From NCBI GenBank assembly GCA_018175275.1, contig GCA_018175275.1_4531.1: a DNA stretch of 64,000 bases; one strand, given 5' to 3'. This DNA is from a phage. Each line of letters begins with the position of its first letter. Position 1 is the stretch's first letter. The notes beneath the pieces were generated by a model. That model was not told the DNA's origin and did no database searches. It was given only the letters and a program-made list of their open reading frames with translations. This document shows positions 1 through 64,000 of the stretch, piece after piece. The translations under genes were made by a program, and so were the position numbers.

Positions 1-127
1 AGATCTGATTCAGGATGCCTTTTGTTTGTTAAAAAACCAGCTTCGATTTGAACTTGTTCAAGGTCCATCATCTTTTTGATAATGGTTTCCCAATCCGTAT
101 CATCACCTGGTAAGATCTCACTTTCCA

Positions 128-676
128 TTATTTGTCCCTACGATAAAAAGAAACAGGTCCGTAATTTCGCAAATAATTAACGTTGCGTGTATTACGATCA
201 ACACTTGCAACATTACCAAGACCATTTACAGAGTTAGGATCGCTGTTTACTCGATCAATCTCACGAGCATCAACACCACCAATAAGAACTTTACTGGTTG
301 CTCCTCGTCCTGCCGTGCACCCAGGAATAACCATAAGACCATTTAAATAGTTATGATAAATATCTTCCCACGGAGACTTATAAGTTACTTGACCGTTGTT
401 AAATTTAACTTCAACTTCGACTTCACCCATCTTTTCTCTGCGGGACATAGCTCCTCCTGTTTGAGTATTGTTATTAAGAACATCGTTGTTCCATAAATAC
501 TCTAAAACAGAAATCAAGCTGTTCCACAATACTGCACACTTATCCTTATCTTCATTCCCTATGATATCAATCCAAGTCTGGATGATCTGAATCAGCATTG
601 CATCTGGCAATACTTCTTGAGAAGGGTTATAAACAAGAATTCGGATCAGTGGTGCCAACTCTACCGCATTCAGCAT
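128..676 (-). CDS. hypothetical protein, head/packaging module
   Basis: 182-aa ORF, co-oriented and tightly packed after the capsid-like gene; no recognisable motif. Confidence 0.35.
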   Translation of the reverse strand: MLNAVELAPLIRILVYNPSQEVLPDAMLIQIIQTWIDIIGNEDKDKCAVLWNSLISVLEYLWNNDVLNNNTQTGGAMSRREKMGEVEVEVKFNNGQVTYKSPWEDIYHNYLNGLMVIPGCTAGRGATSKVLIGGVDAREIDRVNSDPNSVNGLGNVASVDRNTRNVNYLRNYGPVSFYRRDK

Positions 677-685
677 AAGCCCACC

Positions 686-1084
686 TTATTTTTTACGAAG
701 GGAACGTTTTTTAGCTGGAGTGTCTACCGCTTCTACTTTTAAAACTTCTTCTTTGATTTTTACAGGTGCATAATCTTCGTAACTTACAAGATAGTAACCC
801 ATGTGTTCTTCACTTGCAAAAGGATGCACAAGAATACCTGTTTCTTCTCTCAAACGTGTGAGGAAGTGAATGAAGTTTCCACCTAATGCAATACGACCAT
901 CTTTCAGATAGAAAGACATTGGTGGCGCAGATACTAATGTTTTATCAGCATCGATCAGTGGTGAAAGCGATTCGAAATCACGAATCATTTCGTGATAACT
1001 AAAGTAACGTTTCAATTCTGGGTTTGACATATCAATCTCCTCATTGTAAACTCTTGTTGTAAACAGAAAAGGCTCGCCCATCAC
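686..1084 (-). CDS. hypothetical protein, head/packaging module
   Basis: 132-aa ORF between capsid-like gene and the 182-aa ORF; position only. Confidence 0.35.
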   Translation of the reverse strand: MMGEPFLFTTRVYNEEIDMSNPELKRYFSYHEMIRDFESLSPLIDADKTLVSAPPMSFYLKDGRIALGGNFIHFLTRLREETGILVHPFASEEHMGYYLVSYEDYAPVKIKEEVLKVEAVDTPAKKRSLRKK

Positions 1085-1114
1085 GGACGAGCCTCTAATA
1101 TTAACAGAGTTCTG

Positions 1115-2116
1115 TTAAGCCGTAGTCAGTTTAACTACCAGTTCTGGACGAGTGTTAACTGCGAGCAGCGAGAATTCAGACTGAAGCTGAATGGTGCGGT
1201 GCTGGCTGATCATGAAGGTATACAGTTCACGAGCCTGGGTGTTAGCCAGTTCTGGAGTATCCGCAGGAGCGTAGTGCGCCTGGAACATACCTTCGATACC
1301 CATAGGCAGAACATATGCTTCACCAGCAGGGATGTTACCGTGGATATCTTCAATGTAAGTTACACCGTTCCATTCGAACACCTGAACATCCATGTTACCG
1401 CTAAGGCGGTCACGCAGAAGGTTAGGAGTTCCCTGGAAATACTGATACGCCTGGCGAACAAATGGAGAGTTAACCAGAGATGCGAAAAATTCACGAGAAC
1501 ACAGAGCTACGATACGAGTAGCGGTAGAGCCATCTTGTTTAGTATCGATGATGTAAGCACGAGCTTCTTGCTCGATAGTGGCTGCTGGAGAAACAGTGGT
1601 AGAAGCAAAGTCTACAGCAACAGATTTCTGGGTAGCACCCCATTCGGTATACCAGTTGTATGCAGAGTTAGCTGCACCACCTACGCCGTTATAGGCACGA
1701 CCCATAACTGCTTCTGCAAAGATTTTCTCTTTGGTTTTTGCTACGTCACGCAGAATCTGGGACATATAGCGGTTAACAACTTCAGCGTCTGTGCGCAGAG
1801 AGTCATTGATTCCTGCCATCGCAAAGCTACGGAAAGATTGAATATCTTGAGCTTTGATGTTTTTATCCAGAGGGAAGAACGGAATACGGAACGCTTTCAG
1901 TTCTGGATTTTTCATGGTCAGGAAGTTACGCTCACCACCACGCTCACGAGCGGAGATCAGAGCATCTTCAGCTTTTTCTTTACCGATTTCAATAGCGGTA
2001 GTTGAATGATAGTCAACGCTGAACAGATTCAGGCTGGCAATCAGTGTATCAGGGGAATCCTGAAGTTCGATCATAGGGCTGAAATCTACAACCTGATCTA
2101 AAATTACTGCTGGCAT
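1115..2116 (-). CDS. putative major capsid protein
   Basis: 333-aa ORF following the scaffold-like coiled-coil gene in the order terminase-portal-scaffold-capsid; call is positional, not motif-based. Confidence 0.4.
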   Translation of the reverse strand: MPAVILDQVVDFSPMIELQDSPDTLIASLNLFSVDYHSTTAIEIGKEKAEDALISARERGGERNFLTMKNPELKAFRIPFFPLDKNIKAQDIQSFRSFAMAGINDSLRTDAEVVNRYMSQILRDVAKTKEKIFAEAVMGRAYNGVGGAANSAYNWYTEWGATQKSVAVDFASTTVSPAATIEQEARAYIIDTKQDGSTATRIVALCSREFFASLVNSPFVRQAYQYFQGTPNLLRDRLSGNMDVQVFEWNGVTYIEDIHGNIPAGEAYVLPMGIEGMFQAHYAPADTPELANTQARELYTFMISQHRTIQLQSEFSLLAVNTRPELVVKLTTA

Positions 2117-2137
2117 TATATTAATCTCCTATTAAAA

Positions 2138-2536
2138 TTAAGAAGTGAAAACGACTTTTTCGGTCAGTTTCAGATCATGTGTTTCCAGTGCTGCTACGCC
2201 AGCGTCATCTACCAGGGAGCCATCTTTGTAGTATACTGCAAAGCGGTTCAGAGTAAGATCACGTACGCCAACAACTGCGGTGAAAGTGTCACCTACTGCT
2301 ACATCGTCAATACCGAACAGAGCATCAGTCCAAATCAGAACTTTAGCAGCATCGGCAGCTTCAGCTTTAGCAGCTTCAGTGTTGTCAGCTTTCAGGATAG
2401 AACCAATTTTCATGGTTGCTGTTTTAACCAGGTTAACTTCACGTACACAGTGTCCAAGGTCAGAGCTAAACACTCCACCCAGAACCAGGTGTCCGAATTC
2501 CTGGCGAGAGTTAGATAAAGTAATTCCTTTAGCCAT
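2138..2536 (-). CDS. hypothetical head-associated protein
   Basis: 132-aa ORF between scaffold-like and capsid-like genes. Confidence 0.3.
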   Translation of the reverse strand: MAKGITLSNSRQEFGHLVLGGVFSSDLGHCVREVNLVKTATMKIGSILKADNTEAAKAEAADAAKVLIWTDALFGIDDVAVGDTFTAVVGVRDLTLNRFAVYYKDGSLVDDAGVAALETHDLKLTEKVVFTS

Positions 2537-2555
2537 TTAATTTAATCTCCTAAGA

Positions 2556-3671
2556 TTATTGTTTCTGGGCTTTTTTAAGTTCAGCAGCTTTCTGACTAAT
2601 CAGTTCAGAAGAAGATTTAGCTACAGGTTGAGTATTGATCACATCAACACCACGTTCTGTTCCAAATTCTTTCTTAACTGCGTCCACTTCTGCACGTGCT
2701 TTTTCGAATGCTTTGACGATAGTTTCAGCGATATCTTTATTGTCTACCAGATATTTAACGAGAGCTTCAACTTTGTCTTCTTCTACGAAAGAATAGGATT
2801 TAACAACAGTTGTATATTCTTCTTCGATACGAGCTTGTTCAGCTTTACGAAGTTCTTCTGCTTCCTGTTCTGCCTTAGCAATTTTTTCCTGTGCTTCAAG
2901 TTCTGCGGCTGCACGTGCATCTGCGGCTGCTTTTTCTACAGCTTCAGCGATCTGTGCTTTCATCAGTTCTTGGAATTCAGCAGATTTCAGGAATTCTTCT
3001 TTGTTGATATTTTCCAAAGGGGTTTCTCCTTTATTGATTCCAGTTGTGTTTGCAGATTTATCACCTGCGGGGTTAGCCTCTGCATCCACAGAGTTTGTAT
3101 TAGCTTTAGCGTGAGCTTTCACTAAATAATCTTTAACTTGACTTTGTTTCAAGGAACTCTTAACGAGATTACTCAAAGCATCGTCTAAAACGTCCTCAAA
3201 GAAATCAATGGAGATCATTACATCACCATCAACAACTTGATAATCAGTAACACGAACAACAGGTTTAGCAACCTCTTCAACTTCAACATTCAGTCCGTCA
3301 ACTTTAAAGCCAACAGAGAACATGCCGTTATCTGAACAGAAAATTGCAACGTTCGCATCGAAGTCAGCATCAATAACGTAAACCCAATCCCAACCAGCTT
3401 CAAATTTTTCACGCACTTTTTCAGAGATGCGATCCATCACTTGTTGAATATAGCTTTTACGTAACTCTGTAACATCTTCTCCCATTTTAGTGAGAGCTTC
3501 TAACTTTTCAAAAGTTATGTCTGGAGATCCGTCTGACTTAAATAAAAGGGGGGTATTATAACCAGATGCTGCTCCACCTTGAAAATCGAAAGTGTAAGCA
3601 ATATGAGCACCTAGTGACTCTTCCGTAGCTTTTCCTGAAAAGTCTACGTTAGTTAAATATGTATTTGCCAC
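2556..3671 (-). CDS. putative scaffolding protein
   Basis: 371 aa; C-terminal Ala/Glu/Lys-rich coiled-coil segment (AAADARAAAELEAQEKIAKAEQEAEELRKAEQARIEEE); lies between portal-like and capsid-like genes. Confidence 0.4.
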   Translation of the reverse strand: MANTYLTNVDFSGKATEESLGAHIAYTFDFQGGAASGYNTPLLFKSDGSPDITFEKLEALTKMGEDVTELRKSYIQQVMDRISEKVREKFEAGWDWVYVIDADFDANVAIFCSDNGMFSVGFKVDGLNVEVEEVAKPVVRVTDYQVVDGDVMISIDFFEDVLDDALSNLVKSSLKQSQVKDYLVKAHAKANTNSVDAEANPAGDKSANTTGINKGETPLENINKEEFLKSAEFQELMKAQIAEAVEKAAADARAAAELEAQEKIAKAEQEAEELRKAEQARIEEEYTTVVKSYSFVEEDKVEALVKYLVDNKDIAETIVKAFEKARAEVDAVKKEFGTERGVDVINTQPVAKSSSELISQKAAELKKAQKQ

Positions 3672-3673
3672 GA

Positions 3674-4153
3674 TTAGTCCTTCTTGACTTTAACGCCCAT
3701 TGCGCCTATACTCAAACCTTTAAGAACGCCGTCTTTACGAGCTTGATATAATTCAGGGTCGTTGAATTGGATTTTAACGAGGGGAGTTCCTTCCACAACG
3801 AGTTCGTCACCAATGTAACAATCGACTTCATTTACCCAAGCTTTAATTGGAGAAAACTTATCGGTGTTCTTCATGTGACCAAGATTACCGCTAATGTTGG
3901 TAATATTCTCATTGAAGTTGTCAACCATCTTCCTGATTTCCAAATCAGACATGCGCTCTCCGTGGAGATCGTCTTCTTCAGGTGGACAATACAAGACCTC
4001 AATAACCTGCATCTTTTCTTCATCAAATTTATTTTGTTTGACTAAAGTTTCAGGTTTTTGAGATGGTATAGAATCTTGTTGGGATTCAGAATTCTCTTTA
4101 AAACCAGCGAAGGTTTTGAAGAGTTCCCACAGTGTATCTTTATTGAGTTCCAT
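3674..4153 (-). CDS. hypothetical protein, head morphogenesis region
   Basis: 159-aa ORF immediately downstream of the portal-like gene. Confidence 0.35.
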   Translation of the reverse strand: MELNKDTLWELFKTFAGFKENSESQQDSIPSQKPETLVKQNKFDEEKMQVIEVLYCPPEEDDLHGERMSDLEIRKMVDNFNENITNISGNLGHMKNTDKFSPIKAWVNEVDCYIGDELVVEGTPLVKIQFNDPELYQARKDGVLKGLSIGAMGVKVKKD

Positions 4154-4189
4154 TTGAAACCTCTTAAAAACAGATATCCCATAAATCTT

Positions 4190-4218
4190 AGTCTACAGGA
4201 TATTTGTTGTTTTGTCAA
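4190..4218 (-). promoter_or_regulatory. sigma70-like promoter (TTGACA-N17-TAGACT) upstream of the 159-aa head gene
   Basis: minus-strand TTGACA at 4213-4218 within the recurring CTATTGACA context; weak -10. Confidence 0.3.
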
Positions 4219-4246
4219 TAGAAAAATTAAAAAATATTAAATATTT

Positions 4247-5812
4247 TTAATTCGACAGGTTTTGTGCTGAAGGATCTAAAGCAGAAACAGTATCAGATGT
4301 TCCAGTACCTGCTGTAGCTAAACCATCTCCTGATCGTGAAGTTTTGTCAGGCATATAGTTATCCATGAATTCAAAGAATTTCTCTTTATTGGCAACAATA
4401 TCGTCAGGGATGCGATATTCGAAACCAATTTTTTCAAGGAACTCGTTAATAACTTCTGGGGTTAAAGGTATTGCACCAGAGGCTACCAACTGCTGAATAG
4501 CTTTAGCATTTACTTCAATATCAGGATCACCCATTTCACCACTGACAAACTTAGGCATATCTTCATCAGAAAGGAAGATATTGTTTAGTCGTAGTGTTTG
4601 AGGGATCAGTTGAGAGTTTATAGCTTCTACAACAATATCTACATCTCGCTCAATAAAATGAGACAATAGTGTTTGTTTGTTGTCAGAAAGCGCAAAACTT
4701 CCTGCATCACCATCACCCATAATCAACACACCCGCACCAAAGCGGTTATAAATATCCAGTTTGCGTTGTTTGATTAGTGCTTGAGTGTCAAACTGTTTAC
4801 CCGTGCCATCAACACCTTGGAATACAAGATCGTATTGACGCATCACTGTGCCTTCATAAACGTCCGAAGGCAATACCATGTAGGCTTGCTCACCAGAGTG
4901 CAGGTTAGCGATGTTGGCTTGGAGAACTCGAAGAGATTGTGCTTCATCCCCAGCAGGATCTAAAGACGCCCTGTTTAGAATGTCACTAGGAACCTTAAGA
5001 ACTGGCATACCGCCTAAATCTTTAGATACCCCAATAACCTCAAATTCCTGAATAAGAGATTTTTCACGCCAGCTACGATATACAGCTAAAAGCGGACTAA
5101 CTCCTAGTGGGTTATTCTCTGTAATGTTGCTACCAACAAATAAAACTTTACTGAAAGGAATTTCTTTAATACCAGTTTCTAAAGTTGTATTACCTGGGGC
5201 TAACATTGTATTGGTGATATTCTGGTTAACAGACAAGATAGAACGTCCGTCTGCCGAATATGTAAAAGGTTGAGCCATATGAAGAGTATCTTGTGGTCTA
5301 AAAGCCAGCTTAGTTAATCGCCAATACCCAAAGTAAGGACTCTTAGGATCTTCATCCAACTCATAAACTTTTTCTGCGAATGCAAACCCATATTGCTTAT
5401 ATGTCAAAAGTGATCTAACATATTGACGTAGAGGGGCTTGCATATTACGTAACATATAATCAATAAACTTAGCAGCTTTTCTTGACTTTGCTGAGCTTAC
5501 ATTGTATTTTATCTTAAAATCAAAGAATGCTCTATCTACAAAGATATACGTAGCATCAAGAGCAGTAGCTACATCAGGGTCTTCACCCATCTCTTTAAAA
5601 GTTCGAATACATTCTGGGAAACGAGTCTCATAAGGTTGCATGAAATTCGTAAATGCTTTGATTGAGTTTAATCCGATCGTTCCTATTTCAGGTGACAGGA
5701 GTAACGTTTTCTCTTTCTCTGCTTCTTTTGTTGGAGAGAGAGCAGCTTTATTTGCAGCACCTTTGTCCCAGTATTCTGACTTTTTAGTGTACGTTCTTTT
5801 TCCTGTTGACAC
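4247..5812 (-). CDS. putative portal protein
   Basis: 521-aa ORF directly downstream of the large terminase gene; size and position typical of portal. Confidence 0.45.
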   Translation of the reverse strand: MSTGKRTYTKKSEYWDKGAANKAALSPTKEAEKEKTLLLSPEIGTIGLNSIKAFTNFMQPYETRFPECIRTFKEMGEDPDVATALDATYIFVDRAFFDFKIKYNVSSAKSRKAAKFIDYMLRNMQAPLRQYVRSLLTYKQYGFAFAEKVYELDEDPKSPYFGYWRLTKLAFRPQDTLHMAQPFTYSADGRSILSVNQNITNTMLAPGNTTLETGIKEIPFSKVLFVGSNITENNPLGVSPLLAVYRSWREKSLIQEFEVIGVSKDLGGMPVLKVPSDILNRASLDPAGDEAQSLRVLQANIANLHSGEQAYMVLPSDVYEGTVMRQYDLVFQGVDGTGKQFDTQALIKQRKLDIYNRFGAGVLIMGDGDAGSFALSDNKQTLLSHFIERDVDIVVEAINSQLIPQTLRLNNIFLSDEDMPKFVSGEMGDPDIEVNAKAIQQLVASGAIPLTPEVINEFLEKIGFEYRIPDDIVANKEKFFEFMDNYMPDKTSRSGDGLATAGTGTSDTVSALDPSAQNLSN

Positions 5813-5881
5813 TTGTTCCTCCAGTCAGGTATAAAATCGTTAAGGCAAGGCTGTATTATATACAACCTCACCTATCTAGTT

Positions 5882-5910
5882 ATAATACACTTTAAAGTGA
5901 CTTTTGTCAA
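5882..5910 (-). promoter_or_regulatory. sigma70-like promoter (TTGACA-N17-TATTAT)
   Basis: minus-strand -35 TTGACA (plus 5905-5910) and -10 TATTAT (plus 5882-5887), between terminase and portal genes. Confidence 0.45.
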
Positions 5911-5913
5911 CAA

Positions 5914-7989
5914 TTATCTTTTACGGACACTATACGGTTGGTGAAATCCGCTGTTCATTCTACTGTATCCTGTAGGAGCATTTGTTGTTGCAGGGATAGC
6001 TACTGCCTTGAAAGTATTCTCTTTTGACAGAGTATTGAAACAAGAAGCAGCAGCATCGGGAATGTCATCTTTAATAGTGGCTGTAGATCTTTCACCATTG
6101 AAAGATTCCAATTCTTTATAAAAGTGGGTTAGAGTTTCCACATTAGGGAAAGAATCTTCAACAATATAAACAAAACCATTTTGACACGCACTACTAAAAG
6201 GCATAAAACGCTGAAGCTTTTTCTTGTTACCTGGCATAGCATCTGGTTTAACAACAAAACCTTCTAGAATAAGTTTCTTTGCAGACTCTGTATATTCTAT
6301 TGTCCCAGCGCCAGATGGGTCTTTAGGAAGCACTACTGTAACTTCTGGTCCATCAATCTTACATTGATTAAGAATCAGATTATCCCTTTCCCCAGGTAGT
6401 CTTCTAAACCTTCCGAAAATTTTACTTTTCTCATCCACAGCGTCATAGTCATAGTCACCAAAGATGTAGATATTACCATCTTGATCTTTACCCATTTTGA
6501 CAGACGTTGTATAGTCTGGATAACGATAAGTTTCTGTAGGAACTGAAACAGCTTTATCCCAGGCTCGCATTAGTTTAAGATTGTTAGGAACATCTTTATA
6601 AGATATTTTATGTAACCATTCACGTTGAAAGAAAGATTCTTTCTGAATACGTGCAAACCAACAACCATCCAGAAGCTGTGCTCTTTTAATTGCTGTTTGT
6701 GATTTAAGCTGTGCTAAGTAATTAGGGTTAAGCCTAATCAGTTCTGGGTTATCAAATATTGTCCCACCAATAAATACGAAAGTTTGTGGTTCAATAACAA
6801 CTGTCTCCCCTGTATTAGGGTTTTCCATGAAACAGTTTTCTGGATATTTTTCTTTCAGTTCTTCAGGTGTGTCAGCAAAAACAGGTTCATCGTTAACAAT
6901 GATGAAATATTTTTGTTTACCACACATATCTTCTCTAGGATAACCACCCTCATCAAGATAAGGTAACACCCAATTCAAAACCCAACTATCTGCATCGGGG
7001 TTACATGTGCACAACATGAAGCTTGTTTCTGATTCTGAACGCATACGTCCCAGAAGATAGAGCATTTCATATTGCGTGAAGTGGGTTAACTCGTCAAAAC
7101 CTACCATTGAATACTGTGTACCCTGATGGTTTGTTTCTGCTGTTACGTTATCATTTTCCAAATGGTCGAATTTGAGGGTTCCACCACCAGTGGCTTCAAA
7201 AATGATATCCATTGTACTTTCTTTTACGTGCGGTTGTAAAGGAAGATACAAACGTTTTGCTTCTGTAAACAGACCACCTGGTTTACGGTGAGCAGTGGTG
7301 TTCTTACGGAAAAGTATTCCACCAAACAAAGGATCTTTGTAGGCGTATTTTAAAGCTTTCAGCAATAGCAGACGAGACTTGCCGCTATTCCCAGTAACGA
7401 AGCAGTGATCGCCACGTCTAAAGACAATATAGCTGCTTGGAGTCTCAAAACAATATTTCTTATCATCTGTTGAAATAACCTCGTGTATTTTTAAGTAAGT
7501 GCTCTTTTTACCAGGTATGTTAAAAGGAACACGTTTACCGAATGGATTTTCTACATAACCTTGAAGGGGTTTTCCTATTTGCTGTAATGCAATAAGATCT
7601 CCTACAAGAATCTCAAAATGTTTCTTTGATTTCTTTTTCTTATAGAATACAAAACGGTGTTCCATACTAAGTTCTTGGAACAACCCTACACCATTTGTTA
7701 TTCTGTATAGGTTATCTCCATTTAAATCGTATTCTACAAAATAAGGTGTTACCAATTCTAAACGCTTATTCTTAGGGTTGTATTGGTAAATATCTTCTCC
7801 CGAATATTCACTAATCTGTCTCCAACCATCTTTTGTAAGATATTCCGTTTCAGCAGAAACACATCCAGCGGCACCACCATAAATCATAACTTCTGGCATT
7901 AAATCCATTGCAAGAGTCTGTTTACCTGGTTGAGCCTTTACTTCAATATCTACTCCAGCTAAACTACCTGCTGCCTTTTTCTTTGCCAC
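5914..7989 (-). CDS. terL: terminase large subunit, interrupted by a mini-intein
   Basis: 691 aa; Walker B-like VGFDELTHF and downstream LCTCNPDADSW; N-terminal GGAAG and GKSR halves of a P-loop separated by a 159-aa insert with intein block A/B signatures. Confidence 0.6.
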   Translation of the reverse strand: MAKKKAAGSLAGVDIEVKAQPGKQTLAMDLMPEVMIYGGAAGCVSAETEYLTKDGWRQISEYSGEDIYQYNPKNKRLELVTPYFVEYDLNGDNLYRITNGVGLFQELSMEHRFVFYKKKKSKKHFEILVGDLIALQQIGKPLQGYVENPFGKRVPFNIPGKKSTYLKIHEVISTDDKKYCFETPSSYIVFRRGDHCFVTGNSGKSRLLLLKALKYAYKDPLFGGILFRKNTTAHRKPGGLFTEAKRLYLPLQPHVKESTMDIIFEATGGGTLKFDHLENDNVTAETNHQGTQYSMVGFDELTHFTQYEMLYLLGRMRSESETSFMLCTCNPDADSWVLNWVLPYLDEGGYPREDMCGKQKYFIIVNDEPVFADTPEELKEKYPENCFMENPNTGETVVIEPQTFVFIGGTIFDNPELIRLNPNYLAQLKSQTAIKRAQLLDGCWFARIQKESFFQREWLHKISYKDVPNNLKLMRAWDKAVSVPTETYRYPDYTTSVKMGKDQDGNIYIFGDYDYDAVDEKSKIFGRFRRLPGERDNLILNQCKIDGPEVTVVLPKDPSGAGTIEYTESAKKLILEGFVVKPDAMPGNKKKLQRFMPFSSACQNGFVYIVEDSFPNVETLTHFYKELESFNGERSTATIKDDIPDAAASCFNTLSKENTFKAVAIPATTNAPTGYSRMNSGFHQPYSVRKR
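7387..7863 (-). other. candidate mini-intein (Hint domain) within terL
   Basis: insert begins Cys (CVSAETEYLTKDGWRQISEY, block A-like), contains LSMEHRFVF (block B-like S/T-x-x-H), ends ...VTGN followed by Ser; excision gives YGGAAG|SGKSRLL = GxxxxGKS. Confidence 0.5.
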
Positions 7990-7998
7990 ATTCCCTCC

Positions 7999-8343
7999 TT
8001 ATTCAGAAATAATACCTTTCTCTTGCAGTGTTTTAATATATGTTTGTAAACCTAAAACCTTTCGTCTATCTTGCTCCCAAAGAGCATTGTTTTGAGTTTG
8101 GTTGTTAACAACTTCAGATCTACTAACCCCTTTTGCAATTTGATTTTTAGTGTATGGCACAGGTGTCGATACTTTATCCATCAAATCAGAATCTGGACCT
8201 CTAACCTTTTCTATTGCTACGGCCTTACACTCATCAATAAGAACTGGGGAAACTTTTGTTGATGATGAACAACCCGTCATCATTAGGGGCAAAGCAAGAC
8301 ATACTGCCAGAATTAGTTTTTGCATAATTCGTTGTATCCTCAT
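7999..8343 (-). CDS. putative o-spanin (Rz1-like outer-membrane lipoprotein)
   Basis: 114 aa; signal peptide plus lipobox-like LMMTGC; overlaps the 3' part of the Rz-like gene in another frame. Confidence 0.5.
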   Translation of the reverse strand: MRIQRIMQKLILAVCLALPLMMTGCSSSTKVSPVLIDECKAVAIEKVRGPDSDLMDKVSTPVPYTKNQIAKGVSRSEVVNNQTQNNALWEQDRRKVLGLQTYIKTLQEKGIISE

Positions 8344-8626
8344 TGATCATTTGTTTCTTCTTCTCTAAATCTGCTTTTAATTGTGCATTGTTTTTAGACA
8401 AGCTATTTATTTGGGTATTTAATAATGCTCTTTCTTCATCTGCTCTTTTTTGAAGAACATTAAAATCCTGTTTTGCTTTTGCTTGGGCTGCTTGATATAA
8501 TTGTGTTTGATAGGCAACACCATCTTTGTAGCCAGACTCACGTATCTTGTTATAAGCAAACATTCCGGCAAAAATAAGAACAACAATTAAAACAAAACCT
8601 AACACAGTTTTAGTCTTTAGATTCAT
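8234..8626 (-). CDS. putative i-spanin (Rz-like)
   Basis: 130 aa; N-terminal transmembrane helix (VLGFVLIVVLIFAGMFAY) followed by Gln/Ala/Lys-rich coiled coil; overlaps the lipoprotein ORF. Confidence 0.5.
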   Translation of the reverse strand: MNLKTKTVLGFVLIVVLIFAGMFAYNKIRESGYKDGVAYQTQLYQAAQAKAKQDFNVLQKRADEERALLNTQINSLSKNNAQLKADLEKKKQMINEDTTNYAKTNSGSMSCFAPNDDGLFIINKSFPSSY

Positions 8627-8905
8627 TATCTTCTACTTCCTCGTAAAATTTTATTTTAGGAAGAGAAGGGGCATTATTAACTATCTTCTTCACTTCCATT
8701 GGTTGAGATTCCGCTAGGATCTCTTCCCACGTCTTCTCTATCATCATAGAGTTCTTCCTCCAAATTCCAAACACGTGTGTAATCATTCTTTTTATCTTTA
8801 TGATAAGAAGAGCGGTTAAAGTCATTTTTAACTACAAAATTGCGCATATTTTATCCTCCTCATATCTGATCTTATCATAAAATGATATACAATTGCAAGC
8901 ATTAA

Positions 8906-8940
8906 AAATAAAAAAGCCCCTAACCTTTCGGAGAGGGGTG
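8906..8940 (-). terminator. rho-independent terminator-like hairpin plus T-run (minus strand)
   Basis: CCCCT...AGGGG stem followed by T-run on the minus strand, after the 98-aa gene. Confidence 0.4.
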
Positions 8941-8984
8941 TTAAAAATAACAAGGAGGGGCAAAGCCCCAAGAGAGGAGAGGGA

Positions 8985-9281
8985 TTAGATTACGATCTTT
9001 TTAGGAACGTCATCTGTATTCTGCACGGCAGGGGTTTCTTCTTCCATAGCTTCATAATGTTCTTCTAACCATTCTTCTACTTGCTCTTTAATAGCTTTAG
9101 CTGCTTGGAAGCGGAGAGGTTTTGCTGCATCCTTATCATTAACAAGTTCAACAATATACCGCATAGCTTCTAAATAATGCTCTGCAAATAATTCTTTTAC
9201 ACTTGCTTGCGCCGCATCCATTGCGTAAATCTGTTGCATTTCGGCTGTTGGTCTTCCACGACCACGTTTTAGTTTAGGCAT
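8985..9281 (-). CDS. hypothetical small basic protein (possible DNA-binding)
   Basis: 98 aa; N-terminal KRGRGRP motif; AGGAGG RBS upstream. Confidence 0.4.
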   Translation of the reverse strand: MPKLKRGRGRPTAEMQQIYAMDAAQASVKELFAEHYLEAMRYIVELVNDKDAAKPLRFQAAKAIKEQVEEWLEEHYEAMEEETPAVQNTDDVPKKIVI

Positions 9282-9350
9282 AATAAAATCCTCCTAAACT
9301 TTATCTTAACATATAAAAAATAATAAGTCAAGTTTTATTCAATAGATAGC

Positions 9351-9372
9351 AAAAAGCCTCCAATAAGGAGGC
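9351..9372 (-). terminator. rho-independent terminator downstream of the tRNA cluster
   Basis: minus-strand hairpin GCCTCC-TTATT-GGAGGC followed by TTTTTG. Confidence 0.45.
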
Positions 9373-9488
9373 CAATAAATACTGTTAATTTGAAATGTTT
9401 TATTATGATTGTGCGTTAAGGAGTCGCACCCCTCCATCTTAGAAGGAACCAGGCAAGGTCTTCAAAGATACCGCTGGCAAGCGATATT

Positions 9489-9567
9489 TGGAGGCGGGAA
9501 TTGGATTTGAACCAATGATCTCCAGCATATGAAACTGGCGAGGACGACCAGACTCCTCTATCCCGCT
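9489..9567 (-). tRNA. tRNA-Met(CAT): tRNA-Met/Ile2 (CAT)
   Basis: acceptor AGCGGGA/TCCCGCC (1:72 mismatch), D-stem GAGG/CCTC, anticodon loop TT-CAT-AT, T-arm ATTGG-TTCAAAT-CCAAT, CCA encoded. Confidence 0.5.
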
Positions 9568-9645
9568 ATTATGTATCCCGTGCTGGATTCGAACCAGCGT
9601 CACAATAAATTGTGGATCTCTTATCCTGTAAGTCTAACGGGAAAC
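9568..9645 (-). tRNA. tRNA-like element, anticodon arm not resolvable (possible degenerate tRNA)
   Basis: canonical T-arm GCTGG-TTCGAAT-CCAGC and 6/7 acceptor complementarity, but no canonical 7-nt anticodon loop found by eye. Confidence 0.25.
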
Positions 9646-9719
9646 TGGTTGTTTCGACAAGAATCGAACTTGTATCTCACGATTATCAGTCGTGGGTTCT
9701 ACCATTGAACTACGAAACA
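9646..9719 (-). tRNA. tRNA-Ile(GAT): tRNA-Ile (GAT)
   Basis: acceptor TGTTTCG/CGAAACA, D-stem GTTC/GAAC, anticodon stem CACGA/TCGTG with loop CT-GAT-AA, T-arm ACAAG-TTCGATT-CTTGT, CCA encoded. Confidence 0.7.
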
Positions 9720-9782
9720 TTTAAAAGAATATCTCACGTCTGATACAGACTAACCTTTTGTCTGACGCATGAAATATTTAAT

Positions 9783-9859
9783 TGGTCGGAATTGCAGGAT
9801 TCGAACCTGCGACCCTACGCTCCCAAAGCGTATGCTCTACCAAACTGAGCTAAATTCCG
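9783..9859 (-). tRNA. tRNA-Pro(TGG): tRNA-Pro (TGG)
   Basis: acceptor CGGAATT/AATTCCG, D-stem GCTC/GAGC, anticodon stem TACGC/GCGTA with loop TT-TGG-GA, T-arm GCAGG-TTCGAAT-CCTGC; 5' end overlaps the stop of the HNH gene. Confidence 0.7.
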
Positions 9860-10368
9860 TTATTAATGTGCTTCCATGTGGTGTAAGTAACAATATCCTG
9901 TATTGTCCATCTTGAAACTTCATACTTTTTTGCCAATGCTCGTTGACTAATTTTAGTAGTCTCATACTCCATACGGATTTGAATAACATCTTTTTCTGAT
10001 AACTTGGCTTTATTATTTTCTTCCCCTTTAGGATTAACAAGTAATCCTGTGCTAACAGCGTGTGTCATATTCTCATGCTGTGTCGCCCACTCCACGTTAT
10101 CCTTGTGGTTGTTAAGCTTGTTACCATCTTTGTGATTAACAGATTTCTTGTTTTCAGGATTAGGATGAAAAGCTTTACAAACCAAACGGTGAATCTTAAA
10201 ACAAATACTTTTTCCTTTTCTACCGCCAATTTTTGTTGCGTGGGTATAGTAACCTGTTTTAGATATGGTTTGGGATAGTATCTTATTAGTTCTCTTACTT
10301 CTTAATCTTCCGAGGTCACTTATTTGGAAGTAATTCTCATAACCAGCTACATCACGCCATTCTTCCAT
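9850..10368 (-). CDS. HNH homing endonuclease (NUMOD4-like N-terminus) inside the tRNA cluster
   Basis: 172 aa; N-terminal EEWRDVAGYENYFQISDLGRLRS; HNH core HRLVCKAFHPNPENKKSVNHKDGNKLNNHKDNVEWATQHEN; AAGGAGG RBS. Confidence 0.6.
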   Translation of the reverse strand: MEEWRDVAGYENYFQISDLGRLRSKRTNKILSQTISKTGYYTHATKIGGRKGKSICFKIHRLVCKAFHPNPENKKSVNHKDGNKLNNHKDNVEWATQHENMTHAVSTGLLVNPKGEENNKAKLSEKDVIQIRMEYETTKISQRALAKKYEVSRWTIQDIVTYTTWKHINNGI

Positions 10369-10494
10369 TTATACCTCCTTATACCTGAATAAAACAATAA
10401 ACCATTTAATGAAGGGCAACCAGAAGAAGTGTGAGAGAAGGAGAAAACCATGAGTAAAAGAGAAAGTTTTCTGGCAACCCTTTATTAAATAATT

Positions 10495-10571
10495 TGGAGC
10501 GTTATATCGGATTCGAACCGATGCCACCGACTTGGAAGGACGGGATGCTGAACCGCTAACACTAATAACGC
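10495..10571 (-). tRNA. tRNA-Gly(TCC): tRNA-Gly (TCC)
   Basis: perfect acceptor GCGTTAT/ATAACGC, anticodon loop CT-TCC-AA, T-arm ATCGG-TTCGAAT-CCGAT, CCA encoded; D-arm slightly irregular. Confidence 0.6.
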
Positions 10572-10588
10572 TTTGTATATATATATTT

Positions 10589-10618
10589 ACTATACTACAT
10601 TTTACTATCGAATGTCAA
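10589..10618 (-). promoter_or_regulatory. sigma70-like promoter (TTGACA-N18-TATAGT) driving tRNA-Gly
   Basis: minus-strand TTGACA (plus 10613-10618) and TATAGT (plus 10589-10594), about 20 nt upstream of the tRNA 5' end. Confidence 0.5.
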
Positions 10619-10893
10619 TAGTTATTTAATAGGTGGGACAGTGACGAGTATCCCTTTGGGTGACTAGCCCTACGTTCGGTAAGCTAACTTAAAATAATAC
10701 AAAACCAAAGTCAAATATTATTCTTCGTTGCTGTCGATGGGAGAGCCGCTTCTCATTTTGCCCCATCCAACCCTACTCCGGTCAAGTTTCGGGTGACTCT
10801 TTTTGTGATCAACACAATACTAAGAACACTGTCTTTCGAGCAGACCTTGTGCACAGGATACGACGATCAATCACAGTGCTCTTAATGTTGTGT

Positions 10894-10968
10894 TGGTGCT
10901 CCCACACTGAATCGAACAGAGATCCACGGATTACAAAACCGTTGTAATAGCCATTATACTATAGGAGC
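10894..10968 (-). tRNA. tRNA-Thr(TGT): tRNA-Thr (TGT)
   Basis: acceptor GCTCCTA/TGGGAGC (one G-U), 3-bp D-stem, anticodon stem ACGG/CCGT with loop TT-TGT-AA, T-loop TTCGATT, CCA encoded. Confidence 0.5.
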
Positions 10969-10973
10969 AATGC

Positions 10974-11051
10974 TGGGACTCGGCAGGATTCGATACCTGC
11001 AATTCCAGAAGCCTATTGGCGACTGGGGGTTTACCTTAACTCTACAAGTCC
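10974..11051 (-). tRNA. tRNA-like element with 8-nt T-loop and non-canonical anticodon region
   Basis: T-arm GCAGG-TATCGAAT-CCTGC and acceptor complementarity GGACTTG/CGAGTCC; central region forms an extended hairpin instead of a standard anticodon arm. Confidence 0.25.
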
Positions 11052-11058
11052 ATAATTC

Positions 11059-11144
11059 TGGCGATGAGTATAGGATTCGAACCTATATTGTTCTTTCGAA
11101 CACGGATTAACAGTCCGCCGCTTAAACCATTCAGCCAACTCATC
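11059..11144 (-). tRNA. tRNA-Asn(GTT): tRNA-Asn (GTT) with unusually long variable region
   Basis: perfect acceptor GATGAGT/ACTCATC; anticodon arm GCGGA-CTGTTAA-TCCGT; about 14-nt variable hairpin GTTC-GAAA-GAAC; T-arm ATAGG-TTCGAAT-CCTAT. Confidence 0.5.
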
Positions 11145-11150
11145 TTAATT

Positions 11151-11238
11151 TGGTGGTGAGTGATGGAGTCGAACCACCCGAATCGCAATGATAACAGATT
11201 TACAGTCTGCCCCGCTACCCCTACGGAATTAACTCACC
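11151..11238 (-). tRNA. tRNA-Tyr(GTA): tRNA-Tyr (GTA), type II
   Basis: perfect acceptor GGTGAGT/ACTCACC, anticodon stem GCAGA/TCTGT with loop CT-GTA-AA, long variable arm, T-loop TTCGACT, CCA encoded. Confidence 0.6.
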
Positions 11239-11368
11239 TAAATACTAATATTTAAATTCTTTTTAAAATAGCCAGTGTTCACACCACTAACTATGAGTTA
11301 TCGGTAAAGTGGTTACCGCCACTTGCCGAAGATTTACTCTGCTAAAGTAAGCTACATTAAAAAGAACT

Positions 11369-11454
11369 TGGCGGTAGATGTAGGACTCGAACCTACACGC
11401 CGTTTCCGACTACAGTTTAGCAAACTGTCGTGGCTACCATTTCACCAATCTACC
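11369..11454 (-). tRNA. tRNA-Ser(GCT): tRNA-Ser (GCT), type II
   Basis: perfect acceptor GGTAGAT/ATCTACC, anticodon stem ACAGT/ACTGT with loop TT-GCT-AA, long variable arm, T-arm GTAGG-TTCGAGT-CCTAC, CCA encoded. Confidence 0.7.
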
Positions 11455-11459
11455 TAATC

Positions 11460-11550
11460 TGGCGGAAGGAGGGAGAGTCGAACTCCCAAGGCTCTTTCAA
11501 GCTCGGCGGTTTTCAAGACCGTTTTCGTCGCCACATCGATTTGCCCTTCC
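11460..11550 (-). tRNA. tRNA-Ser(TGA): tRNA-Ser (TGA), type II
   Basis: acceptor GGAAGGG/TCCTTCC, anticodon loop CT-TGA-AA, long variable arm GAGCTTGAAAGAGCCTT, T-arm GGGAG-TTCGACT-CTCCC, CCA encoded. Confidence 0.65.
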
Positions 11551-11559
11551 ATACTTATA

Positions 11560-11588
11560 ATCTAACATAAAATAATGTTTGTTGTCAA
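11560..11588 (-). promoter_or_regulatory. sigma70-like promoter (CTATTGACA -35, weak -10) upstream of tRNA-Ser
   Basis: minus-strand TTGACA (plus 11583-11588); -10 candidate TAGATT at 18-nt spacing. Confidence 0.35.
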
Positions 11589-11784
11589 TAGTTTTTTAAA
11601 ACATTTTACCATGAATGGTGACTCCACCAACCCCCGTTCTCCACGAACGGTGCTCTTCGAGCATTTATGTCTTCTAATATAACCGTGGCCTTTGTTTATA
11701 ATGTCTGACATACTTGCCTCATTCTCTGCCACCATGATCAGTAGTGGGTTCAAATCACTTGAGCTAATTCATGTTAAAATGTTC

Positions 11785-11859
11785 TGGTGTCTTTACAAGG
11801 AATCGAACCTTGACTAAGAGTTTAGAAGACTCCTGTGCTATCCATTACACCATAAAGAC
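11785..11859 (-). tRNA. tRNA-Arg(TCT): tRNA-Arg (TCT)
   Basis: perfect acceptor GTCTTTA/TAAAGAC, D-stem GTGT/GCAC, anticodon stem GGAGT/ACTCT with loop CT-TCT-AA, T-arm CAAGG-TTCGATT-CCTTG, CCA encoded. Confidence 0.7.
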
Positions 11860-11861
11860 TT

Positions 11862-11936
11862 TGGTGGCCCTGGCTGGTTTCGATCCAGCTACCTATCGGT
11901 TATGAGCCGACAGCTCTCCCATTGAGCTACAGGGCC
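11862..11936 (-). tRNA. tRNA-Met(CAT): tRNA-Met or Ile2 (CAT)
   Basis: perfect acceptor GGCCCTG/CAGGGCC, D-stem GCTC/GAGC, anticodon stem GTCGG/CCGAT with loop CT-CAT-AA, T-arm GCTGG-ATCGAAA-CCAGC, CCA encoded; acceptor resembles E. coli tRNA-Ile2. Confidence 0.65.
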
Positions 11937-12141
11937 ATAAATGTGGTAACAGAGACGCTGACGATTGTAGAGAACCGCTACATTCTCTAAGACCAAGCCC
12001 AACTTTCAGCGTAAAAGTTCTTGAGCCGAGACTGTTCCTTTTCCTCTTTGGTAGCTAACCTCTGAAGAAGTAGTCTCTAACACTATCCGCAGTGCAAGCC
12101 CCTCTTAACAAAAGTCAACGACCCTGTTACCACACTTGATG

Positions 12142-12176
12142 AACGTATCCTAACATATGAAGGATACGTTTGTCAA
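12142..12176 (-). promoter_or_regulatory. promoter -35 box plus 10-bp perfect palindrome (candidate operator) heading the tRNA cluster
   Basis: minus-strand CTATTGACA (plus 12171-12176) followed by AACGTATCCT-N9-AGGATACGTT inverted repeat (plus 12142-12170). Confidence 0.4.
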
Positions 12177-12183
12177 TAGTTAT

Positions 12184-12432
12184 TTAAGCATATTCTGCTA
12201 CTTCTTCACTATCTTTCTTTTCCAGAAGAGCAACAACCAAAGCTTCTGCGTTAAAAGTGTTAATTTCAAGATCCATCTCTCGCATCAGAGCCAAGAAATC
12301 AATAACTTTAACATCTTTAGTGATTACAATAGAAGTTGTACCATTGTTTTCAGATGTGTATTTTTCTGGATGGAAAAGAAAAACTGCATTGCCGTTACCA
12401 TCTTCAAACACGTGTTTTTCTAATAGAGACAT
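12184..12432 (-). CDS. hypothetical small protein
   Basis: ORF with AGGAGG RBS before ATG at 12432 (MSLLEKHVFEDGNG...); track ORF extends further upstream. Confidence 0.4.
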   Translation of the reverse strand: MSLLEKHVFEDGNGNAVFLFHPEKYTSENNGTTSIVITKDVKVIDFLALMREMDLEINTFNAEALVVALLEKKDSEEVAEYA

Positions 12433-12440
12433 TGTTCCTC

Positions 12441-12692
12441 CTAATCTGTTAGTTGTTCGTCCTCTACCAAGTTTGACACGAGAACGTCTGTTATACATTG
12501 ATGCTGATAAACCCTTTCGGGACTATCATCAAAAGCCAAACCTGTGCAAATAGAACAGAGGTCTGATTCCTTGATGACTCCATTTTTATCACGTCTGGAG
12601 TGGTTTGTCAAATGCCTATTACAAGCACGGCACCTAAAATAAAAACTATTTTGCATATATCCTTCGAACCCCAAATGGGGAGTGATCGGCAT
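12441..12692 (-). CDS. hypothetical Cys-rich small protein
   Basis: 83 aa with CRACNRH...CSIC cysteine pairs (possible zinc ribbon). Confidence 0.35.
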   Translation of the reverse strand: MPITPHLGFEGYMQNSFYFRCRACNRHLTNHSRRDKNGVIKESDLCSICTGLAFDDSPERVYQHQCITDVLVSNLVEDEQLTD

Positions 12693-12729
12693 CTCCTCAC
12701 TTCTAGTTTAGCACGAAGGATATCTTAAG

Positions 12730-12915
12730 TCAACTAGGAATAATTTTATCCTTTTTGGTTTCATAACCAGTCCAATCTAAATCCTCCCAGCCTTCATCAT
12801 CGTCTAACACATTGTCATCGTCATAAGATGCAATGTTATAAATAGAACGTGGATTACAAGACATACAATCTTTAATAGGCACATGATGCCATTTGCACGG
12901 ATTCTCACTAATCAT
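12730..12915 (-). CDS. hypothetical small protein
   Basis: 61-aa ORF, last gene of the minus-strand block before the strand switch. Confidence 0.3.
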   Translation of the reverse strand: MISENPCKWHHVPIKDCMSCNPRSIYNIASYDDDNVLDDDEGWEDLDWTGYETKKDKIIPS

Positions 12916-12942
12916 TGCACACCTCCATTCTTGTTAAGATGT

Positions 12943-13137
12943 TCCGTACTGTACTTCATACTAATCTATAGATCAAGTATTATTTATAATAATTTATTAT
13001 TTTATTTTTTAATTGATAGAAGTTGATCTGTACGTACCAGTTCTGATACACTGTACCTGTTTGTTAGATCTAATAATTATTTATTATTAATATTTAATAA
13101 TTATTAATCTAGTACGGAGTACAGTACTTGAGTACAG
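12943..13137. repeat. AT-rich strand-switch region flanked by inverted GTAC-rich repeats
   Basis: left CCGTACTGTACT (12943-12955) and right AGTACGGAGTACAGTACTTGAGTACAGAGTACT (13111-13143) are mutually inverted, enclosing about 140 bp of >85% A+T; genes diverge on both sides. Confidence 0.45.
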
Positions 13138-13397
13138 AGTACTACATCAACAACCTAAAACCTTAACTCGCTGCGCTCGTTAATAGATTTCTAGGGTAGC
13201 ATACTTCGAACACAAAAGTCAAGAGTTTTATTAAAATTATTTTCTGTGTGCAAAAAACCTTGCTTAAATAGGTAGCAATAGTATAGCCTATAACATAAGC
13301 TTCATAAGAGGCTCGTAGAGCAAGTTCACTTACTAGGTAAGGTGATTTATCATCTTATATATAAAAAGTGCGTCAGAGACGCGTTTAGGAGGCTAGA

Positions 13398-13721
13398 ATG
13401 AGATTTACAAGACAAGAGGTAGTTGTGCTGGACGAAGCAATGACAATGATCGTCTTTTACTACGAGGATATCTTCTGTGCAGCATATCATTTAAATGATA
13501 TTCAGATTGAATGGCAGCAGATAGCATTCCTGTTGGACAAGAGTAATCATTTGGATGGCTTTGAGTATTTGGAGTGGGATGGTGCAAAGGAAGTTAAAAT
13601 TGTAGGGTTAAATCACGATCAGATTGTTGACATGCAATGTAAGTTGTGTCATTATCAGTTCTCAAACAAAGTCAAACTCGAAAGGCAATTGGAGGTGGTT
13701 AAAGATGATAGCACTAATTAG
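13398..13721 (+). CDS. hypothetical protein (first gene of plus-strand block)
   Basis: 107-aa ORF with AGGAGG RBS. Confidence 0.45.
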   Translation: MRFTRQEVVVLDEAMTMIVFYYEDIFCAAYHLNDIQIEWQQIAFLLDKSNHLDGFEYLEWDGAKEVKIVGLNHDQIVDMQCKLCHYQFSNKVKLERQLEVVKDDSTN

Positions 13722-13817
13722 TGAGAACCCAATCCTGACAACAATTGTTCTGATTTTTGCCATGTGTGTGGTTCACGATGTTCTGGTAAGTTATTTTGAC
13801 AACAAAGGAGGTAAGAA

Positions 13818-14012
13818 ATGAAAGACGTTATTCAAATGGTATTCCGTGTCACCCTGGATGATATTCATGTTGTTAAAGGCACCCAGAACTACACAGAAGC
13901 GAAAGAACATTTCCTGGAATGGGTTGAGACGTTGAAGACACAAAACGTTTCCTACAACCGTGTGACGCTCACTGGCGACCATACCCCAATCATGGAGTAC
14001 GTAAAGAAATGA
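13818..14012 (+). CDS. hypothetical small protein
   Basis: 64-aa ORF, RBS AAAGGAGG, tightly packed. Confidence 0.4.
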   Translation: MKDVIQMVFRVTLDDIHVVKGTQNYTEAKEHFLEWVETLKTQNVSYNRVTLTGDHTPIMEYVKK

Positions 14013-14248
14013 GCAAATATCCAATTACAGGTGTAACCTATTCTTGTGTATCAAAAGGTGGCTTATATACGGTCGTGGAATTTCCAAAACCTGCCGGAAT
14101 ATCTAAAGTGTTTGATCCTGTTGTTATCTATGAAGATCTTAGAACAGGTCAACGTTATTGGAGATTTGTGAATGACTTTTTAGATCGTATGGAGGTAGTA
14201 AGTGGCGAAAACACCGAAGAAGTTATCAAAGCCAAAGAACGTTACTAA
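14009..14248 (+). CDS. hypothetical small protein
   Basis: 79-aa ORF, start overlaps previous stop. Confidence 0.4.
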   Translation: MSKYPITGVTYSCVSKGGLYTVVEFPKPAGISKVFDPVVIYEDLRTGQRYWRFVNDFLDRMEVVSGENTEEVIKAKERY

Positions 14249-14555
14249 GAAACCGAAAAACGAGGTTCTCAAAGTAGCCAAATCAGTTCCTAAGAAAGAT
14301 AAGTTTGATACGGAGGCATTCGTCTTTGACACACCAATCGAGAAGATTGAAGAAGCGTTGCAACGTCTTGAGGAGCAGGAGGCAGATCCAATGGCTGAAC
14401 CACTCACGGCAGACCAAATCTATTGGTGGGGAATATGGACTTTGCAACTGCCAGAAGCAAAAAGAAGAGGAATGACTTCAGTTCCTACTTGTGCAAAAGA
14501 AGCTGCTGTGTTAGGTTTGTATGAGAAATCTAAAAAGAGGAGCAAAAAGAAATGA
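14202..14555 (+). CDS. hypothetical lysine-rich protein (possible nucleic-acid binding)
   Basis: 117 aa; N-terminus KTPKKLSKPKNVTKKPKNEVLKVAKSVPKK; start uncertain (overlaps previous ORF). Confidence 0.35.
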   Translation: MAKTPKKLSKPKNVTKKPKNEVLKVAKSVPKKDKFDTEAFVFDTPIEKIEEALQRLEEQEADPMAEPLTADQIYWWGIWTLQLPEAKRRGMTSVPTCAKEAAVLGLYEKSKKRSKKK

Positions 14556-14833
14556 TCAAGACTTTCCTGAAGTGTGTAAAAGCAACAGATAGTGAGTGGT
14601 ACTCTGGATTATTCACTGTTGGCAAGAAATATGAGATCCTCAACGGGACAGGCAAGAAGTTTTCTCTCGTTGTAAACGATGAAGGCACGAAGCAAATGGT
14701 ATTTGCTGAAAGCTCTGTCTATGGTATCTTTGAAGTGGTGCAAGAAGGCTCTCCAATGATTCTGGAGTATCATGGCACTAATAAACCATATACTGCTATG
14801 GATGTTATCAACAACAAGAGGAATGCAAAATGA
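14552..14833 (+). CDS. hypothetical protein
   Basis: 93-aa ORF, overlapping-stop/start packing. Confidence 0.4.
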   Translation: MIKTFLKCVKATDSEWYSGLFTVGKKYEILNGTGKKFSLVVNDEGTKQMVFAESSVYGIFEVVQEGSPMILEYHGTNKPYTAMDVINNKRNAK

Positions 14834-15012
14834 TTTTGCTCTATTCCGGTAAGGCAAAATACATGCAAGGTGTTAAACGCGTAGAGGTTACTAGGACAGT
14901 AACAATAGGGAAATCTTTTATCGTTTATTGTTTCCTTGTTAATGGGAAGGAGTATGCTGTAGCAAAGACCTTGGTTGATAATGGTAAAACTTGGAAAGTG
15001 GAGGCACTATGA
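14830..15012 (+). CDS. hypothetical small protein
   Basis: 60-aa ORF in operon-like packing. Confidence 0.3.
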   Translation: MILLYSGKAKYMQGVKRVEVTRTVTIGKSFIVYCFLVNGKEYAVAKTLVDNGKTWKVEAL

Positions 15013-15206
15013 TCACTGTAGCTGGGTGGGTGGTATTGGCAACACTTAATGGGAATGTTACTGTGGAGACTAAAACCATCTTCAAAGCACCAGAAGATTG
15101 CTATAACTCCTTGGTAACTTGGCCTCGTGATGAGGATGATAAGGCAGAGTATCAGTGTTTTTACATTGAGGGTAAGCCTGTAGAATTTGAGGTGAGGGTG
15201 AAATGA
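14991..15206 (+). CDS. hypothetical small protein
   Basis: 71-aa ORF. Confidence 0.3.
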   Translation: MESGGTMITVAGWVVLATLNGNVTVETKTIFKAPEDCYNSLVTWPRDEDDKAEYQCFYIEGKPVEFEVRVK

Positions 15207-15688
15207 AAATAAAAATTACTAAAGCACATGTAGATAACCCACAATTCTTTTCTTTGAATACAAGCTACGATATTAAAAACGGAGATGAGTTTGATGTTGT
15301 TGATATTGTAACAGATTCCGATGGCGTGGATTTTGGATATATGATTGTTCCTCCTTGTGGCGGTAGTCCTATTGTTGTATTGCGTGACGAAGCTGTAGAA
15401 GTGAGTTATGATGAATCCCAATACGACAGTCCATATATGACAGAGTGGATCGTGGCTGTAGATGTTGGAGGTATGGTTTCTGTACTGAAAGCTCCAAATC
15501 TCCACCCTGGTTTTACAGAGAACGGTAAGACAGCTTTGGATTATGGGTTGCCAGAAGATGTTGAGAATACACCGCCAGGTATGTACCGTTGGATTTGCTC
15601 TTTCCATGAAGAGAAGGATTGGGAATCAGGGCTTGTGGAGGATTGGCATTTTGAAGTGGAGAGTTCTTTTTTAATCATGCCTGCTTAG
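15203..15688 (+). CDS. hypothetical protein
   Basis: 161-aa ORF. Confidence 0.4.
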   Translation: MKIKITKAHVDNPQFFSLNTSYDIKNGDEFDVVDIVTDSDGVDFGYMIVPPCGGSPIVVLRDEAVEVSYDESQYDSPYMTEWIVAVDVGGMVSVLKAPNLHPGFTENGKTALDYGLPEDVENTPPGMYRWICSFHEEKDWESGLVEDWHFEVESSFLIMPA

Positions 15689-15698
15689 AGGAGGTTAT

Positions 15699-16055
15699 AT
15701 GGGTACTATTATTTGGCTTGATGATTTACGTGATCCAAAAGATTATGGTTATCCAGATGCAATCTGGTTTAAAACATCACAGGAACTTCTTGCCTCTCGT
15801 TACATGAATGAGGTGCAGAAGGGTTATCGTTTTGTAGACGAGTGGCATTTTGACAACGATTTGGGTGAAGACTCTGATCGAGATGGGTATGATGTTTTCT
15901 TACATTTGGAAGAACTCCTGATGTTTGGTAAACCTTGTTTTGGTTCACCTACTATTTTCGTGCATACTTCTAATCCCTCCGCTGGGGATAAATTCATGCT
16001 TGCAAAAGAATCCATGCTGCGTTATGGTATTCAAATGAAGCGTGTTCACTATTAA
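15699..16055 (+). CDS. hypothetical protein
   Basis: 118-aa ORF with GAGGAGG RBS. Confidence 0.4.
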   Translation: MGTIIWLDDLRDPKDYGYPDAIWFKTSQELLASRYMNEVQKGYRFVDEWHFDNDLGEDSDRDGYDVFLHLEELLMFGKPCFGSPTIFVHTSNPSAGDKFMLAKESMLRYGIQMKRVHY

Positions 16056-16066
16056 GGAGAAACTTA

Positions 16067-16423
16067 ATGAGCAGTATTGATCAGAACATTTGTTACCAAC
16101 CTCTCGCTTGGATCGGTGAGGGGCATTATGCGCAACGTGTTATCGTCTGTGCTGCGAATAAGTATATTTTGAATAATGGTGAAGAATTAATTATTCCTTG
16201 CGTTAGACATGCAAATCCTGTATTATCTGCACAATTGAATGTATTGAAAGAAGCAGGTGTGCTTGATAAAGCGCATTGCCTTCCAAACAATCAAGGTTTT
16301 ATTGATCAATACTACAATTGGTGGAGTCGTGAAGATGCATACATCATTGCAAAACACGCAGACCAGATTGACTACGAACGTAATGGTCATGATCGTGACC
16401 TATTTAGCGAGGGATTATACTAA
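16067..16423 (+). CDS. hypothetical protein
   Basis: 118-aa ORF with AAGGAGA RBS, immediately upstream of the RNA-repair genes. Confidence 0.4.
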   Translation: MSSIDQNICYQPLAWIGEGHYAQRVIVCAANKYILNNGEELIIPCVRHANPVLSAQLNVLKEAGVLDKAHCLPNNQGFIDQYYNWWSREDAYIIAKHADQIDYERNGHDRDLFSEGLY

Positions 16424-16974
16424 TGTTTATTACAAGTGATTTGCATTTTATGCACAAACGTATACGAGAGTTTGCTCCTGAATATCGACCGTGGGAGGAT
16501 ATGGACCACATGACAGAAGCCTTGATCGAAGCATGGAACAAATGTGCTACTACTCCTGGTGTTAAGATGTGGCATTTGGGCGACTTCTGTTTCGGAACTG
16601 AAGAAGATACCCGTAAAATTGCTTCTCGTCTCCAAGGAGATATCACCTACTGTGTTGGGAACCATGACTACAGCAAACACCGAGAAGTGCTTGCAGAGTA
16701 TGGTGAAGTGGTGTATTATGACGAAGTGAAATATCAGAAGCTGTTCTTCGTCTTAAGTCATTACCCTATGGCCTCCTGGAACAAACAAGGTCGTGGATCA
16801 ATCATGCTACACGGGCATTCCCACGGATCTTTCCCTGATGAAGCTTATGGTAAAATGTTAGATGTGGGTTGGGATGCACACGGAAAAATCTTGCATTTTG
16901 ATGAGATAATTACTATGATGAGTAAACGAGATATCGTGACTGTAGACCATCACAAAATAATCAAAGGAGAGTAA
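16423..16974 (+). CDS. calcineurin-like metallophosphoesterase (candidate RNA end-healing phosphatase)
   Basis: 183 aa; motifs SDLHF, LGDFCFG, VGNHD, LHGHSHG; translationally coupled to the RNA ligase gene. Confidence 0.6.
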   Translation: MFITSDLHFMHKRIREFAPEYRPWEDMDHMTEALIEAWNKCATTPGVKMWHLGDFCFGTEEDTRKIASRLQGDITYCVGNHDYSKHREVLAEYGEVVYYDEVKYQKLFFVLSHYPMASWNKQGRGSIMLHGHSHGSFPDEAYGKMLDVGWDAHGKILHFDEIITMMSKRDIVTVDHHKIIKGE

Positions 16975-16975
16975 T

Positions 16976-17908
16976 GTGACTAAATTTAATTGCGACGATT
17001 TGGTTGAAAAAGGTTTAGTTCATAAGAAAACATATAAAGAAGGAGAGTATTCTGGTCTATCTGTTCTTAAGTATAAGAACAAAGTTTTCTGGGATAACCT
17101 GTGGAACATTGATTCTCGTCTTCTAGAATGTCGCGGAATCGTTGTTGACGCTGATGACAATGTTGTTATTTGGCCTTTCACTAAGATTTTTAATCGTTTT
17201 GAGAATGGCACAGATCTACCAGCGGATGAATTTGTAGATGTGGTTCGTAAAGTAAATGGTTTTATGGCCTCTGTAGGTGTATATAAAGGTCAACTTATTG
17301 TATCGACAACAGGAAGCCTTGAATCAGATTTTGCAAGTATTGCAAAGAATCATATTGTTTCAGAGTGTGATGACATAGAACATTTCATCAAATGGACAGA
17401 GAGTGCAAAAGCAACTTTCCTTTTTGAAATCTGTGATCCTTCTGATCCGCATATTGTCGAAGAAGAACCAGGTGCATACTTAATTGGTGCCAGAATTCAA
17501 AACCCTGATGGGACAAGTTTTATGTTACCTGAAGGTGCTCTTGATGGAATTGCTTCTGTCACCAAATTTAAGCGTCCTGAAGTTCATCCAATGGTTAAGT
17601 TTTCAGATGTTGTTGAAATGTCTAAACATTGTAAACACGAAGGGTTTGTAGTTCGTGAAACAAACTATCCGTTCAACTTACTTTTAAAAATTAAATCACC
17701 ACACTATCTTACTAAGAAGTTTCTTATGCGCGGTGGAGATAAAAAGTGGGATCTGATTTGGGATAATCCAAAAAATGCCAAACAAATGGTTGACGAAGAA
17801 TATTACGCTTTGTTAGAATGGATTCGAAATAATTTTACGAAGACTCAATGGGCTGCTTTAAATCAGCAAGAGCGACGTGAAAAAATCGAAAACTTTTTTG
17901 GAGGATAA
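16976..17908 (+). CDS. RNA ligase, T4 Rnl1-like
   Basis: 310 aa; LLECRGIVVDADDNV resembles T4 Rnl1 ALECRGIMFEMDGE; nucleotidyltransferase motifs KVNGF (I), EGFVVRE (IV), LLLKIKSP (V); GTG start with AAGGAGAG RBS. Confidence 0.6.
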   Translation: MTKFNCDDLVEKGLVHKKTYKEGEYSGLSVLKYKNKVFWDNLWNIDSRLLECRGIVVDADDNVVIWPFTKIFNRFENGTDLPADEFVDVVRKVNGFMASVGVYKGQLIVSTTGSLESDFASIAKNHIVSECDDIEHFIKWTESAKATFLFEICDPSDPHIVEEEPGAYLIGARIQNPDGTSFMLPEGALDGIASVTKFKRPEVHPMVKFSDVVEMSKHCKHEGFVVRETNYPFNLLLKIKSPHYLTKKFLMRGGDKKWDLIWDNPKNAKQMVDEEYYALLEWIRNNFTKTQWAALNQQERREKIENFFGG

Positions 17909-18313
17909 ATGAAACAACTTATCATTTTACGTGGCGTTTCAGGTGCTGGTAAATCTACAGTAGCAGAAATTATTTCTGAAGGTTATTGGCCTATCTGTGA
18001 GGCAGATCAATATCATTACACAGAGAGTGGTGTTTACGATTGGAAGCCAGAAAATGTAGGTAAAGCACACGCATGGTGTCAGGGTATTGTTCGTGATGCT
18101 ATGGCATCTAATCTTAACAAGATTATTGTTTCTAATACTTCAACCACAGAGAAAGAACTTAAACCTTATCTAGCTCTTGCTGAAGAGTTTGGTTATCAAG
18201 TTATCTCTTTAGTTGTTGAAAATAGGCACGGTAATGATTCAATTCACGAGGTTCCACAATATATCCGTGATCAGCAAGAGAAACGTCTTCGTGGTTCACT
18301 TAAACTTCAATAA
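17909..18313 (+). CDS. pnk: polynucleotide 5'-kinase (T4 Pnk kinase-domain-like P-loop kinase)
   Basis: 134 aa; MKQLIILRGVSGAGKSTVAEII resembles T4 Pnk [23 protein letters not shown]; Walker A GxxGxGKS. Confidence 0.55.
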   Translation: MKQLIILRGVSGAGKSTVAEIISEGYWPICEADQYHYTESGVYDWKPENVGKAHAWCQGIVRDAMASNLNKIIVSNTSTTEKELKPYLALAEEFGYQVISLVVENRHGNDSIHEVPQYIRDQQEKRLRGSLKLQ

Positions 18314-18322
18314 GGAGAAATA

Positions 18323-18649
18323 ATGCAGATTTATACAGATGATCGTAAATATGAGACAATTTTAGATGAAGATACTGGACGAATTACCGTTCTCCGTCAC
18401 GGTGAAGAGTGGCGTGATGAAACGGGAGACAATTATATCTTGTCTCTGATTCATCTTATTGAACAAATGCGTGATGATTACGCTGAACTGCATTATGAAA
18501 ATGAGGCTAATAAAGTAAAATTTGAAAATGAATTAGAAGAGAAAGAATCCGAAATGGTATATCTAAAAGAAGAGATCTCCCGTTTGGAGGAAGAGATTGA
18601 TGCTCTTCAAGAAGAGATTTACGAACTCAACAACGAACTGAACGCTTAA
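18323..18649 (+). CDS. hypothetical coiled-coil protein
   Basis: 108 aa; C-terminal heptad-like EEISRLEEEIDALQEEIYELNNEL. Confidence 0.4.
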   Translation: MQIYTDDRKYETILDEDTGRITVLRHGEEWRDETGDNYILSLIHLIEQMRDDYAELHYENEANKVKFENELEEKESEMVYLKEEISRLEEEIDALQEEIYELNNELNA

Positions 18650-18658
18650 GGAGGGATT

Positions 18659-18847
18659 ATGAAAAAAGATATCGTTGTTGGTTGGCTGACTTGCCCTTGT
18701 GGTAGTAATGACATAACTGTAAACACAGAGGGTGATAAAAATTATTTATTCTACGGGGATAAAATCACTTGCAATACCTGCGGACGTGTTGGTATTATAG
18801 AAACCGATGATTGTTGTGCTTTTGAATCTTGGGATGAAGAAGAATGA
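18659..18847 (+). CDS. hypothetical zinc-ribbon protein
   Basis: 62 aa; CPCG...CNTCG cysteine pairs. Confidence 0.4.
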   Translation: MKKDIVVGWLTCPCGSNDITVNTEGDKNYLFYGDKITCNTCGRVGIIETDDCCAFESWDEEE

Positions 18848-19065
18848 GTACTGCATTTTATGTTCGTAGCGGAGACGAGGATTTTCTGGCTACTTTTGAT
18901 GACGGTGATATTGAAGATATGTATGACGATATGCTTGACTATGCCAAAGGGCAAGGTTTCACAAGCATTGATTATATGTTGGCAACATCTACAACGTTAC
19001 TCGACGCAGATTTGGATGAAGTGTGTAACAGATTGAAAATTTCAGTTTTTAAATGGGAGGACTAA
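18844..19065 (+). CDS. hypothetical acidic small protein
   Basis: 73-aa ORF, Asp/Glu-rich. Confidence 0.35.
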   Translation: MSTAFYVRSGDEDFLATFDDGDIEDMYDDMLDYAKGQGFTSIDYMLATSTTLLDADLDEVCNRLKISVFKWED

Positions 19066-20180
19066 TGCAACAAACAAATCAAACGCTGTATGGTAAAGAT
19101 TCAAAAGGAAAACTTAAACAGTGGACAGTGTATACAGATGGTGCAGTTGTTACTGTAGCTCATGGAAGGGTAGGTGGAAAAATCACAGAAAAATCTTATA
19201 CAGCAGAAGCAAAAAACATCGGTCGTTCCAATGAAACAACACCGGAAGAACAAGCTGAACTTGAAGCTTTTGCCAAATGGACAAAACAGTTAAAGAATGG
19301 CTATTATAAAACAAAAGAAGAAGCTGAAAACCATGTTCCTTCTACACCAATGAAATGCCAGGATTATAAAGATTATCCTGAAAGGGTTGTGTTCCCTGGT
19401 TATGCACAATACAAACTGAACGGGTTACGTTCTATGATTAACATGAAAGGGGAGTGTTTATCAAAAGCTGGGGAAGTGTATAACCTGCCACCTCATTGGA
19501 AAGGTATTCCAAACTTTATTAGTGAAGTTGTTGGTCATCCTCTTGATGGTGAAGTGTTTGCTGGGTTAGGTGTCCTTAGTCTGCAACAAATTAATAGTGC
19601 CTGGAAGAAGCATAATGCAAATACACCTTTGCTGAATTATTACGTATATGATATTCCAGTTCCAGATCTACCGTTTGAAAAACGTGTTGATGTTCTTGCT
19701 GCTCTTAAGGCAGTAGTTGAAGATTATGGTCTTGATGAGCTTATTTGTGTAGTTCATACAGAGTATATTGAAAACCAAGAACAGTTTGATGCTTTCTATG
19801 AAAAAGCTTTACTTGAAAAGGCTGAAGGTGTAGTATATCGTAATGCTCGCGGAGTTTACGAATTTGATAAACGCTCTTATGACGTTATTAAACGTAAACC
19901 TCGTCATACTCTTGAAGTTAAAGTAACAAATTCAAAAAGTGATAAAAATGGTGATGGAGTGTTGACAGGCGAGATGGAAAATGGTAAAGTAGTCGAATTC
20001 TTAATGCGTAAAGATGCTCATGAGACTATCAATTATCGTAAAGCAGAGAATGCTTCTACCTTGATTAATCAGTTCGTTGAAATAGAATATGAAGAATTTT
20101 CAGATGAAGGTATTCCGACAAAACCTGTTGGTGTTCGTATTCGAGAAATGATCCCAGGCACTTGGGAACCAGCAGAGTAA
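19065..20180 (+). CDS. ATP-dependent nucleic-acid ligase (nucleotidyltransferase superfamily; DNA vs RNA ligase unresolved)
   Basis: motif I K-L-N-G-L-R (Asn where DNA ligases have Asp), motif IV EGVVYR, motif V VIKRK; ATG at 19065 with GGGAGGA RBS. Confidence 0.55.
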   Translation: MQQTNQTLYGKDSKGKLKQWTVYTDGAVVTVAHGRVGGKITEKSYTAEAKNIGRSNETTPEEQAELEAFAKWTKQLKNGYYKTKEEAENHVPSTPMKCQDYKDYPERVVFPGYAQYKLNGLRSMINMKGECLSKAGEVYNLPPHWKGIPNFISEVVGHPLDGEVFAGLGVLSLQQINSAWKKHNANTPLLNYYVYDIPVPDLPFEKRVDVLAALKAVVEDYGLDELICVVHTEYIENQEQFDAFYEKALLEKAEGVVYRNARGVYEFDKRSYDVIKRKPRHTLEVKVTNSKSDKNGDGVLTGEMENGKVVEFLMRKDAHETINYRKAENASTLINQFVEIEYEEFSDEGIPTKPVGVRIREMIPGTWEPAE

Positions 20181-20302
20181 GGAGGAAAAATGTTTTTAGC
20201 CATTCTAATCGTTTTCAGTGCGCTTTCTTTTTATTGTATGAATGCTTCGGAAAACTTTCCTAAGAATTCAAAGAAAAGAACCGTATGTGTTGCGATTGAT
20301 TC

Positions 20303-20563
20303 ATGTATGTCTGGAGTTGGGTATGCGGTAGTTTCTTGTTTCTTAGCTTATCATTGTGCAAAATACTTGGAGGCATTTTTATGATAATTTTAGCAACAAT
20401 TCTTATGATGTTGATAGCAATTGCTATTGTAATACTGGCATCTTTTCCAGCGGATAAATGGTATTTCAATATTCCACGTATGCTTGTTTTCGGTTTTGCA
20501 GGAATTTACATGGGTGAGTCTGTAGTAAATATTAGCAACTTTCTAGAAAGCTATTTTAAATAA
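20303..20563 (+). CDS. hypothetical small membrane protein
   Basis: hydrophobic stretch ILATILMMLIAIAIVILASF; start ambiguous (ATG near 20381 possible). Confidence 0.3.
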   Translation: MYVWSWVCGSFLFLSLSLCKILGGIFMIILATILMMLIAIAIVILASFPADKWYFNIPRMLVFGFAGIYMGESVVNISNFLESYFK

Positions 20564-20572
20564 GGAGTTATA

Positions 20573-21298
20573 ATGATCGAGAATTTTTTTAAAGATATTA
20601 AATTCGATACTGAATTTTTCAAAAATGCAGCAAAGCACGTGATTGATTGGAATGCTAAAGCGCGAGGTGGTGAACAACCTGAATTTACTCAAGAGCTATT
20701 TATGTCCCAAATCGGGTTCGTTCGTGAAGAACTTAAAGAGTATGAAACAGCCGCGAAAGTAAACGATCATGTAGAACTCTTGGACGCAGCAGCAGATATT
20801 TTTGTAGTATCCAGTTATCTGACTTACATGTTCTTTGGTGAAGAACATACGATGAATTTCTTGGACTATACTGTAGGTGATGTTTTTACTCCGACTGTGT
20901 ATACTGACTTTGATGCTTTGGAACAAACATTTACAGAGCCAGTTCAAATGGCACTAATGGCTGCTGGTATTATGCGTATGTCTCGTGACACTCTCATTCG
21001 TTCAAAATATCCAGAAAAGAAAATTATTAAAGAAGTATTGAAAAGTAACGATTCCAAGTATCCAACTAAACAACAGTTGCTGAAAACTTGGAAAACTTCA
21101 GATATCGATTCAGCCATTGCACAAGAATGCACTGCAATTGAAGAACGAAACGCCAATCGTCCAGAAGGAGCATACACGGGTGTTCATGCTGTTTATAATG
21201 AAAAACAGAAAGTGTATGTGTTCTTTGATGATAAAGGTAAGATCATGAAGTGGTCAGGTTTCATTAAACCCAACATTGCAGCTATTATCAAAAAATGA
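20573..21298 (+). CDS. putative MazG-like nucleotide pyrophosphohydrolase
   Basis: 241 aa; REELKEYETAAKVNDHVELLDAAADIFVV resembles the MazG EExxE...D helix pair; weak call. Confidence 0.35.
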   Translation: MIENFFKDIKFDTEFFKNAAKHVIDWNAKARGGEQPEFTQELFMSQIGFVREELKEYETAAKVNDHVELLDAAADIFVVSSYLTYMFFGEEHTMNFLDYTVGDVFTPTVYTDFDALEQTFTEPVQMALMAAGIMRMSRDTLIRSKYPEKKIIKEVLKSNDSKYPTKQQLLKTWKTSDIDSAIAQECTAIEERNANRPEGAYTGVHAVYNEKQKVYVFFDDKGKIMKWSGFIKPNIAAIIKK

Positions 21299-21936
21299 TA
21301 GGTTCAACAAAGGGAGATTTTAGAATCTCCCGTCTTTCTGAAACCAAGATTGACAATCAAACTACTTTTGTATGTTTATGCTTGGTATGCCAAAAAGAAA
21401 GTTTAAGAACATTGTCCAGTCTGAAAAGATCAAAGAGTCCGAAATGCATGTATTGTAGTAAGGGCGATGGCCTATCTAATAAGGAACGATATACTTACGA
21501 AAGTTATCGTAATATGCTACAAAGGTGTTATAATGAAAATTGTGAGCACTATGATAGATACGGTGGACGAGGAATTACTGTTTGTGATGATTGGAAGAAA
21601 TCATTTAACACTTTCTTGAAAGACATGGGTAAGCGACCTAAAAACCATAGTTTAGATCGTGTAAATGTTGATCTTGGTTACAGTAAAGAGAATTGCAGAT
21701 GGACAACACAAAGTGAACAGATTCGAAACAGAGGTAAAACAAAAAGCAAGTATTCAAATTTTAGGGGAGTCTCCTATGACAAAGCTAAAAATAAATGGCT
21801 GGCTTTTATTTGTTTCGATAAGAAAACAAAATATTTAGGAAGATATACTACAGAGTTGGAAGCGGCTGAAGCTTACAATCTCGAAGCATTAGAGTTAGGT
21901 ATGTCTAACTATTTTTTAAATACCCGTTTTAAATAG
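21295..21936 (+). CDS. HNH homing endonuclease with AP2-type DNA-binding domain
   Basis: 213 aa; DRVNVDLGYSKENCRWTTQSEQIRN (HNH-like) plus FRGVSYDKAKNKWLAFI...GRYTTELEAAEAYN (AP2-like). Confidence 0.55.
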   Translation: MIGSTKGDFRISRLSETKIDNQTTFVCLCLVCQKESLRTLSSLKRSKSPKCMYCSKGDGLSNKERYTYESYRNMLQRCYNENCEHYDRYGGRGITVCDDWKKSFNTFLKDMGKRPKNHSLDRVNVDLGYSKENCRWTTQSEQIRNRGKTKSKYSNFRGVSYDKAKNKWLAFICFDKKTKYLGRYTTELEAAEAYNLEALELGMSNYFLNTRFK

Positions 21937-21944
21937 GAGGAAAC

Positions 21945-22823
21945 ATGTTTGTAAAATCTTTTAAATCCGCTCTGCCTATGGTTGTTGGTGACAATGCTTC
22001 TGTAGCATCCCTTAACAGCATTACAGATATTCCTCTGGAATTTGTAACAGCAGAAGGCTCCCAGTCACACACTATCGGTCTTGTTCGTTTCGAAGATGAC
22101 TCTAAATTTGTAAAAGAGTTTTCAGATCTTGAACTGCTTAATGTAGGTCAATCTGTGAAGAAGGTAGATAAAAAGAAAGTTAAACGTATTCTGAATGAAC
22201 GTCTAGAAGAAATGCGTCAGGACATGGAGAGCGAAGGTAAAGAGTTTTATGTCGATAAAGAAGTAGTCAAAGCAATGAAAGAAGATATTGAATTTGCACT
22301 ATTGCCTGAAACAGAACCTGAAGATTTCTTTAACTATGTTGTCTTGGATAAAACTACGAATCTTCTTTATGTTCTTAATGGAAGTAAAAAGGTTGCAGAA
22401 GAGATTACTTCTTTCCTCCGTTCCGTTCTGGGGACTTTCCCTTCGGTAGGTTTTAGTGTGCACGAAGAAGCTATTGTAAAAGGTTTTGGTGAATTGCTGG
22501 AGAATCACGAAGCAGATCGTATTACTCTCGGAAATTATATCAAAATGGAGGATAGCGAGGGCGTTGTTGTTTGGAGTAAAGAATCCCTATACGAGTCTAA
22601 AGCTGTCGAACTAAAAGAAGATGGTAAAGATGTTGTTGCAATCGGTCTTGAATATGACGGTGTTGTAGATTTTGTAGTGGATAAAGAGTTTAAACTTTCT
22701 AAACTACGTTTTCCGAAATATTTTGCAGACGAAGAAGGTAGTATTGAAGCTTCAGTCCTTCTGTGCTTCAATGAGATTCGAGGTCTGATGGAAGATTTAA
22801 CCAAAGCAACAATCCTTAAATAA
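21945..22823 (+). CDS. putative RdgC-like recombination-associated protein
   Basis: 292 aa; GVVVWSKESLYESKAVELKEDGKDVVAIGLEYDGVVDFVVDKEFKLSKLRF aligns by eye with RdgC GGVIRAKKQDL...KVVTKLALDW...DGSLKRLKF. Confidence 0.4.
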   Translation: MFVKSFKSALPMVVGDNASVASLNSITDIPLEFVTAEGSQSHTIGLVRFEDDSKFVKEFSDLELLNVGQSVKKVDKKKVKRILNERLEEMRQDMESEGKEFYVDKEVVKAMKEDIEFALLPETEPEDFFNYVVLDKTTNLLYVLNGSKKVAEEITSFLRSVLGTFPSVGFSVHEEAIVKGFGELLENHEADRITLGNYIKMEDSEGVVVWSKESLYESKAVELKEDGKDVVAIGLEYDGVVDFVVDKEFKLSKLRFPKYFADEEGSIEASVLLCFNEIRGLMEDLTKATILK

Positions 22824-22827
22824 GTTC

Positions 22828-22856
22828 TTGACTTGCGGGATTAGTTATGATATTAT
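22828..22856 (+). promoter_or_regulatory. sigma70-like promoter (TTGACT-N17-TATTAT)
   Basis: -35 TTGACT 22828-22833, -10 TATTAT 22851-22856. Confidence 0.4.
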
Positions 22857-22889
22857 GCCTACCTACCTACTTAATGAGGTAGGCTTTTT
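22857..22889 (+). terminator. hairpin plus T-run (terminator or leader attenuator)
   Basis: stem GCCTACCT/AGGTAGGC with 12-nt loop followed by TTTTT; immediately after the promoter -10 and before the RBS of the next gene. Confidence 0.4.
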
Positions 22890-22899
22890 AGGAGGCGTT

Positions 22900-23109
22900 A
22901 TGAAAAAGATTCTGACAGTCGTTCTTTTAGCTTTTAGTTTCACAGTAGCAGCAGGTCAAATTACTTTAATCTTGTCTGATTCTGAAGTTAATGGCAACAC
23001 AAAATATTGCTACTATTCTAACGCTAACCAAGATGAAGTTATAGCAATCCCGAAAAGTCGTCAATGTCCGTATACTAAAACATTCTCAACAGAGGATGAC
23101 GATGAATAA
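22900..23109 (+). CDS. small secreted protein (signal peptide)
   Basis: about 69 aa from ATG 22900 with TAGGAGG RBS; MKKILTVVLLAFSFTVAAG signal-like N-terminus. Confidence 0.45.
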   Translation: MKKILTVVLLAFSFTVAAGQITLILSDSEVNGNTKYCYYSNANQDEVIAIPKSRQCPYTKTFSTEDDDE

Positions 23110-23121
23110 TTAGGGGGAAAT

Positions 23122-24240
23122 ATTAGCGGTTATATTTTAATTAAACCTGAAGATCTTCATTTATATGTCAACGAAGAAACAATAGCTGCAATTGATTATG
23201 ATCAGATCGCTTTCCAAGCAGCGTCTGCATTAGAGAAAAGAACAATCATTGCGAAGCACATCCCTTCAGGTGCTCAAAAGGAATTTAAAAATAAGACAGA
23301 GTTTTGGGGTAAAAGCAAGACTAAAATTGGAGGTTGGCTAGGAGACACAAATGCAGAAAGAGCCTCCAAAAACAAACGTCCCTTCACAAAGGAAGAGTTC
23401 GAAATTATTGATAAGCAATACCCGCCAGAAGATATCGGACACACCTTCCAAGCAGCTAAAACAAAAGTCTTAGGTATTCTAAAACATCTACGTTTAGAAA
23501 AATATTGCGGAGTTATTGGCGTAGGAAAAACTTTCAGACACGCCTTCAAAATGCCTGTAGAATATAAATCTGAACGATTAGATATCAAACCACTTCAGCT
23601 TTCAGAAACCAAAGATTATCTTGTGGAGTTTCACAATGGTGATGTTGTTACTGTAATAGAAGCTGATGATGAGTTAGAGAAGTATGGTTTCCAAGGTTAT
23701 AAAGATTATAAAAGGACGGGTAAATTTTCTTATATCGTAGTGTCTATAGATAAAGATAGTTTACATACTCCTAGTATCCTTTTTAATTTCTACAAAGAGG
23801 ATGGAGTATTTAAAAATCCAGATATAATTCTTATTGACGAGTCTATTGGCGATATATGGATCGTAGATAAAGGTAAAAAGAAAGAAGTTAAAGGTTGGGG
23901 CAGTTACTGGTTAGCATATCAGATGCTAATGGGAGATAAAACAGATAGTATCCGACCTTATCAAGATTTTGATATTAAGTTCGGAGATATTACTTGTTTT
24001 AATCTTCTTTCAGCTTGTAAAACTCAAGCAGAACTTTTCCAAACAGTTAAAGATACTTACTACTCATGGTTCCCAGATGGTGTTAATTTTACTTCTTGGG
24101 ATGGAGAAGAAGTCCATATGACAACAGATGAATGGATAGAAACAATTTTCCAGTTGGTATACATGAAACGCTGGGATAATGACGATACAACATTTGAGAG
24201 TATGCTTCAGTCATACATCTCGCAACAGGAGGCAGAGTGA
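23122..24240 (+). CDS. putative 5'-3' exonuclease / RNase H (T4 rnh-like), no canonical start codon
   Basis: frame open from 23110 with no in-frame ATG/GTG/TTG until 23551; region before 23551 encodes IAAIDYDQIAFQAASAL resembling T4 RNase H ICLIDFSQIALSTAL; AGGGGG at 23112-23117 precedes ATT 23122. Confidence 0.4.
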   Translation: MSGYILIKPEDLHLYVNEETIAAIDYDQIAFQAASALEKRTIIAKHIPSGAQKEFKNKTEFWGKSKTKIGGWLGDTNAERASKNKRPFTKEEFEIIDKQYPPEDIGHTFQAAKTKVLGILKHLRLEKYCGVIGVGKTFRHAFKMPVEYKSERLDIKPLQLSETKDYLVEFHNGDVVTVIEADDELEKYGFQGYKDYKRTGKFSYIVVSIDKDSLHTPSILFNFYKEDGVFKNPDIILIDESIGDIWIVDKGKKKEVKGWGSYWLAYQMLMGDKTDSIRPYQDFDIKFGDITCFNLLSACKTQAELFQTVKDTYYSWFPDGVNFTSWDGEEVHMTTDEWIETIFQLVYMKRWDNDDTTFESMLQSYISQQEAE

Positions 24241-25196
24241 GCAGATTAACAGAAGAGCAGAAAGCAGATATCCTTAGTATGAGTGCAGAGGGTATGTCTT
24301 CTCGCAATATTGCAGCAATTGTTTTAGGTAGTCCAACAAGAAAAAGCACAGTGAACGATTTCCTTGCACGATTCGGAGCAAGTAAACAAGAGCCAGTTAA
24401 AAAGAAACAACCAGTTATTAAAATTATTGATGTTGAAACTGCACCAGAGATTGCATATACTTTCCGTCGATTCAAAGCCTTCATTTCTCCAGATCAAGTA
24501 ATTCGTAGGGGTTATTTGTTATCTTACTCTTCTGCCGACCTGCATACTGGTGAAGTGGAAGGTAAGAATTTGTCTTCTTATCCTCTTTTTGATATTGATC
24601 ATACAGATGATTGGGAGCTTTGCCAAGATCTTTGGAACCTTCTGAATGAGGCAGATGTAGTTGTGGCACACAACGGGTATAAGTTTGACCGTGCATACAT
24701 TAACCAACGATTTGCATATCACGATATGGCTCCTCCTTCTAATTATGTAGTTGTTGATACATTGAAGGCAGCTAAGAAACAATTTGCACTTCCTTCCAAC
24801 TCCCTTAAAGAAATGGGAGCATATTTCGAAACAGAAAGTGAAAAACTGGATAACGAGGGGTTCCCTTTATGGAAAGCATGTTGTGAAGGTGATCGTGATG
24901 CTTTTGAACGTATGCAGATTTACAATGATGGTGATGTTGTTTCACTCCGTGATTTGTATATGAAAATCCTTCCGTGGATTCCACAGCATCCTAACTTATC
25001 CGCTTATTACCCAGATGAGAAGGTCCGTTGTTCTCGTTGTGGCAGTGATCACGTTCACGTTGTTACTGGTAAACAATACCACACTGCGGTAAGTTCTTTC
25101 GATATCATTCGTTGTGAATCTTGCGGCGGTTTGTCACGTAGTAGAGCAAACACCAGATCCAAGGATAAACGAGCAGCAACTATCATTGGAATCTAA
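24237..25196 (+). CDS. putative DnaQ-like 3'-5' exonuclease with N-terminal HTH and C-terminal zinc ribbon
   Basis: 319 aa; Exo I-like IIDVETAP, Exo II-like VVAHNGYKFDRAYI; N-terminal HTH-like segment; C-terminal CSRCGS...CESCGG. Confidence 0.4.
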   Translation: MSRLTEEQKADILSMSAEGMSSRNIAAIVLGSPTRKSTVNDFLARFGASKQEPVKKKQPVIKIIDVETAPEIAYTFRRFKAFISPDQVIRRGYLLSYSSADLHTGEVEGKNLSSYPLFDIDHTDDWELCQDLWNLLNEADVVVAHNGYKFDRAYINQRFAYHDMAPPSNYVVVDTLKAAKKQFALPSNSLKEMGAYFETESEKLDNEGFPLWKACCEGDRDAFERMQIYNDGDVVSLRDLYMKILPWIPQHPNLSAYYPDEKVRCSRCGSDHVHVVTGKQYHTAVSSFDIIRCESCGGLSRSRANTRSKDKRAATIIGI

Positions 25197-25202
25197 TAAT
25201 CA

Positions 25203-25226
25203 GGGAGCTTATTGCTCCCTTTTTTA
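25203..25226 (+). terminator. rho-independent terminator
   Basis: stem AGGGAGC/GCTCCCT with TTAT loop followed by TTTTTT. Confidence 0.55.
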
Positions 25227-25255
25227 TTGACAAAAATTTTATATTAGTGTATACT
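25227..25255 (+). promoter_or_regulatory. sigma70-like promoter (TTGACA-N17-TATACT)
   Basis: -35 25227-25232, -10 25250-25255, directly after the terminator. Confidence 0.5.
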
Positions 25256-25282
25256 CTGCTAACCACAATAAAAGGAGGAAAT

Positions 25283-25510
25283 ATGAGCATTACATTAACA
25301 GGTAACGAAATTTTCGAACTGTTTGAAATGTTAGGTTTGAACTATACCATCGAGAAAGACCCAGATTTACTTGATGTTGAAATAACAATTCAAGAAGATA
25401 CAGCAATCTACAATAATGATGGTGATGTTATCTATCAAGGTAGGGTAGCTTATTATACAGACTACCCAGAAGAAGGCGCAGTAGGAATTCAGGAGGAAAA
25501 TTATGTCTAA
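25283..25510 (+). CDS. hypothetical small protein
   Basis: ATG with AAGGAGGA RBS (MSITLTGNEIF...). Confidence 0.4.
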   Translation: MSITLTGNEIFELFEMLGLNYTIEKDPDLLDVEITIQEDTAIYNNDGDVIYQGRVAYYTDYPEEGAVGIQEENYV

Positions 25511-25904
25511 TGCTTTTGATAATCAGGTTGACGGTGATCACTACACAAAAATGGCAATGCAACCTATTGAACTAGCTTATTTGGTTGGTGGCACACCTTG
25601 TTTTTGCAAATTGGCAAAATATGCAACACGTATTAAAGGTGAACGTCAGATTAACCTAGATAAAGCTATTCATTGTATTGAACTAGAAAGAACCCTTATG
25701 CAAAATAACACGTATATGGTTCGTGAAAATTATCCATCTATGACAAATGCAGCTAAACATGATCAAGCTATGCTTCTTATTGATTTCTTCACAAAAGATC
25801 CTTTAATCCGAGTGGCACTGAAACACATGTATAACTCTTCTTATGTAGATGCAATCGAAGCTATTAAACAACTTAAGGAACGTATTAGTGGCGAGCAATA
25901 CTAA
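25503..25904 (+). CDS. hypothetical protein
   Basis: 133-aa ORF with GGAGGA RBS. Confidence 0.4.
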   Translation: MSNAFDNQVDGDHYTKMAMQPIELAYLVGGTPCFCKLAKYATRIKGERQINLDKAIHCIELERTLMQNNTYMVRENYPSMTNAAKHDQAMLLIDFFTKDPLIRVALKHMYNSSYVDAIEAIKQLKERISGEQY

Positions 25905-26071
25905 ACAATATGGAGCAGGAGAAGTTTATAAAATATTCAACCGAAAAGGTGATAAACTTTTACTAACTTTGACTATTCCAGAAACAATGTGCAAGGCGGG
26001 GTTAGACCGCCTTTTGTTTTTTAAACACAATATCCCACCAGGGGAATATACAGCTAAAAAGGTGAGCAATA

Positions 26072-26647
26072 TTGGCAGGTGAACCAAAAATAATGTGGGG
26101 TGAAGGAACACCCTGGAAAACACAAGCGGAATTTTATACTTATCTTAGAGGATGTTTTAGAAAAGCATGGATGAGACACCCTAATAAAATTAAGGTTATC
26201 AATGCAAGGCGTTTTAAAGTTGATCGCGTAGATAAAGACGGCAATGTGATGATAGACAAGAAAACTGGAAAACCAAAACAAGTTTGGAATTGTGAGTGCG
26301 AAATATGTGGACATAGAGGAGGAATGAAAGACTTCCAAGTGGATCATATTCACGCAGCAAAACAACTTCAATGTTTTGATGATATTCCTCTTTTTGTTTT
26401 CCGTTTAATCTATGTGAAAGAAGAAGATTTGCGAATGGTTTGTAAATTGTGCAACTCTATTCTTGCTTATGCAGACAAGCAAGGCATATCTTTTGAAGAA
26501 GCGAAAGCTGAAAAAGAAGCAATAGCTTTGTGTAGAGCTAAGAAAGATAAAGCTTGGTTGAAGAAGCGTAAAATAGAACCTGAAAGCACAGTAGCAAAAC
26601 GCCGTAAACAAATAGTCAAAATCCTATTGCAGGAAATTGAAAGTTAG
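26072..26647 (+). CDS. putative HNH endonuclease
   Basis: 191 aa; CECEICGHRGGMKDFQVDHIHA ... LCNSIL fits the His-Me finger pattern. Confidence 0.45.
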   Translation: MAGEPKIMWGEGTPWKTQAEFYTYLRGCFRKAWMRHPNKIKVINARRFKVDRVDKDGNVMIDKKTGKPKQVWNCECEICGHRGGMKDFQVDHIHAAKQLQCFDDIPLFVFRLIYVKEEDLRMVCKLCNSILAYADKQGISFEEAKAEKEAIALCRAKKDKAWLKKRKIEPESTVAKRRKQIVKILLQEIES

Positions 26648-26683
26648 TATAAGATAACTATACTGAAAGAGAGAGGAGGTTTT

Positions 26684-27292
26684 ATGCAGATAGTATGTGA
26701 TTGGGATTTAGTTGTGGCTCCATTAGATGTTGCTTGGTTAGAATGGTTGAATAAGATTAGTGGACTTGGTGTTAAGATAGACACATTCACAAAAAATGCA
26801 GACTATGATCTTACCAACTACTTTCCTGGTTTCAGGGAGGAGTTCAATATAGATCCTTACGGATTTCTGGATAATCCTCATCTCTATGATACAATGGGTT
26901 TTGTTCCAGGTATGCCAGATTTCTTAAAGTATGTTTCAAGGAAAGGTAGCAATCTTTTGATCGCAAGTGTGACAAAAGGTGGTCACTTAAGTTCTAAACA
27001 TAAGCATGTTTTAAGAACGTTAGATACGATTGATTTTAGCAAAGGATCTGGTAACGGCTTTTTTGCTACGAAAGAAAAATACTTATTGCCTTGTGATATA
27101 GCAATAGATGACAGGGCTGATAACCTACTATATTTTCCAGATGAAGTGGTTAAAATATATTTTAATACGCCTTATAAAGATAACCATCTAGAAGAACTAA
27201 AGAAAAAACCAAATGTTGTGATCACAGGTTTAGAAGATCAGTGGCTAACATGTTTGGATGTTTTTAACACTTTGAACAATTTTAAAAACTAA
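26684..27292 (+). CDS. hypothetical protein (weak HAD-like nucleotidase resemblance)
   Basis: 202 aa; N-terminal IVCDWDLVVAPLD and internal AIDDRAD loosely resemble HAD motifs; not convincing. Confidence 0.3.
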   Translation: MQIVCDWDLVVAPLDVAWLEWLNKISGLGVKIDTFTKNADYDLTNYFPGFREEFNIDPYGFLDNPHLYDTMGFVPGMPDFLKYVSRKGSNLLIASVTKGGHLSSKHKHVLRTLDTIDFSKGSGNGFFATKEKYLLPCDIAIDDRADNLLYFPDEVVKIYFNTPYKDNHLEELKKKPNVVITGLEDQWLTCLDVFNTLNNFKN

Positions 27293-27301
27293 GGAGAAAA
27301 A

Positions 27302-28300
27302 ATGACAAAACAGATTTCGGCTAGTATTATTGCGCATTCCATCACTGAAGACGGAAAAGAGATTGTAACTTTTGAACTGGAATATCCACGTATTATTCAT
27401 TCAGAACTGATGACTCACCGCCTGTTCAGTCGTAATGCTGCTTCTAGCCGTGCTATACCTGTTAAAACACTGATTGAAATGGTGCGAAATCAACCTGCTC
27501 GTCCTTATCGTTTTGGGGCTAACCAACCTGGTATGCAGGATAAAGGTGTTGATCATGACGCTCTTATTGATGCAGGTTATACTGCTCAAGAGTGGTGGGA
27601 TCTTGCCGCGCTTAGTGCAGCACGTTTTGCAGAAGAATTCTCTTTGGCAGGGTACCACAAACAAGTTGCAAACCGTCTTCTGGAACCTTTCCAACGAATT
27701 AAAACAGTTCTGACAGCAACAGAATATGAAAATTTCTGGTGGCTACGTGATGACAAAGAAGCCGATCCTACTATCGAAGCTTTGGCTAAAGAGATGCACA
27801 AAGAGTATGAAGAATCTACACCAGAAGTGCTGAAACCAGGGCAATGGCACACACCTTATGTAGACCATTTCTATGATAATATTGGCACAGAAGGTGACGA
27901 TCATTTTGTTTTTGGTGGATACTACGTTCAAGATGAATCTGGAGAAGTTGTTGTGCTTACTTTGGAAGAAGCCAAAGCTATTTCAGCTTCGTGTTGTGCA
28001 CAGGTTAGCTATCGTCGTTTAAATGCAACTAAAGATAAAGCTTTAGATATCTATGGTCGTTTGCTGACTGGGCGTAAGGTTCATGCTTCTCCGTTTGAAC
28101 ATCAAGCTACTCCAATGCAAGAAACATGCGAACAATACGGAGAGAACTGTTTTGAAGATTTGTTTATCAATGCTCCTTGGGATTTTAACTCTTGGGAACC
28201 AGGTATTACCCATGTAGATCGTAATGGTAAGTTTTGGTCTGGCAATTTCAAAGGTTGGATTCAACATCGTCAACTTTTAACAAATCATACTAAATGGTGA
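27302..28300 (+). CDS. thyX: flavin-dependent thymidylate synthase ThyX
   Basis: 332 aa; ThyX signature R-H-R-x7-S-x-R present as MTHRLFSRNAASSRAIP. Confidence 0.65.
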   Translation: MTKQISASIIAHSITEDGKEIVTFELEYPRIIHSELMTHRLFSRNAASSRAIPVKTLIEMVRNQPARPYRFGANQPGMQDKGVDHDALIDAGYTAQEWWDLAALSAARFAEEFSLAGYHKQVANRLLEPFQRIKTVLTATEYENFWWLRDDKEADPTIEALAKEMHKEYEESTPEVLKPGQWHTPYVDHFYDNIGTEGDDHFVFGGYYVQDESGEVVVLTLEEAKAISASCCAQVSYRRLNATKDKALDIYGRLLTGRKVHASPFEHQATPMQETCEQYGENCFEDLFINAPWDFNSWEPGITHVDRNGKFWSGNFKGWIQHRQLLTNHTKW

Positions 28301-28316
28301 TCTGTTTAAATAGTTA

Positions 28317-28344
28317 TTGACTTTAGTATTAGTTTTAGTATAAT
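28317..28344 (+). promoter_or_regulatory. sigma70-like promoter (TTGACT-N16-TATAAT)
   Basis: -35 28317-28322, -10 TATAAT 28339-28344; followed by a GGGAGGA...TCCTCCC hairpin in the leader. Confidence 0.5.
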
Positions 28345-28398
28345 ATAGCACAATACTGGGAGGAGGTGAGTCCTCCCATTCAAAACGAAGGAGAAAAT

Positions 28399-28809
28399 AT
28401 GTCATTAGTAAATACTACAACTTGGGCTACCGTAAGCATGTCTACTGTAATGTCTACCCCTATCTGGAAACTAGAATCAAATAAACACAATGGCAATATC
28501 CCACACGAGAAACAAAATGCTGTTATTAGAGCGTCGCTTGTAATGCTGGGTATGGCTGAAGATTCACACTATTCTGTTGAGCGTAATGTGAATATCCGAA
28601 GCAATAACGATAAGCGAGTAGTGTTTGCAAATACAACGCTTTTCACTTTCCCTGTTTCACCTAATTGTGGTTTTAAACGAATCTATCAAGAAAATGATAT
28701 TTTTCATTTTGGTGATGAAGAATTTACAGGTTGGGGTGCGTCACATATTAAGATGGATGATTTCGGTAACTCTTATGATCCTGCGAAAGCAGATGATACT
28801 AATCAATGA
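28399..28809 (+). CDS. hypothetical protein
   Basis: ATG 28399 with GAAGGAGAAAAT RBS (MSLVNTTTW...). Confidence 0.4.
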   Translation: MSLVNTTTWATVSMSTVMSTPIWKLESNKHNGNIPHEKQNAVIRASLVMLGMAEDSHYSVERNVNIRSNNDKRVVFANTTLFTFPVSPNCGFKRIYQENDIFHFGDEEFTGWGASHIKMDDFGNSYDPAKADDTNQ

Positions 28810-29060
28810 GAGGGACAATGACTGATAATAAATATGAAGGCTGTGAAATCGAAGTCTATTTTGATGAAACTATTGGTTGTAATGTAACTGTAATTCTAGA
28901 CACTTCAAAACGTTTATCTCCTAAAAGACAAGAAGCAGATCGTCGAGCAAAAGCAAAAGGGTTTGATGACATAACTCATTTTGAAGGTTTTCTATATGCT
29001 AATGGACTTTTTAATGAAATGAAGTTCGGTTATGATGTAGATGTTTTGAATATGCATTAA
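28806..29060 (+). CDS. hypothetical small protein
   Basis: 84-aa ORF immediately upstream of nrdA. Confidence 0.35.
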   Translation: MRGTMTDNKYEGCEIEVYFDETIGCNVTVILDTSKRLSPKRQEADRRAKAKGFDDITHFEGFLYANGLFNEMKFGYDVDVLNMH

Positions 29061-29076
29061 TAATAGGGAGGAGAAG

Positions 29077-31320
29077 TTGATTCGTTTTGTAACTAAATCT
29101 AATGGTAAGACAGAGGAGTTTAACCCAGAAAAACTTCGCAAGTGGTCTGAATTTGCAGCAGGTAAACTAAACTGGTCTGAAATTGAATTAGAAGCTGTGA
29201 AGCGGTGTTATGACGGTGTGTCTACACGTGATCTGCATAAAGCAATGATTGCAGCGTGTATTGACAAGAAAACACAAGCTTACAGTGATATGGCAGGAAG
29301 ACTTCTTCTGGGTATGATTTACAAACAGGCTCATGGGGGATACCACAGTATCCCTTCACTGAATACCTTTTATCATGATATGGTAGAACGTGGTCATTGG
29401 GCTAAAATGGATTATACTGATGAAGAGATCAAAGAAATCGGTAAGATTGTAAAGCATAATAAAAATCTAACTTATGGTTATTCTGTTTTACGTCAAATGG
29501 TGGATAAATATCTTATTCGAGATGCAGTAAACGATGTGGTGCATGAGTCTCCACAGTTCCTTTTCATTGGTATCGCAATGAAGGTTATGGAGATCCAACC
29601 AAAAGAACGCCGTATAGAAGATATTAAAAAACTTTATACTTATGTCAGCGATCTTAAGATTAATCTGCCATCGCCATATCTGACAACTCTACGAACTCCA
29701 ATCAAAGGAAGTGCGTCTTGTTGTTTATTCCGTGCAGACGATACGGCAGAGTCTTTAGCCATTGCTAATTACTTAGCTCATGAGTATACGTTGAATAACG
29801 CAGGTATTGGTGTTAATCTTCAAACTCGTGCCACAGGTCAAGGTGTTAAGAATAATCGTATTATTCACGGTGGTCTTCTTCCGTATCTGAAATGGATGGA
29901 AGATAGTGTTGGAGCTTCAAAGCAAGCAAGCCGTGGAGGTAGTGCTACAGTTACCTTTACCATACTTGAACCAGACTTCGACGATCTGATTCGACTGAAG
30001 AATCCAACAACACCTATAGATAAACGAGTGGATAAACTAGATTATTCTATTGTTGTTAACCGTTCGTTCTTGCGTCGAGCAGCAAAAAACGAAGACTGGA
30101 TGTTAGTTAGTTGTGATGATGCTCCTGAACTTTATGAAGCTTTATATAAAAGTGAAGAAGAGTTTGATGCAGTTTATGACAAAGTAAGTCGTCGTCGCAT
30201 TAAGAAAAAATTTGTTAAGGCTCGTGATCTTCTGACAGAGATTATTGTTCAACGTGCAGAAACAGGACGTATTTACATGTTCTTTGCTGACAACGTTAAC
30301 AACCATACACCTTTCTTGGATACGGTGTATCAATCAAACCTGTGTCAAGAGATCTTCTTACCAACTAAAGCTTTTCACAGTATGCCGGATCTCTTTACTG
30401 GTGAAAATACAGAAGATCAAGAATTGGCTTTATGTTTCTTATCTTCTATTGTTGCTGGTCGTGTATTACCTGAAGAATATGAGGATGTTGCATACTACAC
30501 TGTATTGACAATTGACAACGTTATTGAAACAATGGATTATCCATTTAAACATAACGAAATAACTGCTAAAGCACGTAGATCTATTGGTGTAGGCATTACA
30601 AACTTAGCACATTACTTGGCAAGTAATTTTGTAAATTATTCAGATGATTATGCTAAAAAATTAATGCATGAACTTGCAGAACGTCATTACTTTTGGTTGG
30701 CAAAAGCCTCTTTGCGTCTGGCTAAGGAAAAAGGTAATGCAGAATGGATCGATAAGACCAAATGGCCTCAAGGTTGGCTACCGATTGACACCTATGCTAA
30801 AGCAGTAGATAGTGTCGGTAACTTTGATCTTAAAATGGACTGGGAAGGTTTACGTGCTGAAATCATTGAACAAGGTGGTATCCGTAATAGTGTCTTGGCT
30901 GCTATTGCACCTAATGAGTCCAGCAGTTTGGTAAGCAATACTACTAACTCTCTGTACCCTGTTCGTGATACTATTATGTATAAACAAAGTCAGAAAGGTA
31001 GTGTATTATTTATTGTTCCAGACTACGAAAAACTGAAAATGTTCTACCAATCCGCCTGGGATACTCCGGCTAAAGACCTTGCAGAAATGTATGGTATCTT
31101 TACCAAGTTTACAGACCAAGGAATTTCTTGTGATTCTTGGCTAGATTATTCTAAATTGGTAGGTGGACGTTTATCAGTGAAAGCCGAGATGCAGTTTATT
31201 CTGAATTTTGCTAGATTGGGTGGCAAGTCGTTGTATTATCTTAACAGTAGAACAAAATCAGCAGATTCTTTAGCACAAGAAGATTCTGAAGACGAAGGGT
31301 GTAGTGCCTGTAAAATGTAG
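29077..31320 (+). CDS. nrdA: ribonucleotide reductase class Ia large subunit NrdA
   Basis: 747 aa; N-terminal ATP-cone-like segment, active-site N-L-C-Q-E motif, C-terminal Cys pair EGCSACKM; TTG start with GGGAGGAG RBS. Confidence 0.7.
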   Translation: MIRFVTKSNGKTEEFNPEKLRKWSEFAAGKLNWSEIELEAVKRCYDGVSTRDLHKAMIAACIDKKTQAYSDMAGRLLLGMIYKQAHGGYHSIPSLNTFYHDMVERGHWAKMDYTDEEIKEIGKIVKHNKNLTYGYSVLRQMVDKYLIRDAVNDVVHESPQFLFIGIAMKVMEIQPKERRIEDIKKLYTYVSDLKINLPSPYLTTLRTPIKGSASCCLFRADDTAESLAIANYLAHEYTLNNAGIGVNLQTRATGQGVKNNRIIHGGLLPYLKWMEDSVGASKQASRGGSATVTFTILEPDFDDLIRLKNPTTPIDKRVDKLDYSIVVNRSFLRRAAKNEDWMLVSCDDAPELYEALYKSEEEFDAVYDKVSRRRIKKKFVKARDLLTEIIVQRAETGRIYMFFADNVNNHTPFLDTVYQSNLCQEIFLPTKAFHSMPDLFTGENTEDQELALCFLSSIVAGRVLPEEYEDVAYYTVLTIDNVIETMDYPFKHNEITAKARRSIGVGITNLAHYLASNFVNYSDDYAKKLMHELAERHYFWLAKASLRLAKEKGNAEWIDKTKWPQGWLPIDTYAKAVDSVGNFDLKMDWEGLRAEIIEQGGIRNSVLAAIAPNESSSLVSNTTNSLYPVRDTIMYKQSQKGSVLFIVPDYEKLKMFYQSAWDTPAKDLAEMYGIFTKFTDQGISCDSWLDYSKLVGGRLSVKAEMQFILNFARLGGKSLYYLNSRTKSADSLAQEDSEDEGCSACKM

Positions 31321-31389
31321 TAGGAGAACAGATGAAGAAGGGTAAACGTAAAGTTACCGTTCTCACAGAGAGGGGAGAAATCCCCTTGA

Positions 31390-31989
31390 TTGTGGATGTT
31401 GAACGTAGATTGTGGGAAGGTGGTGTTATCAATGGAAAAAAGGGTTAATACATTCATAGATCCTTCCTATGCAGCTTGGAAAGGCATGTTTAATCGCGCA
31501 TATCGTATGGAAAACATTAGACCAGGTTATAAAGATGTTACCGTGTGTGATGCTTGGTTCACCTTTTCAAACTTTGATAACTGGTATCAAGAACATAACG
31601 TGGAAGGCTTTGTTTTAGATAAAGATCTTGTTCTTGAAGGAAATACTGTTTACTGTCCTGAATATTGTAGGTTTGTTCCTCCTTACATAAATACACTCTT
31701 AAGTTATGCTAAGAGGTATGAAAGAAAATACTTACTAGGAGCACATGTTAGGAAAGATGGTAAGATTTATGCCAAAGCTTCTGGGAGCAAAGGTAAGCAT
31801 TTAGGTTACTTCGCTACAGAGGAAGAGGCACACTTCGCTTGGCTAAAGGATAAAGCTAAGTCAATCAGGGAAACAGCGGATCGTTACAAAGAGGAAGAAC
31901 ATTTTTATCAAGAGGTGTACAACACTCTTGTAAACAAGGCGGATTTCTATTGGCATCTGGCTGAAACAAAAACAGTGTTTCGAGGCTAA
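31390..31989 (+). CDS. HNH-AP2 homing endonuclease between nrdA and nrdB
   Basis: VTVCDAWFTFSNFDNW and HLGYFATEEEAHFAW are paralogous to the HNH-AP2 protein at 21295-21936; start may be ATG 31432. Confidence 0.5.
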   Translation: MWMLNVDCGKVVLSMEKRVNTFIDPSYAAWKGMFNRAYRMENIRPGYKDVTVCDAWFTFSNFDNWYQEHNVEGFVLDKDLVLEGNTVYCPEYCRFVPPYINTLLSYAKRYERKYLLGAHVRKDGKIYAKASGSKGKHLGYFATEEEAHFAWLKDKAKSIRETADRYKEEEHFYQEVYNTLVNKADFYWHLAETKTVFRG

Positions 31990-31995
31990 ATATAA

Positions 31996-32016
31996 AGGGG
32001 CTTCGGCCCCCTTTTT
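31996..32016 (+). terminator. GGGGC-TTCG-GCCCC hairpin terminator
   Basis: tetraloop hairpin followed by TTTTT. Confidence 0.5.
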
Positions 32017-32033
32017 ATCGAGGAGAATTTTAA

Positions 32034-33122
32034 ATGGCAGCAATTAATTTACACAATGAAGTTTACAAAACAGGAAAATATCCAGTATTTTTAGGGGAAC
32101 AATTAGGGATCTTTGATTCTGTTAACGTGACTTATCCAGAAATGCACAAACTCTACAAACTTCAAAAAGCACAAGATTGGGATGAAAACGAAGTTAACTT
32201 GGATCAGACACGTAAAGATTTCGTAGCTTGTTCTAAAAACAACTATGATGTTATGATTAAAAACTTATCGTTCCAATGGGAAAATGATTCTCTTGCAAAA
32301 TCAATCATCACTTTGTTCTCTCCATTCTTGAGTAACAATGAAGCCTGTGCTATGATGATGAAGCAGAGTGAAATGGAAGTTCTCCATGCGTTAACGTATT
32401 CTGAAATAATCCGTCAATGTACTCCAGATCCAATCGAAGTCATCAATCAGATTATGATTAATGATAAAATTTTCAATCGTATGGGTATCATTGCTGATAT
32501 CATGGGTCAGTTGGAAGAAGCTGGTCATAAGTATGCTCTAGGATTGATTGAAGCTAACGATGAACTTCGACTGCTGATTCTTAAAGGGATGGTAGCCCTG
32601 ATTGGGTTAGAAGGTATTCAGTTTATATCTTCCTTCTCTGCTACTTTTGCTATGGCAGAACAACAACTGTTTGTTGGAGCTTGTAAACTGATCCAGAAAA
32701 TTATGCTAGATGAAATCTTGCATGTTAAGATGGATTATGCTGTAATTGATGCATTGATGCATGACCCAATTTGGCGTAAAATTTACGAAGACAATATCGA
32801 AGAGTTGACTTTGATTCTCGACACTGTTGTTGAACAAGAGGAACAGTGGTGTGACTACCTGTTTAGTGAAGGGCGTTTTATTGTAGGTCTTAACGCCGAA
32901 TTGTCTAAACAATGGGTTTATTTCAATGCTGCTCCTATTTATCGTCGATTGAAAATGAAAGCCAAGTTTAAAGCACCTAAACATAGTCCTTTAGCTTGGA
33001 TGGAAAAATGGTTGAATCCTGATTTGATTCAGTCAGCAGCCCAAGAGATTCAGTTAACTAACTACAAATTAAATTCAGCTAACAAAGATCTCTCTGATGA
33101 TGAGGAGCTTGACTTCGAATGA
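32034..33122 (+). CDS. nrdB: ribonucleotide reductase class Ia small subunit NrdB
   Basis: 362 aa, size and position after nrdA; ferritin-like helical protein with Glu/His-rich segments. Confidence 0.6.
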   Translation: MAAINLHNEVYKTGKYPVFLGEQLGIFDSVNVTYPEMHKLYKLQKAQDWDENEVNLDQTRKDFVACSKNNYDVMIKNLSFQWENDSLAKSIITLFSPFLSNNEACAMMMKQSEMEVLHALTYSEIIRQCTPDPIEVINQIMINDKIFNRMGIIADIMGQLEEAGHKYALGLIEANDELRLLILKGMVALIGLEGIQFISSFSATFAMAEQQLFVGACKLIQKIMLDEILHVKMDYAVIDALMHDPIWRKIYEDNIEELTLILDTVVEQEEQWCDYLFSEGRFIVGLNAELSKQWVYFNAAPIYRRLKMKAKFKAPKHSPLAWMEKWLNPDLIQSAAQEIQLTNYKLNSANKDLSDDEELDFE

Positions 33123-33328
33123 TTTTGAAATGTGTTGGTATAATCGACACATTCAAAGACGTTTTTGATAAAGGGGCTTCTTATGAAGCCTCTGAAATGA
33201 AGAATGGTTTTTGTGATGTATTCGGTAAACGCCTGAAGAAAAACGGCGATCCTTGGCTAGGAGTTATGTCTTGTGGTCATATTATTGTAAATGGTGTTGC
33301 CAAGTTTGAAATAATTAAGGAGGAATAA
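33119..33328 (+). CDS. hypothetical small protein
   Basis: 69-aa ORF. Confidence 0.3.
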   Translation: MILKCVGIIDTFKDVFDKGASYEASEMKNGFCDVFGKRLKKNGDPWLGVMSCGHIIVNGVAKFEIIKEE

Positions 33329-33481
33329 TGGCTGAAAAACTTATTTTTTGTCCTGTGTGTGGTGGGACTGGACAAATGGAAGTGGAAATTATGGTAACAT
33401 TTCCTTGCCTGAATTGTCATGGTGAGGGGCGAGTAGTAGTCTTTGAAAAAGAAGGGTTGGAGGTAGAAGATGGAGAGTGAA
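33329..33481 (+). CDS. hypothetical DnaJ-type zinc-finger mini-protein (not in ORF track)
   Basis: 50 aa; MAEKLIFCPVCGGTGQ...CLNCHGEGRVV, two CxxCxGxG repeats; AAGGAGGA RBS. Confidence 0.35.
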
Positions 33482-33623
33482 AAAGAGTATGTCCGCATTC
33501 CACGAGAATTAACAGATCACATTGCAGAAGCAATAGCTTTCGAAGCTAGATGTTGTGGAGGTATTGCTTACGATATTTATGAAGCAATTATTAAAGCTGC
33601 TCAAGAAGAGGAGGAGATGAATA

Positions 33624-33950
33624 ATGGGTATTGATATCGAATGGCGTATGTTACAGGGTGCACCATATGATAAATGGAAAGAAATATTTGGAGACGACCC
33701 ACAAGTTGAAGACCAGTTCGATGGGGACTTTAATTGGTTTCTCTGCGAAGGTTTGGGCTTGGAAAACATTTCCCCGTGGTACGATGCAGATCCTGAAGAT
33801 TGTGTCTTCGGTGTCAAGCTGTGTAGCGGCTGTGGTGCTTGTGCCATAGACCTCACAAGCTTAAATAAAAAAGCGAATGAGATCTATTTTGAACTGCTTA
33901 ATAAGTATAATATTGAAACTGAAACATTAGTATCACAAAACGTCTGGTAA
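33624..33950 (+). CDS. hypothetical protein
   Basis: 108-aa ORF with GAGGAGGAG RBS. Confidence 0.4.
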   Translation: MGIDIEWRMLQGAPYDKWKEIFGDDPQVEDQFDGDFNWFLCEGLGLENISPWYDADPEDCVFGVKLCSGCGACAIDLTSLNKKANEIYFELLNKYNIETETLVSQNVW

Positions 33951-33959
33951 GGAGAACTG

Positions 33960-34952
33960 ATGCGCTATCTGGTAACAGGTGGTCTTGGTTTTATTGGGAG
34001 TGCCGTGGTGCGCTCTCTTTGTCAAGATCCTAATAACGAAGTTTTTGTCGTTGATAAGATGAGCTATGCAGCAGATATTGAGAATGTAGGCGATATCACT
34101 CACGTTAAACTAAGCATGACAGATTTGGCAAACGAAGCCCAAGTAAAAAGTTTAGTAGTAGAGTGCAATCCCGATTTCATCATTCACTTAGCGGCAGAGA
34201 GTCATGTGGATAATTCTATCAAGAATCCACGAGTTTTCATCGACTCCAATATTATTGGTACATACAATTTATTGGAAGCTGCAAGGCTCCTCCCAAAGAA
34301 TAAACTGAAGATGTTCGTACACGTCTCCACAGACGAAGTGTACGGCGATATGGCAGACTCTGGCGTTCCCTTTACCGAAGAGACAGCTTATGCCCCTTCA
34401 AGCCCATACAGTGCGTCTAAGGCAGCATCTGACCATCTTGTGAAAGCTTGGCACCGTACCTACGATTTGCCTGTTGTGATAACCAACTGCTCCAATAACT
34501 TTGGACCCTATCAACATCCAGAAAAGCTGATCCCAAAAATCATCACAAGTATCTTGACGAATAAAGAGATTCCGGTGTATGGTAAAGGCGATCAGGTGCG
34601 AGACTGGCTTTTTGTTGAGGATCATGCGCGAGCTATTCTTCAAGTGGCAACAGGTGGAGAACCAGGTAAAACGTATAATGTGGGAACACGTAATCCCAAA
34701 ACCAATATGGAGATCATCTATATGGTTTGTGACTACATGGATGCTGTACATCCAGAAGCAGGAACCTACCCTTCTTCCAACTTGATAACTTTTGTTGAAG
34801 ATCGTAAAGGGCATGACTTGCGTTATGAAATCAATCCTTCTAAGATAGAGTCTGAACTGGGTTGGAGTGCAAACTCTACATTTGAACAAGATCTCTACTC
34901 AACGATTGAATGGTACTTAAACAACCCTCAATGGTGGAGTGGGAAGATTTAA
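33960..34952 (+). CDS. rmlB: dTDP-glucose 4,6-dehydratase (RmlB/RfbB)
   Basis: 330 aa; N-terminal TGGLGFIGS Rossmann motif, catalytic YSASKAA (YxxxK). Confidence 0.7.
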
Positions 34953-34960
34953 GGAGGGCT

Positions 34961-35839
34961 ATGAAAGGTATTATTTTGGCGGGAGGAAGTGGAACCCGCC
35001 TTCATCCGGTAACACGCAGTGTGAGCAAGCAATTGCTCCCTGTGTATGACAAACCCATGATCTACTACCCTTTATCGGTATTGATGTTGGCTGACATTAA
35101 GGATATCTTAATCATCACCACACCAGGCGATCAGGAAGACTTTGAGTATCTTCTCGGAGATGGGTCTATGTTTGGGATAAAACTCACTTACGCAATCCAA
35201 TCCGAGCCGCGAGGTCTTGCGGACGCTTTCATCATCGGTAAAGATTTTATCGGAGAAGACTCTGTTGCTCTTATTTTAGGTGACAACCTATTCTTCGGAC
35301 AAAGCTTTGGTAAACTACTGATTAACGCCAGTGAGATGGTAGATGTTTGTGGCGGAGCTTGTATCTTCGGGTATTTGGTGAAAGATCCTGAACGATTCGG
35401 TGTGGTTGAATTTGGGAGTAATCGTCAAGCTATTTCTATTGAAGAGAAACCTGAAAATCCTAAATCAGATTATGCTGTCACAGGTTTGTATTTCTATGAT
35501 AACTCTGTTGTTCAACGTGCATTAGAAGTAACCCCTTCCGCGCGTGGAGAACTGGAGATCACAGATATCAATCGCAGCTACCTCGAAGACAGGAAGTTAC
35601 AAGTGGAAGTTCTCGGACGAGGATTTACTTGGCTTGACACAGGAACACACGCCAGTCTGATGGAAGCTGGTCAATTCGTGCAGACTATTGAGAACCGTCA
35701 AGGGTTGAAGATTGCGTGCCTGGAAGAAATTGCTTTCAAAAAAGGGTGGATTTCTTTAGAGACTTTGGTATATCATGGAAACTCACTGAAGAAAACAGAG
35801 TACGGGCAATACCTACTCAAATTAGCGGAGAGAAAATGA
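34961..35839 (+). CDS. rmlA: glucose-1-phosphate thymidylyltransferase (RmlA/RfbA)
   Basis: [18 protein letters not shown] signature; start taken at ATG 34961 after AAGGAGGG (track ORF begins 34910). Confidence 0.7.
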
Positions 35840-36402
35840 AAGTAGAAAAAACAAAAATTGAAGGTGCGGTAATTATCAAACCAGACGTTTATAAAGATGA
35901 TCGTGGTTTCTTTTTAGAAACATATAATGAACAAAAATACGAAGATATCATCGGTAGACAAACTTTCGTTCAAGATAACATGTCTAAATCAAACTTCGGT
36001 GTTTTGCGAGGAATGCACTTTCAAACAAATAATCCGCAAGGTAAGCTTGTTCGTTGTGTAAGTGGGGAAGTATTGGATTTCGCTGTAGACCTACGTAAAG
36101 ATAGTCCTACTTACGGTGCTTGGGACGGTGTTGTTCTTCGTGCACGACACCATACACAGTTCTGGCTTCCACCTGGTTTGGCGCATGGTTTTATAGTGTT
36201 GAGTATGGATGCTATCTTCGAATACAAATGCACAACTCCATACGACCCTTCCAGCGAACAAAGTTTACGTTGGGATGATCCTGATATAGGGATTGATTGG
36301 GGCTTCGATATGATTTTTGACGAAGATTTTAAACCTATCTTATCAACAAAAGATGCAATGGCTAAGTCTTTTCAACAGCTACGTAGCGAGGGTGTATGCT
36401 AA
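35836..36402 (+). CDS. rmlC: dTDP-4-dehydrorhamnose 3,5-epimerase (RmlC/RfbC)
   Basis: 188 aa from ATG 35836 overlapping the rmlA stop (ATGA); cupin-type epimerase motifs; gene order B-A-C-D. Confidence 0.6.
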
Positions 36403-37238
36403 CATATCTGGTATTGGGTGGTAATGGACAACTGGGACAAGCTTTACGTAAAGTGGCTCCTTCAAATGTGTCTTTAATTTATCCTAAAGAACGTGTAGAT
36501 ATTACAAATTTTGAAGCTGTGCGAAACGCTATTGTTGAAGATTATGTAGATGGTGTTATTAATTGCGCTGCTTATACGGCTGTAGATAAAGCAGAACAGG
36601 ATTTTGCTACTGCTTTGGCTGTTAATGCCTATGGCCCTGCAAATATTGCGGCAGTGTGCAGCAAACTTAAAATTGATTTTGTGCATATTTCTACAGACTA
36701 TATTTTTAATTATTCTCATCCTATTTTTGAAGACACTACACCTAACCCGATAAACAATTATGGGTATACGAAAGAACTCGGTGAAAAAATGGTGCGAGGA
36801 GTTAACCCAAACGCATATATTATTCGAACAGCGTCTGTATATAGTGAATTTGGAAATAACTTTCTAAAAACCATGTTGTCTCGCTATAATGATGGACAAC
36901 GTGATTTTATTATTGTTGCTGATCAGTTCTCTTGTCCAACATATGCCCCAGATTTAGCAGAAGCTATTTTTGAAGTATTAAAAACAGGTTGGTCAAGATC
37001 TGTAAAGACTTACCATTTTGCAGGAAGCCATCTTATTTCTTGGGCGGAGTTTGCGGAAAAGATCTTGACACAGATGCCAGAACCTGTTAAGATATCGGCG
37101 GTATCAGCTTCAACCTATAATGCTCCAGCAGCACGTCCGGTGAAGTCACAATTAGTAACCAGTCACTATCTTACAAAATCAGATTTAAATAAAGGTATTG
37201 AACGGTCTTTAGCAGTATTACTTAATAAGGAGAGGTAA
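36396..37238 (+). CDS. rmlD: dTDP-4-dehydrorhamnose reductase (RmlD/RfbD)
   Basis: 280 aa; N-terminal LVLGGNGQLGQAL Rossmann motif; last gene of rml set. Confidence 0.6.
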   Translation: MLTYLVLGGNGQLGQALRKVAPSNVSLIYPKERVDITNFEAVRNAIVEDYVDGVINCAAYTAVDKAEQDFATALAVNAYGPANIAAVCSKLKIDFVHISTDYIFNYSHPIFEDTTPNPINNYGYTKELGEKMVRGVNPNAYIIRTASVYSEFGNNFLKTMLSRYNDGQRDFIIVADQFSCPTYAPDLAEAIFEVLKTGWSRSVKTYHFAGSHLISWAEFAEKILTQMPEPVKISAVSASTYNAPAARPVKSQLVTSHYLTKSDLNKGIERSLAVLLNKER

Positions 37239-37498
37239 TGGAATTTGTAATTTTTGGTAAACCTAACTGTCAATTTTGCGAAATGTCAAAACAACTATTA
37301 ACCATGCGCAATAAACAGTTTGAATATTTAAGTCTTGACCAAGACTACGATTTAGAATCAATGACTAAAACAGTTGTTGATCTTACCGGAGTTCCTCCAC
37401 GCACATTTCCACAAATTCTGTCTGAAGTGAACGGGGAGGTAACATACGTAGGCGGTTTTACCGAACTGCGTGATCTCATGGCTCAAATTGCGGAGTAA
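37238..37498 (+). CDS. glutaredoxin-like protein (NrdC/NrdH-type)
   Basis: 86 aa; CxxC active site in GKPNCQFCEM; thioredoxin-fold size. Confidence 0.55.
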   Translation: MEFVIFGKPNCQFCEMSKQLLTMRNKQFEYLSLDQDYDLESMTKTVVDLTGVPPRTFPQILSEVNGEVTYVGGFTELRDLMAQIAE

Positions 37499-37660
37499 CA
37501 ATTATGAAAAGTAAACAGAAACGTAAGATCTTTTCTCGTGCTTTGGCAAATGAGCTGAAGTCCAACATAAAGAAAACGAAACCAAAACGTGAAACTTCTC
37601 CAGAACACCTGTTGTTTAACGAGTTGGATCACGGAGTAGGAGATGACGAATAGGAAGTAA

Positions 37661-38161
37661 ATGGCTAAAGTAGTAGATGAGTTTGATATGCTACGAGTCG
37701 ATGAAGGACTGAAGCTTACTGTTTATCAAGACCATCTTGGTTATTGGACAGTCGGCATAGGACACCTTCTGACTAAAATAAAAGATAAAGCAAAGGCTAT
37801 TCAAATCTTAGATAATCTCCTTGGTCGTAAGACCAATGGAGTTATCACAGAAAAAGAAGCCCGTCAAATCTTTGCTGACGATGTTGCAAAAGTGAAGAGA
37901 GACATAAAAAACAGTGCTATCTTATCACCAATCTATGATAAGGTGAGTGATACTCGTAAATTGGGAATAATCAACATGGTTTTCCAGTTGGGGTTAAAAG
38001 GTGCTGAAGGGTTTAAAAATAGCTTGACTTTAATCAGCAATGCATATTATACTCAAGCAGGTAAAAACATGCGTAAAAGCCGATGGTATAGCCAGACGCC
38101 AAACCGTGCTGAACGAGTAATTAAAGTTCTGACTTCTGGAACTTTAGATGCTTACAACTAA
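37661..38161 (+). CDS. endolysin, T4-type lysozyme (GH24)
   Basis: 166 aa, near full-length similarity by eye to T4 lysozyme: LRVDEGLKLTVYQDHLGYWTVGIGHLLTK, KTNGVITEKEA, INMVFQLG, SRWYSQTPNRAERVI. Confidence 0.8.
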   Translation: MAKVVDEFDMLRVDEGLKLTVYQDHLGYWTVGIGHLLTKIKDKAKAIQILDNLLGRKTNGVITEKEARQIFADDVAKVKRDIKNSAILSPIYDKVSDTRKLGIINMVFQLGLKGAEGFKNSLTLISNAYYTQAGKNMRKSRWYSQTPNRAERVIKVLTSGTLDAYN

Positions 38162-38163
38162 TA

Positions 38164-38180
38164 AAGGGGCTTCGGCCCCT
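38164..38180 (+). terminator. GGGGC-TTCG-GCCCC hairpin (weak T-run)
   Basis: second copy of the tetraloop hairpin, directly after the lysozyme stop. Confidence 0.35.
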
Positions 38181-38197
38181 TCTAAAAGGAGTGCTAC

Positions 38198-38957
38198 TAT
38201 GGGAAATAAAACCGCAGCTAAAACACAACGGCAGAAACTGGCTAATTCAGCAAAGATTGAAAGCCGTTATGCAGCAAAAGCGGTAGGTAATGACGATTAC
38301 CGTTTAGATGAATTTATGCCTGAAGGGGACCAAAATAAGATTGTTCAAAGCATGATTTGGAATGATCTGACTGTTGTAAATGCTCCGGCAGGGACTGGTA
38401 AAACCTCTGTTGCTTTATGGAAAGCTTTGCAGATGCTTCGTTCAGGAGACTTCCGTAAACTACTTTTTATCAAGAACCCTACTGAAGTCGGAGATGACCA
38501 GATTGGTTTCTTGTCTGGGGATAAAACAGATAAACTAGCAGCACACTACGAATCTACAAAACGTATTTTCCAGCAATTCATGACAGCCAATAAATTGGAA
38601 AATGATATTGGATCAGGTAAGATCGAATTGAATATTCCTAACTATTTGTTGGGAGCTACCCTGGATAATACAATTGTCATTATTGACGAAGCACAACTTA
38701 TGTCAACAGAAACACTTAAACTTCTTATTGAACGTGCAGGTATTAATACGCATGTTATTGTATTAGGCGATGTTCGCCAGACATATGCAATTAAAAAACG
38801 TAGCAATGGTCTGCATCAAATTTTGGAACTTTTATATCCAGAAAATGAAGAAGGTGTTCGTGAGCCAATTGTAGATTTTATTGGATATGTTGAACTGACA
38901 ACGGACGATAATAAACGTGGACGTTTGTCTAAACTGATTACTGAAGTGTTTATTTAA
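38198..38957 (+). CDS. phoH: PhoH-like ATPase
   Basis: Walker A NAPAGTGKTSVAL, Walker B-like IVIIDEAQ; ATG 38198 with AAAAGGAG RBS (track ORF starts 38148). Confidence 0.65.
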
Positions 38958-38989
38958 TAACGTGGCAGGGAAGCCATTTATAAGGAGGA

Positions 38990-39493
38990 TTGATGGGTGT
39001 AGCAACAATAGCTATCGGAAGAAGTGGTATAGATGAGTGCTATCAAACGGGACTCGTAAAACCTAACGAATTTCGTCAAATTTGTGTAAACCATATTGAA
39101 AAAGAGATTGCTCTTACTTTAGAGAATATGACCCTCCGAGATAAACTGGAAATGTTTAAATGTTGGTGTCTAGGAGAAGATTGGCTTTTAAACCATTTTC
39201 AAGAACTTTCTGATAGTAAAGAAAGCTTGTTTGATTGTATAATAGGAATAGCTGGCTCCGATCCTAGCCTTCTGCACATAACAGAAGAAGAGGCGAAGTT
39301 ACTGTTCTTAAGTAATTTGTTTAATAAGAAAGCACTGCTTGTTCGTGATTGCAGTGATCTTCTTAATAACCCGCTCGCAACGTCTGATCAAATTTTTGTT
39401 GACAAAGAGACACTACGTGCGATAGAATACATCTGCAAATATGTGAATGGCGGGAAAGCGGTTCTTAAAACATTAACAGAGGAGGAAGAATAG
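38990..39493 (+). CDS. hypothetical protein
   Basis: 167-aa ORF with AAGGAGGA RBS. Confidence 0.4.
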   Translation: MMGVATIAIGRSGIDECYQTGLVKPNEFRQICVNHIEKEIALTLENMTLRDKLEMFKCWCLGEDWLLNHFQELSDSKESLFDCIIGIAGSDPSLLHITEEEAKLLFLSNLFNKKALLVRDCSDLLNNPLATSDQIFVDKETLRAIEYICKYVNGGKAVLKTLTEEEE

Positions 39494-40185
39494 TGACGAC
39501 AATTATTGCAACCAAGAATAAGATTTTGAGTGATGGTAAGGTAACTTTTGGCGGACGTGTAGATTCTATTAATTTCAAAAAGGTCCGAAAAATTGGAGAT
39601 TACCTTGTAGGTGGTGCTGGTCGTCTGACCTCCGTGCTTTCTTTCTTTCAATGGTTTGAACAAAACCTACAGTGCGAAGCAGCACGTGATGCTGTCCCTG
39701 GTTTGATGATTCATTCTGATCCAGATAAAGAAGATGAAGAGTTTATTGCGCTTGTTGTTCATCCAGACGGACGTATTTTCCTGCACGAAGGTAACAATCC
39801 AACACGTGCATATCCGATTGATGAAGAATATTATGCAGTAGGAAGTGGGTCAGACTTTGCTTTAGCTGCTCTTGATGCAGGGGCAACACCAGAACAAGCT
39901 ATGGAAGTAGCTAAAAAGCGAGATGCTTTTTCTGGTGGTGAAACATTTATTGAAGAACAAGACGAGATTATTGAATTAACAGACGATGATTTAGAAAACT
40001 TCTCCAAAGAAGAATTAATCAATCTTTTGAAATTCGGTAATCCCTACGGTGAAGAAGAACCTCGTAACGTGGCAGGTAACGAGGCGGACACTGAAGAAAA
40101 ATCTGTTGCAGAAAACAACTTGACTTCTAAATCTGAAAATATTAATCTCGTAAATGTGGCGGATTTCGAAGGAACCGCTATTTAA
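39493..40185 (+). CDS. HslV-like N-terminal-nucleophile peptidase with acidic C-terminal extension
   Basis: 230 aa; N-terminus M-TTIIA (Thr at 2), VGGAG, YAVGSGSDFALAALDAG parallel HslV TTIVSV/GFAGG/IAIGSGGPYAQAAARA; about 70-aa acidic tail. Confidence 0.5.
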   Translation: MTTIIATKNKILSDGKVTFGGRVDSINFKKVRKIGDYLVGGAGRLTSVLSFFQWFEQNLQCEAARDAVPGLMIHSDPDKEDEEFIALVVHPDGRIFLHEGNNPTRAYPIDEEYYAVGSGSDFALAALDAGATPEQAMEVAKKRDAFSGGETFIEEQDEIIELTDDDLENFSKEELINLLKFGNPYGEEEPRNVAGNEADTEEKSVAENNLTSKSENINLVNVADFEGTAI

Positions 40186-40190
40186 CAAAC

Positions 40191-40212
40191 TGCCCCTTCG
40201 GGGGCATTTCTT
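40191..40212 (+). terminator. rho-independent terminator
   Basis: stem TGCCCC/GGGGCA with TTCG loop followed by TTTCTT. Confidence 0.45.
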
Positions 40213-40230
40213 AAACATAGGAGATTAATA

Positions 40231-40665
40231 ATGTTACAAGTTCCTGCTAAGTTTGTTGAAGGCGCTATCCACTCTTACCGTCAAACATGTAAGAGGGCAA
40301 GAAACTGTTTAGATGGTCTGGTGGCAAAAACCTATACTGTTGAAAAGAAGAAACGTTGGTTTGGCAAAGATGTTTACGAAGTTAATATTTTTGGTGAACA
40401 TAAACTAAACCACGATACTCCTGAAAACATGTTAGAAATATTTCTAAGAGATGACAAAATATCTCCTATGGATTACCAACTTTTAAAATTTTATGATTCT
40501 TCTTTGGCTATTGATAAGTTTGTTGAGGATATTTTGTCTAGAAAAACAGATAAAAACACTTATCCTCTAGAGGCTGATCAAATAGGATTATTAAACGAGA
40601 TTTCATCTTTTAAAGAGTTGGATAATATTACAAAAGAGGAGATTTTAGATGGCATTAGATTATGA
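40231..40665 (+). CDS. hypothetical protein
   Basis: 144-aa ORF with AGGAGA RBS. Confidence 0.4.
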   Translation: MLQVPAKFVEGAIHSYRQTCKRARNCLDGLVAKTYTVEKKKRWFGKDVYEVNIFGEHKLNHDTPENMLEIFLRDDKISPMDYQLLKFYDSSLAIDKFVEDILSRKTDKNTYPLEADQIGLLNEISSFKELDNITKEEILDGIRL

Positions 40666-41158
40666 TCGCCCAACGAGCGATTATTATCCTACACCGCAAA
40701 AAGCAATCAATAGTTTGTTTAGTGTTATAGATTTCAAAAATCTAAAGGAAGAAGGTTGGGTTTTTGCAGAACCTTGCAGAGGTGAAGCTGAAGCGATTTA
40801 TCGCCATTTTCCTGAAGGTTCAGAATATTGTGAACTTGAAGAAGGTAAGGATTATTTTAGTCACGAGTGGGAAAATCGTCCCGACATTATAATCACAAAC
40901 CCTCCATTTAAGTTAGCAATGGAGTTCTTGGAAAAGAGCTTAAAAGAGGCGGATGTTTGTATTTATCTTCTTCGGTTGGGCTTCTTGGAGTCAAAGAAAC
41001 GACGAGAGTTCCATCAAAAGAATCCACCGACAAACCTTATAGTTCTTTCAGAACGGCCTTCGTTTGTTGCAGGTGGAACAGATAAGACAGCATACGCTTG
41101 GTATGTATACGACCCAAAGAATCGTTTGGGCCTCTCTCAACCATTTTATTTTGTTTAA
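40649..41158 (+). CDS. putative methyltransferase-like protein (NPPF motif)
   Basis: 169 aa; IIITNPPFKLAMEF resembles N6-adenine/N4-cytosine methyltransferase motif IV; too short for a complete enzyme. Confidence 0.35.
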   Translation: MALDYDRPTSDYYPTPQKAINSLFSVIDFKNLKEEGWVFAEPCRGEAEAIYRHFPEGSEYCELEEGKDYFSHEWENRPDIIITNPPFKLAMEFLEKSLKEADVCIYLLRLGFLESKKRREFHQKNPPTNLIVLSERPSFVAGGTDKTAYAWYVYDPKNRLGLSQPFYFV

Positions 41159-41170
41159 GGAGTGTGAACT

Positions 41171-41407
41171 ATGGGTAAACTAATTATGACAGTGGCTATT
41201 GATTTTGATGAAGTAGATGAAAGCCTCAACCTTTCACTTTCTACTGATGTAGAGGGTGAAATGGATAATATTGAAGCAGCTACTGCTCTTTTCTTCAAAA
41301 AAGCTATTGAAGTTTATGCCGAACATGCTGCAAACCAAGCAGTAGACTATGGCGGCATCGTGCGAGCTTTGGTTCACTCTACCGAGAACAATGACTGGGA
41401 AGACTAA
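41171..41407 (+). CDS. hypothetical small protein
   Basis: 78-aa ORF. Confidence 0.35.
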   Translation: MGKLIMTVAIDFDEVDESLNLSLSTDVEGEMDNIEAATALFFKKAIEVYAEHAANQAVDYGGIVRALVHSTENNDWED

Positions 41408-41610
41408 TGGCTTACAATTATTACTGCATTTATGCACATGAAAAGAAAAAAGGTGACACTGGGACTAACGTTTATGCGGAGTCTGAATCTCATGCAAAAG
41501 AGATTGGTGCTATCCTTCTATCACGCTGGACTGGAAATAATTACAGTGCAGAAGATATGTTTGCAGAAGTGGATTCTGGTATCCAAGAAGACAACATAAC
41601 AACTACGTGA
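41407..41610 (+). CDS. hypothetical small protein
   Basis: 67-aa ORF. Confidence 0.35.
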   Translation: MAYNYYCIYAHEKKKGDTGTNVYAESESHAKEIGAILLSRWTGNNYSAEDMFAEVDSGIQEDNITTT

Positions 41611-41618
41611 TATACTTA

Positions 41619-41645
41619 TACTCCCTTCTCGGAGGGAGTATTTTT
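41619..41645 (+). terminator. rho-independent terminator
   Basis: stem TACTCCC/GGGAGTA followed by TTTTT. Confidence 0.5.
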
Positions 41646-41656
41646 AAGGAGGGATT

Positions 41657-41851
41657 ATGCAGAGCGGAGAAGAACTTTTAGAGAAACAATTCTCAACGCG
41701 TCAACAAGCTTTAAGTTATATGGTTTTTCTAAGTAATCTTGATGTGAATGAGATACTTTTACGGCGCGAAGGTAATTTCTGGAGCGTTAAATATCATGCA
41801 ACAAGGTCTGTAATCTACCTGGAAGAGGCGGAATTCTCTTTGGTAGAATGA
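41657..41851 (+). CDS. hypothetical small protein
   Basis: 64-aa ORF with AAGGAGGGA RBS. Confidence 0.35.
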   Translation: MQSGEELLEKQFSTRQQALSYMVFLSNLDVNEILLRREGNFWSVKYHATRSVIYLEEAEFSLVE

Positions 41852-42438
41852 TCCGAGGAGTAGTTATGCGTTCAACTTTCACTGGCAAAATAAACGCTGG
41901 TTTGATTTTTACCGCAGTAAGCATTCTTAGCAAAAAGTTTAAAGTTGTTAACTTACCTGTGTGTGTCGATTTCGATCATGTTTTTGATCCTTCGAACCCC
42001 ACTCGTTGCATAGTAAGGAGTAATGTTGAAAACCCAACAGAAAATCTTTTTTATGTAACAAAACCATCTCAAAGCATACTTAACCAGGTTGAGGCGAAAT
42101 TGATACCTAACGGTAAATATTACTCCTTTTTACCTTGTAAGTCGGTTGAAGTAGAGAATAGCAGTACTTTCGCTAACAACTTGTCTGTATTCGTTTTCTT
42201 TGTTTCGCACGAAGATGAAACAGATGAAATGGTAGCAACAGTGAGATCACTTTATGACTCTTTAGGGGTTGTTTATAGACAACAAGTGTGCGAAAATAAT
42301 AAAGCCTGTGTAGATTTCATTATCAACGGTATTTGTGTTTGTAGAGTAGAATCTTTTTGGCTGCACGATACATATGTGACTGTAGCAGAGGTTATATCTG
42401 AACCAAAATTTAGTCATGCGGTTTCGTTAATAATTTGA
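41848..42438 (+). CDS. hypothetical protein
   Basis: 196-aa ORF. Confidence 0.4.
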   Translation: MIRGVVMRSTFTGKINAGLIFTAVSILSKKFKVVNLPVCVDFDHVFDPSNPTRCIVRSNVENPTENLFYVTKPSQSILNQVEAKLIPNGKYYSFLPCKSVEVENSSTFANNLSVFVFFVSHEDETDEMVATVRSLYDSLGVVYRQQVCENNKACVDFIINGICVCRVESFWLHDTYVTVAEVISEPKFSHAVSLII

Positions 42439-42448
42439 GGAGGAAGGA

Positions 42449-42778
42449 ATGGAAATTACTACAGAACAAGCCCTTATCGACGAGGGTCGTAAAATCTTAG
42501 AAAAGCATTTAGGGGAGATTCATAAAACTCCTGGCTATTTGGGTTGGAGAATTGTTGAAGCTGTAGATTTCCTTCCTCGTAACAGTAAAAGCGTCGAAAT
42601 GCGATCTCTTTTCTTATTAGTAAAGGTGGATGGGGATACACCTTTTAAAGATGCCGCAGAGCATATTGAAAAAGTTGAAGAGAAAGCTTATGCAGAATTT
42701 GCCGATCTTGTTTTAGAACAAAAGATTGAAGGAAAGGTGAATATTTTTATTTTCTTAGATTTTGAGGAGGATAAGTGA
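42449..42778 (+). CDS. hypothetical protein
   Basis: 109-aa ORF with GAGGAGGAAGG RBS. Confidence 0.4.
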   Translation: MEITTEQALIDEGRKILEKHLGEIHKTPGYLGWRIVEAVDFLPRNSKSVEMRSLFLLVKVDGDTPFKDAAEHIEKVEEKAYAEFADLVLEQKIEGKVNIFIFLDFEEDK

Positions 42779-43518
42779 TCATACATAGAGAAATTACTGT
42801 TAAAAGCGATCAAGATCTTTTTATAATTGGAGATCTACACGGTTGTTATAATTTGTATGAAAAAGGAAAGGCAAAGTTAGGTATCCGAGATACAGATGTA
42901 GTTGTATCTTTAGGAGATCTTACTGACCGTGGAAAGCAAAACTTTCGTTGTGTTTTAGAATTTACTCGTAAACACAACCGCTACGCTATTCGTGGAAATC
43001 ATGAAGACATGATGATTAAAGGTATGCTGGAAGGAGATCGTAGCTACTTCGAGTGTTGGTATCAAAATGGAGGATATACAGTCCTTGAAGAATGTGGTGA
43101 AGAAGGAGCTACAGCCTTAGCAATGATGACAGAAGATTTACCTGTTGTTCTCATTGTTAACTACAGAGGCATGAAACTTGCGTTTATTCATGGTGGGTAT
43201 CCATCTTCTTTGGAATATCTCCCTGTAACAGATATTCCAGAATACACTTTGAAGATGACAAAAACACAGGAAAACCGTTTTGCTGAAGCACTTATGTGGG
43301 ACAGAGATATGGTGGACTGTGCTAAAGAGGGAATGAAACTTCCTGTTGTGATGGGTGTGGACTATGTGTTTCATGGACACTCTTATGTAAAAACACCTAT
43401 TATCAATGCGAATCGTGTTTATATGGATACTGGATCTGTGTTCAATAATAACTTAACATTTGCTTATTTCGATATGGACGGTGGTCTTCAATTTTATTCA
43501 ACTCTTGAGGAGGATTAA
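42775..43518 (+). CDS. Ser/Thr protein phosphatase (PPP-family metallophosphatase)
   Basis: 247 aa; GDLHG, GDLTDRG, RGNHE motifs in canonical order. Confidence 0.65.
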   Translation: MIIHREITVKSDQDLFIIGDLHGCYNLYEKGKAKLGIRDTDVVVSLGDLTDRGKQNFRCVLEFTRKHNRYAIRGNHEDMMIKGMLEGDRSYFECWYQNGGYTVLEECGEEGATALAMMTEDLPVVLIVNYRGMKLAFIHGGYPSSLEYLPVTDIPEYTLKMTKTQENRFAEALMWDRDMVDCAKEGMKLPVVMGVDYVFHGHSYVKTPIINANRVYMDTGSVFNNNLTFAYFDMDGGLQFYSTLEED

Positions 43519-43829
43519 TGTATAAGATTACAATTATTCAAAGTGTAGGTAATATCCGTAAAGAAGTTATCTTAGAAACAGAAGATGTTAATCTTGTTCG
43601 TGAGATTGTTTTTAAGGAAGATGACCTGCAAGCTGTAGAATCGGATGCACCGAATCTTATGGTGGATCAAGAATATTCTGAACTTCGTCGTATTTTTGAA
43701 GAGATTCAGAAGAAAGAAACACAACCTACCATAAAACCTTTTGGTCCTTATGATCCGAGCAATCCTAGCAGTCCTTGGATCATGAGAAATACGGAACCCT
43801 ATTATGCACCTTTTGAAATTACTTGCTGA
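43518..43829 (+). CDS. hypothetical protein
   Basis: 103-aa ORF, translationally coupled to the phosphatase. Confidence 0.4.
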   Translation: MYKITIIQSVGNIRKEVILETEDVNLVREIVFKEDDLQAVESDAPNLMVDQEYSELRRIFEEIQKKETQPTIKPFGPYDPSNPSSPWIMRNTEPYYAPFEITC

Positions 43830-43836
43830 GGTGTTT

Positions 43837-44418
43837 ATGGCAGAATTGTTTTATACGGGAGTTGGAAGTAGAGACATCTCCAAAGAAGAGTGGGCTTTGA
43901 TGGTAGGCATAGGGAAATGGCTTTCCAACCTTGGATTTAAATTAAGGTCTGGGAAGGCAGAGGGTAGTGATTCTGCTTTTGAAACAGGTGTCCAAGAGTC
44001 TGAAAATCCTAGCAACAAGGAGATTTATGTACCTTGGGAAAATTTCAAAGGTAATCAGATTCCAGGTGATGTTATTGTTCTTGCAAAACCAGATACAATG
44101 AACTATGCTATCTCTGTGCAATGGATCAAAGATGTTCACCCAGCTTATGAAAAGCTTAAGCAGGGCGCTAGAAAATTGCACCAACGTAATGTGCATCAGG
44201 TGTTAGGTAAAGATTTGGAGAATCCTGCTCCATCATGTTTCTTGTTGGCTTGTGCCGATACTGATAAACATGGAGATGCAAAAGGTGGAACAGCTACGGC
44301 TTGGAAGATAGCTAAAGCCAATAATGTTCCTTGTTTAAACATTCGTGGGAAAACAAAACAAGAGATTTACGATTTTCTACGACCTTTGGTAATGAGGGCA
44401 ATAACAAGTGATTCCTAA
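43837..44418 (+). CDS. hypothetical Rossmann-like protein (DprA/SLOG-type motif)
   Basis: GVGSRDIS ... LRSGKAEGSDSAFETG resembles the GxGxR...SGxAxGxD pattern of DprA/LOG-like folds; start set at ATG 43837. Confidence 0.3.
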   Translation: MAELFYTGVGSRDISKEEWALMVGIGKWLSNLGFKLRSGKAEGSDSAFETGVQESENPSNKEIYVPWENFKGNQIPGDVIVLAKPDTMNYAISVQWIKDVHPAYEKLKQGARKLHQRNVHQVLGKDLENPAPSCFLLACADTDKHGDAKGGTATAWKIAKANNVPCLNIRGKTKQEIYDFLRPLVMRAITSDS

Positions 44419-44920
44419 ACGTAAACGTGGTGAACAAAGAACAAACTTGGCAGAAATCTTAGATTACAACATGGTTAATGATGTGACAAAAGAAATTCTG
44501 CCTGTTGTAGAAGATATTCTTCAAAGAGGGTTACGATTCTGCTCGGATCGGGTGCATTTCATGTGGACACATAAAAGTGACTCCGCTTTGAATTTCTATC
44601 CTTTGGACTATACTCTGAACAATACGGAGATGAAAGATATCAACAAATACTTAATGGGATATAAAGATATAACAGAAACTGTTCTTGGAGAATTGGCAGA
44701 AATCTTGGCTAACGATATCCTTAGAAATATTAATAAGGCTCTTGACAGAAGCCCAGCAGGAGTAGTAGTATCTTTTGCTGTGCCAGATATGGTTAAATAT
44801 GAGTCTACAATACCTAATAAAGCTTATGCCTTTCTTCGGAGAGACGTTCGTGGAAATGTGTTGGAGATGGAGTCAAACTACAAGATTGAGGAGGTTTTAT
44901 GGCAGAGTTCGGATCAGTAA
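44408..44920 (+). CDS. hypothetical protein
   Basis: 170-aa ORF. Confidence 0.4.
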   Translation: MIPKRKRGEQRTNLAEILDYNMVNDVTKEILPVVEDILQRGLRFCSDRVHFMWTHKSDSALNFYPLDYTLNNTEMKDINKYLMGYKDITETVLGELAEILANDILRNINKALDRSPAGVVVSFAVPDMVKYESTIPNKAYAFLRRDVRGNVLEMESNYKIEEVLWQSSDQ

Positions 44921-45189
44921 CAAGTTTTGAAAGTAACTTCGTTACCGCTTGGGAAGCTTGGGATGAAATGGGTGTTGGGGAACTTTATTTTTACAATGTA
45001 ACACTACGTCCAGAGTATGCTTACCTGGTACCAGAAGGAACAGTTCAAATTGGCATGTATTTGTCTTCTCAAGACGGTGTTGTTCAATTTGAGTTTTATT
45101 CTAACACAACGGACAACGAATTTACATACCGCGCATTTCATGTCAACATGTCTTTAGGAGAGGAGAAATTTTATGACGACCAAGTTTAA
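44899..45189 (+). CDS. hypothetical protein
   Basis: 96-aa ORF. Confidence 0.35.
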   Translation: MAEFGSVTSFESNFVTAWEAWDEMGVGELYFYNVTLRPEYAYLVPEGTVQIGMYLSSQDGVVQFEFYSNTTDNEFTYRAFHVNMSLGEEKFYDDQV

Positions 45190-45370
45190 AACAGTAGAAG
45201 AAGCCGTAAAAGCAGCTTATGATGCTTTAGCGGAAGCAGAGCAGTTAGCAGACGAGACTGGAGAAGGTTTCCATTTCTCCCCTGAATATGGGATGGGTGG
45301 TTATTATGATCCAGAAGATGAAAATGAGAATACTGGGACAAATTGGCATCCATCTTCTTTAAGTTGTTAA
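45173..45370 (+). CDS. small acidic protein with C-terminal W-H-P-S-S-L-S-C tail (family member 1)
   Basis: 65 aa, AGGAGAGGAG RBS; C-terminus NWHPSSLSC. Confidence 0.5.
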   Translation: MTTKFKTVEEAVKAAYDALAEAEQLADETGEGFHFSPEYGMGGYYDPEDENENTGTNWHPSSLSC

Positions 45371-45381
45371 TAGGAGGTAAA

Positions 45382-45657
45382 GTGGGAATCGAAGATATCA
45401 AAGGTTATAAGGCGCATACTGACGATAAGATTGGCAAGGTTAACGCTATTAAAGATGCAGAAGAGCGTTTAGGTTTAATCTTCAAAGCTTTAGAGGAAGA
45501 GTATTGTGAAGCATATCATGGGTCTTTTGACGGCACAGAAAAAGAATTAGATGTTGCATACGAGCGTATTGATCAAATCCGTTGTGCTATTAAACATTTA
45601 AAAGAAGCTAGTATGTGGGCTTGTCGTTCAGTTTTCCAACCGGAGGAGAAATACTAA
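45382..45657 (+). CDS. hypothetical protein between tail-motif family members
   Basis: GTG 45382 after TAGGAGGTAAA; about 92 aa. Confidence 0.35.
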   Translation: MGIEDIKGYKAHTDDKIGKVNAIKDAEERLGLIFKALEEEYCEAYHGSFDGTEKELDVAYERIDQIRCAIKHLKEASMWACRSVFQPEEKY

Positions 45658-45875
45658 TGAGTGATCGTAATGTTGAAGAATTAACTGAAAAAGCCCAAGC
45701 TATTATGGCTTTAGTGGACGAACTTACAAAAGAAGCTGAAGATGCTGGTTTTGGTCTTAGTTTAGAAGATAACGCAATCTGTTTTGAAGATTGGCAATCC
45801 TCTTCTTGTTATGGTGAAGGTGATGATGGTTTTGTCGTTAATTCTCAAGGTGTTTGGCATAGTAGTAGCTGTTAA
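45656..45875 (+). CDS. small acidic protein with internal DWQSSSC and C-terminal VWHSSSC (family member 2)
   Basis: 73 aa from ATG 45656 with GGAGGAGAAA RBS. Confidence 0.5.
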
Positions 45876-45884
45876 GGAGAGATT

Positions 45885-46157
45885 GTGGAGTCTGAAGGCG
45901 AACTGCTGATAAAAAAGAAAGTTAAAGAGATGGAACAAGCACAGAGAAAGTTTCGTAAGGAAATTGAAGAACTTTGTGAACAGTTTCAGGAACAAGCTTG
46001 GATAGGTGACTACGGCAACGGAGAAACTTATTACCCTACAGGAACGCCAGCCGCAGATCACTATATTGATTTCATTTGTGAAGATTATGGTGTAGAGTTG
46101 GATGAAAATGGTTTAACCACAAGAGGTGTTTGGATCTCTTCTTCCTCAATGTGTTAG
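45885..46157 (+). CDS. small acidic protein with C-terminal VWISSSSMC tail (family member 3)
   Basis: 90 aa, GTG start with AAGGAGAG RBS; followed by terminator. Confidence 0.5.
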   Translation: MESEGELLIKKKVKEMEQAQRKFRKEIEELCEQFQEQAWIGDYGNGETYYPTGTPAADHYIDFICEDYGVELDENGLTTRGVWISSSSMC

Positions 46158-46165
46158 TAAATAAT

Positions 46166-46187
46166 AACCCGCTTCGGCGGGTTTTTT
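46166..46187 (+). terminator. rho-independent terminator
   Basis: stem CCCGC/GCGGG with TTCG loop followed by TTTTTT. Confidence 0.55.
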
Positions 46188-46188
46188 A

Positions 46189-46217
46189 TTGACAGGAATC
46201 TGGAAGCTTGATAAACT
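46189..46217 (+). promoter_or_regulatory. sigma70-like promoter (TTGACA-N17-TAAACT)
   Basis: -35 46189-46194, -10 46212-46217, directly after the terminator. Confidence 0.45.
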
Positions 46218-46247
46218 TAACCTATCAACCAATAGAGGAGAAATATT

Positions 46248-47189
46248 ATGGTGTTAATTGGTAGCCGTGCATTACAAATTCATGCTATGGACATGGGAAA
46301 AGACTTGTATCGCCCTTGTGTAGATTTAGATTATCTCTGTACAGAACAAGAGTGGGAAGAATTATCAAAAATGTTCTCTCAAGACGAGTTTGTTGAACTT
46401 GTAGAACGTAAAGGGAACAAAGGCCATGTCAAAATGATAGCTGGTGCACATTTGGAATACGATATTGCTTCTCAAGGAGATAGCACAGAAGCTTTGATTA
46501 GTTATTGTGAAGATTCTGATGATGTTCGTCGAACTTACGCTGGACATGTTGTTGCTCCTTTAGATGTGCTCTACCTTCTTAAAATGAGTCATCGTTTTAA
46601 AAAGGATAGTCCTCACTTCTTTAAAACTATGAAAGATATTCATTTCATGCGGTCACTGGGCGCAAAGATCCCAGAAAATCTTAAGAGTATTTATGAGTTG
46701 CGTGAGAAAGAAACATACACTTACTCTCATCCGAACTTAAACGTAAAAAGTAAAGAGTTCTTTAAAGGTGACGAGGTTCCGTATGTTTATGATCATGATT
46801 CTATCCATGAAGCAATCGCGTTAATGGATGCTCCAGCATATAAATCTTATATGAAAGATGGAAGTGAAGTTATGACCAGCAAAGAAAAGTTTTTTGCTCA
46901 ACCAAAACATGTGCGGCTGTTAGGTGTTTATGAAGAAGCGTGTGTTTTGGCTTTGGAACGTTCACAAATTCCTTTCGGTGAAGAGATCGGAGGTCCAACC
47001 CCTAAGCAAAGTTTTATAATGGCTTTATCTAAAGTCTGCACATCCATCACTAGTGGTTGGTTTAGGGAATATGCTTGGGAAAACTTTTATGTTGTTATTA
47101 AGCTATATGAAAACATGGGCGAAAACGACTATGTTGAACGTTTTAAAGCTAATCAACATGTAGTAAAGCCTTTTGAAGGAGGTTATTAA
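46248..47189 (+). CDS. hypothetical protein (possible nucleotidyltransferase fold)
   Basis: 313 aa; N-terminal LIGSRALQIH...CVDLDYL loosely fits the GS...DxD pattern of pol-beta-type nucleotidyltransferases; unverified. Confidence 0.3.
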   Translation: MVLIGSRALQIHAMDMGKDLYRPCVDLDYLCTEQEWEELSKMFSQDEFVELVERKGNKGHVKMIAGAHLEYDIASQGDSTEALISYCEDSDDVRRTYAGHVVAPLDVLYLLKMSHRFKKDSPHFFKTMKDIHFMRSLGAKIPENLKSIYELREKETYTYSHPNLNVKSKEFFKGDEVPYVYDHDSIHEAIALMDAPAYKSYMKDGSEVMTSKEKFFAQPKHVRLLGVYEEACVLALERSQIPFGEEIGGPTPKQSFIMALSKVCTSITSGWFREYAWENFYVVIKLYENMGENDYVERFKANQHVVKPFEGGY

Positions 47190-47586
47190 TATGTGTGGAT
47201 ATCTTTCAGAAAGTTATTTCAAAGTGACGCATGAGGATTTAGAAAAAGCACGATTGAAACTGACAGCTATTATTGAATACTCTAATACTGTTGAACACAG
47301 ATTAAAGACTACTAAAGTATCTGTTCCTTGTTGGTTAGGTTTACGGCATAAAATAATGTCTCAACATGACCATGTTGTTCGAGAGATGCATGGTTGGTGT
47401 TGGTTTCACGATGTGGCTCTGCATTTTGGTTATATTACAGAAGAAGAGCATAGATTCTGTGAACTAACATATCGTATTCCAACCCTTCACGATTTAGATT
47501 TGTGGAAGAAAGCAAACGAGATTTTTCTTACAGAAAGTGATTGGCGTAAAGTTATGGCTTGTCTTGAATGGAGGGGTAATGAGTAA
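47173..47586 (+). CDS. hypothetical protein
   Basis: 137-aa ORF. Confidence 0.4.
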   Translation: MKEVINMCGYLSESYFKVTHEDLEKARLKLTAIIEYSNTVEHRLKTTKVSVPCWLGLRHKIMSQHDHVVREMHGWCWFHDVALHFGYITEEEHRFCELTYRIPTLHDLDLWKKANEIFLTESDWRKVMACLEWRGNE

Positions 47587-48262
47587 AACAGTTTTGTCTA
47601 TGTTTGACGGATCTGGGATCATGGTGTTACGTTATGCCGAAGCAGGTCACAAGTGTTTTTGTGTAAACGCTGATGAAGGGGATCACGGTAAATACGAGGT
47701 TAGGATGGAGCACCCAAACATAACCTATGTGAATGCTTGGATAGATTCTACATTCAACCCTGAAGATCATGGGATACCTAAACCCGATATTATTTTTGGA
47801 TTTCCACCTTGCACTATGTTAGCAGGTAGTGGTAGCAAACACGAACGCAGCACAGAGGAATTGGATGAAGCTTTAGCTAATATTCGTGTAGTGGAAGCTT
47901 TGGGTAACAAATATAATGTTCCTTGGATGATTGAGAACCCAGTAGGTAAACTTTCAACCTTATGGCGTAAACCCGATTTTTACTTTGATCCTTATGAGTA
48001 TGGTGGGTATTTGTTTGAAGAGGAAGGAAGCTTTCATCCTAAAATGCCTACCCGTGATGGGTATACAAAGAAAACTTGTATTTGGCACGGCAATGGTTTT
48101 GTTCAACCAGTGAAGAAACCAGTAGATCATATAGGCTGCTTCTGGGGTTGGAAAAGCTTAGGTGGAGCTAGTGCAAAAACAAAACAACTTAGATCCCTAA
48201 CCGCACGTGGTTTTGCTCGTGCCGTGTTTTTGTCTAACAATCTTCTAGATAAGGAGAAATAA
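47579..48262 (+). CDS. C5-cytosine-methyltransferase-like small protein
   Basis: motif I LSMFDGSG, Pro-Cys motif GFPPCT, ENV-like MIENPVG; about 227 aa, no obvious target-recognition domain; start set at ATG 47579. Confidence 0.4.
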   Translation: MSKTVLSMFDGSGIMVLRYAEAGHKCFCVNADEGDHGKYEVRMEHPNITYVNAWIDSTFNPEDHGIPKPDIIFGFPPCTMLAGSGSKHERSTEELDEALANIRVVEALGNKYNVPWMIENPVGKLSTLWRKPDFYFDPYEYGGYLFEEEGSFHPKMPTRDGYTKKTCIWHGNGFVQPVKKPVDHIGCFWGWKSLGGASAKTKQLRSLTARGFARAVFLSNNLLDKEK

Positions 48263-48912
48263 TGTCAAATTCAAAACCAGTAGTTGCTTATCAAGTAGAT
48301 CGTAATGATGGTGAAGGAAGTGTTGTTATTTTCAGTACACACGGTCTTGAGGCTCGTCGAAAAGGTGCATATCGTTTAGAATGTGAGTTTGAAGACTGCA
48401 CAAGCCACCGTGTCAAACAATTCGATCAATATGCTGATAAAGGCTTCGTCCCTATCAAAGCCTTACTGGAAGATGGTTGGTGGGTATATTCTGCTTTTGA
48501 TGGTGTTAGACTCGACGAACCTGTAGGAGGTCTTGAGGCAGATTTTGACGAATGCGAAGATGGCTTGTATATTGAAGAGGATCTTGTATTTTCCCTTGAC
48601 GAGAAAAGCGTGTGGAAGAACTGGGAAGAAATGGAACGTCACGCGCATTTTATCAACAATGCTTTGATTCGTAAAGCTTGGTTTATGGAGGCGGTGAAGG
48701 TAGCGTATCCGCAGTTCACCTTTACAGAGGTTTGGGGCGGTCCACACCACATCACCCATACAGCATTTTTCGACTTCCCTGGTTCACGTTACAAAGGTAA
48801 TATAATGTGGGACTGGGATGAGAATAAACAACCTTCGGCTCAAGACTTCCGTTGTTATGTTTGCCAAGGCGATCAAGAAGCCCTTGACAAATACCTACAA
48901 AGTCTGGTATAG
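48262..48912 (+). CDS. hypothetical protein
   Basis: 216-aa ORF. Confidence 0.4.
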   Translation: MSNSKPVVAYQVDRNDGEGSVVIFSTHGLEARRKGAYRLECEFEDCTSHRVKQFDQYADKGFVPIKALLEDGWWVYSAFDGVRLDEPVGGLEADFDECEDGLYIEEDLVFSLDEKSVWKNWEEMERHAHFINNALIRKAWFMEAVKVAYPQFTFTEVWGGPHHITHTAFFDFPGSRYKGNIMWDWDENKQPSAQDFRCYVCQGDQEALDKYLQSLV

Positions 48913-48970
48913 TGCCAGCATCTGAACAAAGCCTCCTGTTTCAGGGGGCTTTTCTTTTATGGGAGGAAAT

Positions 48971-49462
48971 ATGTTTCAAGTAGAAATTCATGTGCACAAC
49001 AGTTGTTCAAATTGCGAAACTTGTGGTTACAATAGTTCAACCATGATCACTATTAGCGGAGACTTAGGAGATGCCAAGTTTGGCGAAGTTGCAAGCTGCT
49101 TCAGCGGAGAGGATGCAGATTGGCATGATATTGCACACTGGTTGGTGAGCAAACTAAAAGAAAAAGAGAAACCATTTCCTGCTCTGCTTGATCGTTCTCT
49201 TGTGGAAGATGCAGGTAAAGCATATGCAGACTATGCATATGCAGACGGGAAATATTTGGAAGATGATAAGGCTAACCATTTGCTTTATGTTTACTATGAA
49301 GCTGAATCTGCCTACGATAATTATTACAGCATGTCCAACATTCTACGTTTGTTTGCGGAGTTTGATATTTACTTTGAAGTGAGTTATTCTCAAGACGAAG
49401 TGCACGATTTGGATGACGAAGATTATGATGATTATGAGGAGGAAGAATGCCAAGACGATTAA
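48971..49462 (+). CDS. hypothetical highly acidic protein
   Basis: C-terminus DEVHDLDDEDYDDYEEEECQDD; ATG 48971 with GGGAGGAAAT RBS. Confidence 0.4.
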   Translation: MFQVEIHVHNSCSNCETCGYNSSTMITISGDLGDAKFGEVASCFSGEDADWHDIAHWLVSKLKEKEKPFPALLDRSLVEDAGKAYADYAYADGKYLEDDKANHLLYVYYEAESAYDNYYSMSNILRLFAEFDIYFEVSYSQDEVHDLDDEDYDDYEEEECQDD

Positions 49463-50247
49463 TAGTGATCAGCGGCGCTGGCTTAAGCGCCGATAGCGGT
49501 GTTCGTACTTTCCGCACTGACACAGAAAGTGGCAAAGCTTTGTGGGATGAATACGACCTTTCTGAAGTGTGCGACATTTTCAACTTCCGTGCTGGATACC
49601 AACAAGAACAGTGTGTTCCTGGGGCTGTTGGCGGATTAGATGCAGAGGGATACAACCTCTACCGTAAAACTCATGACTTCTACAATAAACGTCGCGTAGA
49701 GATGGATAGTGTAACTCCTAACGCTGCGCATTACCAGATCGCGGAATGGTTTCAAGAGTACGGCTGTGATCGTGTTATCAACATCACGACAAACGTAGAT
49801 GATCTTCTGGAACAAGCGGGTGTTGTTCATGAAGATGTTCTACATGTTCACGGCTTCCTGCCTGAAGTGATCGTAGACAATAGAATCATCAAAGATGTTG
49901 GCTATGCTGCTATCGATGTGGATGATTACAAGTATGTGAAGCCCAATGTAGTGTTCTTTGGGGAGACTGCCCCATTGTATAACGATATGTACCACATCTT
50001 AGACGGCTTGACGGCTCAAGATATGGTGATTGTAGTGGGTTGCTCTAATCAAGTTATCAATTTTAACTGGGAGCTTTTTCCTGCTCTTAATAGCGGGACA
50101 AAAATGGTTGTAGTTAACCCTGGAGTTAATTACGAAGAAACACTTCTCTATGAAGATCGTGGAGTTTTTGTTTACCGAGAAAAAGCTGCAACAGCCTTCA
50201 GCAATGAAGGTTTCATTAAAATGGTCGAAGACCACTTAAACAAATAA
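49447..50247 (+). CDS. Sir2-family (sirtuin-like) NAD-binding protein
   Basis: 266 aa; GAGLSADSGVRTFR, ITTNVDDL, HVHG, VVFFGE motifs; no CxxC...CxxC zinc ribbon. Confidence 0.6.
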   Translation: MPRRLIVISGAGLSADSGVRTFRTDTESGKALWDEYDLSEVCDIFNFRAGYQQEQCVPGAVGGLDAEGYNLYRKTHDFYNKRRVEMDSVTPNAAHYQIAEWFQEYGCDRVINITTNVDDLLEQAGVVHEDVLHVHGFLPEVIVDNRIIKDVGYAAIDVDDYKYVKPNVVFFGETAPLYNDMYHILDGLTAQDMVIVVGCSNQVINFNWELFPALNSGTKMVVVNPGVNYEETLLYEDRGVFVYREKAATAFSNEGFIKMVEDHLNK

Positions 50248-50256
50248 ACCACTCAA

Positions 50257-50276
50257 GGGGCTTCGGCCCCTTTCTT
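50257..50276 (+). terminator. GGGGC-TTCG-GCCCC hairpin terminator
   Basis: third copy of the tetraloop hairpin followed by TTTCTT. Confidence 0.45.
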
Positions 50277-50290
50277 ATTAGGAGAATAAA

Positions 50291-50563
50291 ATGACTGAAG
50301 AAATCCGTGATTACTACCTTGCACATTACGTTTACTACTTTGCTAATGCTACACAAAAAGGGGAAGGTAATCTTTACTTGGCAACAGGACATGGAACAGG
50401 CGTTAGGAAATCAAATATTGATAATGCCTTGGCTCAAGTGGCTGCGGGGCTAGAAGATAAACTTCAAACACCTGTAGTTGTAGTGATGCAAAATATAAGT
50501 TACCTAGCAAGTTGTACTGAAACCGAATTTAACGCGTCTGAGACGCAATCTAACGAAGAATAA
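50291..50563 (+). CDS. hypothetical protein (last plus-strand gene)
   Basis: 90-aa ORF with AGGAGAA RBS. Confidence 0.4.
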   Translation: MTEEIRDYYLAHYVYYFANATQKGEGNLYLATGHGTGVRKSNIDNALAQVAAGLEDKLQTPVVVVMQNISYLASCTETEFNASETQSNEE

Positions 50564-50567
50564 AACA

Positions 50568-50597
50568 AAGGCACCCAAGTGGGTGCCTTTTCTATTT
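50568..50597. terminator. bidirectional terminator at the convergence of plus and minus blocks
   Basis: stem GGCACCC/GGGTGCC (AAGT loop) flanked by A-run upstream and TTTTCTATTTT downstream. Confidence 0.55.
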
Positions 50598-50632
50598 TAG
50601 AGCGTCTCTGTTCGATTTAGGTGGGTTCTAGC

Positions 50633-50863
50633 TTACTTGTGCAGTGCTCTCTCGTATAACTCGATGATCAATTCATCCTCTACTGTAATACGCGCCATTT
50701 GATCCGTCTTGAGTATTGTTGGTTGGTAGTGGTGCATTTCACTATTGATACTACAATCCCATTCGTCATAACCTAAATACTCTCCTACATGGACCTTAAC
50801 CATAAAGGGAAACGGGTTATCTACCAAAAATGCCATACAACCTTCTTCGATTTTATTTAACAC
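50633..50863 (-). CDS. hypothetical small protein
   Basis: 76-aa ORF. Confidence 0.35.
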   Translation of the reverse strand: MLNKIEEGCMAFLVDNPFPFMVKVHVGEYLGYDEWDCSINSEMHHYQPTILKTDQMARITVEDELIIELYERALHK

Positions 50864-50888
50864 ACGACCTCCTATTGCTACAGATATG

Positions 50889-50908
50889 AAAAAACCCGCC
50901 GAAGCGGG
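50889..50908 (-). terminator. rho-independent terminator (minus strand)
   Basis: minus-strand stem CCCGC/GCGGG with TTCG loop followed by T-run. Confidence 0.45.
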
Positions 50909-50954
50909 TTCTATTGCTACGATAGGATCACTATCCTATAGTATTGTTTCTGTG

Positions 50955-51236
50955 TCAAGCCTTAGCGTAGAAAAACTTCTCATATTCAGATTTTGTTACG
51001 ATTGTGGGGCAACCTTTTGTTCCATCCTCGATAACAGGGGCTTCTACCATTCTGGTGTTGAATAAGCAATAAGTTCCACGCATGTAAATACCCAGTTTTG
51101 TTTCTACGATGTGCTCTTTACTTACGCTTGAAAACTTAATCTCACCATCGGAGTCTCTTATAGCAATAAGCGCATGTTCGGGCCAATCTTTTCCTTTTGC
51201 TCCTAAAGCATTATACAATTCTTGAACGAGTTCCAT
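50955..51236 (-). CDS. hypothetical protein
   Basis: 93-aa ORF. Confidence 0.4.
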   Translation of the reverse strand: MELVQELYNALGAKGKDWPEHALIAIRDSDGEIKFSSVSKEHIVETKLGIYMRGTYCLFNTRMVEAPVIEDGTKGCPTIVTKSEYEKFFYAKA

Positions 51237-51248
51237 ATGACCTCCTTA

Positions 51249-51449
51249 TTAAATAACAAATTTTTCTTCTTCTGGCTTATCGTAATCTGGAGAATAAACA
51301 TGTGCGGGATTAAAACCTTTAAAATTTCCGCGACCTTTACGTGGACAGTTGAATGTGCGAGCTTGATGATCCCCAAAAGATTTCCCACAATGCATACATT
51401 TAAAATCAGTGCGTTTAGTCATGCCATATCTCCTTTTAAAAGGCTGCAC
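51249..51449 (-). CDS. hypothetical zinc-finger small protein
   Basis: 66 aa; CMHCG...NCPRKG cysteine/histidine pattern. Confidence 0.35.
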   Translation of the reverse strand: MQPFKRRYGMTKRTDFKCMHCGKSFGDHQARTFNCPRKGRGNFKGFNPAHVYSPDYDKPEEEKFVI

Positions 51450-51585
51450 CTATTGAAGATGCAGCTTTGATAGATTATTTAGATGAGTCTAAAATGTCTT
51501 TTACTTTTGCCGTGATAACGTCTTGATATTTGTTAATAAGATAGCCTACAACTACACCTACGATAAATGAAACCATTATTTCTCC

Positions 51586-52194
51586 TTATTTAAGTGGTGA
51601 GAGAACAATCTCTCGGTTTTTTAAGAACCAAAGCATGTCATCTTGATCATAGTCTGATCCCTCTGTAGTAGAATTTTTGATAGAATCAAAAAACCAACGA
51701 GGTATACCAAAACAACTTCCAGATGACTGCATGTCTTTCTGCGACATTTTAAATGTGATTGGAAAATCACAATTATCAATCTCTCGTATATCTGCTGAAG
51801 ATAAGATTGTAACTTCAACCAGTTCGTCGTTAGATGTAGTATCGTTGTCTTCCTGAATAATGTCAAATGCTTTTTGCACATCTTTTGCATCTAATGTTAA
51901 ACCTGTGGCTTTCTGAAAAGCCGAAACAAAAATTAGAGCTTCTTCAGAGCAAGGGGCTTCCAGCAAATGAGCCATAATAGGTGACAAGCAAATGTTAAGA
52001 TCTTTGTCATACCAACGAACAATCCACACAGGCGTTGCTCCGTTTTGTTTGTCACGAGCCAAAATTGTAACGTGCTGACCTTCTTCTGGTATATGATACA
52101 AACCAGAAAAACCAGGGCCTGTAGTAGATTTTTTGACACGTGCTACGTGTCCAACTTCTAAAGGATCTTTACCATCCCAAATCTTCTCTTCCAT
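51586..52194 (-). CDS. hypothetical protein
   Basis: 202-aa ORF. Confidence 0.4.
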   Translation of the reverse strand: MEEKIWDGKDPLEVGHVARVKKSTTGPGFSGLYHIPEEGQHVTILARDKQNGATPVWIVRWYDKDLNICLSPIMAHLLEAPCSEEALIFVSAFQKATGLTLDAKDVQKAFDIIQEDNDTTSNDELVEVTILSSADIREIDNCDFPITFKMSQKDMQSSGSCFGIPRWFFDSIKNSTTEGSDYDQDDMLWFLKNREIVLSPLK

Positions 52195-52202
52195 ATAACC
52201 TC

Positions 52203-52466
52203 CTAAATAACATCTTTGAAATAGTGAATCACTTCAATATTATGGTACAAAGTGCTTCGCTCTTTTGTGTACTCTGTTTTAGTAACAAACACTTTTGCAA
52301 TACCGTACTTATGTGCTGGTAGGTTTGGATTGGTTTGCATAATTTCTTTCACTACACTTATAGTTTCGTGCTCGGATTCCCAATAAGTGAAGTAACCCTC
52401 ACTATCAACGATTAAAGACTCGTTTTCAAGATCTACAAAACAGAAAAATATTGACGGATGGCTCAT
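52203..52466 (-). CDS. hypothetical protein
   Basis: 87-aa ORF. Confidence 0.35.
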   Translation of the reverse strand: MSHPSIFFCFVDLENESLIVDSEGYFTYWESEHETISVVKEIMQTNPNLPAHKYGIAKVFVTKTEYTKERSTLYHNIEVIHYFKDVI

Positions 52467-52626
52467 TCTTTTTCTTCAACCTTCTTCAAAGCTTTTTGAT
52501 CGAATATAGCGTGTTGCAACTCCCCGTTTTCATCAAACCAAGTTACTTTACAAGATTCACCATAACTTTCTATTACTGTCATTTGTTTGTTTGCACCTTT
52601 AAGACAAACCACATCACCTACTTGCA

Positions 52627-53076
52627 TCATGATTGAGTTCCTTTTTGTTTTTCAATAGCTGCACGAATTTCTGCTAAAGGCTCTGCTACCAGATCTTCAA
52701 CTTCTTGGATTTGTTCATTCATTACGTCACGAACCATTTGAATCCGCTCTTCAAGGGAAACAGCAAGTTCATCTGCATAAGCCATATTAAGAACGTGGTA
52801 GAAATTTTCTTGTGCACTTAAAGCACCAGATAACAAATAATCCTGATCTTCCTCTGGTAAAAGCATGTGTTGCTCATATTCAGCAAAAGTGTTTTTGTTA
52901 ATCTCAAGCAAAGCACCCATCATAACATCATACTGATAATCTTTATGACCAGGATTGTTTAAAATAACATCTTCAAAGATATTAAGAAGAATCTTAGTAA
53001 CAAAAGCATTGTTTTCGGCACCTTCCATCTGACGGATTACTGTGATTACTTCTTTTTCTTTAGCGTTTTGGCTCAT
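52627..53076 (-). CDS. hypothetical protein
   Basis: 149-aa ORF. Confidence 0.4.
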   Translation of the reverse strand: MSQNAKEKEVITVIRQMEGAENNAFVTKILLNIFEDVILNNPGHKDYQYDVMMGALLEINKNTFAEYEQHMLLPEEDQDYLLSGALSAQENFYHVLNMAYADELAVSLEERIQMVRDVMNEQIQEVEDLVAEPLAEIRAAIEKQKGTQS

Positions 53077-53266
53077 AGTGTTTCTCCTCTGATTCTATTT
53101 GGATATAACCTGTGGTTTTGCACGGGTTACACTCGTAAATTTGACCTACATCCGCCATAACATATCCTGCACCACCACAATAGGGGCAAGGCATAGGAGG
53201 ACAAGGTATGGACGTAGTGATTGTTACGACATTATCAATTTTCAACATTTTCGCCATTATTACCAT
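53060..53266 (-). CDS. hypothetical zinc-ribbon small protein
   Basis: 68 aa; CPPMPCPYCGGAG ... CNPCKTTG. Confidence 0.35.
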   Translation of the reverse strand: MVIMAKMLKIDNVVTITTSIPCPPMPCPYCGGAGYVMADVGQIYECNPCKTTGYIQIESEEKHYEPKR

Positions 53267-53305
53267 TCCGCTATTAACGTCAAACCAAGTGCATCGTTAA
53301 AACGC

Positions 53306-53509
53306 TCAACATTTGAGTATAGGTATGGAGGGGGTTATTTGCTCTAAAATTTGTGCTGCTTCCACTTGGTGCTCTATGTTTTGAGAAGTTCGGGCATAAA
53401 CTAAGACACCCATTTTATTCAAAATAAAAACAGAATCAGACCCATCCAGCTTATCAACGGCTGCATACATTTTAGTCATATCTTCTCCTGGATTACCACT
53501 CAGCAACAA
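53306..53509 (-). CDS. hypothetical small protein
   Basis: 67-aa ORF. Confidence 0.3.
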   Translation of the reverse strand: MLLSGNPGEDMTKMYAAVDKLDGSDSVFILNKMGVLVYARTSQNIEHQVEAAQILEQITPSIPILKC

Positions 53510-53708
53510 GACTAGGATTCATAGCAAAAGCTTTGAAAGTTGTTATATCATGACTAACATTAAAACTAACACCTTTTACTTTCTCTAGTATTTGAACTTT
53601 CGTCTCTCCGTCCCACGGTAGGATGATAACACCATCTGCTGTGATCAACCACCAATGGTTCTCTCCATCTCGTGAATCTTTTGCTTTGTATAGAAAATTG
53701 GAACTCAT
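53493..53708 (-). CDS. hypothetical small protein
   Basis: 71-aa ORF; first gene downstream of the 360-bp non-coding region. Confidence 0.35.
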   Translation of the reverse strand: MSSNFLYKAKDSRDGENHWWLITADGVIILPWDGETKVQILEKVKGVSFNVSHDITTFKAFAMNPSLVAEW

Positions 53709-54068
53709 TCTTCCTCCTGTTCGGTATTATTCACTTGTGAGACACAATGTAACATAAGCTTTGTGAGTTTGTCAAGGATCTAATTACATTCTACAGAAGA
53801 AGAGGGTTAATAACTATAGGAATAGTCTTACTATAGGTGCAATACTAGTTAAGAGTTAGATTGATAGGTAAGACTTATCTTAAACAGATAATTGATAGGT
53901 GAATCAGCATTGACTTTTTCAAAAAAATATGGTACCCTAAACATATGTTTACGAGCGATAGCGAGTAGTAGATTTCTATATAATAATGTTTCATGTTACT
54001 CACGATAGTGAGGTATGAAACGTAAGTGAAGGTAGATAAACTATGATCATCTATCTACCATCTATTAA

Positions 54069-54278
54069 TCAATATAGATCTAATGTTAGACTAACAGTTA
54101 TCCAACAAACAATAGCAGTCCATATAACAAGTAATGATCTACAAACTACATCCCATTCAAATACATTGTATGTTAACCATTCTCCCATCACAACAGAAGA
54201 ACCCAACCAACATCCAACAACAACTATAATCCAATAAAAGAATCCTACAGTAGAGTATACAGCAAAAGCTTTTAACAT
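54069..54278 (-). CDS. hypothetical small hydrophobic membrane protein
   Basis: 69 aa, largely hydrophobic (FFYWIIVVVGCWLG...); GGAGGAAA RBS before ATG 54278. Confidence 0.4.
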   Translation of the reverse strand: MLKAFAVYSTVGFFYWIIVVVGCWLGSSVVMGEWLTYNVFEWDVVCRSLLVIWTAIVCWITVSLTLDLY

Positions 54279-54691
54279 CTTTCCTCCAGAAGTTGTTCAA
54301 CAGTTTGACGAGTATGATTGTCCCAGTAAACCTTAGTGAAGTCAAGAGTTCCTTGTTCGTTTCTCTTAGTTTCGAAGAAGTATCCGCCTTCTCTTTCTAC
54401 TCTGTCTCTAATGTGCTCTATGAGGTGCTTTTTACAAGATGCTGATAAACAATAGTCATACTCCCCACGAAGCAATGCTATAGCTGCAAGTCTGTTATCA
54501 CCAACTTGAGATATTGTCCAAGAAAGCATACTACCTTTTATACCTAAAGGTGTTTGTCGAATGGAATATCCACCATGCCGACTGATAGAAATTATGGCAA
54601 GTGGTTCTCCTGTTAGAGATCTTCCTAATGCACCTTCTGTTGGACTTCCTTCGATAATACGTTTGAAAAAGGCTTTGATCTTACCTAACAT
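54272..54691 (-). CDS. hypothetical protein
   Basis: 139-aa ORF. Confidence 0.4.
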   Translation of the reverse strand: MLGKIKAFFKRIIEGSPTEGALGRSLTGEPLAIISISRHGGYSIRQTPLGIKGSMLSWTISQVGDNRLAAIALLRGEYDYCLSASCKKHLIEHIRDRVEREGGYFFETKRNEQGTLDFTKVYWDNHTRQTVEQLLEERC

Positions 54692-54835
54692 AAGTCCCCC
54701 TTAAAAATTTACTTGTTTAAAGTATCTCTTACTTGTTCTGCTTGACGTTTAGTAATAAAAGTCCCAACCGAAACGTTAAACTCATTGACTACAGAGAACG
54801 ATCCATCACGGTTCTCACGAATATTAAACAATTTC

Positions 54836-55039
54836 TTACTCATTTCTACCTCCTTCAATGCTTTGTGCCGTACCATCCCAAGCCATTAGAATGTTTTCCA
54901 ATAGTTCACGAGGATCTTTAAACCAAACTTCCATTTCATCAAGGATCTCGTCCGTGTCGTAAGTATAACCTGGAACACCAAGTTCACATTTCTTAAGATA
55001 GCTTTCTAACCAGCGGTGATAATTCTTAACCCCATTCAT
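54836..55039 (-). CDS. hypothetical small protein
   Basis: 67-aa ORF. Confidence 0.3.
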   Translation of the reverse strand: MNGVKNYHRWLESYLKKCELGVPGYTYDTDEILDEMEVWFKDPRELLENILMAWDGTAQSIEGGRNE

Positions 55040-55412
55040 ACTGTGCTACCTTTTCTTTTACCCAATCTACACGATCTTTATCATAATGTTGAGTGCCAAG
55101 GAAAAGACCATTGTGGAAACTTTCCTCACCGAAAGGATAAATTGGATCTAAACCATCTTCTTCAAATAACATTTTTAATCTGTTTGATGTAGATTTCTTA
55201 GTTTCTGAATTGTAGTTTGTGGTTATAAGCCAATCTTCCAAACAACGACACAAACCTTGACGAGAATCCCAAGGAAAAACACAATCTCCGACAGGAGCTT
55301 GTTCCGCCCATTTCAACCAGCCTTTAAAAAAGTTATACAGTATGTAGTCTTCAGTGTAATACATTATCTCCTCCTTTACGTATACAATAACACCCCGAAG
55401 AACGGGGTGCAA
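55026..55412 (-). CDS. paralog-family protein A (W-L ... G-L-C ... Y-P-F ... R-V-x-W-V-K/R)
   Basis: shares the conserved motif series with ORFs at 56304-56702, 59739-60065 and 62971-63285; likely start ATG 55364 after AGGAGG. Confidence 0.45.
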   Translation of the reverse strand: MHPVLRGVIVYVKEEIMYYTEDYILYNFFKGWLKWAEQAPVGDCVFPWDSRQGLCRCLEDWLITTNYNSETKKSTSNRLKMLFEEDGLDPIYPFGEESFHNGLFLGTQHYDKDRVDWVKEKVAQYEWG

Positions 55413-55415
55413 CTG

Positions 55416-56027
55416 TTATTTAATCTGTTTGAAAATTTCGTTTGGAACGGTACCGTTTAAAATACCTTCTACGATCTCTTGTGCAGATGTGTAAGAGAGT
55501 CCAAAAGAAGCTACGCCTAAAATTGCCTCCTTCAAAGGATCTGGCAGGGGTTCAAAATTACCTGCAACAAAGCCACCTGCACAAGCAGCGCCTTCATCAT
55601 CCCAGAAAACAACTGCTACATCGTTACCATGCGAAGTTGTGCGATGTGCAATAACTTCAACTTCGGTGCCTTCTTTAGGAACAGAATAAGAACTGTCCCA
55701 AGAATATCTTTCTAAATCAGGAACAAAGATAACCTTTTCACCTACTGGCGGCAGTTCACAACGATAATACCAAGAATTTTTTTCGTTCATTGCTCTATTT
55801 TCCTCCACGTCTTCAAAAGTAACGATCCAATCGTAGCCGTAAGAAAACGGATATTTTAGATCTAAAGAATAAGTTTGACCTAGATCGTCCTCAACAAGAA
55901 CCATCTTGTCAAAGTTTGCGATGTTAGGATTATGTTTAATGACAGGGTATGTTTCCCCTACAGTAAATTGTCCTAAATGGTAAAGTTCATCTCTCCAAGT
56001 AATTTGGATATGAGTGCATTGAATCAT
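55416..56027 (-). CDS. hypothetical protein
   Basis: 203-aa ORF. Confidence 0.4.
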   Translation of the reverse strand: MIQCTHIQITWRDELYHLGQFTVGETYPVIKHNPNIANFDKMVLVEDDLGQTYSLDLKYPFSYGYDWIVTFEDVEENRAMNEKNSWYYRCELPPVGEKVIFVPDLERYSWDSSYSVPKEGTEVEVIAHRTTSHGNDVAVVFWDDEGAACAGGFVAGNFEPLPDPLKEAILGVASFGLSYTSAQEIVEGILNGTVPNEIFKQIK

Positions 56028-56031
56028 AAAA

Positions 56032-56304
56032 TCACCCCCAAGAAATATTTATATATCTTACAATGTTTGCACTGTCTAAAGCCATGTTTGCACCACACCC
56101 ACGCTCGCGCCAGTAACTAACAATACCTTCACAGATACTCTCTTGTATCTTCTTATCACTTGGCATTTCTAGTATAAGACTTGGGTTGTGGATGTTTATG
56201 TTATAATACCCTTCCTCTGCTGCTTGAGCTACCAATTTACTTACTTTTTCAAAGTACGGGGAATTAGTGGCATCTGCCATTGTTTTTAAGGTTTGTCTAT
56301 CCAT
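56032..56304 (-). CDS. hypothetical protein
   Basis: 90-aa ORF. Confidence 0.35.
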   Translation of the reverse strand: MDRQTLKTMADATNSPYFEKVSKLVAQAAEEGYYNINIHNPSLILEMPSDKKIQESICEGIVSYWRERGCGANMALDSANIVRYINISWG

Positions 56305-56702
56305 TATTCTGCCTCATCATAGAAGAAATCCAACTCTTGTTCCAGTTGTTTAACTTGATCCTTAACCCACTGTACACGTTTTTCATTAAACATGCAACGT
56401 TTTTCCTTACACTCTTGCTCAAAAGATTTTGCTGTGTTAAACGGGAAAGTTGTATCTAAACCAGCATTTTCAAAACTGGCTAATTGCATACCATAAACAG
56501 AATATGCTAAAGAATGATCGGCTCGAAATTCATCACTTATATACATACGTAGACCTCGGCATAAGCCAACATCAGCGTAACCACTTTCTCGTGGAAAGAG
56601 ACGGAGGTGTTCTAACCAATTATTATAGAAATCTAAAAGAATCCTCTTACACTTCAAATCAATTGTCATAAAAAGTTTCTCCTTCATCGAACAAGTTGGC
56701 AA
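56304..56702 (-). CDS. paralog-family protein D
   Basis: FYNNWLEH...VGLCRGL...TFPFN...KRVQWVKDQV matches the family pattern; start probably ATG 56669. Confidence 0.45.
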   Translation of the reverse strand: MPTCSMKEKLFMTIDLKCKRILLDFYNNWLEHLRLFPRESGYADVGLCRGLRMYISDEFRADHSLAYSVYGMQLASFENAGLDTTFPFNTAKSFEQECKEKRCMFNEKRVQWVKDQVKQLEQELDFFYDEAE

Positions 56703-57069
56703 GATTGTTCACCGCAATTTGGGTGGAAAGAAGACAACTGTTTGCAGACACATAAGCACGAGCTATTTTGTAAACATAGGCTTTCGTATTACAATTATCT
56801 AGGATCGGAAGACTTTCGTCGATAGCATCTATAACACTAAACATCACATCTAAAACTTTAATGGTGAGTGTTGTATTTGTATCTTCGTAACCTTTTTCAA
56901 TCCGACCTGAATAGAAAGCATAGTCCTCAACAGTTCGTCGTTTAAACTGGCGCATAAAATCGGAACCATCTGTAGCAGAATTGAACAAATTTTCAAAAAA
57001 TACGTCCCATCCGGCAAAAAGGGCTGACAGCATGATTAAGTGATCTATAGATTCATTTTCTTGTTTCAT
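56659..57069 (-). CDS. hypothetical protein
   Basis: 136-aa ORF. Confidence 0.4.
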   Translation of the reverse strand: MKQENESIDHLIMLSALFAGWDVFFENLFNSATDGSDFMRQFKRRTVEDYAFYSGRIEKGYEDTNTTLTIKVLDVMFSVIDAIDESLPILDNCNTKAYVYKIARAYVSANSCLLSTQIAVNNLANLFDEGETFYDN

Positions 57070-57077
57070 ATCCTCTC

Positions 57078-57755
57078 CTATTTAATGTTCAGTCTGGCAC
57101 ACAAACGAGAAACAGTTTTAGCATCCCATTTACCACCACGTGCTGTTGCTATTTTCTTACTATTGAATTTTTCAGCAATAGTTTTGTAAGGTGTATTTAA
57201 ATCTCTAAGGATCTCCAAGCGTTCACGGAATGTCTCTGCAAAAGCGTCTGCTTTAACAGAGTTGTATTCCATTTTTCCTTTTCTACGTGCAGCGGCAGTT
57301 TTAGGATTAGCACTGCCTAATAAAACACCTTTGCTTTTTGCTACAGCAAGCCCCTTTTTAATACGATCAGCAATACCTCTAACTTCTTGTTCAGCCAGAA
57401 CAGACAGAAGCTGTATAACCATTTTATCTGCGTCTGGCATGATGGCTATCTTAACATCAATCATTTCTAGAAGAGTTGCTACGGAGGCGTTGTTACGACC
57501 CAAGCGGTCAACTTTAGCTACCAATAAAGTTGCTCCGGTAGCTTTACACATTTCAACCGCTTTAACCAGTTCCTTACGTTGCTTCCAATCGCCCTTACCC
57601 GAATAGTATTCAGAAAATTGACCAATAACTTCCGCATCAGGCACAGAGTCTAAGAAGTAACGGATATCATTCTCTTGGCTCTCCATACCATATTGTGCCT
57701 CACCTTTTTTCTGTTTAGAAAGACGACTGTAAACAACAAACTTTTTCATAACCAC
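57078..57755 (-). CDS. serine recombinase (resolvase/invertase family)
   Basis: 225 aa; N-terminal VVYSRLSKQ (catalytic Ser context), VAKVDRLGRN motif, C-terminal HTH-like segment. Confidence 0.55.
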   Translation of the reverse strand: MVMKKFVVYSRLSKQKKGEAQYGMESQENDIRYFLDSVPDAEVIGQFSEYYSGKGDWKQRKELVKAVEMCKATGATLLVAKVDRLGRNNASVATLLEMIDVKIAIMPDADKMVIQLLSVLAEQEVRGIADRIKKGLAVAKSKGVLLGSANPKTAAARRKGKMEYNSVKADAFAETFRERLEILRDLNTPYKTIAEKFNSKKIATARGGKWDAKTVSRLCARLNIK

Positions 57756-57819
57756 TCCTAAACCATTGCTGTATTCTCACTTTACAAAACGAATAAACAC
57801 TTGTCAAGGTATTTATTAT

Positions 57820-58032
57820 TTACAGCCATTCTACTCTTAAGCAGTATTCCTCGACATGTTGTTTACGCTTGTTTTTGTCTATGTAAGTGTATTCAACAAA
57901 TGTCCCAAGATAGTCCTTGTCTACATTGTGTGGGCTATTGATTGGACATTTAGTACGACAAACCCGTTGCCACTGACGAAGAATTACGGCTTTGTTTTTA
58001 GGATCAAAGGGATGAGGGTAATGTACCTTCAT
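57820..58032 (-). CDS. hypothetical small protein
   Basis: 70-aa ORF. Confidence 0.3.
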   Translation of the reverse strand: MKVHYPHPFDPKNKAVILRQWQRVCRTKCPINSPHNVDKDYLGTFVEYTYIDKNKRKQHVEEYCLRVEWL

Positions 58033-58356
58033 TCACGCCTCCTGTTTTAGTCGAAAAATATTTTGAATAACTAGAGATGTATAGTTATCACTTAGTCCCA
58101 TAAGTTCTACTTCCAAGTTTCGAATATCTTCCACCGTAGGAGGATATGTTGGTAAAAATGCTTGAGCATTGCCAGATCCAACCTCATTGCTGTAAGCAGT
58201 TGTAAAATTGTAAGATACAAAACATGAAACACCTTTTTGTCGGTACCCGATTAATCGACGAATACACCAGATAAGAGCCAAACCTATGAGAACACCTCCT
58301 AAACCAGCTAACAAGAAGGATAAGTTCATAATAGCTTCGTTAACAACTGCTTGCAT
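58033..58356 (-). CDS. hypothetical membrane protein
   Basis: 107 aa; hydrophobic segment LSFLLAGLGGVLIGLALIWCI. Confidence 0.4.
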   Translation of the reverse strand: MQAVVNEAIMNLSFLLAGLGGVLIGLALIWCIRRLIGYRQKGVSCFVSYNFTTAYSNEVGSGNAQAFLPTYPPTVEDIRNLEVELMGLSDNYTSLVIQNIFRLKQEA

Positions 58357-58366
58357 TCTTTTCTCC

Positions 58367-58714
58367 TTAGTTGTGTAAACCCAAATGTGCTACAACTTCT
58401 CTACGATAAGATAACTGCATAGCGATTTTATAGCCAGGATGAAAACCATTTACATCAATGTCATCAAACCAAACCTCAAATGAACCGTGTTTAAGAGTCA
58501 TTAAGTTAATATACCATTCAATAGTATAATGATCGTTAGCAATACCTTCGATGTAAAATTCTCGACAACAGTGAGATAAATCTTCACTTGTTTCACGTTT
58601 CCAGTCTTTGATAGCACCCTTCTCTTTGGCTTTATTCAGAATGTGGATCAGGTCTTCAACTTGCATATTCTCTCCTTTAGTTCCAACTAATAATAATGTG
58701 TTTGATAATCCCAA
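58367..58714 (-). CDS. hypothetical protein
   Basis: 115-aa ORF. Confidence 0.4.
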   Translation of the reverse strand: MGLSNTLLLVGTKGENMQVEDLIHILNKAKEKGAIKDWKRETSEDLSHCCREFYIEGIANDHYTIEWYINLMTLKHGSFEVWFDDIDVNGFHPGYKIAMQLSYRREVVAHLGLHN

Positions 58715-59231
58715 AAATACTGTGCTCTGCGGTTGCCAATGTTACATCCAAACCTTTTGCACGTAGCATTGTAGCTACAACATTTGCCCCTCTTTTCTGT
58801 TCACTTATCTGTTCATAAGAAGAAGGGTTATTGCACAAACCAAAACTGGAAGGTTCAAAGTATTTTTCAAACTTCCCTTGTTCCGCACAATCTTCAATCT
58901 CTAATAGAACGGCGTCTACCATTTCAGTAAAATGGGAATTTGCTTGCAGTGCTTTATTACGCAGTTTATCACGTAAACTTCCCGTAGATTCTTCCTGCTC
59001 TTCTGTCTGTCCATCTTCACAGAAAGGATGAAGTTCAGCCCAGTCCCAAGCATCTCCTTCTAAAGCAAATGGAGTGTTGTAATTGAAGAAAGTGCAGCGC
59101 GGATATTCCCCGTTGAAAGAATCTTTCAGCAGAATATATTTCTTACCGTTTGCATGGAAGAGTTCTCCTTTGATAACCTTACCTACAAGGATATCACTGT
59201 TAGTGGAACGGGTGCAAATAAATTTTTTCAT
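58677..59231 (-). CDS. hypothetical protein
   Basis: 184-aa ORF. Confidence 0.4.
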   Translation of the reverse strand: MKKFICTRSTNSDILVGKVIKGELFHANGKKYILLKDSFNGEYPRCTFFNYNTPFALEGDAWDWAELHPFCEDGQTEEQEESTGSLRDKLRNKALQANSHFTEMVDAVLLEIEDCAEQGKFEKYFEPSSFGLCNNPSSYEQISEQKRGANVVATMLRAKGLDVTLATAEHSIFGIIKHIIISWN

Positions 59232-59293
59232 GATTTTCTCCTCTTTGTTTCGATGAGATGATTATGACAAAGACAGATCCTTCTGTCAACTAT

Positions 59294-59515
59294 TTATTTC
59301 CATTCCCCTTGGTGTTCTTTGATCTCATAAGAGTAGTATTCGAACATGCTCATACAAACCACACCAGACATTTCTAAACAAAGAGGTTTACTATTATAAA
59401 AGGCACTTATCATTCTTCCAGCTTTATCTGCTGACTCTTTAGTATCACATCCACAAACTGTTCTCACCCAAGGATCAGGGCCATCATATTTAAGACGCAC
59501 AATCCACATGATCAT
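59294..59515 (-). CDS. hypothetical small protein
   Basis: 73-aa ORF. Confidence 0.3.
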   Translation of the reverse strand: MIMWIVRLKYDGPDPWVRTVCGCDTKESADKAGRMISAFYNSKPLCLEMSGVVCMSMFEYYSYEIKEHQGEWK

Positions 59516-59739
59516 TCTTCCATCTCAAACCATTCAGGGAACACTTTGCGGAAGACCCGCGTGTTTTCTAAGAGAAATTCCAACTCTTTTTCCAAATCTG
59601 CGTTCCAACCGTTTATTTTAACACGGATTGCCAATGCACTTGCACGGCGACTCAATTCTTGACAGATTGGATCACGCAGAACTATTGAGTCATAAAACTG
59701 ACAAACAGCCTCAAGTTCATACCAGTTATAATCCGACAT
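59512..59739 (-). CDS. hypothetical small protein
   Basis: 75-aa ORF. Confidence 0.3.
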   Translation of the reverse strand: MSDYNWYELEAVCQFYDSIVLRDPICQELSRRASALAIRVKINGWNADLEKELEFLLENTRVFRKVFPEWFEMEE

Positions 59740-60065
59740 TATTCATCCTCCTCTGCAATACGATCTCTTACCCAATTAATCCTGTCCACGTTCAGGTGAC
59801 ATACCTCTGCATCTGATTCTAAGACATATGCATCGTAGTTCTCATTGAAAGGGAGTGCTTGACTCAACCCTTTGTGGTAAAACTGTGCGTGCATTTCATC
59901 TGACAAGGTTGTTATAAGGGGATTGTAATTACCTCTGTGCACATAATCGAACAAGTTGGCACACAAACCACAATCCCGCCGAAAAGGTTTACCATCAGGA
60001 GCACCAACATCAATCCATGCTAGATAAATTTTATAAAACTCCATCAACCTTGTGCTTGTTTTCAT
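59739..60065 (-). CDS. paralog-family protein B
   Basis: FYKIYLAWIDVGAPDG...CGLCANL...ALPFNENYD...DRINWVRDRI matches the family pattern. Confidence 0.45.
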   Translation of the reverse strand: MKTSTRLMEFYKIYLAWIDVGAPDGKPFRRDCGLCANLFDYVHRGNYNPLITTLSDEMHAQFYHKGLSQALPFNENYDAYVLESDAEVCHLNVDRINWVRDRIAEEDE

Positions 60066-60303
60066 TTAGCCACCTCGTTAGTTTTTCTTGCTCTTTGTTT
60101 GCGCGTTCTAAGCTTCTGAACTTTAAACAGAGGGAACGAGAATCCCTACCCATGCACAAGCTTTCATCTAAGCTGTGCTCCCCAACCAACCAAAGAGAGT
60201 ATGTTTGAACATCTAACCCATAGTTTCTGTCTTTCCATAATCTCACCCCAAGAACATCAAAAGGAGCTTCCGCGACTAAAGAAAGAAACCGATCTTTATT
60301 CAT
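60031..60303 (-). CDS. hypothetical protein
   Basis: 90-aa ORF. Confidence 0.35.
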   Translation of the reverse strand: MNKDRFLSLVAEAPFDVLGVRLWKDRNYGLDVQTYSLWLVGEHSLDESLCMGRDSRSLCLKFRSLERANKEQEKLTRWLNENKHKVDGVL

Positions 60304-60365
60304 ATTACACCACCTTGCTCACGTTGATAATGTATGTATACCATACATAAAATAAATGTCAAGGC

Positions 60366-60566
60366 TTATCGACACAGATAGTTGTAACGATCTGCTTTAT
60401 CCTCGGCTTCAGCAAAGTCAGCAATCAAGGAAGTTTTGAGTTCTTCCAACTCTTTCACCCAAGAGTCGTAATCGTTCTGTGTTTCTCCAATAGTTTGGAG
60501 AAAACAATCGTCGTAGCCAATAGACATGGCTAACTCGATAATACGTTCCAGTTTTTCTTCCATCAC
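60366..60566 (-). CDS. hypothetical small protein
   Basis: 66-aa ORF. Confidence 0.3.
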   Translation of the reverse strand: MMEEKLERIIELAMSIGYDDCFLQTIGETQNDYDSWVKELEELKTSLIADFAEAEDKADRYNYLCR

Positions 60567-61057
60567 TTCTCTCCTTCTACAGACTTCTGTTTAACATAAA
60601 AGTAAGCACCACGAGCAAGATACAAATCATGTTCAATATCGCTCACAGGAAAACCATCTGGATTTTTAAAACCGTCTTCTACAGCCAAAATGAGAGATCG
60701 TAAACTGATAGCTAACAACTCCATTTGATCTTGTAGTTTTCTATTTTCTGCATAAAGGTTTTTGCATTTTTGTTCTGCATTTTTCCATTGTTCTAATGCA
60801 TGATCATAGTTTCGCATAAGGATAGCTTTTTCTTGTTCACGTTTAAAAGTTTCTTCACAAATGAAACCCGTGCCTAAACCAGTTTCTTCATCTTTGACAA
60901 ACACTTCAACAAAATCTTTAGACATATTATCTCCTATTTGCTTTTGGATACTCCCAACCCTCTGGGAGATCTTCTTTACACATCCACTCAAAAGGCCAGC
61001 GACAATAACTGTGCCACTTTCCATCGAGATACAAGCAATCTTCATCCACTGGTCCAC
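60563..61057 (-). CDS. hypothetical protein
   Basis: 164-aa ORF. Confidence 0.4.
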   Translation of the reverse strand: MDQWMKIACISMESGTVIVAGLLSGCVKKISQRVGSIQKQIGDNMSKDFVEVFVKDEETGLGTGFICEETFKREQEKAILMRNYDHALEQWKNAEQKCKNLYAENRKLQDQMELLAISLRSLILAVEDGFKNPDGFPVSDIEHDLYLARGAYFYVKQKSVEGEK

Positions 61058-61194
61058 AAGGGTTGATAACTACAACACACCCTTTTGCTCGCCAATATTG
61101 AACTATTTCAGGGTAAAAACAAGAAACGTCGGTCCACTCCCAAATACGTTCATCATTCAAACGGTATGCTGCTGGCAATGTCTCTTTCATATTA

Positions 61195-61641
61195 TTAAAC
61201 CTCTGTCAAAGAGAAACGCCAATCCTTACTACTACCTACACCAAGGAAGATATAGTCTCCGGTACTAACGGAATATCTCCAAGCGGGAATCCAATCAGGA
61301 ATCTCTGGCTTATGGCTGTAGCCATAACGCTCGCCACTCGAATCTGTTGCAATATAATTAACAAATTCAGGAACCTCTAAAGTTTCACCTTGATACTCTA
61401 CACGCTTGAAGCCATCTTCCACTTCTTTCTCACCTTCTACCAGAAGGGCAAGAAGTTTGATGTGAGGGCAAGTGAAATCTTGTCCTGGATAACGTGAACG
61501 GATATCTGTTAACAATGCGACTACAGCATCCGATAACTCTTTATAATCCTCATATCTTACAAATGTGCCTTCTGTCGGATCATCAGGACACAAACGCCAA
61601 ACATCGTTGCAGTTTACAGCGTAATGTCTCATTTTAGTCAT
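61195..61641 (-). CDS. hypothetical protein
   Basis: 148-aa ORF. Confidence 0.4.
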   Translation of the reverse strand: MTKMRHYAVNCNDVWRLCPDDPTEGTFVRYEDYKELSDAVVALLTDIRSRYPGQDFTCPHIKLLALLVEGEKEVEDGFKRVEYQGETLEVPEFVNYIATDSSGERYGYSHKPEIPDWIPAWRYSVSTGDYIFLGVGSSKDWRFSLTEV

Positions 61642-61650
61642 AAATCCCCC

Positions 61651-62049
61651 TTATCGTTGCGTACAATCAGCTTCTAGAGTAAGAACATTCGTTATTGTTT
61701 TATCATTTTTTAGAAATGCAAACCAAGCCAAAGTGTCTCGATACTCTGTGCGCATCATTACTACTTCAGTAGTGCCAATAAATTGTTGTGAACCGTACAT
61801 AGCACTACCATCTTTACTTTTTTCTCCTGTGTATTGCAGAATGCCACTCATCAAAGCACCACCTGAATTTTTAAGGATAAAGGAGTTATCTTTATTAATG
61901 ACAACAGAAGCCATTTTCTTAGGACCAGAAATCACTTCACCTTTCAGATTTTTAACAACCACATCTGACACACACTCATAAACTTGAGACGCATTTGCTG
62001 TTCCAAGTGATGCAACGAGTAGCAATAAACCTACAATGATCTTTTTCAT
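61651..62049 (-). CDS. hypothetical secreted protein (signal peptide)
   Basis: 132 aa; MKKIIVGLLLLVASLGTANA signal-like N-terminus; AGGAGAG RBS. Confidence 0.45.
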   Translation of the reverse strand: MKKIIVGLLLLVASLGTANASQVYECVSDVVVKNLKGEVISGPKKMASVVINKDNSFILKNSGGALMSGILQYTGEKSKDGSAMYGSQQFIGTTEVVMMRTEYRDTLAWFAFLKNDKTITNVLTLEADCTQR

Positions 62050-62144
62050 ATAAACTCTCCTCTTTATTTACCCGACGCGCCCCTGTTGGGCAGAAAGGGT
62101 TGTACGCAAAATTTTTAGCTCCAATCGTCGGGTGTCCCGACTCC

Positions 62145-62351
62145 TTACGCTTTTAATGTTTTAATAGAATGACAAGCTTTGCAAACCATAACCGGAACAA
62201 GTTCGTCTCCACTATCCGCATAAATCACTGTTTTCTTCATCCTGCCACCACATGAACAATACTCCGTATGATCTGCTGGAATATTAAATATTCCGTAATC
62301 ACTTTCATACTGTTTCTTACATATGGACACTGCTTTTGTAAAACAAGACAT
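62145..62351 (-). CDS. hypothetical zinc-ribbon small protein
   Basis: 68 aa; CSCGG ... CKACH. Confidence 0.35.
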   Translation of the reverse strand: MSCFTKAVSICKKQYESDYGIFNIPADHTEYCSCGGRMKKTVIYADSGDELVPVMVCKACHSIKTLKA

Positions 62352-62353
62352 AC

Positions 62354-62575
62354 CTACTCCGAAAGAACATTCACTTCATCAGAGAAAAATACGTAATCAC
62401 AACCTTCCCAAACATCTTCTTCAAACCACTCCCATCCCTCAACTTTGGACATTTCTTCTATCGTAACAAAGAATGTTGTCATGTCATCGCTAACAAGATG
62501 TGCTTCAACAACAAAAGGAATCTGAACATTCTCAAAACCAACATAACCCAATACATCACAAACTCTAATTTTCAT
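62354..62575 (-). CDS. hypothetical small protein
   Basis: 73-aa ORF. Confidence 0.3.
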   Translation of the reverse strand: MKIRVCDVLGYVGFENVQIPFVVEAHLVSDDMTTFFVTIEEMSKVEGWEWFEEDVWEGCDYVFFSDEVNVLSE

Positions 62576-62576
62576 A

Positions 62577-62777
62577 TTATGCTCCTTTGTAGATTATGTT
62601 GGTGCGTTCACACTCTGCCACCAGCAAGCGATTAGCGATGTTGTCCATAGGAACATCAATCTCTACGCTCCAGGCATTGATATACACTTCTTCAATCTTT
62701 GCTCCAAGCGTTTGTGCGATCAGGGCAACAGCCCCAGCATATTCAAGTTTAATCTCTATTACCATTTTGCACCTCAA
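62577..62777 (-). CDS. hypothetical small protein
   Basis: 66-aa ORF. Confidence 0.3.
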   Translation of the reverse strand: MRCKMVIEIKLEYAGAVALIAQTLGAKIEEVYINAWSVEIDVPMDNIANRLLVAECERTNIIYKGA

Positions 62778-62779
62778 GG

Positions 62780-63016
62780 TTATTTATCTTGCTTGTATCT
62801 TACAAGGCGATCACACTCCAGGTCAAGAAATTTCTCCGCATTTCGTTCATGTTTGAGCACAATACATTGTTCTTTCCAGTCTGTAGCTCTTTGCTGCGCT
62901 GCTCCTGGGTCAAAATCCCAAAGCCATGCCGCGAAAAGAACAACCATAACAATTACCAAGAAACTAAACACTATTGGCATTGCACATCCTCCTGTGTAGC
63001 ATGATCTTTTACCCAT
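62780..63016 (-). CDS. hypothetical small membrane protein
   Basis: 78 aa; hydrophobic segment PIVFSFLVIVMVVLFAAWLW. Confidence 0.35.
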   Translation of the reverse strand: MGKRSCYTGGCAMPIVFSFLVIVMVVLFAAWLWDFDPGAAQQRATDWKEQCIVLKHERNAEKFLDLECDRLVRYKQDK

Positions 63017-63285
63017 TTTATACGGGCAGCATTCAAATGTAGCAGCCCGTTTCTTTGTGCAAAATCATATTTAAACCAATCCCCATCATCAAACGGGTAT
63101 TCTTCAGACAAACCTGCTTCGCGGAATTGCATTTGCATTTCATAATTTAGGTCATCATAACCACCAGACCAAAGATAGAGGCAACTACATAATCCTTTAT
63201 CATGCCAGAAAGGATTATTATCTGGAGCACCAGCTAACAGCCAGTTATGATATGCCTGATAAAATTCTTTAAGTTCCTCTGACAT
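62971..63285 (-). CDS. paralog-family protein C
   Basis: FYQAYHNWLLAGAPDN...KGLCSCL...EYPFDDGD...ARIKWVKDHA matches the family pattern. Confidence 0.45.
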   Translation of the reverse strand: MSEELKEFYQAYHNWLLAGAPDNNPFWHDKGLCSCLYLWSGGYDDLNYEMQMQFREAGLSEEYPFDDGDWFKYDFAQRNGLLHLNAARIKWVKDHATQEDVQCQ

Positions 63286-63498
63286 TTAACCTCCTGTATA
63301 CAGTGTTGAAAGATACGCAGCAAAAGCATTCTCGGCTGTTTTCACCTCCTCTTCAAGATCTTCACGCTCTGCTGGCGTTAATGCATTCCGCACAGCAGCG
63401 TCTGCTTCTCGGATTTTTCTTACTAAACGTGAAACATCTTTCAGTTGTTGAAAAGTAGCCATAATCTTTCTCCTAGAATCTTTGTGATTTCACTTTTT

Positions 63499-63717
63499 TC
63501 AATTAGTCTGATTTTCATATCGTACTTCCTTCAATGCGAGTAATGCATTCACCAGATTATCAACACCTTGATCATCCAGTGCAATAACATCAAAGTTAAA
63601 CCCTGTATCAGTTGGGACTTTACGTTTTATGGTGTAATAGTCTCCTTCATGACGTTCAACATACGCGTATGGGTAACTGCTGTTTGGATCATGTTTCACG
63701 CGAATAGATGTTTTCAT
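63499..63717 (-). CDS. hypothetical small protein
   Basis: 72-aa ORF. Confidence 0.3.
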   Translation of the reverse strand: MKTSIRVKHDPNSSYPYAYVERHEGDYYTIKRKVPTDTGFNFDVIALDDQGVDNLVNALLALKEVRYENQTN

Positions 63718-63732
63718 GTTTTGTTCTCCTCT

Positions 63733-63984
63733 TTAGTCAAACCAGTCGTATTCAGAAGGGTAACGAGCGTAGTTTGGCTTGTACCCCAGCCTTTCCATCT
63801 TAACAGACATACGAGTGAAGCCAAAGGTTGTTTTGCCCTTAGACATAAACTTCTTCCCACTCTTCATTGGCTTCTTAGGGTCTTTGATCGTCTGGTGTAA
63901 CGCTCGCGCAAGCCACAAAGTGTATGCGCTCGGCACTTGATTAACTTTCATCTTGTTACCTTTCATCATTTCACCTCGGACCAA
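63733..63984 (-). CDS. hypothetical basic small protein
   Basis: 83-aa ORF, Lys/Arg-rich. Confidence 0.3.
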   Translation of the reverse strand: MVRGEMMKGNKMKVNQVPSAYTLWLARALHQTIKDPKKPMKSGKKFMSKGKTTFGFTRMSVKMERLGYKPNYARYPSEYDWFD

Positions 63985-64000
63985 TCAATAGTGATCCACT

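What the first reader, a model, noticed from the sequence alone, without database searches (positions are those of the whole stretch)
16423..18313. Three-gene RNA repair module beside the tRNA cluster
Consecutive coupled genes encode a calcineurin-like metallophosphoesterase, an Rnl1-like RNA ligase (LLECRGIVVDADDNV; motif I K-V-N-G) and a Pnk-like P-loop kinase. In T4, Pnk plus Rnl1 repair tRNAs cleaved by host anticodon nucleases (established knowledge); here the end-healing phosphatase appears to be a separate metallophosphoesterase instead of the HAD-type phosphatase domain fused to T4 Pnk. That rearranged architecture suggests a counter-defence against tRNA-targeting nucleases.
Basis: partly seen in the sequence, partly recalled or inferred. 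Interest (0 to 1): 0.5.

Follow-up and report, generated by a model that had tools for sequence, protein, structure and literature searches.

The report
Phage RNA heal-and-seal repair module
This E. coli phage carries a tightly packed set of genes for a phosphoesterase, an RNA ligase and an RNA-end kinase that most likely mends tRNAs cut by bacterial defence nucleases; the same set recurs in many phage groups and is already annotated and partly described, so it is a solid but unsurprising finding.

Summary
Window 16423-18313 holds three translationally coupled genes. They encode a 183-aa binuclear metallophosphoesterase (MPE), a 310-aa Rnl1/Trl1-clade ATP-dependent RNA ligase and a 134-aa stand-alone Pnk-like P-loop kinase. 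The window is a Phapecoctavirus (phAPEC8-like coliphage).

The trio is not a chance neighbourhood:
- It recurs, in varying order, in at least 8 phage genera.
- Of 51 ligase-anchored viral contigs, 46 carry the MPE, 40 the kinase and 35 both.
- Natural kinase-ligase, MPE-RNA-ligase and MPE-'RNA-repair HAD' fusion proteins exist.

The module is larger than the finding. A cREC gene (predicted cyclic-phosphate-processing domain) lies two genes upstream, and a Sir2 gene that sits next to the ligase in rV5-like phages lies 31 kb away here.

The most likely function is healing and sealing of 2',3'-cyclic-phosphate/5'-OH RNA breaks, probably in tRNA, as a counter-defence. No activity was tested.

It is not new. 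Public records already annotate these genes, and Iyer et al. 2022 described the rV5/Mydo version of this neighbourhood.

One open point: the ligase resembles fungal Trl1 as much as T4 Rnl1. It has an invariant His/Lys/Arg set near the positions of the fungal 2'-phosphate-recognition triad.

The parts
16423..16974 (+). Binuclear metallophosphoesterase, 183 aa (aq_1665-like clade). Proposed 2',3'-cyclic-phosphate / 3'-phosphate end-healing enzyme.
   Evidence: PHROG 547 at 1e-55; Pfam Metallophos_2 at 25.2 bits (cut-off 27). The family profile finds Aquifex aq_1665 (1xm7) at E 6e-19. Invariant DxH, GD, GNH, H and GHxH motifs. Linked to the ligase in 46 of 51 viral loci. A 53%-identical relative is fused to an RNA ligase domain in a syntenic contig.
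16976..17908 (+). ATP-dependent RNA ligase of the Rnl1/Trl1 clade, 310 aa, GTG start.
   Evidence: Pfam RNA_lig_T4_1 at 56.7 bits against a cut-off of 28.3. The profile finds T4 Rnl1 2c5u at E 1e-15. AF2 pLDDT is 92, and the top 10 Foldseek PDB hits are fungal Trl1-LIG and T4 Rnl1. Invariant R53, K70, F72, K92, G95, E151, E222, G223, K238 and K240.
17909..18313 (+). Stand-alone Pnk-like P-loop kinase, 134 aa. Proposed RNA 5'-OH kinase.
   Evidence: Pfam AAA_33 at 3e-10; PHROG 2071 at 2e-56; PHROG 505 'polynucleotide kinase' at 8e-8. The profile finds T4 Pnk 1ly1/1ltq at E 5e-7 over the full length, then Pnkp1 4xrp and CthPnk 4gp7. The P-loop and D33, which aligns with T4 Asp35, are invariant. 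Median gap to the ligase gene is 0.5 nt, and natural kinase-ligase fusions exist.
15699..16055 (+). cREC protein, 118 aa (cyclic-phosphate-processing receiver-like domain). Probable accessory of the module.
   Evidence: Pfam cREC_REC PF20274 at 7e-14, 52.7 bits against a cut-off of 27. Invariant DD8-9, D52/D54, T90/S91 and K98. Also lies next to the ligase in FV3 and KB57 and in L172. Predicted function comes from PMC7824862 and PMC9503650.
16067..16423 (+). 118-aa protein of unknown function (PHROG 839, T4 Arn.3-like), inserted between cREC and MPE. Its membership of the module is doubtful.
49447..50247 (+). Sir2-family protein. Orthologue of the sirtuin that lies next to the ligase in rV5-like phages, but unlinked here.
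   Evidence: 51-57% identical to the FV3 and KB57 Sir2. Pfam SIR2 at 6e-20.
20573..21298 (+). MazG-like nucleotide pyrophosphohydrolase. Part of the published rV5-type neighbourhood, but not a core partner.
   Evidence: phmmer match to the FV3 and KB57 MazG-like genes. Annotated in nepoznato. Present in only 7 of 51 ligase-anchored loci.
9489..11936 (-). Cluster of nine phage tRNA genes, divergently oriented. Context and possible substrates.
   Evidence: ARAGORN. tRNA genes lie within 8 kb of the ligase in about 25 of 52 viral loci.

Best explanation
The genes at 16423-18313, probably together with the cREC gene at 15699-16055, encode a split RNA 'heal-and-seal' pathway.

The proposed mechanism is as follows. 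[quoted passage not shown] The metallophosphoesterase, and/or cREC, opens and removes the 3'-terminal phosphate. The 134-aa kinase phosphorylates the 5'-OH. The Rnl1/Trl1-clade ligase then reseals the break using ATP.

This does in three or four separate proteins what T4 does with Pnkp plus Rnl1, and what bacteria do with the kinase-MPE-ligase protein Pnkp.

Shown here: the protein family identities, intact catalytic motifs, tight gene coupling, conserved linkage across phage groups, and domain fusions.

Inferred: the substrates (RNA, tRNA), which enzyme performs which 3' step, and the counter-defence role.
For: - **Family identity:**
- **Catalytic residues are invariant across genera:** ligase R53, K70, F72, K92, G95, E151, E222/G223 and K238/K240; kinase P-loop and D33; all MPE metal motifs.
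- **Conserved in known phages:** the trio lies within about 2 kb in Phapecoctavirus, Vequintavirus, Mydovirus, Pakpunavirus, Thalassavirus (a siphovirus), Otagovirus, Saclayvirus and Plateaulakevirus. Order and strand vary.
- **Conserved in viral contigs, anchored on the ligase:** 46 of 51 loci carry the MPE, 40 the kinase and 35 both. All 51 have at least one.
- **Conserved in viral contigs, anchored on the MPE:** the P-loop kinase (40 of 80 loci) and the Rnl1-like ligase (33 of 80) are the two commonest same-strand neighbours. A second RNA-ligase family, PTP-SAK phosphatases and HD proteins also recur there.
- **Fusion proteins:** a 432-aa kinase-ligase ORF. A 524-aa MPE-RNA_ligase protein whose MPE part is 53% identical to the window's; it sits in a contig with the order cREC - x - MPE fusion - Rnl1 - AAA_33 - DNA ligase - RdgC. 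MPE-HAD_SAK_2 'Swiss Army Knife RNA repair' fusions.
- **tRNA proximity:** tRNA gene clusters often lie near the ligase in unrelated lineages.
Against: - No biochemical or genetic data exist for any member of these three families that I could find.
- The MPE belongs to the uncharacterised aq_1665 clade, not the lambda-phosphatase clade of CthPnkp.
- About half of the best 80 MPE-anchored loci have neither ligase nor kinase within 8 kb. The MPE family is very large: 11,089 clusters at 50% identity. It is therefore not dedicated to this module.
- In the HMMER alignment the kinase has no counterpart of T4 Arg38. Its candidate lid arginine (R106) is missing in one genus.
- The ligase's C-terminal region is only about 68 aa, against about 120 aa in T4 Rnl1. 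tRNA specificity therefore cannot be assumed.
- An ATP-dependent DNA ligase is also a frequent neighbour, in 24 of 51 loci.
- The MPE gives a weak hit to the DNA-damage-associated PdeM model (E 0.003).
Confidence: 0.68

Rival explanations
1. The purpose is the same (RNA repair) but the chemistry is yeast-like. The MPE or cREC acts only as a cyclic phosphodiesterase and leaves a 2'-phosphate/3'-OH end. The ligase, like fungal and plant Trl1, needs that 2'-phosphate. The 2'-phosphate left at the junction is then removed with NAD+, by the phage Sir2 or by the host's KptA.
For: - Fungal Trl1-LIG structures match the model at least as well as T4 Rnl1, with TMq 0.60-0.68 against 0.60-0.63 and longer alignments.
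- Motif I is K-x-N-G rather than T4's K-E-D-G.
- Invariant H159 lies 8 residues after the motif III Glu. Invariant K248 and R252 lie 8 and 12 residues after the second motif V Lys. In fungi, the 2'-phosphate triad is a His 9 residues after the motif III Glu plus two Arg just after motif V (PMC11404444). T4 Rnl1 has no such residues in the aligned positions.
- The C-terminal domain is a small helical bundle, like the five-helix fungal C-domain.
- Sir2 and cREC lie next to the ligase in rV5-like phages, and an NAD-dependent 2'-phosphate removal was proposed for them (PMC9503650).
- NAD-salvage and Macro genes often flank the ligase: NAMPT in 29 of 80 loci, Prs in 26, Macro in 18.
Against: - No residue-level structural superposition could be made, and the spacing differs by one residue.
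- Sequence profiles find T4 Rnl1 but not fungal LIG.
- Sir2 is absent from the neighbourhoods of most genera and lies 31 kb away here.
- No Tpt1/KptA gene was seen in the annotated neighbourhoods.
Confidence: 0.17
2. The kinase, MPE and ligase process DNA ends rather than RNA. They would clean 3'-phosphate/5'-OH nicks during replication, recombination or repair, working with the nearby ATP-dependent DNA ligase, RdgC and exonucleases.
For: - The DNA ligase is a frequent neighbour, in 24 of 51 loci.
- The block lies among replication and recombination genes.
- The MPE gives a weak match to PdeM, a ligase-associated DNA-damage phosphoesterase.
- T4 Pnkp also acts on DNA ends (established knowledge).
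Against: - The ligase belongs to the Rnl1/Trl1 RNA-ligase clade by sequence and by fold.
- The phage has a separate, bona fide DNA ligase at 19053-20180.
- The MPE family is fused to RNA-ligase and RNA-repair HAD domains.
- The PdeM score is 16.8 bits against a cut-off of 150.
Confidence: 0.06
3. The genes are neighbours because they share early-gene synteny, and they work independently. For example, the MPE would degrade cyclic-nucleotide immune signals, the kinase would act on free nucleotides, and the ligase would serve as a tail-fibre attachment factor like T4 gp63.
For: - About half of the MPE loci lack a ligase or kinase.
- After aq_1665, the closest solved relatives of the MPE are the cyclic-nucleotide phosphodiesterases Rv0805 and GpdQ, at weak E-values of 0.006-0.02.
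- Public records label the ligase 'tail attachment protein'.
- Iyer et al. call the kinase a 'nucleotide kinase' (PMC9503650).
Against: - The linkage survives changes of gene order and strand across unrelated phage families, including a siphovirus.
- The median ligase-kinase gap is 0.5 nt.
- Three kinds of domain fusion tie the components together.
- The 'tail attachment' label is inherited from T4 gp63 by name only.
Confidence: 0.06
4. The module matures or recycles the phage's own RNAs rather than countering host nucleases. Examples would be processing of the phage tRNA cluster transcripts, or rejoining RNAs cut by a phage-encoded RNase.
For: tRNA clusters are often nearby. In Streptomyces phage Faust, the ligase and a Pnk gene sit inside the tRNA array.
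Against: Bacterial tRNA maturation needs no ligation. None of the nine tRNA genes in the window was reported as split or intron-containing. No associated phage endoribonuclease was identified in the window.
Confidence: 0.03

Closest known systems
Phage T4 tRNA repair: Pnkp (PseT) plus RNA ligase 1 (gp63/RnlA), which counters the PrrC anticodon nuclease
   Same: Both have a Pnk-type P-loop 5'-kinase, and T4 Pnk is the best PDB match of the kinase family. Both have an Rnl1-type adenylyltransferase domain with equivalents of R54, K75, F77, K99, G102, E159, E227/G228 and K240/K242. Both are phage-encoded and have the same presumed heal-and-seal logic.
   Different: - The kinase has no fused HAD 3'-phosphatase domain.
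- A separate metallophosphoesterase, and a cREC protein, occupy that role.
- T4 Asp101 and Lys119 are replaced by invariant Asn94 and Thr112.
- The ligase C-terminal region is about 68 aa rather than about 120 aa.
- The NCBIfam T4 RnlA equivalog cut-off is missed by far: 23.8 against 242 bits.
Bacterial Pnkp-Hen1 RNA repair (Clostridium thermocellum Pnkp: kinase - metallophosphoesterase - ligase)
   Same: It uses a binuclear metallophosphoesterase for 2',3'-cyclic-phosphate/3'-phosphate healing, together with a Pnk-like kinase and an ATP-dependent ligase (PMC2190708, PMC3675462). The CthPnk kinase domain is among the top PDB hits of the kinase profile.
   Different: - The window has three separate genes rather than one polypeptide.
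- The MPE is of the aq_1665 clade, not the lambda-phosphatase clade.
- The ligase is Rnl1/Trl1-like, not the Pnkp-type ligase.
- No Hen1 methyltransferase gene is annotated or seen next to the module. It was not specifically searched for.
Sirtuin-centred RNA-repair neighbourhood of phage V5 (rV5) and Proteus phage Mydo (Iyer et al. 2022, PMC9503650, section 3.7.3)
   Same: This is essentially the same gene set: a T4-like tRNA ligase, cREC, a nucleotide kinase, MazG and a calcineurin-like phosphoesterase. FV3 and KB57 orthologues were confirmed here.
   Different: - In the window, Sir2 is not in the neighbourhood but 31 kb away.
- The phosphoesterase, called 'occasional' in the paper, is the most constant partner of the ligase in my sample (46 of 51 loci), whereas cREC, MazG and Sir2 are lineage-restricted.
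- An Arn.3-like gene is inserted between cREC and the MPE gene.
Fungal/plant tRNA ligase Trl1 (ligase - kinase - 2H cyclic phosphodiesterase) with Tpt1
   Same: Its ligase domains are the best structural matches of the model. Motif I is K-x-N-G. Both have a small helical C-domain. The window ligase has an invariant His/Lys/Arg set near the positions of the fungal His-Arg-Arg 2'-phosphate triad (PMC11404444). Kinase-ligase fusions exist in some phages.
   Different: - Sequence similarity to Trl1 is not detectable with profiles.
- There is no 2H domain.
- Fusion order is kinase-ligase, not ligase-kinase.
- A 2'-phosphate requirement is untested.
- No Tpt1 was seen.

Membership tests
Rnl1-clade ATP-dependent RNA ligase (T4 RNA ligase 1 family, Pfam PF09511) | Match to the family model above the curated cut-off | tested here: met
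   PF09511 scores 56.7 bits against a cut-off of 28.3. The family profile finds T4 Rnl1 2c5u at E 1.3e-15.
Rnl1-clade ATP-dependent RNA ligase (T4 RNA ligase 1 family, Pfam PF09511) | Nucleotidyltransferase motifs I, III, IV and V, with the adenylated lysine | tested here: met
   K92 (KVNG), E151, E222-G223 and K238/K240 are invariant in 8 genera and in 26 database homologues. They align to T4 K99, E159, E227-G228 and K240/K242.
Rnl1-clade ATP-dependent RNA ligase (T4 RNA ligase 1 family, Pfam PF09511) | T4-specific essential residues Asp101 and Lys119 (list of essential residues recalled from Shuman-lab mutagenesis) | tested here: not met
   The aligned positions are invariant Asn94 and Thr112.
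Rnl1-clade ATP-dependent RNA ligase (T4 RNA ligase 1 family, Pfam PF09511) | Orthologue-level identity with T4 RnlA (NCBIfam equivalog TIGR02308) | tested here: not met
   23.8 bits against a cut-off of 242.
Rnl1-clade ATP-dependent RNA ligase (T4 RNA ligase 1 family, Pfam PF09511) | T4-type C-terminal domain of about 120 aa that confers tRNA specificity | tested here: inconclusive
   Only residues 242-310 follow motif V, forming six short helices. Foldseek alignments to T4 Rnl1 span 284-293 columns. No residue-level comparison was possible.
Rnl1-clade ATP-dependent RNA ligase (T4 RNA ligase 1 family, Pfam PF09511) | Sealing of 3'-OH/5'-phosphate RNA (tRNA) ends | not testable with these tools
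   Needs enzymology.
T4-type polynucleotide kinase-phosphatase (Pnkp) | P-loop 5'-kinase domain with the catalytic Asp | tested here: met
   The profile finds T4 Pnk 1ly1/1ltq at E 5e-7 across residues 2-132. Invariant G-x4-GK[ST] and D33 align with T4 K15/S16 and D35.
T4-type polynucleotide kinase-phosphatase (Pnkp) | Fused C-terminal HAD (DxDxT) 3'-phosphatase domain | tested here: not met
   The protein ends at residue 134. Pfam finds only P-loop NTPase/kinase families and no HAD. The listed homologues with full query coverage are 126-145 aa.
T4-type polynucleotide kinase-phosphatase (Pnkp) | Phosphate-contacting arginines (T4 Arg38, Arg126) | tested here: inconclusive
   The position aligned to Arg38 is variable (His36 in the window). 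Arg106 is conserved in 7 of 8 genera but aligns to T4 Arg122 rather than Arg126 in the HMMER alignment.
Bacterial Pnkp (CthPnkp-type kinase-metallophosphoesterase-ligase) | Binuclear metallophosphoesterase active-site motifs | tested here: met
   D6-x-H8, G53-D54, G79-N80-H81, H113 and G131-H132-x-H134 are invariant in 8 genera.
Bacterial Pnkp (CthPnkp-type kinase-metallophosphoesterase-ligase) | Phosphatase of the lambda-phosphatase-like clade | tested here: not met
   The profile search of the PDB returns aq_1665 (6e-19), then weak Rv0805 and GpdQ hits. No lambda phosphatase or CthPnkp phosphatase appears at E of 1 or below.
Bacterial Pnkp (CthPnkp-type kinase-metallophosphoesterase-ligase) | All three activities in one polypeptide | tested here: not met
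   Three separate ORFs. Related phages do hold pairwise fusions.
Bacterial Pnkp (CthPnkp-type kinase-metallophosphoesterase-ligase) | 2',3'-cyclic phosphodiesterase and phosphomonoesterase activity on RNA ends | not testable with these tools
   Needs enzymology.
cREC (PF20274) cyclic-phosphate-processing receiver-like domain | Model match above cut-off, and a conserved receiver-type acidic, Thr/Ser and Lys set | tested here: met
   52.7 bits against a cut-off of 27. DD8-9, D52/D54, T90/S91 and K98 are invariant in 5 sequences. The activity itself is only predicted in the literature (PMC9503650).
rV5/Mydo sirtuin-centred RNA-repair neighbourhood (PMC9503650) | T4-like ligase, cREC, nucleotide kinase, MazG and (sometimes) a calcineurin-like phosphoesterase in one neighbourhood | tested here: met
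   All are present between 15699 and 21298.
rV5/Mydo sirtuin-centred RNA-repair neighbourhood (PMC9503650) | Sirtuin gene within the neighbourhood | tested here: not met
   The Sir2 orthologue lies at 49447-50247, 31 kb away. It is adjacent in FV3 and KB57.
Trl1-type (Rnl6) 2'-phosphate-dependent tRNA ligase | Structural similarity to the fungal LIG domain | tested here: met
   Hits 9qw7, 6n0t, 6n67, 8rbj and 9r3w have E 1e-12 to 3e-11 and TMq 0.60-0.68.
Trl1-type (Rnl6) 2'-phosphate-dependent tRNA ligase | His-Arg-Arg triad: His nine residues after the motif III Glu, two Arg just after motif V | tested here: inconclusive
   Invariant H159 (+8), K248 (+8) and R252 (+12), compared with the rule in PMC11404444. 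No superposition could be made. A profile of the C-terminal half finds nothing in the PDB.

The most novel reading that the evidence does not exclude
The ligase family may be a phage counterpart of fungal and plant tRNA ligase that requires, or strongly prefers, a 2'-phosphate at the 3'-OH end.

In that case the metallophosphoesterase or cREC would act as a cyclic phosphodiesterase producing 2'-phosphate ends. The 2'-phosphate left at the junction would then be removed with NAD+ by the phage Sir2 or by the host's Tpt1 homologue KptA.

This would be the first 2'-phosphate-junction RNA repair pathway in the bacterial world. It would give bacterial Tpt1/KptA, whose natural substrate is unknown, a source of substrate.
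Probability: 0.15. Interest if true: 0.75.

Novelty: new member of a known kind. Interest (0 to 1): 0.36.

Why it matters
tRNA- and RNA-cleaving defence systems are being found in growing numbers: PrrC, RloC, PARIS, Cas13 collateral cleavage and retron- or toxin-linked tRNases. Yet the only phage RNA-repair pathway studied experimentally is T4 Pnkp plus Rnl1.

This module is far more widespread than the T4 arrangement among large virulent phages of Enterobacteria, Pseudomonas, Vibrio, Acinetobacter and Aeromonas. Several of these phage groups are used therapeutically.

If it works as proposed:
- It defines a second, split architecture for viral RNA repair.
- It gives a function to a very large uncharacterised metallophosphoesterase clade.
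- It predicts which defences these phages can shrug off.

The practical value is a clear, cheap set of experiments rather than a conceptual surprise.

Tried and rejected
- **Single-sequence PDB searches.** The ligase found nothing and the kinase only noise. Family profiles were needed.
- **Promoter and terminator scan of 11800-21500.** Promoter-like sites were no more frequent than in shuffled sequence, and there was no convincing terminator inside the block. Operon boundaries could therefore not be set.
- **Sir2 hypothesis for the upstream gene.** I tested whether the 118-aa gene between cREC and the MPE was the missing sirtuin. It is not. It is a T4 Arn.3-like protein with no known fold relatives. 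The real Sir2 lies 31 kb away.
- **'Anti-restriction nuclease' and 'RNA ligase and tail attachment protein' labels.** These labels on the two upstream genes in public records were rejected as naming artefacts.
- **Mapping the fungal 2'-phosphate triad by sequence.** A profile of the ligase's C-terminal half finds no PDB relative. No further fold-search jobs were available, and the afdb50 library was not installed.
- **Scan of 185,579 bacterial and archaeal genomes for the ligase.** The single pattern used ([PS][SDE]DPHIV[EQ]E) gave no relatives. This suggests restriction to phages, but the test is limited to that pattern.
- **Alternative 3'-healing genes beside kinase-ligase fusions.** Loci with the fusion but no MPE were inspected. 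The adjacent 229-aa protein has no Pfam match.
- **Burroughs & Aravind 2016.** The main survey of RNA-repair systems is not held in the library.

Full report
**What the window is.** The region 15600-18700 is 99% identical to Phapecoctavirus 536P1. It is 96-98% identical to many phAPEC8-like Escherichia, Shigella and Klebsiella myoviruses of the Stephanstirmvirinae. In those records the genes of the finding are already labelled 'phosphoesterase/metallophosphatase', 'putative RNA ligase' and 'ATPase / putative polynucleotide kinase'.

**Observation.**
- The three ORFs lie at 16423-16974, 16976-17908 and 17909-18313 on the + strand.
- The stop of the upstream gene overlaps the MPE start (TAATG). 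One base separates MPE and ligase, whose GTG start follows AAAGGAGAG. None separates ligase and kinase.
- Domain searches confirm the three identities:
  - MPE: PHROG 547 at 1e-55. Pfam Metallophos_2 scores 25.2 bits, just under its cut-off of 27.
  - Ligase: Pfam RNA_lig_T4_1 at 56.7 bits against a cut-off of 28.3.
  - Kinase: Pfam AAA_33 at 3e-10, PHROG 2071 'ATPase' at 2e-56 and PHROG 505 'polynucleotide kinase' at 8e-8.
- The tRNA cluster (nine genes, 9489-11936) is on the opposite strand, about 4.5 kb from the MPE start. 'Beside' is therefore generous.

**Anatomy of the proteins.** I aligned orthologues from eight phage genera and searched the family profiles against PDB sequences.

*Ligase*
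- The profile finds T4 Rnl1 (2c5u, E 1.3e-15) across the adenylyltransferase domain.
- Equivalents of T4 R54, K75, F77, K99, G102, E159, E227/G228 and K240/K242 are invariant. T4 D101 and K119 are replaced by invariant N94 and T112.
- An AlphaFold model (pLDDT 92) has as its ten best PDB matches fungal Trl1 ligase domains (TMq 0.60-0.68) and T4 Rnl1 (TMq 0.60-0.63). Rnl3, Rnl2, Rnl5 and DNA ligases follow.
- Only about 68 residues, forming six short helices, follow motif V. T4 Rnl1 has about 120.

*Kinase*
- The profile's best hits are the T4 Pnk kinase domain (1ly1/1ltq, E 5e-7, full length), then Capnocytophaga Pnkp1 and the C. thermocellum Pnkp kinase.
- The P-loop is invariant, and so is D33, which aligns with the T4 general base Asp35.
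- There is no phosphatase domain. The listed database homologues with full query coverage are 126-145 aa.

*MPE*
- It keeps every canonical binuclear-metal motif.
- Its only clear solved relative is the uncharacterised Aquifex protein aq_1665 (E 6e-19). It is not in the lambda-phosphatase clade used by bacterial Pnkp.

**Is the grouping meaningful?** Yes, on four counts.
1. *Conservation in known phages.* The trio lies within about 2 kb in Phapecoctavirus, Vequintavirus FV3, Mydovirus KB57, Pakpunavirus C11, the siphovirus Thalassavirus Athena, Otagovirus phiPsa374, Saclayvirus phiAbaA1 and Plateaulakevirus phiA047. Order and even strand differ.
2. *Viral contigs anchored on the ligase.* Of 51 IMG/VR loci with at least 4 kb on both sides, 46 hold the MPE, 40 the kinase and 35 both. 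None lacks both. The median ligase-kinase gap is 0.5 nt and the median ligase-MPE gap is 374 nt.
3. *Viral contigs anchored on the MPE.* The two commonest same-strand neighbour families are P-loop AAA_33 kinases (40 of 80 loci) and the Rnl1-like ligase (33 of 80). Recurrent further neighbours include a second RNA-ligase family (PF09414), PTP 'Swiss Army Knife' phosphatases, HD proteins and DUF2828/DUF7788 proteins.
4. *Fusion proteins.*
   - A 432-aa kinase-ligase ORF occurs in five contigs.
   - A 524-aa protein has an N-terminal half 53% identical to the window's MPE and a C-terminal RNA_ligase domain. It sits in a contig with the order cREC - x - MPE fusion - Rnl1 - AAA_33 - ... - DNA ligase - ... 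- RdgC, which is syntenic with the window.
   - MPE-HAD_SAK_2 ('HAD domain in Swiss Army Knife RNA repair proteins') fusions also exist.

On the other side, about half of the 80 best MPE loci have neither partner within 8 kb. The MPE family is also huge, at 11,089 clusters at 50% identity. The family is therefore not dedicated to this module.

**The module is larger than the finding.**
- Two genes upstream, at 15699-16055, lies a cREC protein (PF20274, 7e-14) with the receiver-type catalytic set conserved.
- Aravind's group predicted cREC to resolve cyclic phosphates. [quoted passage not shown]
- The window is a variant of that neighbourhood. MazG is at 20573-21298, but the Sir2 orthologue is 31 kb away at 49447-50247.
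- In my samples the phosphoesterase is the constant partner. cREC (7 of 51), MazG (7 of 51) and Sir2 are restricted to the rV5, Mydo and phAPEC8 lineages.
- A 2025 genome paper on a Pakpunavirus likewise reads the orthologues as a 5'-kinase 'lacking the 3'-phosphatase domain' plus RNA ligases (PMC12846349).
- I found no biochemical or genetic study of any of these proteins.

**Most likely mechanism.** The module is a split heal-and-seal pathway for RNA broken to 2',3'-cyclic-phosphate/5'-OH ends.
- The MPE, helped or paralleled by cREC, heals the 3' end.
- The kinase heals the 5' end.
- The ligase seals the break.
- There is precedent for a binuclear MPE in this role. [quoted passage not shown]
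- tRNA as the substrate and counter-defence as the purpose are inferred. The grounds are the T4 paradigm, the Rnl1/Trl1 affinity of the ligase, and the frequent nearness of tRNA clusters. About 25 of 52 viral loci have tRNA genes within 8 kb, and in Streptomyces phage Faust the ligase and a Pnk gene sit inside the tRNA array. That proximity count is not corrected for relatedness.

**An open twist.**
- Fungal Trl1 ligase requires a 2'-phosphate end. It reads that end with a His nine residues after the motif III Glu and two Arg just after motif V (PMC11404444).
- The phage family has an invariant His159 eight residues after Glu151. It also has invariant Lys248 and Arg252, eight and twelve residues after Lys240.
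- T4 Rnl1 has nothing comparable at the aligned positions.
- Four further observations point the same way:
  - The K-x-N-G form of motif I.
  - The small helical C-domain.
  - The Trl1 structural matches.
  - The frequent Sir2, NAD-salvage and Macro neighbours. NAMPT occurs in 29, Prs in 26 and Macro in 18 of 80 loci.
- Together these keep alive a yeast-like route in which a 2'-phosphate junction is made and later removed with NAD+.
- I could not superpose the structures, and sequence profiles do not reach fungal LIG. I give this reading about 15%.

**Rivals.**
- *DNA-end processing* is disfavoured. The ligase has a clear RNA-ligase affinity, the phage has a separate DNA ligase at 19053-20180, and the MPE is fused to RNA-repair domains. 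The PdeM hit is 16.8 bits against a cut-off of 150.
- *Independent functions brought together by synteny* is disfavoured by the reshuffled yet preserved linkage and by the fusions.
- *The 'tail fibre attachment' label* is inherited from T4 gp63 by name only.

**Verdict.** The finding is real and correctly interpreted at the level that sequence analysis allows. The kind of system is already known from annotation and comparative genomics, and the window adds one more member with a relocated Sir2. Its value lies in being a well-defined, widespread and untested alternative to the T4 repair pair.

Noticed in passing
[not shown]
   Followed up: partly
window 15699-16055 (+): The cREC gene is annotated in several public records as 'putative RNA ligase and tail attachment protein'. 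It has no ligase domain, so the label is wrong.
   Followed up: yes
window 49447-50247 (+): This Sir2-family gene is 51-57% identical to the sirtuin that lies directly beside the RNA ligase in FV3 and KB57. Here it sits 31 kb from the ligase, at the end of the long + strand gene block, next to DUF7275/DUF7277 and unannotated genes.
   Followed up: partly
window ligase residues H159, K248, R252 (codons within 16976-17908): An invariant His/Lys/Arg set lies at +8 from the motif III Glu and at +8 and +12 from the second motif V Lys. This resembles the fungal tRNA ligase His-Arg-Arg 2'-phosphate-recognition triad, which is absent from T4 Rnl1.
   Followed up: partly
L121 7536-8834; also L128, L131, L132, L133: Viral metagenome contigs encode a single 432-aa protein that fuses the Pnk-like kinase (N-terminal) to the Rnl1-like ligase. 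These loci have no MPE within 8 kb. Four of the five carry a phage tmRNA gene nearby, and three carry tRNA-Arg and tRNA-Ser genes.
   Followed up: partly
L172 5001-6575 (protein P0286); proteins P0310, P0316: One protein fuses an MPE 53% identical to the window's to a PF09414 RNA-ligase domain, in a contig syntenic with the window. Other family members are fused to the HAD_SAK_2 'Swiss Army Knife RNA repair' domain.
   Followed up: yes
L004, L005, L006, L007, L008 and 80 IMG/VR loci (L091-L169): In other genera, NAD+ salvage genes (nicotinamide phosphoribosyltransferase, ribose-phosphate pyrophosphokinase) and a Macro-domain gene lie within a few kb of the ligase/kinase/MPE genes (29, 26 and 18 of 80 loci). 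HD_4 phosphohydrolases occur in 27 of 80. None of these is next to the module in the window.
   Followed up: partly
window 9853-10368 (-): An HNH endonuclease gene sits inside the tRNA array, between tRNA-Pro and tRNA-Gly, and abuts the end of tRNA-Pro. In phage ESCO25 a tRNA-Gln gene lies between these two tRNA genes and no HNH gene is annotated there. This suggests a homing-endonuclease insertion that displaced a tRNA gene.
   Followed up: partly
window 42775-43515 (+) and 43837-44415 (+): A second metallophosphoesterase of the lambda-phosphatase (NinI-like) type and a DprA-like/SLOG protein are encoded 25 kb downstream. Lambda-type phosphatases have 2',3'-cyclic phosphodiesterase activity in vitro, and in Vibrio phage Athena a NinI-like gene lies directly upstream of the RNA ligase.
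   Followed up: no
window 18323-18649 (+): A 108-aa coiled-coil protein directly follows the kinase gene. It is variously annotated 'hol-like chemotaxis' or 'DNA polymerase I' in public records. Neither label is supported by the Pfam results, which give only weak coiled-coil matches.
   Followed up: no

Follow-up and report, generated by a model that had tools for sequence, protein, structure and literature searches.

The window analysed here, the whole stretch of DNA of 64,000 nt, belongs to a phAPEC8-like E. coli phage (Phapecoctavirus, Stephanstirmvirinae). It contains a replication/recombination module in which a gene for a putative 5′-3′ nuclease has an RdgC-like gene on one side and a DnaQ-like exonuclease gene on the other (Table 1), the GTG start of the latter overlapping the stop codon of the nuclease gene (GTGA). 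Directly upstream of the nuclease gene is a small gene, whose product starts with a hydrophobic stretch, as signal peptides typically do; the orthologue in phage phi92 is annotated with a signal peptide. The small gene stops 12 nt before an ATT codon at 23122, and occupies the same frame as the nuclease gene with one TAA between the two, just as had been read from the sequence. A candidate σ70-like promoter is located upstream of both genes, and is followed by a hairpin with a T-run; in phage Schickermooser, the same hairpin carries a terminator annotation.

Table 1 Position and supporting evidence of features at the nuclease locus
Feature	Position	Strand	Evidence and remarks
σ70-like promoter candidate (TTGACT, 17 nt, TG-TATTAT)	22828..22856	+	Consensus match alone, 10/12, extended -10 TG
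Terminator-like hairpin with T-run	22862..22889	+	Between the promoter candidate and the RBS of the small gene
Upstream small gene, 69 aa	22900..23109	+	RBS AGGAGG-CGTT-ATG; stop TAA 23107–23109; PHROG 4641, E 7e-27
Shine-Dalgarno core GGGGG	23113..23117	+	AGGGGG from 23112; GGAGG or GGGGG in relatives
Proposed initiation codon ATT (near-cognate)	23122..23124	+	SD spacing; codon class at the homologous position in relatives
Full-length flap-endonuclease / 5′-3′ exonuclease gene (T4 RNase H / T5 D15 type)	23122..24240	+	372 codons + TGA
Codon of Asp25	23194..23196	+	Invariant in 44 homologues; missing from every annotated truncated product
ATG of Met144, start in inspected Phapecoctavirus GenBank annotations	23551..23553	+	No SD before the ATG (gacacgccttcaaa-ATG)
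DnaQ-like 3′-5′ exonuclease gene	24237..25196	+	PF13482, E 9e-10; RBS AGGAGG-CAGA-GTG

The open frame and ribosome binding site of the nuclease gene

The nuclease reading frame is open on the plus strand from 23110, directly behind the in-frame TAA at 23107–23109, to the TGA at 24238–24240. A codon scan found no in-frame ATG, GTG or TTG between TAA 23107 and ATG 23551, and this first canonical codon comes 147 codons into the open frame, which reproduces on rescanning what the sequence-only reading had reported. The three canonical codons make up 5.7% of the in-frame codons in 16 long genes of the window, and from this frequency a run of 143–147 codons free of them has a chance probability of about 2e-4. 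Among the stop-to-stop ORFs of at least 90 codons, the nuclease ORF has by far the largest distance from stop to first start in the window, with the next largest (52–68 codons) mostly found in ORFs that are overlapped by longer ones.

The ATT at 23122 is a near-cognate codon at a normal distance from a Shine-Dalgarno (SD) sequence. The spacer between GGGGG and ATT (AAAT, 4 nt) has the modal length of the window, shared by 31 of 57 GGAGG/GGGGG-to-start pairs, which range from 2 to 10 nt. No further SD sequences combined with a near-cognate start were detected in the window, as in every other candidate the very next codon is a canonical start. RNA folding around the start revealed no significant structure (z −0.56), and no sign of a structured regulatory element.

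The N-terminal region and its relationship to flap endonucleases

Conserved coding sequence is present ahead of the first canonical codon, and the whole stretch back to the in-frame stop is free of such codons. Using tblastn, the full 372 aa were matched in 901 phage records at a coverage of at least 80%, and the match to PHROG 107 ('exonuclease') spans residues 10–367. Differences between relatives in codons 2–143 are mostly located at third positions (16/9/65 in lineage L026, for example), with synonymous changes outnumbering non-synonymous changes in most of the closer relatives; by this substitution pattern, the upstream 143 codons are coding. The AlphaFold model of the nuclease (pLDDT 95.9) is a single globular domain that includes residues 1–143, and both Asp25 and Arg139, which are upstream of Met144, are invariant among 44 homologues, so that the N-terminus is predicted to be needed for fold and catalysis. 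The conserved coding pattern, the predicted single FEN-fold domain and the invariant Asp25 all bear out the earlier conclusion that translation has to include the N-terminus. The comparison of orthologues that had been proposed as a check shows full-length proteins of 343–380 aa, including those of Felix O1-like phages, none of them beginning at a counterpart of ATG 23551. Matches to Felix O1-like phages over residues 147–359 alone could be taken for natural short forms, but this was rejected, as the gene there encodes 346 aa with a diverged N-terminus.

The predicted fold, with a PIN-like N-terminal nuclease domain and a helical (H3TH) domain, places the nuclease in the bacterial and phage flap endonuclease (FEN) family, which includes T4 RNase H, T5 D15 and ExoIX, and members of which presumably remove RNA primers and flaps in phage DNA replication. 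Family assignment rests on PHROGs, the predicted structure and hhalign comparison with T4 rnh. The hhalign probability was just 17.5% (E 0.0014), with the catalytic motifs nevertheless aligned: R139, Y148 and K149 pair with T4 R79, Y86 and K87 (R..YK motif), EADD with T4 D132, DKD with T4 D155 and D157, and GDxTD with T4 D197 and D200. Invariant positions in the 44 homologues further include E180, D182, D183, D210, D212, D272 and D275, next to D25, R139, Y148 and K149. Asp25 falls outside the hhalign alignment, and was matched by eye to T4 Asp19 on the basis of the motif (IAAID-YDQIA versus ICLID-FSQIA), with the peptide IAAIDYDQIAFQAASAL encoded at 23182–23232 and the T4 RNase H N-terminus reading ...GICLIDFSQIALSTAL...

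The nuclease itself had no Pfam match at E ≤0.01 and did not reach the gathering score of PF02739 or PF01367, and nothing was found in NCBIfam, by phmmer against PDB sequences, or with the 44-sequence profile against PDB sequences. Of these homologues, 15/44 matched PF02739 at E ≤0.01 and 1/44 matched PF01367, and precomputed PF02739 assignments exist for several distant homologues. The close resemblance to T4 RNase H that was originally claimed therefore holds at the level of fold and motifs, but was overstated for sequence similarity, with phmmer, PDB profile and Pfam searches all empty. The R..YK, EADD, DKD and GDxTD motifs line up with those of T4 RNase H, as does (by eye) the N-terminal ID.xQIA, but identity to the known enzymes of the T4 RNase H and T5 D15 type is just 11–21%. 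The nuclease is also longer by ~70–100 residues, ~60 of which are inserted between the first Asp and the R..YK motif. Correspondence of the active-site carboxylates is tentative, as a nearly invariant Gly133 stands where T4 has Asp71; there is also an extra conserved Asp27 after Asp25. Unlike the nuclease gene, the T4 rnh coding sequence starts with Met in both record and translation.

Start codons at the homologous position in relatives

The homologous start position was compared in 30 distinct contexts from relatives at 50–100% protein identity, which represent lineages related to one another. The codon was ATT in 13, ATC in 9, ATA in 6 and CTG in 2 of these contexts, and ATG, GTG or TTG in none. 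It is always located behind GGAGG or GGGGG in relatives with at least 50% identity, and parsimony requires at least about nine start-codon changes within the clade, none of them to ATG or GTG. None of the 17 tabulated lineages has a canonical start upstream of the near-cognate codon; across relatives the frame is closed within 0–10 codons upstream without a start, and in L014, L049 and L051 an in-frame TAA directly precedes the near-cognate codon (ATC). The option that ATT 23122 behind AGGGGG is the start, one of three raised originally from a single sequence, thus gains support from both the modal SD spacing and the retention of a near-cognate codon in relatives. A scan of IMG/VR with a degenerate DNA pattern gave no loci beyond those already known from other searches.

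Besides being kept in these relatives, the start position is where, or close to where, more distant orthologues have their canonical ATG, TTG or GTG. The clearest case is the sister lineage L040, where the sequence GGAGG-ATAG-TTG-AGT has a canonical TTG at the homologous position, and the starts of KaOmega (ATG) and NHEP1 (TTG) are located at it or within a few residues. Orthologues in the Vequintavirinae (rV5-like NHEP1, KaOmega, SSBI34) and in the other myophages PAK_P5, NoPa and the Felix O1-like tootiki belong to the same protein family (25–47% identity) and length class, have a GGAGG-type SD sequence and start at the homologous N-terminal position or within a few residues of it. Unlike the phAPEC8-like gene, they have ATG, TTG or GTG as start codon, and their annotations are full length.

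The codons observed at this position encode Ile and Leu, and taken alone this pattern could mean a conserved hydrophobic residue. Such a reading is disfavoured because distant orthologues have their canonical start at this point or close to it; furthermore, the only Leu codon found there is CTG (plus TTG in L040), and the frame is soon closed upstream. Five lineages (L026, L028, L029, L034 and L035) have a TTG, GTG or ATG 6–16 codons downstream, before Asp25, which those lineages could use, with no SD sequence before any of these codons.

Alternative origins of the N-terminus and the role of a weak start

Several other origins of the N-terminus were weighed. A fusion nuclease produced by read-through of, or frameshifting in, the small secreted-protein gene had been one of the options offered by the sequence-only reading, and both the shared frame with its single TAA in the window and a database protein of 444 aa (P0005) that resembles such a fusion seem to speak for it. 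The DNA encoding P0005 (L025) contains a TAG, however, which was read as Gln by the gene caller, and the translation of the locus does not match the query; we rejected P0005 as evidence, since it is an artefact of the TAG=Gln code. The lineages share neither a fixed frame relation nor a single recoding site, and differ in frame, in how many stops there are and in which gene lies upstream: phi92, Antha and L010 have the upstream gene in another frame, L014, L015 and L016 have two in-frame stops in between, and the upstream position is taken by a methyltransferase (methylase) gene in L034 and by an HNH gene in L041. In L031, the upstream gene ends at a distance of ~120 nt. A signal peptide on a replication nuclease would moreover be functionally senseless, and we consider a fusion product highly improbable. 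The same holds for the possibility that the true product is the annotated protein of 229 residues starting at ATG 23551, with the upstream 440 bp being non-coding, a pseudogene remnant or a separate gene. All inspected Phapecoctavirus GenBank records are annotated in this way, and Met144 is conserved in several relatives, but the ATG lacks an SD sequence, the upstream segment has a coding-type substitution pattern, is required for the predicted single-domain fold and holds the invariant Asp25 and Arg139, while the distant orthologues with canonical starts are all 343–380 aa in length. Relatives provide no consistent alternative either, with the first canonical in-frame codon being at residue 79 in L016 and at residue 144 in L025.

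An error in sequencing or assembly that hides an ordinary ATG or GTG, the other option raised earlier, has its prior plausibility to commend it, but is the least probable of all, as the same bases are found in independent genomes: ESCO25, iGC_PHA_EC001, EF1-1 and two metagenome contigs have exactly the same start region, that of phAPEC8 differs by one upstream base and also has ATT, 65 phage records match at ≥95% and 44 genomes at ≥99% identity, and a canonical start is absent from all of the ~30 diverged contexts. Initiation at another near-cognate codon further downstream (ATT 23134 or ATT 23140), both being in frame and near the SD sequence, is improbable as well, if a little less so; the spacers of 16 and 22 nt are beyond the 2–10 nt range of the window, and in the alignment the canonical starts of sister and distant lineages match 23122, give or take about one residue.

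We conclude that the nuclease gene very probably encodes a full-length FEN protein of 372 residues which is started at the SD-placed ATT 23122, with this codon probably acting as a built-in attenuator. The 30S subunit would be positioned by the GGGGG sequence 4 nt before the ATT, where initiator fMet-tRNA would pair imperfectly with AUU, and the mature nuclease would begin with (f)Met-Ser-Gly-Tyr-Ile-Leu-Ile-Lys. Initiation at AUU, AUC, AUA and CUG reaches only a few percent of the AUG rate, and initiation factor IF3 discriminates against these codons; therefore the ATT probably attenuates the nuclease, keeping its level low and possibly IF3-sensitive. These codons have been termed 'the four near-cognates', with 1–2% of AUG initiation in E. 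coli, where the very rare confirmed near-cognate starts are those of infC and pcnB alone, both AUU (bioRxiv 10.1101/063800), and in a reporter system AUU gave six- to eight-fold less product than AUG (PMC3592434).

Near-cognate initiation of the infC/pcnB type is a known kind, of which the phage nuclease gene is a new example, and the literature searched contained no description of the present case. Both infC (IF3) and pcnB (poly(A) polymerase I) likewise have AUU behind a functional SD sequence, and the stop codon of the gene upstream of infC is located a few nt before the AUU, as in the phage gene; by analogy, low output and IF3 sensitivity would also be expected for the phage nuclease. The codon turns over among AUU, AUC, AUA and CUG in the phage clade, whereas it is AUU in infC and pcnB. 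There is also no apparent autoregulatory logic in the phage gene, since its product is a nuclease, whereas that of infC is an initiation factor, and the phage start is a prediction from sequence.

Ribosomes ending at the stop codon of the small gene may add re-initiation. A variant of the main explanation, in which the start site is unchanged, is that ATT 23122 is used mainly via termination-reinitiation by ribosomes that leave the well-translated small gene, with expression set by translational coupling instead of de novo SD-directed initiation. In most lineages the distance from the upstream stop to the start is 5–15 nt, or the stop shares bases with the SD sequence (TAGGAGG), and the AUU of E. 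coli infC is 3 nt behind the thrS stop, with re-initiation and de novo initiation having about equal shares at this junction (PMC3592434). We nevertheless think it rather unlikely that coupling dominates, as the called upstream gene of L031 ends ~120 nt before the start, and a strong SD sequence is always kept, which is consistent with de novo recruitment. Overexpression of IF3 lowers re-initiation too (PMC2268962), and coupling would therefore not bypass discrimination against the codon.

The repeated retention of a weak codon at ATT 23122 and its counterparts suggests selection for weak expression, because there are no canonical codons in 30 contexts despite ~9 changes, albeit in lineages that are related. 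We slightly favour the view that the weak start has been selected as a means of regulation, and has been kept throughout a clade of large myophages of E. coli and enterobacteria (the Stephanstirmvirinae and their metagenomic relatives). It would then either keep the dosage of the nuclease small or tie its synthesis to the availability of IF3 or the fidelity of initiation in the course of infection. If so, it would represent a natural and phylogenetically replicated case of start-codon control of dosage or timing in a virus, and near-cognate starts in phages would be systematically overlooked by gene callers. The ~30 natural variants, with all four near-cognates in one constant RBS geometry, lend themselves to studies of what keeps a gene on a weak, IF3-sensitive start, and of a possible effect of phage infection on the fidelity of initiation.

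The nuclease is annotated in truncated form in every GenBank record inspected. The annotated product is the 229-residue fragment without the first catalytic Asp in ESCO25, phAPEC8, iGC_PHA_EC001, EF1-1, Schickermooser and WPEC4, while in both inspected Justusliebigvirus records (phi92 and Antha) it starts from a GTG, also losing Asp25, and the protein database searched held no full-length entry at ≥90% identity. Function prediction, structure prediction or cloning from these truncated records would give an inactive fragment. Searching for conserved 5′ extensions that lack a canonical start, and comparing these across relatives, provides a simple route to more such phage genes. In two of the records, the gap upstream of the truncated nuclease is filled with spurious small ORFs.

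Coding status and predicted fold of the nuclease N-terminus

The reading frame of the flap endonuclease/5′-3′ exonuclease gene opens after the TAA at 23107-23109 and closes at the TGA at 24238-24240, and a codon-by-codon scan detected no ATG, GTG or TTG in the 147 codons ahead of ATG 23551 (Met144, counted from ATT 23122), which bears out the open frame described in an earlier, sequence-only reading. Counted over 16 long genes in the window, these canonical start codons make up 5.7% of in-frame codons, giving a probability of approximately 2e-4 for 143-147 codons without any, and the start offset of the nuclease ORF was by far the largest among the window's stop-to-stop ORFs of at least 90 codons. 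The same reading had held that the N-terminus must be translated, and its coding status was confirmed by tblastn with the 372-residue translation from ATT, which matched 1233 phage records (901 with at least 80% query coverage, N-terminus included), by the pattern of substitutions, and by PHROG 107 (exonuclease), which matched residues 10-367 with an E-value of 1e-55 and the N-terminal 143 residues alone with 5e-7. When codons 2-143 were aligned with those of 16 relatives, differences were mostly at the third position (16/9/65 for locus L026, 42/29/83 for phi92), and synonymous changes outnumbered non-synonymous changes in most closer relatives, with the same pattern in codons 144-372. Judged by these sequence comparisons, the segment upstream of ATG 23551 is protein coding.

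Searches of Pfam and NCBIfam with the window nuclease gave no family matches, and PDB sequences searched by phmmer and with a 44-sequence profile gave nothing for it, while 15/44 homologues reached PF02739 (5′-3′ exonuclease N-terminal domain) at E ≤0.01. An AlphaFold2 model based on 44 homologues had a mean pLDDT of 95.9 and a pTM of 0.89, and in it residues 1-143 are integral to a single globular structure. Structural comparison scored the model at 16.8 against a plastid 5′-3′ exonuclease (9l55), 15.0 against M. smegmatis FEN, 14.6 against E. coli ExoIX, 14.4 against T5 exonuclease and 13.8 against T4 RNase H (1tfr), and Foldseek was consistent with this list of FEN/5′-3′ exonuclease relatives. 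Invariant residues in the family alignment were D25, R139, Y148, K149, E180, D182, D183, D210, K211, D212, D272 and D275. Alignment with T4 rnh by hhalign paired FRH..YK with WRR..YYKK (R79, Y86, K87), EADD with EADD (D132), DKD with DGD (D155, D157) and GDKTD with GDKKD (D197, D200), and the T4 RNase H N-terminus GICLIDFSQIALSTAL was matched by eye to IAAIDYDQIAFQAAS of the nuclease, placing D25 opposite T4 D19. A product from ATG 23551 (Met144) would begin beyond D25 and R139 and would therefore lack part of the active site, together with the initial strands and helices of the predicted fold. Unlike T4 and T5, the family has a nearly invariant Gly133 (23518-23520) at the position of the T4 metal ligand D71, and a second conserved Asp, D27 (23200-23202), following D25 (DYD); its metal site may be built differently.

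Probable start codon at 23122 and in relatives

We surveyed the window for every GGAGG or GGGGG with a canonical start 2-10 nt further on that opens an ORF of at least 60 codons, and the spacer was 4 nt in 31/57 pairs, as in AGGAGG-CGTT-ATG of the small upstream gene and AGGAGG-CAGA-GTG of the downstream DnaQ-like gene. ATT 23122 follows A-GGGGG (23112-23117) and the spacer AAAT, exactly 4 nt, and was the only near-cognate candidate in the window without a canonical start as its next codon. RNA folding around ATT 23122 revealed no significant structure.

Start regions were gathered from GenBank phages, IMG/VR, Logan/ENA assemblies and metagenome contigs, and the site homologous to 23122 always had GGAGG or GGGGG ending 4-5 nt before it (L063 has a weaker TAGGA there) and a conserved I-S/G-G-Y/F... 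peptide after it. Within 30 distinct sequence contexts (approximately 50-100% protein identity), the codon at this site was ATT in 13, including the phAPEC8-type contexts, ATC in nine, ATA in six and CTG in two, with ATG, GTG or TTG in none. The Shine-Dalgarno (SD) geometry and these near-cognate codons support ATT 23122 as the probable start, one of the options raised by the sequence-only reading. No canonical start was present between the upstream stop and the near-cognate codon in any of 17 tabulated lineages, where the first downstream canonical in-frame codon was at residue 6 to 144, never with an SD. At three loci (L014, L049 and L051) an in-frame TAA directly adjoins the ATC, so that no in-frame translation from upstream is possible there, and L041 has CTG where L042 has ATT, both encoding the same called 343-residue protein. 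In L040 (47% identity), the nearest lineage beyond the 30 contexts, the homologous position reads GGAGG-ATAG-TTG, and orthologues further removed (Vequintavirinae, PAK_P-like, NoPa and others; 350-380 residues) carry ATG, TTG or GTG there or close by. Near-cognate lineages cluster in a neighbour-joining tree, with L040 nested beside the CTG/ATA subgroup, and parsimony gave approximately 9-10 start-codon changes within the near-cognate clade, none to ATG or GTG.

Alternative readings and database annotation

Initiation at ATT 23134 or 23140 instead of 23122 is very unlikely, as it would need spacers of 16 or 22 nt, unlike any gene of the window. Read-through or frameshifting from the small gene, also proposed from the sequence, is highly improbable given how frame, stop number and upstream gene vary among lineages: the two genes share a frame in the window and L013 but not in phi92, Antha and L010, two stops intervene in L014, L015 and L016, L034 has a methyltransferase gene as its upstream neighbour, L041 has an HNH gene, and in L031 the upstream gene is approximately 120 nt away. 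The further suggestion that a sequencing error conceals an ordinary start has a negligible probability, with independent isolates and metagenomes carrying the same bases at the start region. It is extremely improbable, too, that the annotated 229-residue protein from ATG 23551 is the real product, since this codon has no SD, the short form would lose the catalytic Asp25, and the orthologues are all full length. The sole apparent fusion of small gene and nuclease in the database (P0005, 444 aa; locus L025, a Logan SRR30397360 contig) was rejected, because its DNA has a TAG that the gene caller translated as Gln, which is a warning on alternative-code gene calls in that protein collection.

The CDS starts at ATG 23551 (229 aa) in all six Phapecoctavirus records inspected (ESCO25, phAPEC8, iGC_PHA_EC001, EF1-1, Schickermooser and WPEC4), and those of phAPEC8 and WPEC4 have extra 30-40-codon ORFs in the gap 5′ of it, which are very likely spurious. 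The CDS of phi92 and that of Antha begin at a GTG that is codon 29 and thus 3′ of the Asp25 codon, and the phi92 record notes 'No RBS identified; weak Prodigal statistics'. A 5.8-billion-cluster protein collection contains the window's own gene only as the 229-residue form (P0019), with a best full-length-like match of 86% identity. Our literature search found no paper mentioning a misannotated or near-cognate start of this gene.

Features of the nuclease region, of related loci and elsewhere in the window
Feature	Position	Remarks
213-residue ORF	21295-21936	directly 5′ of RdgC-like gene
RdgC-like gene	21945-22823	PF04381
Promoter and hairpin	22828-22889	
Small gene	22900-23109	PHROG 4641; hydrophobic N-terminus typical of signal peptide
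Nuclease ORF	23122-24240	between small gene and DnaQ-like gene
Stop/start overlap	24237-24240	GTGA
DnaQ-like 3′-5′ exonuclease gene	24237-25196	PF13482
'Hypothetical protein' CDS in nuclease N-terminal part	L002 2048-2170	phAPEC8 G377_gp266; other frame
'Hypothetical protein' CDSs in nuclease N-terminal part	L045 646-738, 748-870	WPEC4; other frames
Gap between + strand genes	14834-15190	approximately 350 nt
Open frame in gap	14925-15215	- strand; 96 codons
tRNA (CAT)	9489-9567	- strand; 79 nt
tRNA-Ile(GAT)	9646-9719	
Second tRNA (CAT)	11862-11936	

Proposed weak initiation and gene neighbourhood

We propose that fMet-tRNA initiates at AUU 23122 under direction of the SD, probably helped by ribosomes terminating 12 nt upstream. 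This would keep production of the nuclease low and sensitive to IF3, with little of the enzyme being needed and an excess possibly being harmful. Over-expression of T5 exonuclease is reportedly toxic to E. coli. The four near-cognates of Hecht et al. in E. coli are exactly the AUU, AUC, AUA and CUG set seen here, initiating with Met at approximately 1-2% of AUG (0.02-3% in other constructs), and the natural cases confirmed in that species are limited to infC and pcnB, both with AUU (bioRxiv 10.1101/063800). Osterman et al. placed AUU six- to eight-fold below AUG, and re-initiation at an infC-type junction (upstream stop, 3 nt, AUU) is about equal to de novo initiation (PMC3592434); IF3 overproduction also lowers re-initiation (PMC2268962), and nutrient state and ppGpp have a particularly strong effect on non-AUG starts (PMC5499595). 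The nuclease start is, as far as its sequence can tell, a further example of this known infC/pcnB-type initiation. It adds a pattern, replicated across the phylogeny, which points to a weak start being selected for, together with an annotation error that runs systematically through a well-sampled phage group. The third base has repeatedly been T, C or A and never G, although ATG is one step away and is what other genes in these phages normally use, which suggests that selection maintains the weakness, a plausible reading that we favour slightly.

The region 22800-24300 was matched at ≥95% identity by 65 GenBank phage records (44/65 at ≥99%), all phAPEC8-like myophages of E. coli and relatives (Phapecoctavirus, Stephanstirmvirinae). 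The overlap of the nuclease TGA with the GTG of the DnaQ-like gene suggests translational coupling of the two nucleases, in which case the weak ATT start might hold down the coupled portion of DnaQ-like translation too. Upstream of the small gene, a σ70-like promoter (TTGACT, 17 nt, TG-TATTAT; 10/12 consensus matches) is followed at once by a terminator-like hairpin with a T-run, and then by the small-gene RBS. Transcripts of this promoter would start within the hairpin or immediately ahead of it, and the hairpin may therefore terminate rdgC transcripts arriving from upstream and let locally initiated ones through. The 213-residue ORF resembles HNH/AP2-type homing endonucleases, and in relatives comparable sites beside the nuclease gene carry different insertions (HNH in both KaOmega L006 and L041), which makes this neighbourhood seem prone to homing-endonuclease traffic.

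Elsewhere in the window, the minus-strand open frame at the 14834-15190 gap contains no ATG, GTG or TTG, and this gap may simply be an intergenic regulatory region. The 79-nt CAT tRNA was read as having an A1xC72 acceptor mismatch (AGCGGGA...TCCCGCC-T-CCA). Bacterial initiator tRNAs are marked by a mismatch at 1:72, but this tRNA lacks the three G:C pairs found in the anticodon stem of initiators. The second tRNA with anticodon CAT resembles the E. coli tRNA-Ile2 (lysidine type, reading AUA), and a tRNA-Ile(GAT) is also encoded.
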